A stretch of 62,979 bases of DNA, counting the filler, from Basidiobolus ranarum (taxonomy: Eukaryota): assembly GCA_040143965.1 (NCBI GenBank). It is 6 parts of 6 records of this genome, joined end to end, with 100 filler letters (N's around TTAATTAATTAA, not from the genome) between each part and the next. Parts side by side here need not be neighbours in the genome. Positions count along the whole stretch, not along the records: positions 52,592 to 62,979 come from JASJQH010000710.1; 5 more parts are not named here. One strand, written 5' to 3'. A program made the position numbers and the translations under genes. The notes below the pieces were generated by a model that ran no database searches, had not been told where the DNA came from, and saw nothing but the letters and a program-made list of their open reading frames with translations. Below, piece after piece: positions 1 to 62,979 of the stretch. Numbering within the stretch: the first letter of the stretch is position 1; each line of letters starts with the position of its first letter.

Positions 1-176
1 CTGTAGTGCAGCATTGGACTTGGAAGAGTTCTTAGTGAGAGGCTTGCCAACACCAACGCTGTTCTCGTCGGTGGCAGTTCTCCTCATAGAAGCACGGGTC
101 TAATGTGTAATAAAGGGTAATCAATAAATTGTATGGAAATTATTGAATTGCCAATAGTTACTACCTGAGCGAACAT
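1..176 (-). CDS. 5' end of a spliced gene cut by the window edge; N-terminus MFAQ|TRASMRRTATDENSVGVGKPLTKNSSKSNAALQ, possibly an A/B-type cyclin N-terminus
   Basis: ATG at 176, 12-nt exon 165-176, GT..AG intron 100-164, then exon 1-99 open to the edge. Not in the ORF track. The product guess rests only on the R-rich/DEN low-complexity N-terminus. Confidence 0.5.
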
Positions 177-1190
177 AATAATGCTGATATGTGATGTGGA
201 ATGGCAATATATTAGGCAAGATATCTAATTCTTGTACTACCAATATACAAAAAGATGGTAAATGAACACCGGATTGGATGGTGAATTTGATGATGTAAAG
301 ACCGCACAATTGTTGCGAAATGGGGCCTTGTATGGATACTTTATATCATTTGTCAAAGTGTAGGGGTTAAGTGGAATTACAAACGTTGATTGGCTAGACC
401 CTCGACTTTTTGGTTGTTTTGTTTAGTATCACATCTGTTGAACCCTGTGGGATTGTGAGATGCTGGTTTATTGTTATCTTTCCCGACCGATTCCAGAATC
501 CAAGGGTCAATGTACCCTGGATATGCACCCTATACCAATAACGTGTATACAGCTTCATCATCTCTACCTAGCTTTCACCAAGTAAATTCACTCCTGGGTA
601 ATCAATACTATAAATGACCGTAAAGATACCCTGATCTTGCCATTTCCTTTCTACCTTTCAATGATCCGCATGATTATCATTTTTGCATTCAATGAACACA
701 GTTCAACTCTCCTTAAATGGTTGTTTGGCATAGAGTCAGCCAGTAAAAGCATCGGTTACTCAGCATATTGCACAGCAGAGCAAATGAAAACCATGACTGT
801 TATGTCCAGCAGTTATTTAAATTAAAAACAATGATTTCGACGCCTTTAATGAAGCCCTCTTTCTTAATAGTCATGCATACATGCTCTGGATCGTAGTAAC
901 TAGGATAGTAACAGCAATGCTAGTGAGTTGCTTTAGTTAATACACTTTTGAATCCAAGTGATTATCATGGTGCCTTTCGTTGTATCAAAATCAATATATT
1001 TATTAGTAATCTATACAAGCAGGCAGGGGTTAATCCACGTTTCAATTGACCTTGAAGCTTTGTCTATGCTCTCAAGGCAAGAGCCCGCTTAAACACATTC
1101 TAAAATATCAATGTAGACAATAACTCAAGTGTGTTTAGCATGAGTAAGCCATAACTGGGTTCGAAGGTTTCATTGGAGCAATCCTCTCAT

Positions 1191-2594
<1,404 letters not shown>

Positions 2595-3123
2595 TTAACA
2601 TGAATCATAATTCCTAATTTTCAAAAAAAAGTGAAAAACAGTAGTATACTATAATTGGATCTTTTTAGTCAAATGATTATAGTGGATGATAGCGATTTCT
2701 CCATTAAAGCTTAATTTTCCCTCTACCCTATGGCAGTAGATTCATTAGGCAACAGCCCAATGTTTGGGTGAAGCTCTAGAAGGGAACTGATTGATATTGT
2801 TGGTAACTGCATTTCTTCCCCGCATTAAATGCCTTATGGCCCATCAGCAGTGGCACATCTCTAGGGGCATCATTGGCATCACTTTTTTCGTTTATTTATG
2901 GTTTATTCATACTAAATATATGTAATAAAGAAAATAAAAATCAAGAAATAATATTCCTTTCAAGTAGAAACAAATGAAAAAAATGCAAAACATGAGAATG
3001 TTAGTAAATCAGTCATAAACATACCGAAGAATTGAAAAGTTGATGCAATTTGTTATGAAATAATTGTAAATTTATGGAAAGTTTTCTCAAGTGGAATTCA
3101 CCTTCACAAAGGAAAGCTCTTAT

Positions 3124-4173
3124 TTAACGTCTTTCTCTAGGTTTAATAACATACTTATTGGGCTTGGTTCTGGTCTTTCCACCCTTGGCAGGCTTACCCC
3201 AAGGTGAGACTGGGTGACGATTACCCTTAGATTTACCACGACCACCACCGTGTGGATGATCACAAGGGTTCATGGCCATACCACGAACTGTGGGTCTCCA
3301 ACCTCTCCAACGTCTAGCACCAGCTTTACCTAAGATCTGATGTTGGTGATTGGGGTTGGAGACTACACCAATGGTAGCGATGCAGTCGACATGAATGCGA
3401 CGTACTTCGCCCGATGATAAACGAACTTGAGCATAGCCAGTTTGTCCAGTAGCCATTAACTGACCGTAAGTACCTGCGGAACGGCACATCAAACCTGGTC
3501 CAAAAGGTACCAAACCGATGCAATGAATGAGTGAACCGACTGGAATCATCTTCAATGGCATGCAGTTCCCACGTTCAATGGACACAGTTTGAGTAATATC
3601 GGCATGTTGTCCATGGTCGGGCGTCGGTGGTTTACGGTAAGATTGAACAATATCTCCTGGTTGAACCTTGTCTGGGGCGACAATATACGAAAGTTCTTCG
3701 TTCTTAAGGTTCTTAAGTAGAGCAATCCAAGCGGTACGTCCAGGATCATATTCAAGACGAACTACTTCGTGAGCCCCAGGCTTTGTACGTTGCCAATCCA
3801 AAATACGAATACGACGTTTGTGGCCTCCACCACGGTGACGAACAGTAATACGTCCAGTATTGTTTCTACCACCCTTCTTACGTTTGGCAACGGTAAGCTT
3901 ACGGATGGGACGTCCTTTCCAAAGATGATCTCTTAACACCATTCTCTTGAAACGTAAACCAGGAGTAATAGGCTTCCAAGTTTTGAACTGCCCATCCTTG
4001 CGGACAACAGCGAACCCTCTTTGTTGGAACAAAGCAAGAGGATTGCTCATGCTAAGACGAGCGGTTGGCGCAAGTGCGGAGGGGATACGTGGGGAACATA
4101 CTCTAGCAAGGAATGAGGTTCTAAGAGCAGGCTTTAAGGCCAAAGAGGCCAGGCTAGTAGGGAAAAGAGGCAT
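3124..4173 (-). CDS. RML2: mitochondrial ribosomal protein uL2m
   Basis: uL2 motifs GGRNNTGRITVRHRGGGHKR, EYDPGRTA, RGMAMNPCDHPHGGG, PVSPWG. Basic, hydroxylated N-terminal presequence. First ATG at 4173 (the track starts at an upstream TTG). Confidence 0.95.
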   Translation of the reverse strand: MPLFPTSLASLALKPALRTSFLARVCSPRIPSALAPTARLSMSNPLALFQQRGFAVVRKDGQFKTWKPITPGLRFKRMVLRDHLWKGRPIRKLTVAKRKKGGRNNTGRITVRHRGGGHKRRIRILDWQRTKPGAHEVVRLEYDPGRTAWIALLKNLKNEELSYIVAPDKVQPGDIVQSYRKPPTPDHGQHADITQTVSIERGNCMPLKMIPVGSLIHCIGLVPFGPGLMCRSAGTYGQLMATGQTGYAQVRLSSGEVRRIHVDCIATIGVVSNPNHQHQILGKAGARRWRGWRPTVRGMAMNPCDHPHGGGRGKSKGNRHPVSPWGKPAKGGKTRTKPNKYVIKPRERR

Positions 4174-6598
4174 TATCAAACAGAATTACCGATGGTTTAG
4201 CTCCGGTAAAGTTATTTTCTTGTTTCTATTACAGTTAAAGAACGGCCTGTATTGTATGTGTGTCCGTTGCCCCGAGAAAAAATGAATATTAACTCGATGT
4301 GAAACGGGCAAAAATAGATACGTGAAAGTATGTGAGAGCTCTAAGACGCAGGGCGCTTGTTGAACACGGTGAGCTGTGCAAAGACTTGAATGAGATGAAA
4401 TCAAAAATTTTCTATGCAAGGTTCACATCAAAATTTCTCTGGGATGAAAACTTAGTTTAACCAAAAAAAATTCTCCTTATTAGGCGAGTGATGAATAAAC
4501 ACCATGTAGAAGCTCCATTGATTTACCCCAATGGAAATGGGGTTGGATTGGGAGATGTATTTAGTTATCCCATGGCATTGATCGATGTCTATTTTTTAGT
4601 ACATGTGAAATTAATATAGTAAAAAACTCATCAAGGTGTACTTAACACACCATTGCTTTGCAAAATGTAAAATATATTTAATAAAGGTATATTTGCGAAG
4701 TCGTAATTGAGCACAAGAACTACACGAGTGAAGATATAGTTGAAATTTATAATGTAGTGCAAGTAGTATTCGAATTATTCATAGACGTTTTTATTAGATG
4801 CCAACTCGTTTTCTCAAGCCACAGCACCTCATTTATAGTTGAAATTGTCTTACAAAAGGTAATATGATAGTTAGAGAGCGTAAAGATACTTTTTTGGTAT
4901 CTGCTTTTCCAGATTCTACCTGTGCTTTAAGAGAGATGATGCGTCTTGACGAGCTTTTCGTCATACTTGTCTAAACAGTTTGCTGGCTTTTGAAGCTAAT
5001 GAAAAACTCGACTTTTAGGCTCTTTCTGTTCAACCTATATAGCGAACATATTCTGATATGTAGTGTGATTAATCCTCTATCAAGACCGAGAAAGGTGACT
5101 TCAACAGTGTCAACAAGAATTGTAAATTTTTTATTGCAGCGCTAACTGTCAAGTGTGGTACCAAGACGTAATATAAACTATGGAGGCGTCATTGGGTTTG
5201 AGAGCAGACAAAGCTCTTCGTTGTCCAATGTAAAAATATCTCAACCATTTACTTAACTAGGTTTCGTTATCCGGTCAGTACTTGGTATGGAAGTCTAATG
5301 TGTTTTTTTATTCTTTTTGTGAGGCGTGAAAGAGCTTCGCTATCAGCACTAAAAAATGGAAGGTTCTGCAAGCGTTTGTCAGCCAGTTACAAGTCAGGAG
5401 AGCAGCCAGTGCTCAACAGTAATACTTTGTAGGTCTGGTCGAATATGTGTTATGACGGATTCAATCCATATTTCATCCAAAACTAATACCATTAGTCAAC
5501 CCTATTATTCTGATAATAGGTTTATTTGATGCATATTGGAAACTTGAGCAGTGATATTCTCTTCGTTATAGCCAACCATAAAAGATAAGGTCAAATTCGG
5601 ATATGCAAACACTATTCAAGTTCACTTGAGGAGTGTGTGTATCTTCCCAGTGCATCTTGTTAGTAGCCCAGCATAGTGAAGGCTTGTTACTAGATTCGAT
5701 GGGAGGTCAGATGAATCATATATTTATAGTTAATTACATGATGTATGCTATGCCTAAAATCTCTTTGCCCATTGATTTTTAAAATATTAATAGCATCTAT
5801 AGTATATTCAATCATGAGCACATGATGAACTGAACGTGTTCAGATTGTGGCTATGGTGTATTGTGAAAATTGATTACGGAGGGCTAGTTGAGAATGTCAC
5901 GTCAATAAAAAAGCAACTAGCGATCTTACTAACATTATTGCAGTGTAGGTCAAGTAAACAAAGCATGCAGGATAGTGGAAGCTTTACAGACATTGGGAAT
6001 ATTGATTGTCTGTTCATGCTTGATGTATGCCAACCCTATCATCACATGATAGCTCAATATGATTCAACACCAACGTGTGCTTCCTTATACATGATATTGT
6101 TATTGTTTTACCCAATGACAGAGCTGAATCATATTCACTAGGTGCACGATGGTTGCAACTAGGAAAGATTATTGCAAGACTAGCCTAGAGTCTTACTTGT
6201 CCAGGCAAACGTGTCCCTAGATATTGTATGATTGGACACACATTAGGAAAGGTTCGTAACGCAACCGCAATACAGTATGCGTTCCAAATATTCTCAGATA
6301 GCCTGCATCGAACGATTTTGTAATCACCGATTAGCATGTTGGCTTTCATCAAATCATTAGCTTGTAAACCATGTCATGGTATATATGATTAGGCAAATAT
6401 GACGAACTTACCTAACAATCGGTCCAAAAATGTAGCAGGCTCGAAAAGTCATATATTTATAATGCATGTCCTTATATGATCCATTTTCCTCCTGACTCAA
6501 TATAAGCAGTTGGTATCGCGCCATCATACCACTTATATCGATCTTTACTAAAAGAACAGTTATATATTAAAAGCGGAAACTTGTACGAAAAGTATACA

Positions 6599-8344
6599 AT
6601 GCCTAGCGAGCAGAATACTTGGATACCTCTTGATTGGCATTCATGGGTTTCACTTGTCGTTTTTTTTATAGTCATTGGTTTGGTTATACATCCTCTTTCC
6701 TTTCGACTTCCCTCGTCTAGATTTGTAAAACGATCCAGTCGCTTGACAATTGGTTTAGGAGCCGCACCCATTCTAGGTATTTTATTCCTTTGGGCAACGA
6801 CCTGTATTGGCTGGCAGCAAATAGTAGATGGTTTCTTGGGTCGTGAAGGAATACAGCCATACTCTATAGTTATTTTGCTTTTTGCTTTAGCCTACATATG
6901 CGTCTCACTGGATTTATCAGGAATTTTTGCCTTTTTAGCGCTTTGGGTCACAAAAAAAAGTGGTGCGAGCGGACAGTGGCTATTTTTTTATTTCTACATT
7001 CTAGCTCTAGTCCTTGCTGCTTTGACCTCGAACGATGTTGTCATTTTAACGTTCACTCCAATTCTGGTTTATTTCAGCAGAAGTGTAAATGTTGATCCAA
7101 AACCATTTTTAATGGCCGAGTTTATCGCAGCTAATACTGCCTCTATGGCGCTATACATCGGCAATCCAACCAATATTGTTGTCGCTCAGGCTTACAGCAT
7201 ATCATTCTTTCAATATAGTGCATGGATGATTATACCGTTTTTAGGAGCCTCCGTTATATCTTATATAATGTTAAGGATAGTGTTTCGTAATCATATCCCC
7301 ACCACTTTGAATGCTCCCGATGTTGTTCCAAGATCAGCCTTGATTCATCCCAAGGCAGCCATCATTGGTATTGTAATCCTATTCTCGTGTTTAATTACAC
7401 TGATAGTCACGTCTTTTTGGGAAGTTCCGGTATGGGAGGTCACTCTGCCGTTTGCTTGTATTATGCTAATTCGTGACGTTGTGGCTGATCTATTCGCGGC
7501 CCGAAAAACTGCATCGGCCGTTAAATCCTTAACGTCTGAAAACAAATCGAACATCGAAGTTGCTCCAGTTTCCGAAAATAAATCCATAAATTCATTGTCG
7601 GTCGTGGAATGTGGGGAAAAAACTCAATACGACTGCTATTCACGACGGGCTCTAAGCATGGCAGATATCGAGCAATTTGAGTTGCAAGATTACGTTGATG
7701 AGGAAGCGTTAGATGAGAACAATATTGCTTCTACGTCTGGTCCGAGAGAGGCATCAGTCAAGTCTGCACCCAATCTTACTTCTAGCATTACAAATTCCTC
7801 CAAACGAAGCAAAACCTCCAGACATAATCCGTGTCACTTAATAGCCAAATTCTCACCGACCTTGGATAGTGCAATTTCACGTATGCCATGGGCTATTGCA
7901 CCATTTGCGATCGGGATGTTTATTTTGGTAGAAGCGCTCAACCATCGCGGTTGGACAAATAGGTTTGCAGTAGCCATGATGCACATCACTCCATCTTTAG
8001 TTCCAGCAGTCTTTGCAGTGGGGGTTGTATCTACTCTGGCATGTAATCTTTTGAATAACCTTCCAATGGCTATTTTATTTGTTCGAATACTTCAAGACCC
8101 TCATTTTGTTGTGGATGAAGCGACCAAGAGGGCCTGCCTATTCGCGCTTATCATTGGAAGTAACCTTGGTGCAAATCTAACTATTATAGGAAGCTTGGCG
8201 GGGCTAATGTGGAGTGATATATTAAAAAGGAAGAATGTAGTCATCACTTACTTCACATTCTTAAAATGGAATATTGGAATCCTTCCAATTGTGCTAGTTG
8301 TCACCTGTGGTATTTTGGCCGCCGAGTTGACAATTATAGGCTAG
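6599..8344 (+). CDS. ArsB/NhaD (ion transporter superfamily) membrane permease, arsenical-pump-like
   Basis: Multi-TM protein with LTSNDVVILTFTP, ANTASMALYIGNPTN, NLLNNLP and ALIIGSNLGANLTIIGSLAGLMW, plus a central hydrophilic loop. First ATG at 6599. Confidence 0.88.
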   Translation: MPSEQNTWIPLDWHSWVSLVVFFIVIGLVIHPLSFRLPSSRFVKRSSRLTIGLGAAPILGILFLWATTCIGWQQIVDGFLGREGIQPYSIVILLFALAYICVSLDLSGIFAFLALWVTKKSGASGQWLFFYFYILALVLAALTSNDVVILTFTPILVYFSRSVNVDPKPFLMAEFIAANTASMALYIGNPTNIVVAQAYSISFFQYSAWMIIPFLGASVISYIMLRIVFRNHIPTTLNAPDVVPRSALIHPKAAIIGIVILFSCLITLIVTSFWEVPVWEVTLPFACIMLIRDVVADLFAARKTASAVKSLTSENKSNIEVAPVSENKSINSLSVVECGEKTQYDCYSRRALSMADIEQFELQDYVDEEALDENNIASTSGPREASVKSAPNLTSSITNSSKRSKTSRHNPCHLIAKFSPTLDSAISRMPWAIAPFAIGMFILVEALNHRGWTNRFAVAMMHITPSLVPAVFAVGVVSTLACNLLNNLPMAILFVRILQDPHFVVDEATKRACLFALIIGSNLGANLTIIGSLAGLMWSDILKRKNVVITYFTFLKWNIGILPIVLVVTCGILAAELTIIG

Positions 8345-10028
8345 TAGACGTTGAAAGATTTTGGTTATATGAGCATATTTTACTCGGAAGTTTGTATATT
8401 GTAAATAGTTTAATAAGATTTCAGATTCATTCCTCATCAATCGGCAGTTCCTAGTAAACTTGACTAAGCAATCCATACTCTTGTATATTTAATGTGAGTG
8501 CAATTGTTTCACAAATAATCTCTCAAATATGTTCGTTTAGATGCTCTGAGGTTTCAAAAAGTTTATTACCAAGTTCGAATTAACATCACGTCCGCCAGTA
8601 CCCAGTGTATCTAATGACAATAACTCCCTATTGCTAATGGTATGTCTCAGAATTTGCCTTCCGTTAGAAGTGTCCAAATATCCTTGAGATTGTAGCATAT
8701 CAGATGCAGTGATGTCTAAGAAGTCAATATGAGTTGTGTATACAAATGTAACAAACGTAGGTCCTTTGAATGATGACGCAGATCATTTGCTACGACGCGC
8801 ATATGTGCTCAAGGATCCCCACTTGTACTACCTCGCTTTTGAGAAGCATTGTGTTGAGTATAAACATTGATACAACTGATAATGTCTGCCCAAACCGTTA
8901 CTGGATGAATCCTTCGATGCAGAGCACTTACGAACCAATAGAGACTTGTTACAAAACTCTTTGTAGGCCGTGACGAATAGATTAGCCACTAAGTATTAAA
9001 ATGTTATGAAGACTCCAGTGGGAAGTTACAGTCTATATATCAAGCCTCAAGGGTGTCCTACACCTGTGGAATCCAGTCTATTTTCTTGCAGCAGCACCGT
9101 TAAAGCAGTTCGAGGTTTTACTGACCATCCAGATCATTGCTAGAAGACTTGACGGTACAGTTTTTGTTCAAAATGGTTGAGTGACGAAGTCCAATACGTC
9201 AGTTTATTGAGCACAATCAGACGCAGATTGTCAATTCTGAGTTTTACTTGAGGTGTACAATCCGTGCGTCGACCGGGTGTATACTTTATACGGGATCCAT
9301 CAAGAATAAAATATGTATACAATTACGTATGTTCAAGTTGGATGGAACTTTTATCCACCATCAATAGTGACCTCGATACACTACTGACAAATAGAATGTT
9401 GTTTCTCGGAACTAGTGAGGTAATATATACACAGTAACTCTGACTGTTTGGGAGGTAATCCCTTCAAGTTAAGCAGAAACACTGCTTATGTTCATATGAT
9501 CGAACCATTTAATCTATGATCAATCAACTCTGTCGTATGTCTCCGTTTTACTCCACGTTATCGTTGTTTGTAATAATTATTAGCCTTACTCTCCTTGATC
9601 ATTCCGAGAAGGTTCAGAGATTGCAGAATATGCGATAATTACCCCAATATTTCTAGATTAAAATTTACCGTAAATGAATAATCAGAGTAATAATTGGACT
9701 GGTAAATTCCAAAAGAAGAAATGGAGAACTACACATGCTGATCGTATTTCCTCTATAGTAACTGTCATATGTAACATTCTCAATGAGTCCAGTCTTTACC
9801 GTAATTTTCGGCGTGAGCATAACGTAGAGATAGTCGGAGACGAGTAAAGATGTCATACTATCACCAACATTGATCAAATTATTCATAGCAGATCAAGATA
9901 AACTATATAGGAAGATCCACTGTATTCCCGCAGCTTTTCTTCGAGTCATTCGGTATTTTAAAAATATATTAAAGCCGTGCTTCGAATTCGGGTAATGCTG
10001 AGAAACTATATAAATGTTGTTGCTTTGA

Positions 10029-10451
<423 letters not shown>

Positions 10452-10551
10452 NNNNNNNNNNNNNNNNNNNNNNNNNNNNNNNNNNNNNNNNNNNNTTAAT
10501 TAATTAANNNNNNNNNNNNNNNNNNNNNNNNNNNNNNNNNNNNNNNNNNNN
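10452..10551. other. artificial contig linker (44N-TTAATTAATTAA-44N)
   Basis: The same 100-nt spacer with six-frame stops occurs five times. Confidence 0.98.
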
Positions 10552-11468
10552 TAAAAGAAATATTTAGGTATGTGAGAGGAAGTGTAGATCTAGTTCTGGA
10601 ATACTCTGCCACTCCTGATGCATGAAATTTTGAAAGGCTACAGTGATGCAGACTGGGGAAGAAACCTTGATGATAGACAATCAACTACTGGATACACTAT
10701 TCTCTATTGTAATGGAGCCATAACTTGGAATAGTAAGAAGCAACCAACAGTAGCACTTTCCACTACAGAAGCAGAGTGTATGGCTACCTCTGCTACTATA
10801 CAAGAAGCTATGTGGTTAAGGAAGTTATTAACAGACTTACAATACATGCAAAAGTGTGCTATTACTGCATTTGAAGATAATCAAAGTTTTATTTCATTAG
10901 CTAAAAATCCTTCATTTCATGCTAGAACCAAACATAAAGATATTAGGCATCATTTTGTTAGAGAAGCAATAGAAAAAGATATAATTGAACTTGTCTATTG
11001 CGCTACTGATGCAATGATAGCTGATATCTTAACCAAACCTGTAGCTAAAGCACAATTTGAGTTATTAAGATATAAGTCAGGTTTAAGAGAAATACAACAT
11101 AATTAGTTGAGTAGGAATGTTGATATTAGGTATATAGCAACTCATTATTTAGTAGTGTATCTATTCTTAATCTGATTATTTACCACTCAATTCTGCCATT
11201 CAAAAACGTGTGTTTATTGCTTTAATTGATAGAAATATCAATTAGATCACTTTTAACAATTTTCACTATTTTCTCAAAACCTCTCCAAATCACCTCAAAT
11301 ATTCACCCATGCTTAACAGGCATCTTTGTTATGATCTAAGCACATCCAATAGTCCTATTGCATAGTAAACTGTAAATAGGACATATTCAATTTAATAAAC
11401 TTAAGTGTCTAATTCACAAATCCAAATCTTGTCCAAAACACTTCCAAATCCCCTAAACACTTTTATCA
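10552..11468 (+). mobile_element. Ty1/Copia retrotransposon 3' end: RT end/RNase H, PPT and 3' LTR
   Basis: GYSDADWG..STTGY..WNSKKQPTVALSTTEAE..HARTKHKDIRHHFVRE..MIADILTKP (stop at 11106). Purine tract TTGAGTAGGAA, then LTR TGTTG..TATCA at 11118-11468. Confidence 0.92.
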
Positions 11469-11740
11469 GTGTTGGGGTGGCACAGTCAAGATGCTCATAC
11501 ATCCTTTTATGGAATAAGGACATAAGCCTATTCTTTGACCAACTATGACTAACTCCCAGAGCAGCATATAACTACTGACTAATACTGATTGAAAAATAGA
11601 CACTACAACTGATGGCACTGTTATTATTAATCTGGGGATAAAGCTGATATATTGAGAATACTCAATGTTGCATCACTTAAGTAATACTTAAGCCACAATG
11701 TTTGACAAATCAAAATGTTCTTCCACACTATGGATGAGAA

Positions 11741-12091
11741 TGTTGAAATTAGATAAACAGCATCTCAATTTTTATTAGTGAATCTATTCTTAATCTGATT
11801 ATTTAGCACTCAATTCTGCCATTCAAAAACTTGGGCTTATTGCTCTAATTAATAAAAACTCAATTAGATCACTTGCTCCAATTTTCACTACTTTCTCAAA
11901 ACTTCTACAACTCACCTCAAGTTTTCACCTGTGCTTAACAGGCCTATTTGTTATGATCTGAGTATATCCAATAGTCCTATTTCAAGGTAAACTAAAAATA
12001 GGACCTTTTCAATTCAATCAAATTTTAATGTCTATTTTACAGATCCAAATCTTATGCAAAACACTTCCAAAATCCCTACACATTTTTATCT
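11741..12091 (+). repeat. solo LTR of the Copia family
   Basis: Full-length match to LTR 11118-11468 (TGTTG start, shared CTCAATTCTGCCATTCAAAAAC and CAAAACACTTCCAAA). Flanked by a near-perfect 5-bp TSD GAGAA/GAGCA. Confidence 0.88.
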
Positions 12092-13384
12092 GAGCATGCT
12101 CTCTTCATTCTTTCATTCTTTGGTACCAAAATTTAGTTGGTGGATCATCTTCCATAAGTCTGGCAGCTGTGAGTCTATCCCAATGGCCTAATTCTTCTTT
12201 GATTACTTGTTTTTTATCCACTAGCTGTTATGTCTGGAATGGGCATTCCCTGATAATTTTGAAAGATCTTGTTCAAGGATGTTTAAACATCTACTTGGTA
12301 CTATTTGTTAACAGTACAAAGGCTACTTTGTAATTGGTTATGAGCATCCAGTGTTGTCAAAATAAGTTTTCATTTTTGAGGTACTAGCCTCAACTCTGGC
12401 TTTTGCTGCATATCTCTGCTCAGTAAGCCTTACTTTTGCTGTGGTTTGGTTGAGTTCATCTTCCAGATGGTTGGTTAGCTTTGATTGCAATGTGTCTCCT
12501 GGAATTCCTGGGCAACATATATAGACAATGTAGAAAAGGAGTTTCTGGGCTGTACTATGTACTTTGATATAGAAGGCAAATCAGGCTAGATCAATGTACT
12601 CAACCCACTTGTGGGCTGCTGCATTGGCAAGATAAGATATCATCTTGCCAAAAAGTCCATTAAATCACTTAGTGACTCCAATGGGTCTTGTATGATTGGC
12701 AGATGTCTTCAAATGCTTGATATTTTGAAGTGCCAAATAAGTTATCAGGTTTTTTGCCTCAAAGCTAGCTTCTATGTCCAATAGGATCTCAAAGGCATTT
12801 CCTACAACACAGACTTTTCCAAGCCATAGGTGATGTCCAAGATAAGCTGTACTAAATGCTCACTCCATTGTGTCATTCTTCTTGAGTGCAACTTTTGTGT
12901 AGTAATGTATTTCAGAGTGGCTACAATATTCTTTGCAGTGGTCTTGTCCCCATCTAAGTAGCATCAGCGGACTTTGAGATAATGCATAATGGTGTGCATT
13001 TCCTTTTCATGAACTTGATAGTTTGGTTCATCAATATTTTTCTTCTTAGACTCAATGGCTCTGGATGTTCCAAAGTATCATGATTGTGGCTGAAAACTCC
13101 TCCTGTGGCATAGTCTGAGGCATTTTTAGTAAGGATGAATAGCCAGTTGAAATATGTATTCTTCAAGGTTTGTTACTTTGCTAGATCAACTTTCAAGAAT
13201 CAAAAGATTTTGCACTGACAGATTCAAGTCAAGACACTTTCTGGCTTGAGTAGTTCCAGCAATGGGGCAGATATTGGAGCCAATCCTTACAAAAAATTTA
13301 TATGAGCTTTGTCAATTCCTCTGGGAATATATCCTAATATTCCTTCAATACTTCTTGCATTATAGTCTCCTATAGGAATCTGCA

Positions 13385-16300
13385 TGACAATAGTGTTTAA
13401 GGGATTTGGAAGTGTTTTGGACAAAATCAGGATTTTTGCATTACACACTTAAGTTTTATTGAATTGAATATGTCCTATTTATAGTTAACTATCAAATAAA
13501 ACAATTGGTCATGCTTGCATCATAACAAACATGCCTGTAAAGCAAGGGTGAAGATTTGAGGTAATATGGAGAAGTCTTGAGAAAGTAGTGAGAATTGATA
13601 AAAGTATCCTAATTGATATATCTATTGAAATATCTATCAATTAGAGCAATAAACACATTTTTGAATGGCAGAATTAAGCGCTAATTGATCAGATAATGAA
13701 CAAACAAAGTACTAAATAACCAGAAGCTATTTATCTAATCTCAAAATTCCCATTCAACTAATTACTTTGTATTACTCTTGAACCCAACTTGCATCTCAAT
13801 AGTTCAAATTGTGTTTTAGCTAAAAGTTTGGTTAAGATGTCAGCATTTATTTCTTCAATAAGGCAATAGACAAGCTCAATGATATCATACTGTATTACTT
13901 CTCTAACAAATTAACTCCTAATATCTATATATTTTGTTCTAATACATAATGTAAGGTTTTTATCTGATGAAATACAACTTTGATTATCTTCAAATACAAT
14001 AAAACACATTCTTACTGGTAGTCTAGGTCTGTAAGTTACTTCTAACCCACATAGTTTCTTGTGTTGTGCAGAGGCAGCTGTATACTCTGCTGCTGTAATG
14101 GAAAATGCTATTGTAGGTTGCTTCTTACTCTTCCAAGTGATGGCTCCATTACCATGGGGAAAAGTGTACCCAGTAGTTGATCTTCTATCATCAAGGTCTC
14201 TTCCCCAGTCTGCATCACTCTAGCCTTCAAATTTTGTGCATCAGGAGAGCTAAAGTATTTTAGAACTAGATCTACATTTTCTTTCAAATACCAGTGTATT
14301 TATTTAACTGCAGTTTGTGCTCAGACCCTGGGTTTTTGAGATATTGGCTGACAGTTCTCATTGACACAGCAACATCTGGATGTGTTCCAACCACTGTATA
14401 CATTGAACTATCCATCTTGAATGGAGAAGGTAACTCTTGGCTTTGATTTAAGTAATGTTTGTGTAAATTAGAAGATATTTTGATTGATTTCACATTGTTA
14501 TCCATTGGTGTTAATATAGGCTTGCTATTCTGCAAGTTGAAACACTTTAGGACAGCTATGATGTATCTGGACTGATTCAGCACAATTTACCATTTGGGTA
14601 TATCTCTCTTGATTTGAATTCCAAGGAAATAACTTAATCCACCCATATCATTCATGTAAAATTGTTTGATAAGCTTTTGCCTATTTAAGTTCTTCAAGAT
14701 CATTTGTCACCCTGATCAAGTCATCCACATATATTTCCAAGATAACAAACCTATTTCCTCCTTCTTTAATGTAATTGCTGTGATCTGCTGTGCTTTGTTG
14801 GAATTCCAGTGATTCCATATAAGCATCTGTCTTGTTGTACCTTGCCCAGGGTGCTTGCTTGAGTCCATGTAGCAATTTATACAGCTTACAGACTATTTCA
14901 GGGTGTTTGGGTCAGCAAATTTCTCTCTTTGCTCCATGTAGATCTTTTCTTCTAGATTTCCATTCAGAAAGGTTGTTTTTACATTAATTTGATGTAAGTC
15001 AAGGTTTGGATGGCTGAGAGTGCCAGGACTGATATACAGAAGCAAAAGTTTCATTATCATCAACTTATAGATGCTGGTAAAAGCCTTCGGCAAATAATCT
15101 TCTTTGTACCTTTCTATGTCTCCATCAGCTTGGTTTCTTAACTTTGTAAACCCATTTACAACCTACTGACTTTCTGATGGTAAAAGACTCAAAAATCACT
15201 TTTTATTGTAGTTAAATAAAGAAAACTCCTCAGACTTTGCTTTTTCCCATAATTTTGATTCTGGTTAGTCTAGAGCTAGATCTTGAGTCTGTGACTTGTC
15301 ATGGCATGCTGCATAGGCATAGACATCTTCATTGAAAGTGTTCCACCAGTTCCCTTGCTTATTTATTCTCCTGGATGATCTTCTAGGTCCTAAATCATCT
15401 TCTTTTGCAATTAGTGCTGAAATTCTGGTTAAATTTTACTTAGACACAGCTGAAATTCTGTCCAACACATGCTGAATAGTGCTGATTGTATTTTCTGGAT
15501 CAAAAACTGTGATTGAAGGTGAAGGATGCTTGTTCATCAAAAATCGCATCTCTGCACAGAATCAACTTCCAATTTTTGGTGTCAAACAGTCTACAGGCTT
15601 TAGATCTGTCACAGTAACCAACAATTAATCATTTTGAGCTTTTGGGTTCCAATTCAGAGTGTTTTTGTACTGATATTTGGCTATATGCTGCACAACCAAA
15701 GTTCCTGAAATAATCCACACTTTGTTTTCATCCATATGGGGCTTAAAATGGTGTAAATATTTTTAGTAATATGGATGGGCATCTGCATTTGATATTGACT
15801 GCTATGGAGGCAGATTCAGGCCAATATTGGTCATCTAACTTTTTATCATAAAACATTGAACTTGCCATCTCAGCTATTTTCCTATTCACAGGTTGTGCAA
15901 CTTCATTTTGCTGTTGAGTGTATTGTACAGTAGTTTGTTGCTTAATTCCATGTATAGAACAAAAACCAGCAAAGTCTTCAGTGCAGTACTCTCCACCATT
16001 ATGACTCCTTATAAATCATATTTTTTGTGCTGATTCTTTATCTACCATTACTTTGTAGTGTTGAATGTAGTTAAAGCTTCAGATTTTGATTTGAGACAGA
16101 ATACCTAAGCCTATCTTGTTTTGTGCTCACTAAAGGTTGTCAAGTACCTTTTGCCACTTAGGGAGACACTTTGCATAGGCACACATACACCATAATGAAT
16201 CAAGGCAAGATTCTGAGTGGATATGATTTCCCTAGAGCTGTAAAATGGCTGTCTGTAATGGAATCCATATAGTCAATCTTCACACATTTCTAATTTGGTG

Positions 16301-17989
16301 ATATTTCCTATTCCTAAACCTGATATAAGTGGATTTCAGATTATTTGGTTGGTTTTTGCTCCCCAATGCGGCCTAATCTTCTATGCCATGTTTTGCAGCT
16401 TATTTCACTGGTTTTGGCCTAATTGCATACTCAAAATGCAATTTGTTTCTTTCCAGCTTGTATTGTTTTGAGTTTTGATACCAGTAGCAATATTGATAAT
16501 ATTCAGATCTGTCATAATGCATGCAGCTTAGCAAAACACAAATTAGTTCTTGAACTGTTGCTTGTCTTTCCGAGAACATATTCTCAGCTATATTTGGTAC
16601 ATAGAGTACATCATCCAATTTTGCAGATGGTGTAGCTGGTGTAAAAAGAGCACAAGTGTGCCCTTACCAATTGCATCCAGTGCAAAGTTGTCACTAAAGT
16701 AGGCTTTCCATGTTTGTATGAGTTTTAAGTTGGAATACCAATCTTTCTGATGTGGCATATGCTGGGAAGCTCCTGCATCAATACACTGTGTTTCTGAGTC
16801 TTACTTCATTGAGCAGTGCCCAATAGAGGAGAGCTGATTGGGCCATAGTTTATATCAAATTTATAAGGTTGGCCATAAAATATTCAACAGAACTGTGGGT
16901 AATTTTTGTCTAAAATAAAGCCTAATAGCCTGACTTTTAGACTCATATAGTACCTCAAGTGTTTCCCAAGCAGTTTGAACATATTTGCTGAGTCTATATA
17001 ACTTGATTGAGAGTCTCTGAGATGTAAGCAAAGTGTGGAGAGTGCTTTCCACTGCTTCTTATGAAATGCAAGGGTAACTTCTGGTGATCATTCTTGCTTT
17101 GTTTCTCCTCCTGTAACAAATCCACTGGGGTCCTTGTCTTCCAGCAACATTTAGATCTTGAACTTCCAAAGGTGAAAGTCTTCACCATCAAACTTCACTG
17201 CAGATGCAAAAATGTATGCATTAGTACTGGTAGACATCCCTTCAACAGCTATATTGGGGTTCATAACCAGATAAAGGTGCTAAGTAGAGTTGGAAATGTC
17301 TGGGACAAGTTTTGGATTTTTGTATCAGACACTTAAGTTTTGTTTAAGATTAGGTCCAATATAGAATTTGCTATGAAATAGAACTATTGGCCAGGCTTAG
17401 ATCATAACAAACATCCTGTTAAGTATGCATGAAAATTTGAGATGATTTGGAGAAGATTTGAGAAAATAGTGAAAATTGGTCAAAATGTCATAATTGATGT
17501 TTCCATCAATTAAAGCAATAAACACACAATTGTAAATGATAGGATTGAGTACTTAATATTCTGAATATGAATAAACTAACTACTAAACAATGAGTAGTTA
17601 TTTACCTAATTTCAACATTCCCACATAACTAATTACATTGTTTTTCTCTAATATCTAACTTATATGTTAATAATTCAAATTGTGCTTTAGCTAAAGGTTT
17701 AGTTAAGATGTAAGCGATTATTTCTTCAGTAGGGCAATAGACTGGCTTAACCATTCCTCTTAAATACCTAGATCATAACAGACATGCCTGTAAAGCATGG
17801 GTAAGAATTGGAGGTGATAAGGAGATGTTTTGGGAAAATGGTAAAAATTGGTATATGTGAATCTAATTGATGTTTCTATCAATTAGAGCAATGGGCACAT
17901 GTTTTTGCAAGGCAGAATTAAGTGCTAAATATTCAAAACATGAATAAAGTAATTTCAAAGTAATAGGCTTTTATTTACATTATTTGACA
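13385..17989 (-). mobile_element. degenerate full-length Ty1/Copia element inside a three-LTR tandem unit
   Basis: LTRs at 13385-13746, 17269-17617 and partial ~17769-17989. PBS GGTTATGAACCCC at 17256-17268. gag FDGEDFHLWKFKI*MLLEDKD, protease IDAGASQHM, integrase SHNGGEY, RT (TFLNGNLEEKIYMEQ, LKQAP, IYVDDL) and RNase H in Copia order, with many stops and frameshifts. CTGCA TSD at 13380-13384 and 17990-17994. Confidence 0.92.
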
Positions 17990-19700
17990 CTGCAAGGGAT
18001 TTGAAAATCAACATATAGAGTGTGTTGCTGCATCTGGAGTAGAAACTCTAGTAGTTGGAGTAGGTGATGGGTAGATTTCTGCACCCAAGTCAATCATGAT
18101 TCTGGCAGTAGTTCCCTTTATAACTATGCCAAGATGTATTAGTATTCCTGCATTCTTGTTTGCTAGCAAAGATATTGAGCAGTCTATTACAAAGAGGCCA
18201 CGGCTTGTTCTTCTTGATTGTTTTCTGCCTCTGCCAGAGTCTCCACAAAGTTAGAGCTTTTCTTACTCTCCTTTGCTCTCTGTCTGGACAATATCAAGCA
18301 CAAGGTCCCTTCTTATGGCATATGAGGCACCATTGTCTTTGCTAACATTCTGCAGTTGTCAGTTCTCTGTTAACAGATTGAAACTCCATGGGAGTTTCTT
18401 TCTTTGGTCTTCTTGGGTTATTTTAGTGTTGTCTGTACTCCATGATATATGGTCTTCCCTCCTCATACATGGCAGTATCATTGGCAATTGCAATCTTGAT
18501 GGCCTGTTCAAAGGTATATGGGGCTTGGCTGTTTGCTTCAATCTTGGATCTCCCTCTCAATCCTTTGACAATGTGTAGCACTTGGTCTAGCTGATGCATA
18601 TTGCTGATCTGGCCCAGTAAGCTGCTGAACTGGTGGATATAATCCTGTACAGTTTTTACTTGCTGGCTCAAAAGCTGCAGAAGTTAGAACTGCTGGGTAA
18701 TGATCTGTTCTACAGCAGATCTCAGACATGGCAAAGGTTATTCTTTGGGCAGAGGACAGGGTGCTGCTGCTACAAATGATAAAGCTCTTAAGCAGCTAAG
18801 AATTTTAGGAGGGTTAGTGTGAGCTAGTATTGTCTTCATCAAAACTGAACAGGAGTTTACAATTGGAGCTATTCCTGTATTTATCTTTTAACCAAGATAT
18901 CAGATGAGTGATGACTCATCCACCAATTACCAATCTAGTTACTATATCAGGTTTAAACTACATCATACTGGGAAGGCACAATTTTTGGCCAAAGCATCCT
19001 GGGGGAGCACAGCAATCAGTTGATATATGTTGGGATGGCATAGTCATGTTGATCATATGCTCTATTACAAGGGAGGTGATCTGATCATATGATCTTCTTT
19101 GGATTATGTTCATCAGACTATCTTGTGACTTACTATGACCAACTACTAGAATACCATATCACTGCTGACTAATAATGATTGATATGTAGATAATTGGCAA
19201 CTGAAGCTACAGAAAATTCTGATCTGGGCACAATATAGATATACTGATGATTCTGAATGTTGCAAAATGTCATCAAAACAAAAGCTGCTATAGTTAGCAA
19301 ATTGTAACAATGCTAATTTAGCTGGAGTTTTGAAGAGAAAATATCTACTTTTAAACATGCTCTCCATATTCTAGATATTGCTAAATATTTAATTTATATA
19401 TGCAAGGCCATCTCAGAAGGGAATATACCTGAGGAATGTATTCTCTATACAAGATGAGCAAAATGGTATGAACCTCAGGTTTAGCAGAAGCCATCAGCTT
19501 ACAAGAGCACATGCTTGGCAGGAAAGCTATATTCATAGAGGATGATTGCTGATTGGATCTCATGCAACAGCTCTATATGAATTCTGATAGCCAAGTCAAT
19601 TTTTCAACTCCCAAAGTATACAGAGAATGATTATCACCCATGTAATCTTTCTTGACTGGTTTAGACTAATAGCTACTGAACCAATCTCTATGGTGAGTAA

Positions 19701-20137
19701 TGTCATGATTCTGATCTTGACATACTGATCCACTGCAAATAGAACTCTTCTATTATTAGATTACAACATCATATCTGCTGTGCCATCCCTTCTTGGCAAT
19801 CTTGTGTTAGTTCATCCAGATTACCTGACATGGAAGTCATATTCTTTGGAACATTCAAATGAAAAGTAACCAACCATGTCATCCCACACATAGTGGATTT
19901 CTGCCAAGACCTTCCATGGAGGCTCACCTGATCATCTTTACATCATCCTTACATCATCCCTCTTTGTATTGGTCCTTGTAGTCCCTAACACCCCAACACT
20001 TGAACTTGCCACAGTATATTCCCTATTCAGTATATTATGTTTCACCTTGCAATATATATATAAGCTCCATGTTTTCCTTGATCAGACCTCAGTCAGATAC
20101 TAACTTCTATGTATATTCCACTTATGGTGATATCACA
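19701..20137 (+). repeat. possible solo LTR of another family
   Basis: TGTCATG..ATCACA termini and an internal TATATATATAAG. No TSD and no second copy seen. Confidence 0.3.
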
Positions 20138-20658
20138 GTTCAATGTGGAATAATCAAATATTAAGCTATATGTGATATAGGTGCATATGCTATGCCAATA
20201 TTAACAATTTCAATTTACTGATTTCTTGAGCTTGAGCTGATATTTATACTTTCATGAAGAAGCAGAAAAGCTAATGTGTAGAGGATGAGATATTCAGATA
20301 AATAGATCACTTGTGAATGCATTCCTCTATCCAGAAAGCTGAGATAAAACTTATCTCTGTTGAAGTGTTATGGGAGTAATTGAAAGTGATTTGGAAAACT
20401 AGATGAAATGGTGATATTACTCACTGGTTTTTTAAGTGCAGGTTCCCATATAACCTTTGTGAAGAAGTAGATAGACTAACCTATAGAATACAACATGTGA
20501 GGTCTTTTGAACAAGCTTGAGAAAAGAATATAATCTTCAAACTCCTAGGTTGGTCACAATATTTTCAGTAAATACCTGATTTAGTTATTAATGGATAGCA
20601 TGGTAAACTTAGGTAACTAGCTATATGACTATGTTGATGTGTAAGACATGTCATTCTC

Positions 20659-20950
20659 TGTGGAAATTAGCATTGCCTAAACATCTATATAGTCATATAT
20701 AGCTTAGGATTTAGTTATCTTATATTGAACCATGATATTGTTGAAATTAGCATTGCCAAAACACCTATATAGTGATATATAGCTTAGTACTTAGTTATCT
20801 TATAATTCACTATGATATTATCAATTATTCTCAATTGGAATTTACTTAGAATATTTTTACCAACATAGAAGTTCTCAGATATATAGATTTTTCAAACTTG
20901 TGCTAGAAGCCCCAAACTTTTCACACATGTTCCTGGGACCTTCCTTAACA
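20659..20950 (+). repeat. LTR-like dispersed repeat with a tandemly duplicated 5' end (80-bp unit); second copy at 31338-31489
   Basis: TGTTGAAATTAGCATTGCC..TAACA. 20659-20738 repeats the start of 20739 onward. Near-identical to the end of contig 3. Confidence 0.8.
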
Positions 20951-20976
20951 TATTCTACACGTTAGTTTGTTTACAT

Positions 20977-21076
20977 NNNNNNNNNNNNNNNNNNNNNNNN
21001 NNNNNNNNNNNNNNNNNNNNTTAATTAATTAANNNNNNNNNNNNNNNNNNNNNNNNNNNNNNNNNNNNNNNNNNNN
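20977..21076. other. artificial contig linker
   Basis: 44N-TTAATTAATTAA-44N. Confidence 0.98.
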
Positions 21077-21140
21077 GCGAGCCAGGTGATCGTAATCCCG
21101 CTTGCGTGATGGTTTTATTAATTTCATGAATAAATTCCAG

Positions 21141-21555
21141 CATTTCCCCTCGACGCAAGTCCCAATTTGGCATCCCTAACTGGGCGGATGCAATATTTGT
21201 GCACGCTCCATTCTCAATCTATCACGCTTGGATAGTTGTCGTTGCAGTTGTTAGCTTCTTTGCTGCTTTCACGCATACTCACATCGACGGACCCAATACC
21301 CTACAAACCATTTCGGTTATCATTGGATTAGTGTTCTTGGGATCTACTGGTATTGGATACACTGAATATAAGAAGGGAGACCTTGTTGGAGCTTTTGTCA
21401 TCGCGTGGTCCCTGTTGGCAATCTTTGTCCAACAAAGAGAACCAGCCATACACTGGACTGCCCTTGGATTGTCAATTGCTGTACTCATTTATAGTGTCAA
21501 GCCTTTTGTATCTAGAAGTGCAGCTGAAGCTGAACAAGCCCCATTGTTAGGTTAA
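21141..21555 (+). CDS. 3' exon of a conserved fungal multi-pass membrane protein (DUF1774/TspO-like), 5' part off contig
   Basis: IFVHAPFSIYHAW, GDLVGAFVIAWSLLAIFVQQ, about four TM helices and the C-terminal EQAPLL motif. Candidate acceptor TTCCAG at 21135-21140. Confidence 0.7.
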
Positions 21556-23412
21556 AGGTGTAGATAGTATCATACCTGCGGTTAGGTTTTCAAATTCATC
21601 CAGATTTATGTGCTGAAGAACGAGGCTAAATATATATCAGCTTTGTAAAAATCCATATACCGTTGAATGTAAGCACTATTACTACTCCTAGTTAACCCTT
21701 CTCTATCTTTTCACTGAGTCTTGTCTATCTCTATGCAATTACCAATCATTTCTTGAATCTGTTAGGCCAATCCATTGCTGAATATTAAAGGTATATTCGA
21801 TGTAGACTAAATGACATATTTGTTAAAGTATATACATAAAGTAAGTAGTCCGACAATATTCCTGTTCATTATGGCATAGCATTGGTAGCACTTTGGCAAA
21901 TATTTTAAACATCTGCTTCATTTCCTTTGAATATATCATGCACCAGCTGATCACAGTGATATCTCACATTACGTCAAGGATCTACAACTAGATTCATTGC
22001 TTGTGCTTATTGATATGATGGGAAGTCTTGCAAATGCTAGATGTGTCTTGTACAGTTTCTAAGAGAATCCTAGTATATCACTAACTGAAAGCTACCTATT
22101 AAATGAATTTCCGAATATACTCCCATCGTCATCGCCGCGATGCTTTGCCTGCATATATAAATGAACTCTACTCTATAGATGAATCATATATCCATCGAGC
22201 AACTGTATTATATGAAATATGCACATATCTATGGAGAATCTCCGATTCGTTAAAATCTTGTTTCTACTTTAAATGATTACCCACACTTAACTAGGGAAAT
22301 TGGATGTTGAGTGGAGGGAGAGTTCAAATCAGTGTAATGATTATTCTTCAATTCAACCGATATCTGAATCCGATTTCTCCGCCACTCATTGGATGAACAT
22401 TGGTATTCTATTTTTAGGAATAGAGTTGGAGTAAATGCTCTAGAGATGTAATCATTGAAGGTGGGAATGGATTATTTCTGACAATATCGACATATCAACT
22501 CTGTTGAATTTCATACGAGAAGAACCGTGTGAAGGAATCCTATGAACTCAATTTGTTGTTGAAGAATATCTTGAATTATAGCAAAGCAATGTGTCCATTC
22601 TGAATATTGCTATACACCCCAAAAGAACAGTTGAGAGATGCAGGAAAAATGAGGGTCATCATATGGATGGAGTGAACAATAGAATATCATTTCTCAATAT
22701 ATCCACCACTATCAAGACGACTTCTAGCACAGTCAAATGTGAGTCCTTAACAACAAGCGTAAACATGGCCCAACAACCTCATGAATGTTTTATAGCCTCA
22801 AAATAGGACGATGTGAGAACCGGTAAAGGCACTGAAAGTCAATTGATTAGCCACCTTCAGCCTGGAGAACTCCAGCATAATAGCGTTGAGGGTATGAAAA
22901 GTGCGTACAGTGAATTTGAAGATCGAGCGTGTGTTGCTTGAACATGACTTCTTCACTAACACACATCAGAATGTTTTTCAACCTCTCACCTGACTTCACC
23001 TATTGGCGTTTAGTCAAAATGATAGGAGCGAGCTAAAGGATAAGCTTTTTCAATATAATTCACGAAGTACTTTGATTACTGTAAAAAGCATGCAAGGAAT
23101 TTAATGAATAGATAAGATTTATGTAACTCAAACTACCCAAGAGAATATATCCAACATATCAATAACTAACCAAAATTTATGATTAGAAATCGATTAAAAG
23201 AATCGCGAAATGAAAGATAAATTCGCATGATCCATTCCGAGAACTAACCGAACGCCACCAATATGATTACATAGAATGACTCTTACATTTTGGTGAACCT
23301 CGAATCATGATTGAAAGTATTAAAGTGTACTGAGAGTTTTCACTCAAAGTCCCACCTTCTACTGGCGTAGCCATTAGTTTATTTACCTCAAGAAAAAGCC
23401 TTTACTTAGTAT

Positions 23413-24698
23413 ATGTCCACTCTACCAAAACTACGTAAACTCATTGCAGTAGCTCAGTTTTGCGCTACTTCTCAAGTAGAAAATAATCTGACTACTTGTA
23501 TCAACCTAATACATGAAGCCAAGGAACGTGGAGTTAAGGTAAGTCACTTTTCTTCTTACAGAACTGCAACCATAAAAGTCTCAAACATACCTTGTTTATT
23601 TCAAACTGAGTAGATGGTATTCTTTCCTGAAGCCTCCGACTTCATTGCGCCTTCCAAAGATGCAGCTTTTGAGTTGACCAAGAATTGGGAGAACTCCTTC
23701 CTAAACGGTATCAAGAAAGCTGCCACTGAACACAATATGTGGGTTTCCATTGGAGTTCACCAAAAGGTGAGAGTTTCTCTTAGTTAAGAGATATTTGCAA
23801 AATCAAGGGATAAGAACTCTTTTCTTTGCAAAACAATAACACCGATTTTAACTGAATCATAAGACCTCGGAAGAACGTAAATTATACAACTCTAACATCG
23901 TCATATCTGATACTGGAAGTGTGGTGGAAACCTATCATAAGATTCATTTGTTTGATGTGGTAATTCTTTCGATAACGATACTCAATTCCATTGGGTGTTT
24001 GGTATTCTAGACTGTAGTAACCAACATCTCGCACATTTCCGTAGGATATAAAGAATGGCCCAAGATTACTAGAAAGTGAAAATACTCTGGCTGGTAACCG
24101 AGTGGTAGATCCAGTTGAGACCCCAGTAGGGAAAGTTGGTCTTGCCATCGTAAGTTTCAACCCATTGTACGGTATATTTATATAGCAGACTAAATAGTCA
24201 TCAAGTGTTACGATCTGAGATTCCCTGAGCTCAGCCAAAGCTTACGTAAGAAAGGTGCCGAGATCATCACATACCCATCCGCCTTTACAGTCAAGACTGG
24301 ACAAGCTCATTGGGGTAATTCATTGGTTTTAGTTGGGATTTTGGTAAAGTAGATAGAGATTTATTGACCTGTCAAGACAGAAATATTGCTTAGATCTCGA
24401 GCCATCGAAACCCAAACTTATATAGTAGCTGCTGCCCAAATAGGAAGTCATAATGAAAAACGCGAAAGCTATGGACATGCAATGGTAAAGGTCTTCCTTG
24501 TGTATGCTTGATTTATTTTCGCCAACTCACTCTCCTATTCTTCTACAGATCGTTGATCCTTGGGGTACAATTCTAGCTCGCTGTCCTGAGGTAAATGAGC
24601 CTTCATTAGCTGTGGCTGAAATCAATCCTGACTGGATACGAAAGGTCCGACTTGGAATGCCCGTCTTGAACCATCGACGCGAAAATCTTTTTGGTTGA
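23413..24698 (+). CDS. NIT1: Nit1-type carbon-nitrogen hydrolase (deaminated glutathione amidase), 7 exons
   Basis: Spliced motifs AVAQF | FFPEASDFI | YHKIHLFDV | GKVGLAI | [22 protein letters not shown] | [18 protein letters not shown] | IVDPWG. E-K-C catalytic triad and six GT-AG introns. Confidence 0.93.
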
Positions 24699-25000
24699 TT
24701 TTTCCTAATGATTGTCATGATTCACTCGATATTTGAACGTCTTCAAATCAATAAAGAAAGTGGATCAATGGGAATCCCCGTTAGCATTATAGTCAAGGTA
24801 ATGCCTATTCCTTAGTAAGAAGTCTGAGAACCTCAACAATTCAATGGTCAGAATAAGAAAAGTTAAAAATGAAATGAAACATATCATATAAATTGAACCA
24901 ATATATATGTGAAATTGACATTCCAAACAAAACTATTGTAACAACATCGATATGTCGCATATGTCGCATATAATGCTACGCACAACATCCTTCGCCATGG

Positions 25001-25264
25001 TTATTGTGTGGCTTGAAATTCTGCTTCTGCTCTGCTCAGCCATTCGCAGATACATCTTTCTTTATTATGGTGATAATACATGTATCCAGTAATAATTTGG
25101 TTACAATCAAACTTCAATCTTTGCGTGCAGGACCGCCAACCCTGATGAGTCAAGCAAAAAGAGTATATATCCTTGGGTATTTTTTGTGACTTACTAGTGT
25201 TGACTGATGTGCACTTTTGAGCCAACAATGGATGCAAGATAGATAGGGCAAGTAACAAAGACAA
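25001..25264 (-). CDS. candidate small secreted cysteine-rich peptide (start exon unresolved)
   Basis: Signal-peptide-like LSLLLALSILHPLLA followed by six Cys ending in CxC. No in-frame ATG, so an upstream exon is required. Confidence 0.35.
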   Translation of the reverse strand: MSLLLALSILHPLLAQKCTSVNTSKSQKIPKDIYSFCLTHQGWRSCTQRLKFDCNQIITGYMYYHHNKERCICEWLSRAEAEFQATQ

Positions 25265-25588
25265 GAGATAGTATCTTTAAGAGGAAAATGTACATGTCTT
25301 GGTTTAAAGCCCATCCGTATAACGGATAAAAATACGAAGATCAGCTACGAACGAGGCATTTTCCTAAAAATCAGCATGCAACTTTTTGTATTTCATAGAC
25401 AGCGTGTAGTCTAGTATCAGAAACTGGATTCTTGGGGATTTTTAATGAAGCGTTATTGTGATAGAATAACAACGATCAATTCGATAGATAACATTCTATG
25501 CTGGACAGTCTAAACAAACATTGAATCGAAAAAAACTTCTATGGACATGAGATCTTTCTATCTTGTGTATCTCTAGTAGAACTGGACA

Positions 25589-26601
25589 TTATCTTAGACG
25601 TTTACTCATGATCTCGTAATCGTACTTGCGTGCTTCGAGTCGAGAGAGCATCTGACTAGGCGAGACTTCGTCAGGCTTGTAGCTAGAAATAACTATCGAT
25701 GAGTTTCAAGAATAAACAAGGCATTAAGCGCGACATCCTTACCCCAACTGGATATAAAAACGGTACGCGGGCTGGTTAGCTAAACAAGTGTGAGTATGAG
25801 TACATCTACAAGTACCACAAATGAATATCCATTGTTTCTTAGAATTACCTATAAATACGGTCAGCATCGACTTGACCATCAACCACTGTTTACCAACACT
25901 TTCCAATTGTTGCATCAAGAATTGACCAATTCTTTTACCGCGCCAATCCTTTTCGATTTGAATTTCCATACTATTGGAAATATATCAACCATAATCAGTC
26001 AATACGAACATACAGAAGTTTTCTTTGTTTGATTTACCAATACACTACTGCCACTAGTTCTTCTTTAATATCCTCTTCGTAGCAAAATTGAAACATGATA
26101 AATCCAACAGGTGTGTTAGTGAGCTCCTCAAATACAATTAAGAACCGATTTGTGTCATCTTCAAACATTTCTTGCCATTTCTCCTCGTCTGACCAACCAC
26201 ACTTTGCCTGACGATACCTATAGTCCCAAGTCAACATCGACCACCAACAAACCATACTATAAAGCAACTTACATGACTTCCATGTTACGTTTAACCAGAT
26301 CAAACGTCCAATCCCGCAACTGTTTTGGTAGATCATGAACGGCGTACCGTTTTAAAAGAAAACTATCTCCTCTAATATTGAGGAAGAGAGATATTCGATT
26401 TAAAAGGTAAACTAAAAATATGAGTGCTAAAAAGAAAGTAACTTACTCTAAACAAACAAAAGTCTCTTCTAAAGTATCGCAAAACTCCGCTCCAGTCTAA
26501 TAAAACTCTTAGTAAATATACTTACGTAAGTGTTGGTGTCGCTAGGTTTTATAAATCCTAGAAAATACCTGGAGCGCTCGATTGACTGGACAACTAGACA
26601 T
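25589..26601 (-). CDS. NAA40: N-alpha-acetyltransferase 40 (NatD, histone H4/H2A), multi-exon
   Basis: Spliced MSSCPVNRALQ.., WTFDLVKRNME, YRQAKCGWSDEEKWQEM, EIQIEKDWRGKRIGQFLM, MLTVF.AN, GYKPDEVSPS..DYEIMSK. GNAT motif A and GT-AG introns. Confidence 0.9.
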
Positions 26602-27401
26602 ATTTGCTAGGATATAGTTTAAAGGGTAGAAAAAGAGACGTGACAACATTGTGATATTTATCATTGCAATATTTGGATTTTTGGGTGCAAGTACAGAATA
26701 TTGTTTAAATATCTGCTAAGCTATATCAAAAATGAAAATTACATAGTGAAGATAAATCCAATGTTGAGAAACTCATCTAAAGAAAGTAAAGGCCAATAAG
26801 AACAGGAGAAACACAGTGTCACAAGTTGATTGGTGTAGTTTTGTTGAATAGCATTTCGGTGATGACCAAAATTAGTGAATATGTTTAAAATAATTCACTA
26901 GAGCCTAAAGTTGTGTTGTGCTTGGATAGCAAAGCTGTACTCTTCAGAAACCATCTTTACTTCTCATCCAAAGTCACATTGCTAGAGTACTGCGTATTCC
27001 AAACGAAACTAATATGTCATTATTATGTATTATATTATAGTAGACGACTAATTAAAAGTAATCGAAAATTTAGGCTAAACCATTTATTCCTGGAGCTTAT
27101 ATAAATTACATATTTATGATGAAATAATATATGTATGTCATATCACTTCAAAATTCGAAAATTTGGAAATGGAAAGTACTAAGTTAAGAAAGGTAACGCG
27201 GTTTGTACAAGATAAAGAAATCATGCATAAATTAAAAAAAGATGCATAAACGATTTAAATAGGGAAAGTCGGATCTATGTACACATGTAAAAAAGTACGG
27301 ACAGATTCCGCCTTCTCCTTAGTCGAGGGGGAAAAAATAAGATAAAACTATATCACACATTAATCTCCTTTTCTCGCTCCGCGCCATAGTAATCGACTAC
27401 T

Positions 27402-29689
<2,288 letters not shown>

Positions 29690-31337
29690 ATTGTCGAAAG
29701 GAAGTATGTAATTAAAGTCAAAAAAACCATGTATGCTCTCTTGTCTTATAAGGATTATTTGAAATTATATATCCACCAGTAATAAATTAGAATCAGGAAA
29801 AAAAGAAATATTCAGTTTTGTTACGCATGCGGTCTACCAATTTTATTTGAGATGCTGGCTACTGAAATCCCCTACAATGGTGGTCAATCAACAAATGTAG
29901 CGCGGAAACATATTAGCGTATTTGATCCCAGGAGAAATGACATAAGAGTGTTCTCTGAAAGATTACGTCATCTAGCCATTTATTACATCATTGATATGAT
30001 CGCTAGCCCGCAGTTGATCAGCCATTTTCTTTACTTTACTGCTACATGATATGGATACAGGTAAATATAGCCAACCAAAGGCGATTGGGCTTGATGGATG
30101 CTGGTTTGTTATAAGATAGATCTCATTGTTGGCTTGGTACATTGTAATGCATTTTCCCAGAGCTGTACGGTTGAGATTGTCAGTAGGCGTCGTGCTCCAT
30201 CATTGCTAAGAGTCCTTATTGTCTGAAATACTGTGTACATATTTACTATGCCGCCCGTTATATATCTCGAGGTGTACTTCTGAGCATGGCATTGAAAGTC
30301 AACACATGTGCGTCTGCATGCACACAGAGCATGACTCCTGGCCAGATGCAAGTTAAATTGAATTAACTGATGTTTTACGTCAACGTTGTCATACCTCGAT
30401 CTAGTATAGCTAACCCTGATTTGGAAAAGTTAGATTATTATTCATTTAGAAAACGAATTGAATCCTGACATTCCAGTTGCATAGCAAACCTTTTATACTT
30501 TTTCAAATTGAGTTATCTATTTGGCATTAATTGCTGTTACTACGTATCCTGATATGCTCTATCCACCAAAATCTGTGCATTTCGAGTCTTCAATAATTGG
30601 CAGATTTGTTCACTTATATGCAACTCTGATACTACATGCTCCATGCCATAATTGATCTCCTGATGTGTATAGCAACGTACCAATATTATTAACTTCATGA
30701 TTAGCGGCCAAACTCGATATATTACTAGGGTTAATGTCAGAGTTATTTGCAGCGGTATTTGGAACTCAGTATTGAGGCTTACTTTCCCTTTGAAAGGTTC
30801 TTTATTTTCCAAAAGTAGCAAGTACTGAGTTTAGGTAAATACCAATAGATAGACCATCAGGCTTATCAACACATTAGATATTTTGGTACACAAACTGTCA
30901 TGTTTAAACGTTTCCTGCTTTAAATTTGCCAACAAAACATACCCCACTTACCTAATAATGGCAACTTTTTAACCCCCCCATTATTTTCTTAGCTTAAAAA
31001 ATAATCTTATGGTATCTTTTTCAACAAAAATAATATCAACCTTCTAAAAAATATTGCCAAAATAGCAACTTTTATACCCCACTGAAAAATTAATCCATAC
31101 TTTCTATTGATAATAATATAACATAAAGTTCTTTTAGCCTTGCTTGTATAAGACTCAATCTTACATTCACTACAATACTCAATATTAGAGACATCTATGC
31201 ATGCAATGCAACAATAGGCTTAATCACTCTTAATATTGAATTAATCTATATATTTTCCTAGTTGGTTGTATTACCCTCACTGATATATTACATCAAATTA
31301 CACACACTACTATATATCTCAAGCAGTTGAATCATTC

Positions 31338-31489
31338 TGTTGGAATCAGCATTGCCTAAACACTTATATTGTCATTTATGTTGAAATTAGCATTGCCTAA
31401 ACACCTATACAGTCATATATAGCTTAGTACTTAGTTATCTTATAATTCACTAAGATATTATCAATTATTCTCAATCGGAATTTACTTAG
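31338..31489 (+). repeat. LTR-like repeat at the contig end, same family as 20659-20950
   Basis: TGTTGGAATCAGCATTGCCTAAACAC followed by TGTTGAAATTAGCATTGCCTAAACACC..GGAATTTACTTAG, matching 20739-20849. Confidence 0.85.
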
Positions 31490-31589
31490 NNNNNNNNNNN
31501 NNNNNNNNNNNNNNNNNNNNNNNNNNNNNNNNNTTAATTAATTAANNNNNNNNNNNNNNNNNNNNNNNNNNNNNNNNNNNNNNNNNNNN
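31490..31589. other. artificial contig linker
   Basis: 44N-TTAATTAATTAA-44N. Confidence 0.98.
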
Positions 31590-31591
31590 GG

Positions 31592-32236
31592 AAAGTCGAT
31601 GTCAACCGAGATATTCATGAATCTGCTTTTGCAAGTAGTGAGGCAGCTCATACATGGCTGGAATATCATCGACTCGTAGAAATCGCCACGAAACAGGTAG
31701 AGCGTAGCTTTGGTAGAGGTCTATATATTGACCTACATGGTCAAAAGCACCCAGAAAAATGGATTGAGTTAGGATATCTCGTTCATGGAAATGAGCTAGA
31801 TACCTTAGACAAGTATTCAAACACAGCCTCAACCATTGGCCGAACAAGCAGTCTACGTGGGCTAAACACTCATGGAAGTAATTTCCTGGACCTCATCCGC
31901 GGCCCTAACTCATTAGGTGGTCTATTTGAAAAGAAATCTTACAAAGCTGTACCATCTCCCTCAATACCGTCACCTAACGGAGGTTTATATTACCGCGGAG
32001 GATACTGCTTACAACGTCATACTAGTCAAAGTATCGATGGTGTACAGATTGAGCTACCTGCTCATCTACGGCGCGGTAGTCTGGAAGTAAGAAGTCAATT
32101 AGTCAACGATATGGCCGAAATTGTGGATCATTTCGTGAACCAACATTACCCAATGGTAAAACAAAAGATGTCGAACTTTGTCAAGCCATATCCATTACGG
32201 TTGAACCGTGAATATACCAATGAGCTTTATGTCTAA
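31592..32236 (+). CDS. N-formylglutamate amidohydrolase-like (Zn-exopeptidase fold) protein, 5'-truncated
   Basis: Manually translated frame of 214 codons, open from the contig edge: KVDVNR..WLEYH..GRGLYIDLHGQKHPEKWIELGYL..LIRGPNSLGGLFE..AVPSPSIPSP..YYRGGYCLQRH..IDGVQIELP..*. Absent from the ORF track. Confidence 0.82.
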   Translation, partial: KVDVNRDIHESAFASSEAAHTWLEYHRLVEIATKQVERSFGRGLYIDLHGQKHPEKWIELGYLVHGNELDTLDKYSNTASTIGRTSSLRGLNTHGSNFLDLIRGPNSLGGLFEKKSYKAVPSPSIPSPNGGLYYRGGYCLQRHTSQSIDGVQIELPAHLRRGSLEVRSQLVNDMAEIVDHFVNQHYPMVKQKMSNFVKPYPLRLNREYTNELYV

Positions 32237-35188
32237 GTTTATCCAACTCGCTAATCCCCAACTTATACATATCTTCATGTACCATTGATGAATCACTTGC
32301 GTCATTTAGGGCTGGTGAAATAAGCCAATAATAATTGTAAATCTGTACACTTAAACACTGTGGATAGTATCAGGCAATCAGGAGTTTTTCAGAATAGCAC
32401 TCATTCGGTAAACATTTAGTAAATATTCATATAACAAGTTATTGATTGGCGGGTTTATCTACCTGATGTCACATGATCATGAGAGTTTGTGGATTATCTG
32501 ATAAGGGCTACATTCAATGGGATAGCAATGCTAGTGGTTCAGCGAGTAACAAGAGCTATGCTGACATGGGGCTAAACGGTAAACTATATGTATAACAAGC
32601 GCTCAGGGATAACGTCAAGATGATCTAACTTTTGGAGTATAGTTGTAGCATACATATCCACATAATCGCACAAATTACTTCCTGACGCAAGCACCCACAT
32701 TTGCAATAAAGAGCACATGAGCCATACACTGGCATCTTTGGCCAATTTAAAATGCAACCCAGGTTAGTGGCATTATGTTAAGGAGTATATTATTTCAGGT
32801 TCTCATTTCTCCTGAAATACTCTCTATGCGTCTAGGAGATAGGAGTCGATAACCATCGGAAAGTAGAACCAAGACATGATTTAAAACGGAAAAATCGCAA
32901 GAGATCTGACAATTGGGTTTTAGAATTATTTGGGACCGGCAAAACCTCCTTTTTATGTGGAGATGAGGAGATAATACGAGATATCAAGATAAGCATGGTG
33001 CAACAGCTCATATTTCAAATCTTGTAATAAAGCAACTACATTTAAGCCGTTCATGTATAGCTCAAGCATGTGATCATTAAAATATGTGTGAAACCGTAGC
33101 TTGGTGCCTTCCAAAGAGCAGGTTAAGATCAGTAGATAGTAATAAAATGTGTTTGGAATCATTTTACAAAAAACCGACAAAATGAACAGTCTAGTCTGTT
33201 CTACAGCCTGATACGAGAAATCAGTTTCAAATGAGGATCCATTGTGGCCTTTGAGCCTGCTATAGCCCAAAATCTATGACAGGCTCTTGCCGTTTTATGC
33301 GACTGTATCTGAGATTACATGCCACACAACAGTGCCGTTTTAAGCCAACTGGGAGTAATGGTGCTATATATGGAGACTTTTATTGACGATCAACGATACG
33401 ATTCTTAGCATGATATAGATATTTATGTATATAGGCAAGGTGAATCATTGGTAAGCATGTTCATTAATATCAATAGTGCCATACTAACCACCTTGCCGTC
33501 ACTTGATGGAAGCTGTTTGATGTTGTTTATCATGCTTGATGCCATCTCTTGCTAGTTTTACTTTTACTTGGAACCTACCCCTCCGAGTCATGAATCTCAA
33601 TACCACTCTCCACCTGAGTATGTTTCAGAAGTCATGTTCCTGAAACAGCATCTACTGTAAGGAATGATGAATGAAAGTTTATTTGTATATCGGTAATAGT
33701 ATAGAATGGTTTAACTCAAAGATAGAGTTGTTTCATTACAAAACACTACAGATTACTGCATGTTTTATAGTAGACAAGTAATCTCAAGCGTCTCGACTAA
33801 ACTTTAAATCGAATAATAAGAGTGGGAGCTTATGAAAATGTACCTATATGGTTAACTCTTGGTGAGATCTTTTGAATGGCAACTCATCTTTGCATTAAAT
33901 GTTTTGCCATTGGAAAACCGAGTCGGAGGTTTGGTGAAGAAGCAAGACATATTCTAATATGGCTTTACTAATATATCAAAAATATCTCTTGGGTATGGTT
34001 ACCAATGCTCAATACATTTCCTCCCTTTAGTTCAGATCAGGTTGCACACCAATCGAATTTGCAGTTAGCAGAATCATTACATAGTAGCCAGCCAAAACCC
34101 AACTAGAGTATGGATATATCAATGATTACAAGATTCCAGAAATACCCTCTGTAACTGTATATCTAGGCCTAATTCAAAAATACAGATTCAACACTACCAC
34201 TCCCCAGGTCTAAGTCCATCACTCTTCCTTCATTGTACTCAAATGGTAAGAGATATTGAATAAGTGAAGTATGTCTGTTCACTAGGAATTAGTGCTTTAT
34301 TGAGTAGGAAATCAGCTTTCTCCTAATTCTGTTTGTTACTAATTCAAACATAAACATGAAAGTTTTGTGAGTATTGAGGAAGATGAAATAGAAGCTTGGA
34401 GAGTTGGGATACTTGTCTTTTTCTCCGCATCTGAAAAATATATACTACAACTGTGACTTGAGGAATCTTCAGTAAATAAGTATTAGATAAGATAAACATG
34501 ATATATGAATGTGCAGGTTCTGAATTATAATTTGGCACTTGAAATATAAGAATTGCTTTAACAAGGACTACTAAATCGTGGCTGCTCCAAGCCTGCATCC
34601 ACTGATATGAATATTTGTTTGTGATACATCTTTGAGATAATATAATAACACATCATTCAATCAGATACGTTATTTATTGAAATGCTTGATAGACGTTTCT
34701 TCAATTTTCCATGGTGCAACTATGTGGTTGTATCCCAATCTTAATTGTTATATATAAGATGTTTCTGGATTATTATTGTTGTTGAGCTGCATATATTTTT
34801 CAAAAGAATTCTCTTTATGAGAAACTATCAACGCTATCATAAATCCCTATATAATGATACAGGTAACACATAAGTTAAGAGCGGATCTGTACACAAATCC
34901 AATTTAAGTGAGGAAGCCAATAGAAGTCATAGAGAGAGAACACAAGAGATGATCTTTTGCACGAGTGTACCACCACAATTAATAAGGTCATTACTGATTA
35001 CCAAAACAGTAGATAAGTAGCAGATTTGCGATGCACCGAAGAGGCAGGATTAATGTATATCTAGCAACACTTAAATATCAAGAACTATTAAGAATTTCAT
35101 GGATCTATAAGTATTGAGAATCGTGCATGCTGTATAGACAACTATTCTAATTATTTCTCACCTCCTTCGCCTGTTCGATTGATTCGAA

Positions 35189-35722
35189 ATGCAATTCAAA
35201 TATCTTAGCCTGGTTGTTCTGATGACTACTTTCGCCAGTACTTTTGCTGATGTTTCCATCACTAGTCCTATTGCTGGTACACAATGGAAAGCTGGAAAAA
35301 AAGTATCCATCACTTGGCTGGAAGTCCCCAAGACTGAAACTCCTGCAAATATTGATATCTATTTGGTTGCCGGGCAAGCCGAAAATTTGAAAATCGTGGG
35401 TACTATCGCCAATGGAGTGGATTCAACCAAAAAAAAGTATACCTGGACCGTACCTAAGGATCTTGTTAACAACATGGACTACTCCGTACGTATTGATGCT
35501 GGTGACAACCAAAGCTACTCTCATTATTTCCATATCGATAGTGAGGTAATGGCCCCTAAGACTACCTCAAAGGCTGTACCTACTTCAACTCAACTACCAC
35601 CTTCCAGTAGTACAAGCATCCCTACTGCTGTCGTCGCCGCTTCGGATTCCAAAAATGGTGCCGCTTCGTTCACTTTCGGATCTCTTTTGATGGTTCCAGT
35701 TTTGGCCGCTGTTCTTAACTAA
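35189..35722 (+). CDS. Ser/Thr-rich GPI-anchored cell-wall protein (Kre9/KNH-like N-terminal domain)
   Basis: Signal peptide, ITSPIAGTQWKAG..ITW..YTWTVP..YSHYFHI, S/T/P linker, omega site (NGAAS) and hydrophobic tail. Confidence 0.9.
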   Translation: MQFKYLSLVVLMTTFASTFADVSITSPIAGTQWKAGKKVSITWLEVPKTETPANIDIYLVAGQAENLKIVGTIANGVDSTKKKYTWTVPKDLVNNMDYSVRIDAGDNQSYSHYFHIDSEVMAPKTTSKAVPTSTQLPPSSSTSIPTAVVAASDSKNGAASFTFGSLLMVPVLAAVLN

Positions 35723-36397
35723 TCGTATATAAAGGACGATTTAGTGAATAATAAAGTAATATAATTAATTCATTGATAACTTGGCTTTTTGCCGTAAGAC
35801 TATTTTACAGTACTTTAGAAGACTGGGTTAATCAACTAGCCCTTGGGATGGTACATACTTGACTTCATTGCTCATAGTTCAGTGTCAAATCGAAGGCCTT
35901 TGAAACAGAGGTCGAGATTGGGTAAAGATCTAGGGTGTCAGAAATTTATTTGAAGATGCACTCGGGTAACCTTGCATAGCTTAACTGTGTATGTGCTATT
36001 CGTGTATCTGTATGTAAGAAAGAATAAATGTAGTAGTTGCCTTTGAGAGGCAATTGTCTATCTGGGTTCGTCTGGGGTGCCAATGATTCGATGTTACAAA
36101 AATGAATATCTCGCATTGTCTGCGGAGCAATTGTTAACAGAAAAACCGTTACTGTAAGGTTCTCATCATAAAGGAATTATATTACGAGAACAAGAGAAGG
36201 GAACCTACATACATGATTGTATAGAGATAGATATACGTTGAGGACTGCAAAAAGAATGATACACGAGAGATAAAATCGGAAAAAGTACACAATATAATAT
36301 AATATATAGAACTGACTAAAATATTATAAGATTACCAACAAAATTGAGGCCCGGGATCTCAAGAAATCATAGAAAAGGATATCCCATTCAAAGCATC

Positions 36398-37453
36398 TTA
36401 TCCATTGGTGCAACCCTTGGCTATGTGGCGTTGCAAGCCATCTTTTCTAGAAAAGTGTTTCTGGCAGTCAGGACAGTGGTGCGGCCTTTCCCCATTGTGC
36501 ACTGTTGCTAGATGTCGACTGAGGTCATGCTTTCGACCAAAAGATTTTGAACAGTCGGGACAATTAAAGGGACGCGCTAGTTTCGGATCGTGTCCGCGTA
36601 CATGTACATTTAAATTAAACTTTCTTGCAAAGTGAACTCCGCATATGGGACAGCCATATTTTTTATCCTGTGGTGCTGTTGATTTGTTTTTAGAGCTATA
36701 GCCCGTCGTTTTTTCCTCCTGTGAGCTCTCTAAGAGCGACGACTTTTGTACTAAGTTCTTAGGCTTCAAGATTGTGTCAGCATTGTGGTTGCGGGAAGTT
36801 ACTTCCTCTAGTGGTGCGACAAAAGCGTGCTGCTTATCTTCATAATTTTCGTCGTCAACATGAAATGATCCTCCTTTACAAAACAGCGAGAAATCAAATG
36901 AAGACTGGTCTGGGACTGGATTCGAGCTAAATCCTGGCGGTTGGAACTCTACTTGAGGAGTCAAGAAAGGTGTGGTTTGCACCGAACTAAGTTCGTATGA
37001 ATGATTTTGTGGTGAAGATAAAGTTGATACAGATTCTTGACTAGGGTAAATTGGGGCGAAAGGGGTACATGAAGAAAGAGGATTCTTCTGATGCAGTGGA
37101 GTGTTTAAGAAAGGAGACATCAATTGAGTATTTGCATACATTAACTGGGGCGTAGATGTAGAGGAAAGGGAAGAGTTTGAGGGAAAAAGAGATCGGTAGG
37201 TGTGATCCGTATTGGACTGTATAGGAGTTTCAGTCATTGAGGTTAACATTGTAGAGTCAGAATACGAGCTCATTTCTACATGATCAAAGACAGTAAAATC
37301 CATGTCGAGGGTAGAGCGCGTTCGAACTGACATATAATTTTTGGGGAATTTCTTTCTGTTGCTGTGTTTGCTACATATATTAGCATATTTATCGTTATTG
37401 AACATTGTCGGGTTCGATGGAATAATGATATGGTACTCAGTAGAGAGTACCAT
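36398..37453 (-). CDS. C2H2 zinc-finger transcription factor (three C-terminal fingers)
   Basis: CPICGVHFARKFNLNVHVRGH, CPDCSKSFGRKHDLSRHLATVH, CPDCQKHFSRKDGLQRH, with an S/P/T-rich N-terminal region. Start ATG uncertain. Confidence 0.9.
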   Translation of the reverse strand: MVLSTEYHIIIPSNPTMFNNDKYANICSKHSNRKKFPKNYMSVRTRSTLDMDFTVFDHVEMSSYSDSTMLTSMTETPIQSNTDHTYRSLFPSNSSLSSTSTPQLMYANTQLMSPFLNTPLHQKNPLSSCTPFAPIYPSQESVSTLSSPQNHSYELSSVQTTPFLTPQVEFQPPGFSSNPVPDQSSFDFSLFCKGGSFHVDDENYEDKQHAFVAPLEEVTSRNHNADTILKPKNLVQKSSLLESSQEEKTTGYSSKNKSTAPQDKKYGCPICGVHFARKFNLNVHVRGHDPKLARPFNCPDCSKSFGRKHDLSRHLATVHNGERPHHCPDCQKHFSRKDGLQRHIAKGCTNG

Positions 37454-39893
37454 GCTCAGATGCAGGTGAAAGAAAGGGGACTGCTGAATGATCCAAGTGG
37501 GATTTGACAGCCTCAACAAGTCAAGAGATCAAATAATAAAAAAGTCTTAAGGACACGGATAGCTCGATGCCAAAGGGTCAAAGGATGAAATCAAAATACC
37601 AGGGGATGCAAGTAAGTCTTTTAAATTCATTCATCTTGCGGAGGGCATGTCTCATCAATTAGTAATGAAGGATACCTGATTGGCTGGTACCTAATCAAAA
37701 GATAAACTTGGTGTAGATCAAGTAATGTGATTAACAGAATATGGCAGTCAGAAGGTACTATACATTGCGACGCTGCTGTATAAGGTATCATGCTAATCAG
37801 CGCAATGGTTGAATATTATTACATATAATAGGGCTTAACGGAATTAGTTCTGCCTGATTTTGGATGAATTCCAAAGTTTGCGGTTTATTTGATGATAGAG
37901 CCAATCAAATAAACACTGTGTTTAGAGATGCGGCAGGGCAAAGAAACATTTTAATATACAAGTGTGAAACAAATGTCTCATGATTTTCAAGCCTAGCTTC
38001 TATCAAAGAAATGCAGTTTACTAGAATCGACCAGAAACCTATTATAGAATAGCTTTTGTATTAAGTATATATATAGAATGCTAGTCCAGCTCGAGAGCGA
38101 TTTCCGCATTCATTGGAAAAGCACTTCACGACTGCCTATTTGCAGGACAATGAACCATGTGTGACTGCCAATTTATATCCCGATTTACCCGATATGACCT
38201 ATCACCACCGCATATCTCATAATGAAGCTTAACAAAAAACTATATGAAACTAAGATATTCATAGAAAACTATTTGGATTACGGAATTGATACCATCTTAT
38301 ATTCTTAGCCGAGCTTGAAGAGTCGGTTGAGTGCCCAATATAAGAAATTAGTCTAATGACATTAACAAATAGCCAAGTAAAAGTCTATGGGATGTACTCT
38401 TAAAACAATCTTGCAATACCTCTATTTCAAGCGGCCTTAAACAGTCCCTGTCATACTCTTCCAAGAGGTACTATATGCTAACTGACAAAAGTCTTGCTGA
38501 GCATGAACCAAGGCTAGTGTTCTGATATTGCTAAGCCTTCTCGTAGACTTTTTACCTATAATAGGAGATCTAGATTATGCTACACAAAACGCATCACCGT
38601 CGTTTGCTGATGTCGTCCACGCTTCCATTTTCACATCGTATTGTTCTTTTTCTCACTTTATCTGTCTTTTACCCTCTAACTCATGGTGTCCCCTCTTTAA
38701 GAATCTCTTAGTCTTTTGTTTTTCATTACAACCATCTGGTATGTTTCTGCCTAATACCTTTGTGTCGTCATCCTTTATATAACACTATTTCTCGTATCAA
38801 GAATTCCCTGGATTAGGAATCACTTAAATTCAGCAGGAACAGTTCTAATAAACTGTACTTCTGGTTTCGATTGTGGGCTATTAACTTGGACACTGAAGCG
38901 TCTCAAGGGAATATCTAGATTACATTTGTACCCGAGCTGAGATAGGACTCTCCGTTTATCTGAACAATTCCTAATTAAGTACGCATATTTGGAAAAGCAA
39001 CAATGGGTCTGTGATCTCTAAGCTTTTGGAACGGAGTTTCGTCTAGAAAACAAATATAACACTTGCATTAATACACTACTTTTTGGGAATAAGTTTTCTT
39101 GGCATGTCTCACGTGATAGGAGAACCCTGAATGACTAAACCAACTCTAGGCATATACCTGACATCATTTCTCTGCGATACAGATCCATTTCTATCATGTG
39201 CTATACTACGATTCTTCAAATTACTGCCAGTGACGAGGTCAACTTATTTGCATGTGATTGTCGTCACGCCTTGATATTCCTTCCATACATTGATATGAAT
39301 ACTTTTCTCTAATCTTCCCTTAGGGCCAATCATTAATGTCTGAGAATTAATAATTGAGAATTTAATGCAAATATCATGAATCTGAAGTGAAAACGGAAAC
39401 AGGAGAGATACCAAGACTGAACCAGTAATGTCTTGGTTAATAACAAATAGACTAGATTCACTGTTATATATATATATACATGTTCTAAGATTGTATCCCC
39501 TCTTTCCGTAACTTATCGAAATATCAATCAACCTTTCATCCTGCCTGCTATTACGTACTTGGCTTCGATTTAGCTACCTCTACAGATATCTCTTCTTCTC
39601 AGTTGCTCATCGTATTTCCTCATTATTTCCTTGTTACCTGGATGAGATAGTTTCCTAACATATTTTAGCTGCATTTACTAGATGTCTTTTCTTAATAGCT
39701 TTGCTTCATTTCGCTTCTAATTGATCTGTCTTCATTCATATAAATTCGCACAAAATAGTTTTTATCCTTTCAGATCCTCATACCTTTTACTTCTGGTACT
39801 TGCCACATCACGAAGCTGTGTTCTCTATTATCAACTACTGTGTTTGGGCTGTTCCCATTAATACTTGTTTCAATCTCGACTTTCATAGTCGCT

Positions 39894-40556
39894 ATGCTAT
39901 TTCAGAAACCTTGCAATAACACATCCTTGAGCAGTTCACAAAACTCTGGTATTTCTGTGGCTCCACTTTTTCCGTGCCTTACGAAATCGCTCTTTGGCTG
40001 TAAGACGACGTCGCACGTTAAGGCAACCAACGTATCTCAAAATTGTACACTTGCACCCGTGTTATCTCGTTTTTGGCGCAATCTCTTCCCTCCAGGGATC
40101 ATCCATATACAAAGACTACATACTGAATCTTATAGCGCGGCTACAAAGTCTAATTATTTTTATAATGTAGTAGAATCTACTGGTTTAGCTGCGCTAGGTA
40201 ATAATCCTCTGGGCTTCACTACCCAGCGACTTTATTTAAGCAATTCTACTTCCAATACTCACGCTGCTACTCCCAATACCTCTATTGAGCCTTCCTCCGA
40301 ATATGAATTTTTCACACACAACAGAGACAACTCTGAATCTCCTTGGGAGGATTTCCAGCTATATGATTCTGATTCCGACTCAGAAATGAGCAGTGATACA
40401 TCATTATCAGTCCCCATGCTTGCACCACTAAATGAGATTTTCCAGTCCCGTCAAAATCATGACGAAAAATGGGAACGACTTAAGCGAGCATCGTCTAGTT
40501 CAAACCCTGAATCTGATTCCAATAGCAGGAGAATGTTCTATTTTCATTCCGACTGA
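39894..40556 (+). CDS. hypothetical Ser-rich/acidic protein
   Basis: 220-codon open frame from ATG 39894, upstream TATAAA near 39738, acidic patch YDSDSDSEMSSD. No recognisable domain. Confidence 0.5.
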   Translation: MLFQKPCNNTSLSSSQNSGISVAPLFPCLTKSLFGCKTTSHVKATNVSQNCTLAPVLSRFWRNLFPPGIIHIQRLHTESYSAATKSNYFYNVVESTGLAALGNNPLGFTTQRLYLSNSTSNTHAATPNTSIEPSSEYEFFTHNRDNSESPWEDFQLYDSDSDSEMSSDTSLSVPMLAPLNEIFQSRQNHDEKWERLKRASSSSNPESDSNSRRMFYFHSD

Positions 40557-41993
40557 CTTTTGTAAAATTGATTCTCACCTGTACCTTTTTCTTTTCTTTC
40601 TTGCATTGTATGCAGTAATCAAATTTCATTATTTTTTAACTGATAATTTTGATGTGATAATTCTTTGGCCCTTTGTCCATGTTGCATTTTTGCAATGCAT
40701 TGAAAGAATCTCATTAACGTAAGATAAGATATATATGTATGTAATAAGCCATCAATTACCCTGTTATACTTCACAAGATATTCAAGCTTCTTGACGTCTT
40801 GTCAGTTTTAAAGTGCGTCGCCATTACTTGCTGTTTGTTTCATAAAATAAACACTTTATTTCATCCTAAATATCCTATCTGATGTGCAGGTCAAACAGTC
40901 AAGGCAAATCGTTTTTATCACCAAGCTGAGGCAATGAAAATCACTGAGCGATGCTATACTGAAAATACATTTGTATTATCGATGCTTGAGGAAACTACAA
41001 TATTCCTTATCCAGATTCGGATGACTTTGTTCAAGTACATTTTAGGATAATTGTATATGCACATATGCACAACGGTAATCAGTAGTGATCCCATATATAC
41101 ACCAGCTGCTCCTCAGAACTACCATTTTGGTTGTCAGTGGCCTTTAACAATAATAATAAGGATAGATCTTACTTATTAGTTGATTCTTTACTCCTATCAT
41201 AAATAAAACATAAAAGTAACTGACTTGTTATTGCAATAACTCATGTAGTATGCGATCTTCATCACTCAACTTTCATCATATGCAAGCAGAATACATCCTT
41301 TCTTGTTAAGCCAAGTGGCCCGCTTGCATTGAATATTACTAAAGGATATGTCTATTGGTCTCGATTCATGGAAAATTAACAGATAAGATGCATATAACGA
41401 AAATGAGTCTACACTGCTGGTATTGACCTTTCACAGAACCCTAGCAAAACCGCATCCTACAAAGAACTAAATTCTTCGACAAACAGGAGCATTATCCTAG
41501 CCTTGGAAGCAATATTAATATCGAGTATCCGATATAAAGTTAAATCACATGAGTATTTGCACTTTGAGCACAGTCAAACTGTTTAGGATTTGCACCTTCT
41601 GGTTGCCATAGTAACTATTCATAATTATAAAAGTTGAACATTCATTTGTCTGTTATTATTAAATGTACATAGTTCATTTTGAAGCTCTCATACCTCTATA
41701 GGCACACATACAAGGGGTCAAGCGTTGGTGGCGGGAGAGTACAGAGTGAGTAAATAGTTGCACCGGGATCGTACTCTGTCAGTGCAAAACAAATTATTAT
41801 TACTGGATTGGCCTTAAAAAGACTCGAGTTTTATTTGCTCGATTACTCATGAGTAAATACGACGTAGCAACAGCCCAATTCAAAATTCTACCATTTGCAA
41901 GAAATTGAAATTTCCGAGTCACTCTTTAAATGCATTAAGTTTAACCTTCAAATATAATCGTATGATTTTCTTACGAAATAACTAGAACCCCCC

Positions 41994-42093
41994 NNNNNNN
42001 NNNNNNNNNNNNNNNNNNNNNNNNNNNNNNNNNNNNNTTAATTAATTAANNNNNNNNNNNNNNNNNNNNNNNNNNNNNNNNNNNNNNNNNNNN
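41994..42093. other. artificial contig linker
   Basis: 44N-TTAATTAATTAA-44N. Confidence 0.98.
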
Positions 42094-45000
42094 GCTCTCT
42101 CTTACGATCGTCAGTCAATGGTTTGGTGGTATTGGCATTATTTTCGGGCTCTACCTTTCTACGTTTGTTGGTCGAGTCCTCACGTTCATTGGCTTGTTCT
42201 TCTTTGGTATCTTTCAATACTTCCTTACGACGGTCACGGTTACCACGATCTCTACGATCCGAATCTCCGCGAGCTCCTAACCGATCTCGAATATTCTTAG
42301 AACGGTTATCTTCACTTGACACTACAGATCTAGCCTCGGATTGTGCTCGAGAGGATACTTCGGGTGTAGGATCCCTGCTAGCACGAACTCGTTCACGTTC
42401 ACGGTCACGACTGTTGCGAGAAGCTTCACGTGAATCCCGATTTTTATTATCACGAGAGACTCCAGATGGTCCTAAAAATTGACCTCGAGAGGCGTTATCA
42501 TTATTTCCCTTGCGTGCCTCTTTGTCATTTTCCCGCACTTCACGATTATCTTTGGCTTTGTTGTCAGGCTCATTGCGATTATTGCGTGAGGTAAGTGTAT
42601 TGGTGCGTCTGGTTTCATTATGGGATCTAGGGTTCTGGCGCTCATTGGATGTAGAATTGGCGGTGCCAGAGTTTTTGTCTCTCTTCTTACTGTCGTTGTC
42701 TTTGTTATTGCCAGAACTACGCGCACTATCACCTGATGTTCTATCAGCTCTTGAAGATTTCCTATCAGTACTACTTTTAATCCTTTAGCAATTTGTAAGA
42801 TACCTCGACATTATCCAATATATCTTACCTCTCACTAGAAGCGGTTTTGTCCTGTGGTGTGCCTTCATAAGATTTGGCATTCTGGCTTTCTTTTTTCTCT
42901 TCACCAGTACCACTAGCTTTCACTTCTGATGATTCAGTGGAGTTTCCTCCAGTGTTTTCTCTCTAAAAATATACATTCTAATGTAAGTCAACAGATCCGG
43001 TATTTTCAAGATAACACATATACTAACCGGTGGAACATAGTGGAATTGCTCATTAGATAACCAATTTGGCTTTCGTTTGCTCAATTTTGCTTGATAGCCA
43101 ATGGTCAGAATCTTTAGATCCTCTTTCTTCTCTGTTTCAACGATTTTGCCAACACTTTTTTCAACACTCAAACCAATCTTTCTGATGACAGGGAAGAATT
43201 CATCGATTTTGGTCAAGACCAGAATGGCATTACGTGTCTGCATATATTCATGAGATTCAAGGCAAGTGACAAAAGCCTAAATAAAATAATGTTAGCAGTT
43301 AATTGGATGACAATATATTTGCATAATTTACATACTCTATGTAGCTTGATATGCCACTTGTATACTACGTGGCGGTAATCTTCGTAGTCCAGCAAGTCTT
43401 CGTTAGGAACTTTTCCAGCAAGATATTGTCTTGGTCCAAGGCCCCATTTTTTCTGAAATCCCGGGAGACCATCACCTCTACCCTCCTACATACGTAAATT
43501 GCCTTGAGTAAAGTGAGATCGATGTGGTTTTGAATTTGGAAATACCTTGTCATAAAGAGTCTTTTCACCATGCCATGCAGAAATGATCGAAAGCGTTTCA
43601 CGAAGAAAGATGCCTAAGATAGAATAGGATTAGATATTGTCATAGGCATAAAAATACGATAACCATTACCATAGAAGTTTGCTTCTTTCTCCGTGCAAGA
43701 GAATATAGCACATGCTATATCGCTCAAAATACGATCGTATAAGGTCAAGCTAGAGAAGTTAGCCGTACCAATGCTGTGCATGAGTTTAATAAACTTAGCT
43801 GCAAACATGGCATCATTGGCTGAGAACAAACAGCGAGGGTGGACGCAGTATTGAATCAATTGGGTTATGATATCATATCGGTTAGAGCAACCGATAAACC
43901 AAAAGTCTTTCTCTACACGTAAACGAGCCATGGTCTTTTCATAGTTTGCAATCTGAGCACCAAGCTCGCGATCCAACTTGTCAATAATAAATTGAGCCTT
44001 TTCCTTCTCCTTTTTCTTACGATTCATAGATGTTGAGCTAAGATCATTACGATCATTATCAAGAGCATGGATAATTTGGCGTTGCTTGGCAATTTCTGCT
44101 TTGTACCTGTCTTTAGGAATATGTATATCATACAGGCTCAATTGCCAGAAAGTCACATAGAACTGAGGGCTGATTCCTTTCCAAGCGGCAACGGGCAAGA
44201 TTTCTGTCACATCCGAAATGATGTTAGAAAGACCTTTTTGCCATACTCCAGTACTTCTATCTTGAGGCCCTATAAAGTCTCTTTCTACCACAGGCTCAGA
44301 GGATTTGGCTTCATCCGCGTTTACCTCAGAGTTCGGTACGGTACTGTCGATTTGCATCGCAGCGCTAGTGTCTTGATTGACGATAGATGAAGTGTCATGG
44401 AGGGGAGCAAGTGGAACTGGGATTGTCTCTTGCAATGAAAGTTGGTAGCTCAACTTTGGGCGAATGATATGGAAAGCGACGTCTGGCTCAACCTTACACG
44501 TTAGACAGAGTTCGATCATAGAAGGAATTAACTTGGAATAAGTTATTTTGTCAAGGTTTGTCGCTAGCAATTCGATATACTGCATCAAAACCTCTTGACA
44601 TTCGTCAAACAGATTTCCCAATAATTTAAGATGGTCAATGGAATTAGAACCGTATACACAAGTTTCTCTTTGCTGAGAAATCAAGACTGCGAGTGGCGTA
44701 GCAAGATTTGATTCCACCAATCCTCTTGTAAGGCGACTTGAGGATTTCTTTGTACTTTTAACATTATTCAAAACGGAAAAAGCCTCGCTTTTCAAGGTTT
44801 CTCCTCCAGCCATAGCAGCTAGTTGAGCATCACTAGCACTGCCATACCCTTCAATTCCAGCCATTTTGATGATTAATTCCTTGAGAACAATCAAATCGAA
44901 AGAATTATCATTTTTCAGCTGATTGGCTACATACTGCAGAATTCCAGTCAAGTCCATGAGCGAATATTTACGGAATACAGTTCCGCAAAAAGCAGCAAGA

Positions 45001-48000
45001 CCTACAACGTACCAGTTAGACAGATTCAAAATCACGGATTTAACATTTACCAACCTTGTAGCCAATGAGCTATACTAGTGCCATCATTCTTTAGTCGTGG
45101 CTTCATAGGATTAGACAATGATTCGAGCATAATGTCTAAAGCAAAGTTATATTAGTGCCATCACACCGCGACATGAGAAAGCAAACCATATACATACATG
45201 TAAGTACATCATAGCCAAACGGAGTCAAATACTTGCAAGCATCAACCACAGGAACAACCAAATTATCGTAAGCTTGGATTTGATCAAGAACAGTTGTAAA
45301 GACTATGGTAGGATTCGAGTGTGATACTTTAGCTAGCATACGCCCATATTGCTTGACATTCTCTTTTGAAATACGTCTGTTGAAGGATGAATATTAGAAA
45401 TGTAATGTAATGAACACAGGTTTCATTTTTACCTCATTATAGATTTAGTATCTTTAACCGTCTTGCTCTTGGCGACTTTGAGCTCTGGGAAATTTTTATA
45501 AGAATCGACCTTCCACTCGCCATACAATCCATATCTAGAAAAAAATGAATACGAATGCAACACTTATGTTCCAGTTATAAAAACACTAACCTAACAGGAT
45601 AAGGCAGATGCTTCAATACGCTCCAAACTTCGTTAACCATTCCTTCAATTACAATTGTTAATATCGCTTGATAGTGAAAGCTGATTCTTGTTTCAGAATG
45701 TACCTGGGTTAGCATTAATCAAGGAAATTGTCGGAAGGAAATAGACACGGATCATATCAATCCAAGTTTTTTTCAATTTGCTGTTAGCCGATAGCTCCTT
45801 CATCACAGCTTTTCCAAGCCTACACAGCTTTCCGACTAAAATCAGATCGCGAGAAATCCGAACACCAGTAAACTTCAGTAGAGAGTTTAAGGTTTTGTGG
45901 ACTTCATCCAGCCTGACACAACGCAAGATGTTTGCACTCCATTGAGGGTAATAGAACTCATATGTGGTATGTCTCGTATTAGCAGGTAACTTGGTCGATA
46001 TCAAAGGAATTTTGATTGGGTTTACTGGTCTATCGTTTCCAGAGCTAGAATGACGATATTTAGGACGAAATTTAAGAGCTATAGGATGAGTTAGTCGTCT
46101 ATTCGGGCTGTACATTCGGTACACGTCTTCAATCATAACATGCATGATTCGACATAAGTTATCAGCAACATCAGGTTGTGTGGCACTCATATTCGGAAAT
46201 TTGTATAAGAAAAATGAGGCGTGCTGTAAATCTCCAATAGCAAGTAATGCAGCTGTGAGCCCAGCTTTATGATTGGGAAGTGGGCGTGGAAGTGCTGTAG
46301 GCTGTTTTTTCTTAATTACTAAAAAGTTTCACAACGATTGAAGATAAAAATACTAACTTCTGGTATCTCAGCATCATTTGCACCATAGGTAGCGTTACTA
46401 CTTCCATCACCAACATCTTCATCCACCAATGCTGCCATCATCTATGAACAATTAAACTAAATACAATTTCTTTCTCAAGGTTATTAACAAAAATCATACT
46501 GTAAGTGCGTTAGACCCAGTACTAAAAGCTTGATCGTCCATCTTGTCTTTAAACTTCTTGTATTCCTCTTCAACTTCCTTATCATTCGGTGATAACTTAA
46601 AAACCATTGGGTTAGAAACGTATTTTAAATACCATTTGACTATAAAATAACCATCTTACGTGAGGGTAGATGTCGCTTAAATCAACAAAACCTTCCTTAA
46701 TAAGCAATGCAGTAACAGCGTATAATTCTTCTGGGGTTTCTTCTTCAACATCAGGATTCTAAAAATATATTAAACTAAATTAATATTTAAAGTAAAGAAA
46801 TATCCATTAAATCATCTCTATTACCGAGTAGTAGCTGTATTTAAAGCCTAATATTTGCCCACAAACTTTGCTTCCTACTTCTCCAGAACCAAGCATTGAA
46901 TCCACAGGTATATCATCAACGTCCGATTTAATAATGGGCTGAGACGCCCGTGGTGCCCAGGATGAATTTTTCAAAAGTGCGAGAAAGAAACGATAATGTT
47001 TAGCGACGTTAGTGATAAAAACCTCCAGTATGACATCAAGAACTCTGTTGGGATCAAGATCAAAATAACCTAAGAGAAATAAAAAATGAGCAAAAAAGCA
47101 TAAAATCGATTCGTTACTCTAGTCCATACCGATCAAAGTCATAACATTTTGTAAGACTTCGTTTACACGGGCTTGTATGGCCGGCTCTTCTTGGTTATCA
47201 AAAGAAGAGTCAGTATTGGATGTTAGCTCAGTAATCAACTTGGCGTATCCCTCAGACTCTTCACGCAATAAATTGAATTTTTGTTGCTTATATCTAGAAT
47301 GTTGCAAGGGGTGAGTTAAATAAGCTCGGATGCTTCAAGCGTAAAATTCTTGAATGACATACAATAACGATGTGTTGATTCGGATAGCTTTCTTATTGAA
47401 CATTCTAAATGAGGCAATAAGGCCAATAGTCTCCAAAAACTGCATTTCTAAGCGTTCCTTCATCATAACAGTGGATATAAAATCTTTGTTCTAGTAATTA
47501 ATTACTGATTTAGTGAAAATAAACGAGTCTCATATAATATAGAAATATATTACCAGTACGGCTTTAGTAACTTCAACTAGTCGCTGTCGTTCGACTTTAA
47601 ATTCAGGCTCTTCTGTCTCCATGTCCAACAACCATATGGTATCGATAATAGACGCACCAACGTCCTGCTTCGAACCGTATTCTTGGTGTATGTCTTGTAG
47701 AAAAGATACCACTTCCGGAGCGGTCAGTTGGTTGAATTTGACAAATTTGTACAGACTTTCGTGGATCGCACGTGACAAAGGGGCAACAGTTTCATCGGGG
47801 GCGGATTGGTTAAGCAGTTCGTGAACTTTTTGTAATCTTCATTCATTGAAAAAGCCGACAGGGTGTTAGAAAGGACTCATATTGTTTTTTAATTGTCTCA
47901 TACGAATCGCGAGTTTCTTAGTAGCGATCTCGAATCCGTGTTGGAATTGGTAAATGTATTAAACTTACGCCTGTGATTTTCCTGTTACCTCCCAAGTGGC

Positions 48001-48039
48001 GACCAGATCGTTCGTGATAATGGAAGTAGGGAACACCAT
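42094..48039 (-). CDS. THO2: THO complex subunit 2, many exons, 3' end truncated
   Basis: [91 protein letters not shown] and an R/D/S-rich charged tail. ATG at 48039. Confidence 0.95.
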
Positions 48040-49549
48040 GATAGCACAGGTTGTAATCAAAACCTATGTTTTACTTTGAAAATGTAAAAGTTGAAACTTC
48101 CTAAAAAAAACTATATAGGTTCAAAGAGTGAAGAACTGAAGTGGAAACGGCTACGATAAATCAAAAACCGTCAGGGGTTTGGGAGTTAATCATCATTATT
48201 TTCCTCATGTTACCGCCTATATCACGTGATAGTCAACCTTAACAGGTAGCATATAAGCAGAATCGTTATCATGTTAAATTAAAGATATTTTGGTACGCAA
48301 TCTCAGTTGAAAATATCGAATACTACCCAGGTATTTTGAGTTAAAAAAATTGCATCTGATTTACCCTAAATGCTCATCAAAATTGAAAAATGTTCTTTTC
48401 ATATATTTTTCGACAAGTCCTTGTGAGAGCGAAAGTTGCCTTTAAGAAGCTGTATTGATTATTGCTGGCAATAATTGAAGGGAACTCTTAAAATCGGCTT
48501 ATTACTCTTTACGAAACATAGGAACGATTTTTAATGTCTTTCCAGATGAACACTATGCACAGACCCTACTTTACGCATTTAGTTTATTCAGACTGGAGTG
48601 TTAAATCAATTTGGTAGAGCTATAATGGGGGGAGGCTTATTTTTGGTTATTAGTGCTCATAGTTGCATAAGAATTAGATTCCTCGGAAGAAATGTCCCTG
48701 TTGGCCAACATCTGTGAACATAAAAAATTAGAAAAGCTGAATGAAGGAGTTCGAACTAGTTTGGTACCTTTGATATGAAATGGAGAAAGAAAAGATAGGA
48801 TAACAGGAAATGATATCGTTGCAACTGGATATACCCTAACGATTAAAAAAGTATATGTTTTATTAAGTAACCCGTTTTGCCGAATATATCTCGGAGACTA
48901 AGTATGATAGCGTCAAGAATCAGTCAGATCGCAGAGTCCCGGTCTCGTACGAACTATCTATCAATATGGATGGTTCATCTAAATGTACAGTTGAAGAGTC
49001 AAGTGTTTCATTTTGATTATCATGGTTGTTAGCCATGGGTGCGCTTCCTATCTTCATTCAAGAAAATTAATCGATTAAGCATTCCAAACTGGAGACTGCA
49101 AAAACCTGGCAGAAAGCAATAAACTAACCCCAATGCTCTTATAACCAACTGACACCATTTTGCTTGGTGAAAGGCTTCTCTTTGTATCTGGTTAATTACT
49201 TGATTAGCGAGTTTGGGGAATAATACTAATTGAGAGTAGCGATTTGCTATAAATGATTGATTCTCTTCATGGCCCAATTAAAAGGGTCGGCCAGTTCACT
49301 GGATATTTACTTTTGTAAGATATCATATCGAAACCGTCATTTGTCTATTTACAAAGATTGAGAATTACATCACTGAGTCATAATAGCCTACCCTCGCTAA
49401 TATGGAGTGGTACATCAGACACATTGTACCTATTTTTACCAAACTCCACCTGAAACCAGATGATCTGATTTCTTTTTCCCGTGCATCGTATAAAGTCGCT
49501 TCCTTGAGTGGATAGTCCTTTATTCTCTAAGAGCTTACACTCTATTTTG

Positions 49550-50900
49550 ATGACATCTTCCACGGGAGAACCTCTGGCTTCACAGCCCTTGCTCCCCAAA
49601 GCCTCTAACCCTGACCTAAATAGTACTAGAGTTAGCAGATTGACTTCCACCTTAAAAAAGCAATGGTTTTTAATCTCTTTGATGTCTGGAATCATATTTG
49701 CATATTTATATCCTAGTCTGGGTAGAAAGGGGGGCCCTTTGAAAACAGGTATTCTTACTCTCATAATTGTAAACTGGCGATTTTACTAATCTTTTTTCAG
49801 AGTACACTGTTAAATATGGTGTCGTCTCTTTAATATTCTTGTTGAGTGGCCTTTCTATGAAAACCAGAGTTCTGGCACGTACCATTATGATGTGGCGACT
49901 TCACTCAGGTGCGGATTGCTTTTTACGAACCCATGTATTATGTATGGTTCATCAACTCACTTTTCTTCAGTTGTCCAATTCATTTCGCTTTGTCTTATTC
50001 CTTTCTTCGTGTATGGCGTCTCCAAGTTGCTAAACTTGACTCCCATTAACAAGTATCTGTTGGCCGGGTATGTCTAGTTGCTGTGATTTTAGTATGAGGC
50101 GATTATTCAATTTTGAATTTTATTCTAGTCTCATTGTTATGTCGTCCACTCCGACCACGATCTCTTCAAACGTTGTTATGACCAAAGCTGCTCTTGGGAA
50201 TGAATCAGCAGCTTTGACAAATGCAACCCTTGGCAATGTACTGGGTGTATTTATCTCGCCATTGTTGTTCTATGGATTAATTAGTGAGTCCCTTGTTCCG
50301 CATTCAGGCTCAGACACTTCTGTTGGATTATTGAGAGTATTCATAGAGCTTGGAATAACTGTAATACTCCCTGTCATCATTGGGCAAATTATCCAATTCA
50401 TTGCACCGAATAAGGTTGCTTTTCTACAAACCAAGGTCAACTTTTCAACTCTCAATAGTCTCAGTTTGAGTACTTTGATCTGGAGTGTATTTTGTGATAC
50501 TTTCTCCAACCAAGAACTTCAAATTGGAGTGGGTTCTTTGCTTTCTATTATCGCACTCGACGCAATGTTCTTTGCAATCTTCAACAGTTTCTCCTTCTTT
50601 GTGTCAAGGATTCCCGCTTTCGGGTTTTCACGCCCAGACACTGTCGCTATTATGATGTGCGCTGGAACTAAAACAGTACGTAAAGGGTTTAGTTGGACGA
50701 TATATAATGACATGTTTTGAGCTAATTTATTGTTGCAGGTTAGTTTAGGCATTCCCTTGTTGAACCTTCTATTTGAAGGCAATCCTAATATTGGAGTTAT
50801 GACCATCCCACTGTTGGTGTATCATGCAGAACAGTTGATATTCGGAGCTATTCTTATTGATTACCTTAAAAGTTGGGTAGAATCGGATCCTGAGCTTTAA
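49550..50900 (+). CDS. RCH1: SBF-like sodium/bile-acid cotransporter family protein (SLC10A7/Rch1), multi-exon
   Basis: QWFLI, GRKGGPLK, YGVVSLIFLLSGLS, PTTISSNVVMTKAALGN, LGNVLGVFISPLL, MCAGTKT|VSLGIPL, PLLVYHAEQL. GT-AG introns. Confidence 0.9.
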
Positions 50901-51526
50901 CCAGATCCATTCTCTAGTTGTACTTTGCCACAATCTTTAAATCTTCGGTGCATGAAGCCTTGATAATAAATCTATATACGAACAGTGCTTGCTACTAGAT
51001 ATGAAGAAAACGTATGGGTTTCTTTAGATTGGGGCAATGAGCCCATATGGCCCAAGTAGTTTGACCAATATTGCTCAAGCTCAAAATCGCGTGTCAAACT
51101 GTAGTCTTAAGGCAACATGGGGTAATTCACGGATAATTTACAACAGTCTTCGGGTCTATTCGTTTAGGCAAATGAGTCATGATGCTGGTGAATACACAAG
51201 TCTACCGTGTTATTCTAAAAATAGTTGGGGACAAGCGGTTCGCTGATCATCTGCAACATCACGATTTATTCCGGTTACTTTGATTTTCATTTGAAAATAT
51301 ATACCTTTATTTACTTCTGAAGAGTACGCATGTGTTGCACAAGTTTAGTGGGTGGAACTAGGAGGAAATCATTGGTATTTGGTTTCATATAGAAGGGTGA
51401 GAAAAGTGTAAGAATAAACATCACTTTGAACTCGAGGCAAGAAAGTTTGCATTGCATGAATTTGTCAATGTAGGTTTAGGTGAGTAATAATAGATATGCC
51501 TCCACGTTCGGTTTCCTTTCGAAGTT

Positions 51527-52200
51527 TCAGCGATTGGAGAGAACGAGTTCTAAGAACTAATAGCCCAACATATTAGTCACCATCATTGTACTTTAGAAAG
51601 ATATGCCCGACTACAATCGTACCTGTTCATAGTTAATAAGTATCCAACCATCACTATCGGTGTCAAAGCGACGGAATGATTCAGTCAGTGAGCGGATGGT
51701 AACACAAATCTGTATAAAATTGTCAAACGATAGATCTCCTCTACCTATATTTTCACCAGCAGGTTTAAATTTACGTCCTTGATATAGAGCTAATGAATAT
51801 AGGAGAACAGATACCTCTGCCATCATATTTACGAATTAATAGGCTGATGAACTGTGGAGTAAGATTGTAGCCAAAAGCTCTCAAAGCCTCTTGTAGTTCT
51901 TGAGCATCAATATACCCACTATGATCTTTATCAAAGCCTAGAAAGCATCTTTGCCAATCTTCAATGTACCGCCATAATCCTGCAAATTCTTGGTAGTTGA
52001 TAGTGCCATTGTGGTCACGGTCAAACAAGTTTATCATCAACCGGACAGTTTCAATGTTGAATGGGGTCCAGTTGCCTAAACGTACGATGAAAAGGTTAGA
52101 TCGCATAAGAAGGTAGCTATATACAAGAAATGTGGAGTATTCAGTACCATTTGTCAAAGCCATTTGAAGCTCATCAGCAGTAATATCGCCTGATTTGTCC
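51527..52200 (-). CDS. PEF1: penta-EF-hand calcium-binding protein (peflin/ALG-2); 5' exons not found on this contig
   Basis: DKSGDITADELQMAL, NWTPFNIETVRLMINLFDRDHNGTI, FDKDHSGYID..AFGY, FDNFIQIC..FRRFDTDSDGWI.I.YEQ|FLELVL. Confidence 0.9.
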
Positions 52201-52491
52201 CTATATATCATAAGAGGGTAAGTAAAGTCCACCAAATAGAAATATTGCCAAAAATATTTCTTCAAGTGATTGTACACGCGTGCATTTGGTGGGCCTCAAT
52301 CAAAGTTAGGCAAAGTAGTCAAAATCTTGATTAATTCTCAATACATGCATACTCAAAGATATCCATTGAGAGCTCTAGACTTAAGACACTATGAATAAAG
52401 CTTTCATTATCTTTTGAATGTGTAATAATGTCTAAAAGTACTTTTCTTAAACATACCACATGAGTAAAATACACTGTTTCCAAAATGGTAA

Positions 52492-52591
52492 NNNNNNNNN
52501 NNNNNNNNNNNNNNNNNNNNNNNNNNNNNNNNNNNTTAATTAATTAANNNNNNNNNNNNNNNNNNNNNNNNNNNNNNNNNNNNNNNNNNNN
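52492..52591. other. artificial contig linker
   Basis: 44N-TTAATTAATTAA-44N. Confidence 0.98.
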
Positions 52592-52593
52592 AT

Positions 52594-55500
52594 CCTGCCT
52601 TTTTCTTTGCACTCAAAGAAGAAATTCCTGATATCTCCAAGGTGAATATCTTGACGAAGACTGGAAGCAGTATCAATGAACTCACTCAATATCGTTACCA
52701 AGTTATCATTCAAGTCGGCACAAATGATGAGAGTGAAGCCATTGAAGATTGGGTTGACTATCAAGAATCATGTCTGACTGTTGACGACATCAAGAACAAT
52801 CTTCTTCAAGGAGATATTGAATATTATGCTGTTGAAAATGTCCCTAATCTGAGGTTAACGAATGAGGTAGCTCTCACCAAGATATTGAAGTCAGAGAAAT
52901 ACCAAGAGTTGACCGTTGAAAGTGTAAGAGAGCTAATGTATAACGCGAAGTCTACTGGCGTTCATGTTGATGATCTGTATACCATTGGTGAAGACACTGG
53001 TTTCAATGTTAGTGTCAGCTGGAATCGTCAACAGAACGATGGATGCTTTGATGTCGTATATACCAAAGCACGTCAAGTATCATCGAAGTACCACTTTAAA
53101 CAACCCGGTTACAGCCTGTGGAACTGGAAATCATATGGAAACAATCCTATGATTGGAGTGGTGAATCAGTTGTTTATTCCATCTCTGCGTGACAAACTCT
53201 CGACGACACTACCAAAATTCATGATCCCAAGTTCAGTTGTAGTCTTAGATTCTCTGCCACTCACATCAAATGGCAAAATCAATCGTCGAGCATTGCCAAC
53301 TCCAATTTCCTATCATTCTGAAGATGATAAGAATTTTGTTGCACCGAAGACTGATCATGAGAAGACCTTGACGAATATCTTTTCCGAGGTACTTGGTATT
53401 GAAAAAATTAGTATTCATGGAAACTTCTTTGATTTAGGAGGTCACTCGTTGTCGGCCACTAAAGTAATGTCGCGTATCCGTGTTGCACTTGGTCAAGAAG
53501 TACCTTTGAAGATGCTCTTCGAAGCTCCTACAGTATCGTCCCTGAGTGAAAGACTCAAAAATTATCACGGTATCACTAGCAGCGTTCATAGTATCATTCC
53601 GGTGATGAAACAGTTGACGGAGAGAAATCAATTGCCATTATCGTTTGCTCAGGAGAGACTCTGGTTTATGAATGAGTTAATCCCAAATAGTCATTTCTAC
53701 AATATGCCCCTTTCGTTGCTCATCTCTGGTGATTTGAATGTTGATGCCTTAAAGCAATCCATCCTGGATGTCATTTGGCGACATGAAACTCTGCGAACAA
53801 TATTTGTGCTTTCTGGGAGTGAACCAGTTCAAGTAATCAAATCAACTGCATTCTTCTCATTATCATTCATCGATCATAACGAGGACTGTTGTGATTTGGA
53901 TATGGCGAAATTAGTGGTTGTTGAAGAGTTCAGAAAACCATTTGATTTGGCAGAAGGCCCGTTAATCAGAGTGAAACTGTTACCACTACAATCTGGCGAA
54001 TATGTACTTTGCATTGTGCTTCATCATATCATCTCAGATGGATGGTCTATCACTGTTCTACAAAAAGAGTTGGCTAGCTTGTACGAATCAAATACTCAAG
54101 GGACTCCATCGTCGTTACCGAAACTGGTTATTCAGTATGCTGACTTTGCTGTTTGGCAGCGCGAGTGGTTGCAGGGCGAGATTCTTGAAAAGCAACTACA
54201 ATATTGGAAACAACAGTTAGACGGAATTATCCCCCTGAACTTGCCCATTGATTTTGTAAGGCCATCAGTTCTCAGCTATAACGCCAAGATCGAAGTGCTA
54301 CATTTAGATCCATCATTCACCCAACGTTTAAAGGAACTAAGTAAGATGGAATCTTCCACACTGTTCATGACCCTCCTGACGGCCTTTGAAGTTCTCCTCA
54401 TGAAGTACACGGGCCAGGAGGACATTGCTGTTGGCTCTCCAATAGCAAATCGTAACCGCAAAGAAATTGAAGGGTTGATTGGTTTCTTTGTCAACACCCA
54501 AGTGATTCGAGTTCAAATGGATCATGAGATCACCTTTAGTGAGCTTCTTGGCCGCGTCAAGGATGTTACATTGGGTGCTTATAGTCACCAAGACATCCCA
54601 TTTGAAAAAATTGTAGCTGAACTTCAACCGGAACGTGACATTAATAGAAATCCTGTAGTTCAAGTGATGTTTGCTTTGCAAGATGCTACGATCGATGACT
54701 TCAAGTTGGGAGAAATTAGTGTTAAACCTGTTGACACCGGAGAGATTACTACTAGATTTGATCTTGAGGTACATTTCTGGAAACATGATGACGGTCTGAA
54801 AGCCGATTTCATTTACAGCACCGATTTGTTCAGCTCAGACACGATATTCAGAATGATTTCGGATTTGCAGAAAATATTGAACGCTGCTGTTGACAATCCT
54901 TACCAGGCCATAGGGACCTTGCAACTTGTAGATCATCCAGAACGGGAGAATCTACTGGTGACAATGAACATGACTGGAACTGACTATCCACGCGATCAAT
55001 CAATTGTTGACATTTTTGAGCAGCAAGTTCGCAATACACCAGATGCGATCGGTGTAATCCATAATGATGAACAGCTCACTTACCGAGAGCTGCACCTAAT
55101 GTCAAATAAGCTAGCTTCTTACCTTATTACTTTCGGCGTCAATCTGGAGTCTTCCGTTGCTATATGCATGGAGCGCTCAACCCTAATGATAGTAGCTCTC
55201 CTAGCTGTACTCAAAGCTGGCGGTGCATATGTTCCGTTGGACTCTCAGTACCCCACCGATAGGTTGCGATTCATTCTCGACGATACAAAGTCCGATATTG
55301 TAATATGTCAAAAATCAACTTTTTTGACCATACCAGCAGGAGATTATAACATCATAAGTTTAGATGAGAATATCGCGTCTATCATGGAATTGTCGGAAGA
55401 ATTGGTTTGCAGGCGCCCATCATCTTCGAATCTAGCTTACACCATATATACTTCTGGCTCTACTGGAATTCCTAAAGGGGTACTTGTGGAGCATCGCTCT

Positions 55501-58500
55501 GTAGTTCGCCTAGTTAAAAACACTGAGTATATTAGTATCCAAAGTAATGACAAGATTGCTCATATTGCCAGTACCTCCTTCGATGCTGCCACTTTCGAAG
55601 TTTGGGGCGCACTTCTGAATGGGGCCACTTTAGTGTGTATCAGCCACTCAGATGTTATTGACTTGGCTGCTCTTTCCAGGAATATGATCAACCAATCAGT
55701 CACAATAATATTCTTGACTACAGCACTATTTAATCGTGTTGTTGAGGATGCTCCTTCAGTATTTAACCGAGTCAAACATGTTCTATTTGGTGGTGAAGCA
55801 GCAGACAACCGGTTTATTCAGAAATTTTTAGATATATCAAACCGCCCCAGATTATTACACGTATACGGTCCTACCGAGAACACCACCTTCTCCACTTGGT
55901 ACGAGGTTAACCAAATCTCAAACAATATTCCTATTGGAAAACCGCTCTCTAATGGCAGAGTATATATTCTTGATAATCATTTCAACCCAGTTCCAATCGG
56001 ATTCGTTGGCGAATTATGTCTAGCTGGCGATGGACTGGCCCGAGGCTACCTCAATCAACCTGAGCTGACTGCTCAAAAGTTCATAGCCAATCCTAACTTG
56101 GAATGCAATGGCGAAATAATATACCGCACTGGAGATCTGGCTCGTTATAGAAGTGATGGTAATATTGAGTTTGTTGGGCGCATGGATCATCAGGTGAAAA
56201 TTCGTGGCTACAGAATCGAATTGGGTGAAGTAGAAAACACTCTCTTGCAACAAGATTCAATCAAGGAATGTGCTGTGGTTGCTCGTGATGATCCATCTGG
56301 TGAGAAACAACTGGTTGCCTATGTCGTTGTCGATTCCAACTCAACCTCTGGAATGGATACTCAGCAAGTGAATGAATGGGGCACTGTATTCGACCAACAT
56401 GTGTATGATGACATGGATGAAGACTTAGCTGAGCCTTCGTTTAATATCACTGGCTGGAAATGCACACTTACTGGTGAAGATATTCCCGCTGACGAGATGA
56501 GGGAATGGTTAAACGATACACTTGCTGGAATTAGACAACTGGGTGGCGACGATATTCTCGAGATCGGTTGTGGAACTGGAATGCTGCTCTTCGAAATAGC
56601 CCCTCATTGTGATCACTATGTTGGCACTGATGTATCCACCGCTGCTTTATCCTATGTCAACAAGTACCTCGATACATACTCTCTTCGTGATAAGGTCAGA
56701 CTAGAGAAACGTAGTGGAGATCAGCTGGATGATATGGAAAAAGGTGGCTTTGACACTGTGATATGCAACTCAGTAGCTCAGTACTTCCCCAACATTGACT
56801 ATCTCAAGACTGTGGTTGTGAAAGCTGTCAAACTCTTACGACCAGGAGGTCATATCTTCCTCGGTGATATTCGTAGTCTTGTGTTATTGGAGCACTTCCA
56901 TTCGGCCATGGAGTTGCATAAGGCTCATAATGACCTTACAGTAGCCGAGTTGGAGCAACGTATAGCAGACAGCATGCTGAGTGAGAAGGAATTGCTTGTT
57001 GATCCTGCCTTTTTCTTTGCACTCAAAGAAGAAATTCCTGAGATCTCCAAGGTGAATATCTTGACGAAGACTGGTAGCAGCATCAATGAACTCACTCAAT
57101 ATCGCTACCAAGTTGTTATCCAGGTCGGTACAAGTGATGAGAGTGAAGTCATTGAAGATTGGGTTGACTATCAAGAATCATGTCTGACTGTTGACGACAT
57201 CAAGAACAATCTTCTTCAAGGAGATGTTGAATATTATGCTATTGAAAATGTCCCCAATCTGAGGTTATCTAACGAGATCGCTCTCGTCAAATTATTGAAG
57301 TCGCAACATGCTCAAGAATTGATAGCTTCAAGTATAAGAAAGCTACTAGCCGATGTTCCCCTTACAGGAGTTGCAGTCAATGAATTATTTGATATCGGTC
57401 AACATTCTGGCTACGATGTCAATGTTAGTTGGAATTGCCATGAAAACGACGGATGCTATGATGTAATATATACTAAGCACACGCTTTCTAATGTGAGACA
57501 ACATCGCTTCAAGGAGCCGAGCTTTAGTCGTTGGAACTGGAAATCTTATGGTAATAACCCCATGAACGAAGTAGTGAACCAACAGCTCTCACCCTACCTA
57601 CGTGATTATTTGCATAGTGTGCTACCAAAGTTTATGGTTCCTAGCACTATTATTATATTGGATTCTCTGCCCCTTATGCCAAACGGTAAAATCAATCGTA
57701 GAGCGCTACCGGCTATCACCTCGCGTGTAGATGATGACAAGAATTTTGTGTCGGCTAGGACAACCCTCGAACAGACTCTGTGTGACATCTTTACGGAGGT
57801 ACTAGGACTGAAGAGGGTCAGTATTTTAGAAAACTTCTTTGATCTGGGTGGTCACTCATTGACTGCTACCAAAGTCATATCTCGTATTCGAATTGCGCTT
57901 AATCAAGATGTTCCGCTGAAATATTTGTTCGAGGCTCCCACGGTAGCGTCCCTTGGCGAAAAGCTGGAATCCAATCTGAATGCCCTCAATGGAACTAGTT
58001 TGATTCCTACTTTGAAAAAAGTGACTAACCGAGATAATTTACCATTATCTTTTGCACAAGAACGACTTTGGTTTTTGAATGAATTAATCCCGAATAGCTC
58101 ATTCTATAATATGCCTGTTGTATTGAATTTTACGGATAAGTTGAATGTGGATGCTTTGAAAGAATCAATTGTGGATATTGTTAAGCGCCATGAAGCCCTG
58201 CGCACAACGTTTACACTCTCTGATAATGGGCCAGTTCAGGTGATTAATGCTGCCACAAATGTTGCTCCCTCATTCATCGAATACTCTGATGTCACTTACG
58301 AGCCGGAGCTTGTGAATTCGATGATTGTTCATGAATCTGAAAAGCCATTCGACATAGCCGAAGGCCCGCTAATTCGAGCGAAACTTATTCGTGTGAAGCC
58401 TGATGTGCACGTCCTTATAATTGTACTTCATCATATTATATCAGACGGGTGGTCCATCACCGTTCTGCAAAAGGAGTTGGCTGCTTTATACCAGTCCAAT

Positions 58501-59487
58501 TCACTTGGTCTTTCATCTCCATTGCCTGATCTAACCATTCAGTATGCAGACTTTACTGTTTGGCAACGGGAATGGCTACAAGGCGAAACACTCCATGCAC
58601 AGCTGAAGTATTGGAAAGAGCAACTGAAAGATATTTCGCCATTGGCCTTACCAACCGACAAGATTCGACCAGCAATTTCAAGTCATCGTGGGCGTCTACA
58701 TAGAATTTATATACCGGAGTCTTTGACGAAAAAGCTGCGAGTAGTAAGTCAACAGCATACTACCACCTTATTCATGACTCTCTTTGCAGCATTCGGAGTT
58801 CTACTTAATAAGTACACGGAACAGGAGGACCTCGTCGTCGGATCACCCATTGCTAATCGTAATGTTAAAGAGATAGAAGCGTTGATCGGTTTCTTTGTCA
58901 ACACACTTGTACTCCGCCTTCAAGTCGATTCTGAATCAACCTTTTGTGAAATCCTGAATCAAGCCAAATCAGTTACTCTGGATGCTTCTACATATCAGGA
59001 TGTACCATTCGAAAAAATTGTAGCTGAGTTACAACCAGAACGTGATCTAAGTCTCAACCCTCTTGTTCAAGTTGTATTTGCCTTACATGAGCTCTCGATT
59101 ACTGATTTTGACGCGAAAGACTTCAACATTGATGGCCATGGTGACCAACAGACAACTTCACGCTTAGATCTGGAAGTTCATATACATCCGCATGGAAACA
59201 GTCTACGAGCGGATGTTATATATTGCACAGATTTGTTCGTTCCAAGCACAATTGAACATATGTTTGAAGGATTTATTCATATTTTGGAGTGCATAGCTAT
59301 TGATCCTCAAGTAAGCATTGGCAATCGAAGATGCGCCTTCAGTATTCAACCATGTCAAGCAAGTTCTCTTTGGTGGCGAAGCGGTAGACCATCGATTTGT
59401 CCAGAAATTCCTCGACATGTCAAATCGACCCCGATTATTACACGTATACGGTCCTACCGAGAACACTACTTTCTCCACTTGGTATGA
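52594..59487 (+). CDS. multimodular NRPS, 5'-truncated: (nMT/A-sub)-T-C-A-nMT-T-C; goes out of frame at ~59323
   Basis: T motifs NFFDLGGHSL (~53420, ~57830), C motifs HHIISDGWS (~54020, ~58430), A motifs YTSGSTGIPKG, FDAA, YGPTE, YRTGDL, QVKIRGYRIELGE, and SAM motif LEIGCGTG (~56557). No introns. Confidence 0.96.
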   Translation, partial: PAFFFALKEEIPDISKVNILTKTGSSINELTQYRYQVIIQVGTNDESEAIEDWVDYQESCLTVDDIKNNLLQGDIEYYAVENVPNLRLTNEVALTKILKSEKYQELTVESVRELMYNAKSTGVHVDDLYTIGEDTGFNVSVSWNRQQNDGCFDVVYTKARQVSSKYHFKQPGYSLWNWKSYGNNPMIGVVNQLFIPSLRDKLSTTLPKFMIPSSVVVLDSLPLTSNGKINRRALPTPISYHSEDDKNFVAPKTDHEKTLTNIFSEVLGIEKISIHGNFFDLGGHSLSATKVMSRIRVALGQEVPLKMLFEAPTVSSLSERLKNYHGITSSVHSIIPVMKQLTERNQLPLSFAQERLWFMNELIPNSHFYNMPLSLLISGDLNVDALKQSILDVIWRHETLRTIFVLSGSEPVQVIKSTAFFSLSFIDHNEDCCDLDMAKLVVVEEFRKPFDLAEGPLIRVKLLPLQSGEYVLCIVLHHIISDGWSITVLQKELASLYESNTQGTPSSLPKLVIQYADFAVWQREWLQGEILEKQLQYWKQQLDGIIPLNLPIDFVRPSVLSYNAKIEVLHLDPSFTQRLKELSKMESSTLFMTLLTAFEVLLMKYTGQEDIAVGSPIANRNRKEIEGLIGFFVNTQVIRVQMDHEITFSELLGRVKDVTLGAYSHQDIPFEKIVAELQPERDINRNPVVQVMFALQDATIDDFKLGEISVKPVDTGEITTRFDLEVHFWKHDDGLKADFIYSTDLFSSDTIFRMISDLQKILNAAVDNPYQAIGTLQLVDHPERENLLVTMNMTGTDYPRDQSIVDIFEQQVRNTPDAIGVIHNDEQLTYRELHLMSNKLASYLITFGVNLESSVAICMERSTLMIVALLAVLKAGGAYVPLDSQYPTDRLRFILDDTKSDIVICQKSTFLTIPAGDYNIISLDENIASIMELSEELVCRRPSSSNLAYTIYTSGSTGIPKGVLVEHRSVVRLVKNTEYISIQSNDKIAHIASTSFDAATFEVWGALLNGATLVCISHSDVIDLAALSRNMINQSVTIIFLTTALFNRVVEDAPSVFNRVKHVLFGGEAADNRFIQKFLDISNRPRLLHVYGPTENTTFSTWYEVNQISNNIPIGKPLSNGRVYILDNHFNPVPIGFVGELCLAGDGLARGYLNQPELTAQKFIANPNLECNGEIIYRTGDLARYRSDGNIEFVGRMDHQVKIRGYRIELGEVENTLLQQDSIKECAVVARDDPSGEKQLVAYVVVDSNSTSGMDTQQVNEWGTVFDQHVYDDMDEDLAEPSFNITGWKCTLTGEDIPADEMREWLNDTLAGIRQLGGDDILEIGCGTGMLLFEIAPHCDHYVGTDVSTAALSYVNKYLDTYSLRDKVRLEKRSGDQLDDMEKGGFDTVICNSVAQYFPNIDYLKTVVVKAVKLLRPGGHIFLGDIRSLVLLEHFHSAMELHKAHNDLTVAELEQRIADSMLSEKELLVDPAFFFALKEEIPEISKVNILTKTGSSINELTQYRYQVVIQVGTSDESEVIEDWVDYQESCLTVDDIKNNLLQGDVEYYAIENVPNLRLSNEIALVKLLKSQHAQELIASSIRKLLADVPLTGVAVNELFDIGQHSGYDVNVSWNCHENDGCYDVIYTKHTLSNVRQHRFKEPSFSRWNWKSYGNNPMNEVVNQQLSPYLRDYLHSVLPKFMVPSTIIILDSLPLMPNGKINRRALPAITSRVDDDKNFVSARTTLEQTLCDIFTEVLGLKRVSILENFFDLGGHSLTATKVISRIRIALNQDVPLKYLFEAPTVASLGEKLESNLNALNGTSLIPTLKKVTNRDNLPLSFAQERLWFLNELIPNSSFYNMPVVLNFTDKLNVDALKESIVDIVKRHEALRTTFTLSDNGPVQVINAATNVAPSFIEYSDVTYEPELVNSMIVHESEKPFDIAEGPLIRAKLIRVKPDVHVLIIVLHHIISDGWSITVLQKELAALYQSNSLGLSSPLPDLTIQYADFTVWQREWLQGETLHAQLKYWKEQLKDISPLALPTDKIRPAISSHRGRLHRIYIPESLTKKLRVVSQQHTTTLFMTLFAAFGVLLNKYTEQEDLVVGSPIANRNVKEIEALIGFFVNTLVLRLQVDSESTFCEILNQAKSVTLDASTYQDVPFEKIVAELQPERDLSLNPLVQVVFALHELSITDFDAKDFNIDGHGDQQTTSRLDLEVHIHPHGNSLRADVIYCTDLFVPSTIEHMFEGFIHILECIAIDPQVSIGNRRCAFSIQPCQASSLWWRSGRPSICPEIPRHVKSTPIITRIRSYREHYFLHLV

Positions 59488-61144
59488 GGTTAACCAAATT
59501 TCAAATAATGTTCCCATTGGAAAACCGATCTCTAATAGTAAAGTGTATGTCCTTGACCGTCAATTCAACCCAGTTCCAACAGGATTCGTGGGCGAGCTTT
59601 GTGTTGCTGGTGATGGACTTGCTCGAGGTTATCTAAATCAATCCGAACTAACTGCTCAGAAGTTCATAGTCAACCCCAATCCTGAATGTGGTGGGGAGAT
59701 AATGTATCGAACTGGAGATTTGGCTCGCTTTAGAAGTGATGGCAACCTTGTATTTGTTGGACGTAGGGATGACCAAGTGAAAATCCGCGGATATAGAATT
59801 GAATTAGATGAGATCAGGAACGCATTACTCAAGCATGAAGGGGTCAAAGAATGTGTAGTAGTTGTAAATTCGGAAGCTGATATCAAGCGTATTGTTGCGT
59901 ATATCATTAAGGATATGGTAGAATTGGAGGTAACCGAGGATTCTTTGAAAGCGCATCTTGCCAACTCATTACCCAAATATATGCTACCCTATGCAATACT
60001 TATGGTGGATAATATACCCCTTTTGCCTAGTGGAAAACTAGATATTCGCTCTCTCTCGACATTGGCTTGCCTTCCTCTAGCGCAAGAAATTTCTTACGTG
60101 GAACCACAAACACCATTAGAGATTGGAATAGCTAACATAATGGCAGATGTTCTTTCTTTGGAACGTGTCGGATTGAATGATAATTTCTTCGATTTGGGCG
60201 GCCATTCTTTACTCTCGATCCAATTGATCTCCAAGGTCCGAAAGCTTTTAGGAGTAAGCATTAGCTTGCATATGCTTTTCGAGGCTCCAACTGTCTTTAT
60301 GTTGGCCAAGAATGCTAGTCTTCGAAATCATGAAAATAACAGTGAATCCATCGACAGCCCGGTAGTTATGTTACGGGAAGGAGGAGATGAAATCCCAATT
60401 GTCTTGATTCATGCGATTGGTGGTGGTTTATCGTGCTATCAGCCTTTGCTGAGCTGTTTAAAGCATGATGGACCTATATATGGAATATATGCTTCGGACT
60501 TTTTGGGTCTTCTACGTAGAAAGTCATTCTACAATGTTGAAGATATGGCTCAGTATTATGTAGAGTCACTCATGGAACTCTCGGGAAGAAGGAAATTCAT
60601 AGTTGGAGGCTGGTCTTACGGTGGTAATATTGCTTTTTCCATTGCTGTGGCACTCCAAAAAATAGCGGTAGATGTCCCTTCAGTCTTCCTTTTCGACTCG
60701 TATCCTCTCTTTGGAATCGAGTGTTACGAGAAATATTCAATGCCACTTGCTACGATGATCATTAAGCTTATGAATCAAATGCATGAATCCACTGAAATAC
60801 CCGGTCAAGAATTTCATATGATACGGGATCTGTTTGGGTTGAGTAACAATTTCTCCAGAGATGATGAGGTAACACTGGAACTGCTAACCAGCGCACTCAA
60901 TCGAATCTCTCATATGCGACAATATCAGCCTGATAAGTATACTGGTACCGTGTGTCAATTCAGATGTTTACTTGACAAGTTTGACTATGTCGAGGATACT
61001 AGCAGCTTGCAAGATAAATGGTCAACGCTCTTTGAGGGCAAGTATATCACTAAATCGGTGAAAGGTTCTCATGCCACCATGTTACAATCACCTTATATTG
61101 AGAATATTGCGACAGAGTTGGAAATGTTTATCGAAAGCCTATGA
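59324..61144 (+). CDS. NRPS terminal part in a shifted frame: C-terminal half of A, then T and type I thioesterase
   Basis: LFGGE, HVYGPTENTT, YRTGDL, QVKIRGYRIEL, NFFDLGGHSL; TE motifs LIHAIGG, GGWSYGG, FLFDS, GSHATM; stop at 61144. Confidence 0.93.
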   Translation: MEDAPSVFNHVKQVLFGGEAVDHRFVQKFLDMSNRPRLLHVYGPTENTTFSTWYEVNQISNNVPIGKPISNSKVYVLDRQFNPVPTGFVGELCVAGDGLARGYLNQSELTAQKFIVNPNPECGGEIMYRTGDLARFRSDGNLVFVGRRDDQVKIRGYRIELDEIRNALLKHEGVKECVVVVNSEADIKRIVAYIIKDMVELEVTEDSLKAHLANSLPKYMLPYAILMVDNIPLLPSGKLDIRSLSTLACLPLAQEISYVEPQTPLEIGIANIMADVLSLERVGLNDNFFDLGGHSLLSIQLISKVRKLLGVSISLHMLFEAPTVFMLAKNASLRNHENNSESIDSPVVMLREGGDEIPIVLIHAIGGGLSCYQPLLSCLKHDGPIYGIYASDFLGLLRRKSFYNVEDMAQYYVESLMELSGRRKFIVGGWSYGGNIAFSIAVALQKIAVDVPSVFLFDSYPLFGIECYEKYSMPLATMIIKLMNQMHESTEIPGQEFHMIRDLFGLSNNFSRDDEVTLELLTSALNRISHMRQYQPDKYTGTVCQFRCLLDKFDYVEDTSSLQDKWSTLFEGKYITKSVKGSHATMLQSPYIENIATELEMFIESL

Positions 61145-62979
61145 TTTCGTTTCAACGCTTGTTAAGTGATACTCAGGTGAGAGTAGTACTTGTCAATATA
61201 TTATTCGTGTCTCTTGTACTCAATTCATAACGAAAGCAACAATAAAGAATGCTATTCAAAAAAATATTAAGCTTGGATCTCTCTTCAACGACTACCTTTT
61301 GTTTATGAGACTGAGGCTAATATAGATCCCTCCAGTGAGAATGTACAAAAAATATACAAGACCCAAAGAGTTATTCTTGTGAGATTGGGTCCTTGATCGT
61401 ATGATAAAGGGCTAAAGGTTGTTCTCATGGTGAAGAAGTTAGATCGTATTTGACAGATAAAAACTCAATACGAAATAACAAAGTTAAAAACCAGAGTTAT
61501 CATTAATCCAAGTTATTGTAACTATTCAACCAATTAACGTGATAATTTGGTACTTTCCAAAAGTATACAACCGATTCTTGAACACCATGCCGTCGATAAG
61601 TTGTACACTTGTATTAATAAATAATATTGACATGAAAGTGCTTTTCACGAACAATGATTCTACAAGAACTGTAAATTCAGAAATTCAGATGTCACTAAAA
61701 TATAATAATAGTAGTCCAGACGCACTATATGGTAAAATAGTTTTATTATTATTTGATTGGAAGATGGAAATCCGAGGATATTTTGGAGCAGATTGCAACC
61801 ATGTTATTCTAGCGTGAGAGAATGGGTTTAAACTTATCTTCATCACTCCTGGTTTAATTAATTGATAATCTACGGCATTTTGAACAATTGAGATTTTGGA
61901 TAGAAAATTATAAATATCTTATTACCATATTTCAATTTCATCATTAATCGAGTTACCATCATATCTTTTGGATTAAAGTGAAATTTTCTTCCTCTAATCT
62001 CCCCTTTGTCCTTTCGACATGGGCTATGTTTAATGCTGAACGATAAATCTCAACTAAATCAGCAGCTACATTACACAGCAACAGGCATTCTCTGTTGATT
62101 TCAGAAAAGGTCGAGTGAATCGCATTAGTTTGCCTTTAGACTAGCAGGTTAATTCCATCGTAGTAGGATTTCAGATAGTTCGGTAGTTCCAAGCATAAGT
62201 AAGAGCATGGTGTAAGAATGTCATGCATCTTTATAACGTACTTGACTCGTTCAGAGTAGAATGTTGCCTGGTGTACCGATTTTTTCAAACCGAACTTACA
62301 AAGCCAGGTAGATTAAATTTTCTTTGATTTTTTGTTTGCAACGAAGTAAACATGGTTTAAGTTAATGCCCTCAGAAAAGGAATTCACATCAAATCAAAGA
62401 TCAGATTGTTGAGCTTGACTTTTGCTATTTAAAATCATCATAAGGCTTGCAGTATTCGTTAGAGAATTACCAATTTAAATAATAGGAAATACGTATGGGA
62501 TGTCGAAGAAGTTATTGAATGTTGTGTATTTTTCCAGTTTCATCTGATTTTCCAAGAACTGTCTAAGTAATGGATTCGGAAATTGGACTGTGTAAGATAT
62601 ACACTAGCGCTCATAACTGATTCACTTTTTGGCATACATTGTTTCAAATGTCAATATCTCTTCATTTCCTCAATGTATTAAATCGATATTGGCAGTCTGT
62701 CATGTTTTGAAGTTGACTGCAACAATCTTTGTGATGTTACAACCTTTTATATATATTGCAGTGAGTGAGTTAGTTTTGAGTGCAACATGTTCATTGCACT
62801 AAAATTTCTATTTTATTTGAGAGCCAACATTTTAACATGATGGTTTGGCCATTGCCATTACATGTTGTTGGATAATTAATCTTTATTCAACATCATAGTT
62901 AACTTTAGTTATGATACATATATCAGAAATAGAAAGCAATGTATCTATAGCCCCTATATTCTAAATAGGAATATCTCTA

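Follow-up and report, generated by a model that had tools for sequence, protein, structure and literature searches.

An N-methylating, bacterial-type nonribosomal peptide synthetase in the Basidiobolus ranarum assembly, with a last module that is damaged as assembled

We found that one contig in the assembly of Basidiobolus ranarum, an early-diverging frog-gut fungus, encodes the 3' part of an N-methylating nonribosomal peptide synthetase (NRPS) with the domain order (nMT)-T / C-A-nMT-T / C-(A)-T-TE (52594-61144, + strand, by Pfam and motif scan). The contig is probably the 3' part of the B. ranarum gene K7432_010368, one of a small, intron-poor family of bacterial-type NRPSs that resides in the fungal genome and would work as the assembly line proposed below. 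In a protein search, its product was a 100% match to NCBI K7432_010368 [Basidiobolus ranarum]. The window, meaning the whole stretch of 62,979 nucleotides that was analysed (GCA_040143965.1), consists of six contigs of ~10.4 kb with N44-TTAATTAATTAA-N44 between them; the NRPS contig measures 10,388 bp.

Domain order and predicted peptide

The domains and motifs of the NRPS can be read directly from the DNA. They are spread over a frame-1 ORF at 52594-59487 (2297 aa without a stop) and a frame-3 ORF at 59315-61144 (609 aa). Pfam returned Condensation twice (9e-221), AMP-binding, PP-binding three times, Methyltransf_12 (9e-18) and Thioesterase. The features are as follows.

52492-52591, no strand: spacer between contigs, N44 + TTAATTAATTAA + N44, at the contig join; the NRPS contig is 52592-62979
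52594-53175, +: nMT1, truncated by the contig end to its C-terminal ~194 aa (ORF, alignment to nMT2)
53176-53310, +: A1 tail, A9/A10 region, NGKINR at 53269-53286 (motif scan)
53365-53556, +: T1 carrier domain, LGGHSL at 53434 (Pfam, motifs)
53623-54957, +: C2 condensation domain, LCL-like, HHIISDGWS at 54022 (Pfam, PDB ranking, motifs)
55015-56346, +: A2 adenylation core, A1-A8 intact, code DAFFLGVTFK (Pfam, alignment, motifs)
56347-57585, +: nMT2 N-methyltransferase between A8 and A9/A10, LEIGCGTG at 56557 (Pfam, identity, motifs)
57586-57710, +: A2 tail, NGKINR at 57682-57699 (motif scan)
57772-57960, +: T2 carrier domain (Pfam, motifs)
58030-59325, +: C3 condensation domain, HHIISDGWS at 58429 (Pfam, motifs)
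59311-59359, +: 49-nt "intron" of the public gene model, GTAAGC...AG, encoding in-frame A-domain residues IEDAPSVFNHVK
59324-59326, +: deletion/frameshift junction, where the frame-1 ORF joins the frame-3 ORF
59324-60037, +: A3 remnant, A5-A10 kept, A1-A4 missing (Pfam, alignment, motifs)
60128-60304, +: T3 carrier domain (Pfam, motifs)
60395-61144, +: TE thioesterase, GWSYGG at 60608, stop codon at 61142-61144 (Pfam, motifs)
61145-62979, no strand: 3' flank, gene-free and AT-rich (33% GC), without a match in Rfam or to any of the other five contigs

These coordinates bear out the order ..nMT-T / C-A-nMT-T / C-(A)-T-TE given in the original prediction, and each motif quoted there was located: LSFAQERLWF at 53638 and 58045, HHIISDGWS in both C domains, the GSPIANRN..EGLIGFFVNT type as GSPIANRN.KEIE.LIGFFVNT at 54433 and 58840, and the GxSxG of the thioesterase. 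LGGHSL occurs three times. As in a modular type I NRPS, HHxxxDG in C, the A core, GGxS in T and GxSxG in TE are colinear, with the exception of A3, which has A5-A10 only. The second A domain is interrupted, with A8 at 56176-56220 followed by the SAM motif at 56557 and NGKINR at 57682, and its nMT2 shares 35-41% identity with nMTs of bacterial NRPSs. The contig begins inside nMT1, and the fragment left is without its SAM-binding motif; over its first 300 nt it is 92% identical to nMT2, and the first and second units share 60% amino acid identity. The claim of more than 8.5 kb without introns stands in that a real intron is unlikely, but the coding sequence forms two ORFs in different frames and not one.

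The suggestion that the C domains are of the bacterial LCL type agrees with our results for C2, whose best PDB matches were Txo1/Txo2 (7e-96) and the PCP-C of TycC (3.5e-81), ahead of SrfA-C (2e-39), the fungal psoA C domain (1e-36) and TycB (7e-32); the LCL and DCL labels of Txo1/Txo2, TycC, SrfA-C and TycB are those we presume for these entries. Both this ranking and the T-C order, with no E domain between T and C in the Pfam domain order of the fragment, point to the LCL type. Dual E/C domains carry a second N-terminal HH motif.

The specificity code of A2, read from an A-domain alignment, is DAFFLGVTFK, with the Stachelhaus positions placed by GrsA numbering rather than by structural alignment. 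This code is identical to the Ile(/Val) code of OciB-A5 and OciC-A7 in Table 1 of PMC2533009, and to that of the aeruginosin and suomilide Ile domains in the available text of PMC13122637; consequently, Ile is the predicted substrate of A2, and N-Me-Ile the predicted residue. In the proposed assembly line, the residue activated by A1 and A2 would be aliphatic (Ile by prediction), and the nMTs embedded between A8 and A9 would N-methylate the thioester-bound residue using SAM. The LCL-type C2 and C3 would join L-residues without epimerisation, the last module would add one further residue, and the TE, through the Ser in GWSYG, would release the peptide, probably by cyclisation. For a TE this divergent (the best bacterial TE among the matches kept is 25% identical), cyclising and hydrolytic release are both possible. 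The peptide would end in ...N-Me-Ile, N-Me-Ile, X, which is in keeping with the claim of at least two consecutive N-methylated residues, but the last module is crippled and there is perhaps no product. The available text of PMC10964425 describes D-residues in the known basidiosins; an NRPS fragment lacking an E domain, such as this one, would not introduce them. Since no N-methylated Basidiobolus peptide was found in the portions of the literature searched, the predicted N-methyl-isoleucine is a concrete target for mass spectrometry.

Paralogues and the damaged last module

Among the proteins listed in the search, the closest relatives of the NRPS are four more B. ranarum proteins, K7432_006735, K7432_014021, K7432_017083 and K7432_017285, and five or more paralogous fragments, at 50-75% identity, occur in the assembly. 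The protein K7432_006735, from a 17.3-kb contig, is 75.6% identical over 2051 aa and shares the order T-C-A-nMT-T-C-A-T-TE as well as the A2 code DAFFLGVTFK. It differs in having a complete last A domain (code DAFFIGGTFK) and no nMT in the first module that is visible.

In the copy studied here, coding in frame 1 ends with the codon AAT (59323-25), which overlaps ATC (59324-26), the codon from which frame 3 takes over, and 274 residues of A3 (motifs A1-A4) are absent at this junction, leaving only Pfam AMP-binding positions 284-384. Lacking A1-A4 and shifted in frame, A3 as assembled leaves the last module unable to load an amino acid. A real 49-nt intron at 59311-59359 is unlikely, since colinear A-domain coding sequence, IEDAPSVFNHVK, lies within it. 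The "intron" of the K7432_010368 model is most likely a patch by the gene predictor, so the public model appears to be wrong in the 3' module, where it masks both the frameshift and the 274-aa loss. Compared with A2, the remnant shows a dN/dS of 0.07 at a dS of 1.19, and 609 codons are open after the frameshift; the damage would consequently be either recent or artefactual. Hence this copy is either a paralogue inactivated very recently or a gene with a local misassembly.

It is quite possible, if somewhat short of probable, that the loss and the frameshift are an assembly error and that the real gene is functional, with an intact C-A-T-TE like that of K7432_006735. Assembly breaks do occur at repeats within the family: the contig begins in the nMT repeat shared, at 92% identity, with nMT2, and K7432_017285 ends within the same repeat. 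The strong purifying selection on the remnant, its open codons and the complete last A domain of K7432_006735 also favour such an error. However, only 2 nt are common to the two sides of the junction, not the pattern expected of a k-mer path switch. The remnant has 80% DNA identity to A2 and is identical to no other family member compared, which argues against its being just a segment of another copy. A domain-sized loss is also seen in K7432_017083. If the damage is genuine, this copy may make no peptide at all.

Other family members are built differently again. In K7432_017083 the nMT has been excised, leaving a scar of ~45 aa, and in K7432_014021 the nMT module is fused straight to T-TE. 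Together with the loss of the A core in K7432_010368 and the nMT-less module of K7432_006735, this scar and this fusion would count as examples of remodelling. A more speculative reading, and one we think improbable, is that a recently expanded B. ranarum family of bacterial-type N-methylating NRPSs is undergoing remodelling in the fungus by domain-sized deletions, giving a natural set of edited assembly lines for N-Me-Ile-rich peptides so far unreported from the genus. On this reading, the truncated C-(A*)-T-TE module could even act as an off-loading unit. Several differently built copies in one species could explain peptide diversity in the genus.

Residence in the fungus and origin of the family

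Fungal residence of the gene is favoured, because its codon usage is host-like, the assembly holds the paralogous fragments described above and identity to bacterial sequences reaches 49% at most. The correlation of its RSCU with that of seven ORFs from the eukaryotic contigs is 0.805 (0.29-0.74 for host genes left out singly), a value reached by none of 80 bacterial homologue loci (maximum 0.744, median -0.36), although low-GC cyanobacterial homologues come close (r up to 0.744). Pointing the other way, the k-mer comparison with other contigs that had been suggested earlier gave tetranucleotide correlations (0.84-0.89 between the NRPS contig and the others) somewhat below the 0.89-0.97 found among the others. 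The best match outside Basidiobolus, among the best 120 listed at lengths of 1263-4020 aa from 5.8 billion proteins, is 47% identical. An alignment query of 185,579 prokaryote species genomes gave 34-48% identity in the best 80 loci, and a scan of prokaryote species genomes with a single protein query gave 27 pattern matches, none of which was confirmed. For C2 alone, the best match outside the genus is 49% identical. No Basidiobolus protein was among the 120 best listed matches in the 4021-5000 aa range, and the 609-aa tail had 207,830 matches at E<=0.001, of which all 150 listed, ranked by summed score, are multi-module NRPSs of 4.6-7.9 kaa, with no orthologue standing out among them. As in the available account of Basidiobolus NRPSs of proposed bacterial origin (PMC7466969), the organism-named out-of-genus matches among those listed are all bacterial, at no more than 49% identity, and host-like composition (r 0.805) is combined with few or no introns (two long open frames).

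The contig itself carries no second gene and no intron over its 10,388 bp, so nothing on it physically ties the NRPS to the fungus. The original prediction had drawn support for the locus from the spliced genes of the assembly, but these housekeeping genes (TIP49, Tho2 and others) sit on the other contigs and give the NRPS no physical linkage. Its description of a gene-free, AT-rich 1.8 kb downstream was correct: the flank is 1.83 kb at 33% GC, with no stop-to-stop frame longer than 109 aa. An Rfam scan of the NRPS contig gave 0 matches, and blastn of the flank against the other five contigs of the window gave none.

A bacterial source of the contig, whether a symbiont or a contaminant in the culture, is very unlikely in our view. 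Such a source would account for the bacterial-type architecture, the lack of an intron or eukaryotic neighbour and the fact that every organism-named non-Basidiobolus protein among the 120 best matches is bacterial (49 of the 120, with 69 lacking an organism name). However, its codon usage is nearer to fungal ORFs than that of any of the 80 bacterial homologues, the assembly also contains the family fragments at 50-75% identity, and among the matches listed, proteins from prokaryote genomes and metagenomes reach 49% at most. An ORF-free flank of this length and GC content is unusual in bacteria, and the available text of PMC7466969 places related Basidiobolus NRPS genes among fungal genes and reports them as transcribed. 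The related question is whether the family is instead an old fungal lineage akin to the cyclosporin/beauvericin (CYCLO) synthetases of Dikarya, which we consider unlikely. The sister position of the A domains of Basidiobolus meristosporus 387529 to the CYCLO clade (available text of PMC7466969) speaks for this, as does the nMT tree, where the Basidiobolus pair has a long branch and falls outside the whole set of 36 bacterial nMTs. Against it, the same source lists 387529 as a candidate for horizontal transfer with a bacterial best match, and, with moderate support (94 SH-aLRT, 15-row set), the C-domain tree places the Basidiobolus domains within a set of bacterial and metagenomic sequences. 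C2 also matches bacterial LCL structures at far better scores than it does the C domain of fungal psoA, and the release domain is a TE. Among the 120 best listed matches (1263-4020 aa), none was a Dikarya sequence.

An ancient bacterial origin of the NRPS seems plausible to us, and the host-like composition fits an ameliorated acquired gene. The earlier claim of a horizontally acquired, ameliorated NRPS is therefore upheld as to a bacterial-type gene of host-like composition in an early-diverging fungus, but the trees do not support any donor. Neither the C-domain tree nor the nMT tree resolves a donor lineage: the nearest C-domain neighbours are metagenomic sequences and then mixed phyla, which, with the outlying nMT pair, gives no support to the cyanobacterial or myxobacterial-like source that had been put forward. 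A specifically cyanobacterial donor was rejected as unsupported, as no cyanobacterial row occurs in the 20-row neighbourhood of the C-domain tree. In the ESM Atlas, the clusters nearest to the TE and nMT were a bacterial thioesterase and a class I methyltransferase, leads from a biased library that are not evidence of origin.

Comparison with known synthetases

The existence of the gene is not news. Bacterial-type NRPSs in Basidiobolus have been published since 2020 (PMC7466969), and the available text of that paper describes B. meristosporus 387529 (ORX93211.1) as having four modules, a TE and two nMT domains, and genes of this kind as having normal coverage, host-like composition, few introns and expression. 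Likened by description, the B. ranarum order (A-nMT)-T / C-A-nMT-T / C-A*-T-TE would fit modules 2-4 of this congeneric protein, which is probably >5000 aa. At least three TE-bearing relatives occur in B. ranarum, compared with the one described in B. meristosporus, and the last A domain of K7432_010368 is truncated. The statement that no N-methylating NRPS had been characterised in these lineages holds for biochemistry, but 387529 has been described in silico and as expressed (available text of PMC7466969).

Bacterial-like NRPSs that make cyclic peptides are also described, in the available part of bioRxiv 10.1101/2020.08.21.262279, from Mortierella alpina, an early-diverging fungus that we liken by description; it belongs to a different phylum, and that part of the source does not mention N-methylation. 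Among cyanobacterial systems, McnC and OciB (cyanopeptolin/oscillapeptin) share the C-A-nMT-T module, in which the nMT likewise lies between A8 and A9, at 39-42% identity over 1401 aa, but they are not the nearest branch in the C-domain or nMT tree. The Ahp-type chemistry of their products has no counterpart in the NRPS here, and their nMT module methylates an aromatic residue, Phe(Me) (available text of PMC2533009), whereas an aliphatic substrate is predicted here. The Dikarya simA and enniatin/beauvericin synthetases, again likened by description, likewise carry the nMT within the A domain and give N-methylated aliphatic residues in succession. The N-methylating synthetases of Dikarya typically release their products through terminal C-type domains and not through a TE.

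The synthetase gene and its third module

The gene at 52594-61144 is a real nonribosomal peptide synthetase (NRPS), as the original prediction held, and all of the motifs cited in support of that call were located in it and their coordinates fixed. Pfam identified two Condensation (C) domains (9e-221, protein), one full AMP-binding (adenylation, A) domain, one methyltransferase (nMT), three PP-binding (carrier, T) domains, and a Thioesterase (TE), together with a partial AMP-binding match covering profile positions 284-384 of 384 only. Numbered by module, the domain order is (nMT1, C-terminal part)-A1 tail-T1 / C2-A2-nMT2-A2 tail-T2 / C3-A3 remnant-T3-TE. The open frames are long, but the single 8.5-kb frame originally described is wrong at one point, where two frames meet at 59324-59326.

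Open frames of the NRPS, from ORF reading
52594 (first base past the spacer) to 59487: stop-free frame of 2297 aa (ORF1)
59315-61144: second open frame of 609 aa (ORF2)

At the meeting point, the final codon of the C3 linker, AAT (59323-25, frame 1), shares two bases with ATC (59324-26), the codon that opens the A domain in frame 3. In the paralogue K7432_006735 (P0002), residues 51-2097 align with residues 198-2244 of ORF1, and residues 2372-2977 with residues 4-609 of ORF2. The 274 aa of the paralogue between these two blocks (2098-2371) are absent from the NRPS of the window. By family alignment, the missing piece of A3 is the N-terminal A-domain core with motifs A1-A4; YTSGSTGxPKG and SFDA each occur once across the entire gene, both in A2. 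The public protein for this gene, K7432_010368 (P0001), reads ...ECIAIDPQ/QVLFGGEA... at the junction and therefore implies a 49-nt intron at 59311-59359 (GTAAGC...AG). In the downstream frame this interval encodes IEDAPSVFNHVK, which is colinear with VEDAPSVFNRVKH in both A2 and the paralogues. Most likely, therefore, the annotated intron is not a true one but a patch by which the gene predictor bridged a frameshift. Between the A3 remnant and A2, dN is 0.087 and dS 1.19 (dN/dS 0.07 over 480 nt), and 609 codons are still open past the frame shift; the damage to A3 thus either happened very recently or is an artefact of the assembly. As it stands, the window copy is defective or misassembled.

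The A3 remnant is a mosaic: its initial ~70 residues (59327-59530) are nearer to A2-type domains than to the paralogue's A3, and the rest (59530-60037) resembles the paralogue's A3, which suggests that modules have recombined in the past. A 165-aa stop-to-stop frame (54337-54834, minus strand) runs antisense to the C2/A2 region and is probably a chance frame within coding sequence.

Gene family and probable residence in the fungal genome

The module query matched K7432_010368 [Basidiobolus ranarum] at 100% (hypothetical protein, 2719 aa, on a 10,388-nt contig; NCBI). K7432_006735 (B. ranarum, 2980 aa, 17.3-kb contig) followed at 75%, and below it identity fell to 34-47% among the matches listed. 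The 120 matches listed comprised 2 from Basidiobolus, 49 with a bacterial organism name, and 69 without an organism name. The tail query returned three further B. ranarum fragments among its 120 matches listed. In K7432_014021 (P0241), an nMT-bearing module is followed directly by T-TE. K7432_017083 (P0244) is an A-T-C piece in which all that is left of the nMT, between the regions of A8 and A9, is a ~45-aa scar; this reflects either the deletion of a domain-sized segment or a second patched gene model. K7432_017285 (P0356), an A-nMT piece whose contig is 2.26 kb long, ends in the nMT stretch where the NRPS contig starts, which makes it a plausible upstream neighbour; its last ~40 residues match nMT2, and 2 of them differ from the start of the NRPS contig. 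The first 300 nt of that contig are 92% identical to the matching part of nMT2, which accounts for an assembly break at this point.

The window consists of six separate contigs placed end to end, with sizes falling from 10451 to 10388 nt (~10.4 kb each). Its five spacers are identical (each 44 N + TTAATTAATTAA + 44 N), and adjacency across them carries no meaning.

Layout of the 62,979-base window
1-10451: contig piece
1191-2594 (-): TIP49/RuvB-like ATPase, single 467-aa frame
3124-4185 (-): ribosomal protein L2 family gene
6506-8344 (+): CitMHS/ArsB-type transporter
10452-10551: spacer
10552-20976: contig piece
20977-21076: spacer
21077-31489: contig piece
31490-31589: spacer
31590-41993: contig piece
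41994-42093: spacer
42094-52491: contig piece
43614-46328 (-): Tho2/THOC2, split over several frames
52492-52591: spacer
52592-62979: contig piece (10,388 nt) holding the whole NRPS

The other five pieces carry eukaryotic genes, a helicase C domain and a C2H2 zinc finger also among them. The argument for a fungal locus from neighbouring genes fails, because these genes sit on different contigs with no physical link to the NRPS. The gene-free, AT-rich downstream region of ~1.8 kb was borne out: 1.83 kb lie past the stop, at 33% GC and with a longest stop-to-stop frame of 109 aa. This 3' flank gave no Rfam match and no detectable likeness to the other contigs.

Codon usage (RSCU) of the NRPS was compared with that of a pool of seven Pfam-supported ORFs from the eukaryotic contigs and gave r = 0.805; each of these ORFs, left out and compared with the rest, gave r 0.29-0.74, and out-of-frame controls gave 0.02 and 0.53. 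For a bacterial comparison, one genome was taken for each prokaryote species; of the 588 candidate stretches, 585 proved to be relatives, and the best 80 of 585 were used (best-segment identity 34-48%). None of these 80 loci reached 0.805 (maximum 0.744, in low-GC Nostocales; median -0.36). Tetranucleotide correlation of the whole NRPS contig with the other contigs was 0.84-0.89, against 0.89-0.97 among the latter, a lower value that is expected because the NRPS contig is >80% coding. According to the available text of PMC7466969, bacterial-type NRPS genes of B. meristosporus have normal coverage z-scores, host-like GC, codon and 5-mer content, and a median of 0 introns, and are expressed. Residence in the fungal genome rather than in a bacterium is therefore favoured: the family has several copies in the assembly, no bacterial sequence comes close to the NRPS, the flank is long and non-coding, and published genes of this type behave as just described.

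Origin of the domains

Trees were built from the best-matching domain segments of hits and loci by quick searches, without bootstraps and with midpoint rooting only, and carried composition warnings. The four Basidiobolus C domains (C2, C3, and the paralogue's C2' and C3') form one clade (SH-aLRT 100), in which each domain groups with its counterpart in the other gene (C2 with C2', C3 with C3'); the module duplication is therefore older than the gene duplication. In the 97-row C tree, the nearest rows are metagenomic proteins, P0006/P0086 (support 46) and then P0026/P0029/P0054 (78), followed by Hydrogenedentota and Hyalangium (71) and, outermost of those listed, Verrucomicrobiae, Candidatus Angelobacter, and Caldilineaceae (94). 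A cyanobacterial or myxobacterial donor, as proposed, is too specific: no cyanobacterial row occurs in the 20-row neighbourhood of the Basidiobolus C clade, and the phyla there are mixed. The nMT tree has 39 rows; in it, the Basidiobolus pair has a long branch and falls outside a group of 36 bacterial nMTs (SH-aLRT 95), which are all the bacterial nMTs except a long Chitinophaga row.

C2 matched Txo1/2 and TycC in PDB at 7e-96 to 3.5e-81 and the C domain of fungal psoA at 1e-36; A2 matched LgrA, ApnA, McyA, TycA, and GrsA. The architecture is thus clearly of bacterial type, as are the C and A domains. The TE (60395-61114) is the most divergent domain: among 360 proteins compared, the best bacterial TE is 25% identical, against 41-49% for the C, A, and nMT domains, and only three Basidiobolus TEs exceed 60%. 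In PDB, its top match is to the TE of Pks13 (2.6e-13).

That bacterial-type NRPSs occur in Basidiobolus was rightly stated, as their expansion has already been described, in the available text of PMC7466969. There, B. meristosporus 387529 is given as tetramodular, with four A, four C, two N-methylation domains, and one TE; its expression is the highest of the NRPS genes, and it is tentatively linked to cyclopentapeptides. The A domains of this similar B. meristosporus gene, also given as an HGT candidate, are reported as sister to the CYCLO clade (PMC7466969). By described architecture only, the fragment in the window would fit modules 2-4 of a 387529-type gene. The kind is thus known for Basidiobolus; what is new is a further member, in B. 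ranarum, with a third module that is defective or misassembled.

Predicted product

A2 retains every core motif, and nMT2 lies between A8 (56176) and A10 (57682) with its SAM motif intact. The ten specificity positions, set by motif anchors in a family alignment with GrsA numbering, read DAFFLGVTFK in A2, in K7432_017285, and in A2 of K7432_006735; A3 of this paralogue reads DAFFIGGTFK. The C domains are LCL-like, as originally proposed, and no epimerization (E) domain was found in the NRPS. Together, the A2 code, the nMT domains, and LCL-like C domains without E predict a chain that ends in two N-Me-Ile residues followed by one final aliphatic residue, in keeping with the at least two consecutive N-methylated residues first suggested. 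A TE of the Ser-Asp-His type would release the chain; its GWSYG motif and the Asp in LFDS, the expected catalytic positions, line up with the TE of Pks13.

The same A2 code is given for OciB-A5 and OciC-A7, which correspond to Ile or Val in the peptide (PMC2533009, available text), and for Ile-activating domains of aeruginosin-type pathways (PMC13122637, available text). In the available literature on Basidiobolus cyclopentapeptides, basidiosins, and N-methyl nonribosomal peptides, we found no biochemical characterization of an N-methylating Basidiobolus NRPS. The known basidiosins and meristosporins are cyclic pentapeptides of D- and L-residues (PMC10964425, available text). Since the available text on Basidiobolus cyclopentapeptides and basidiosins makes no mention of N-methylation, the N-methylating NRPS family probably makes a product other than these.
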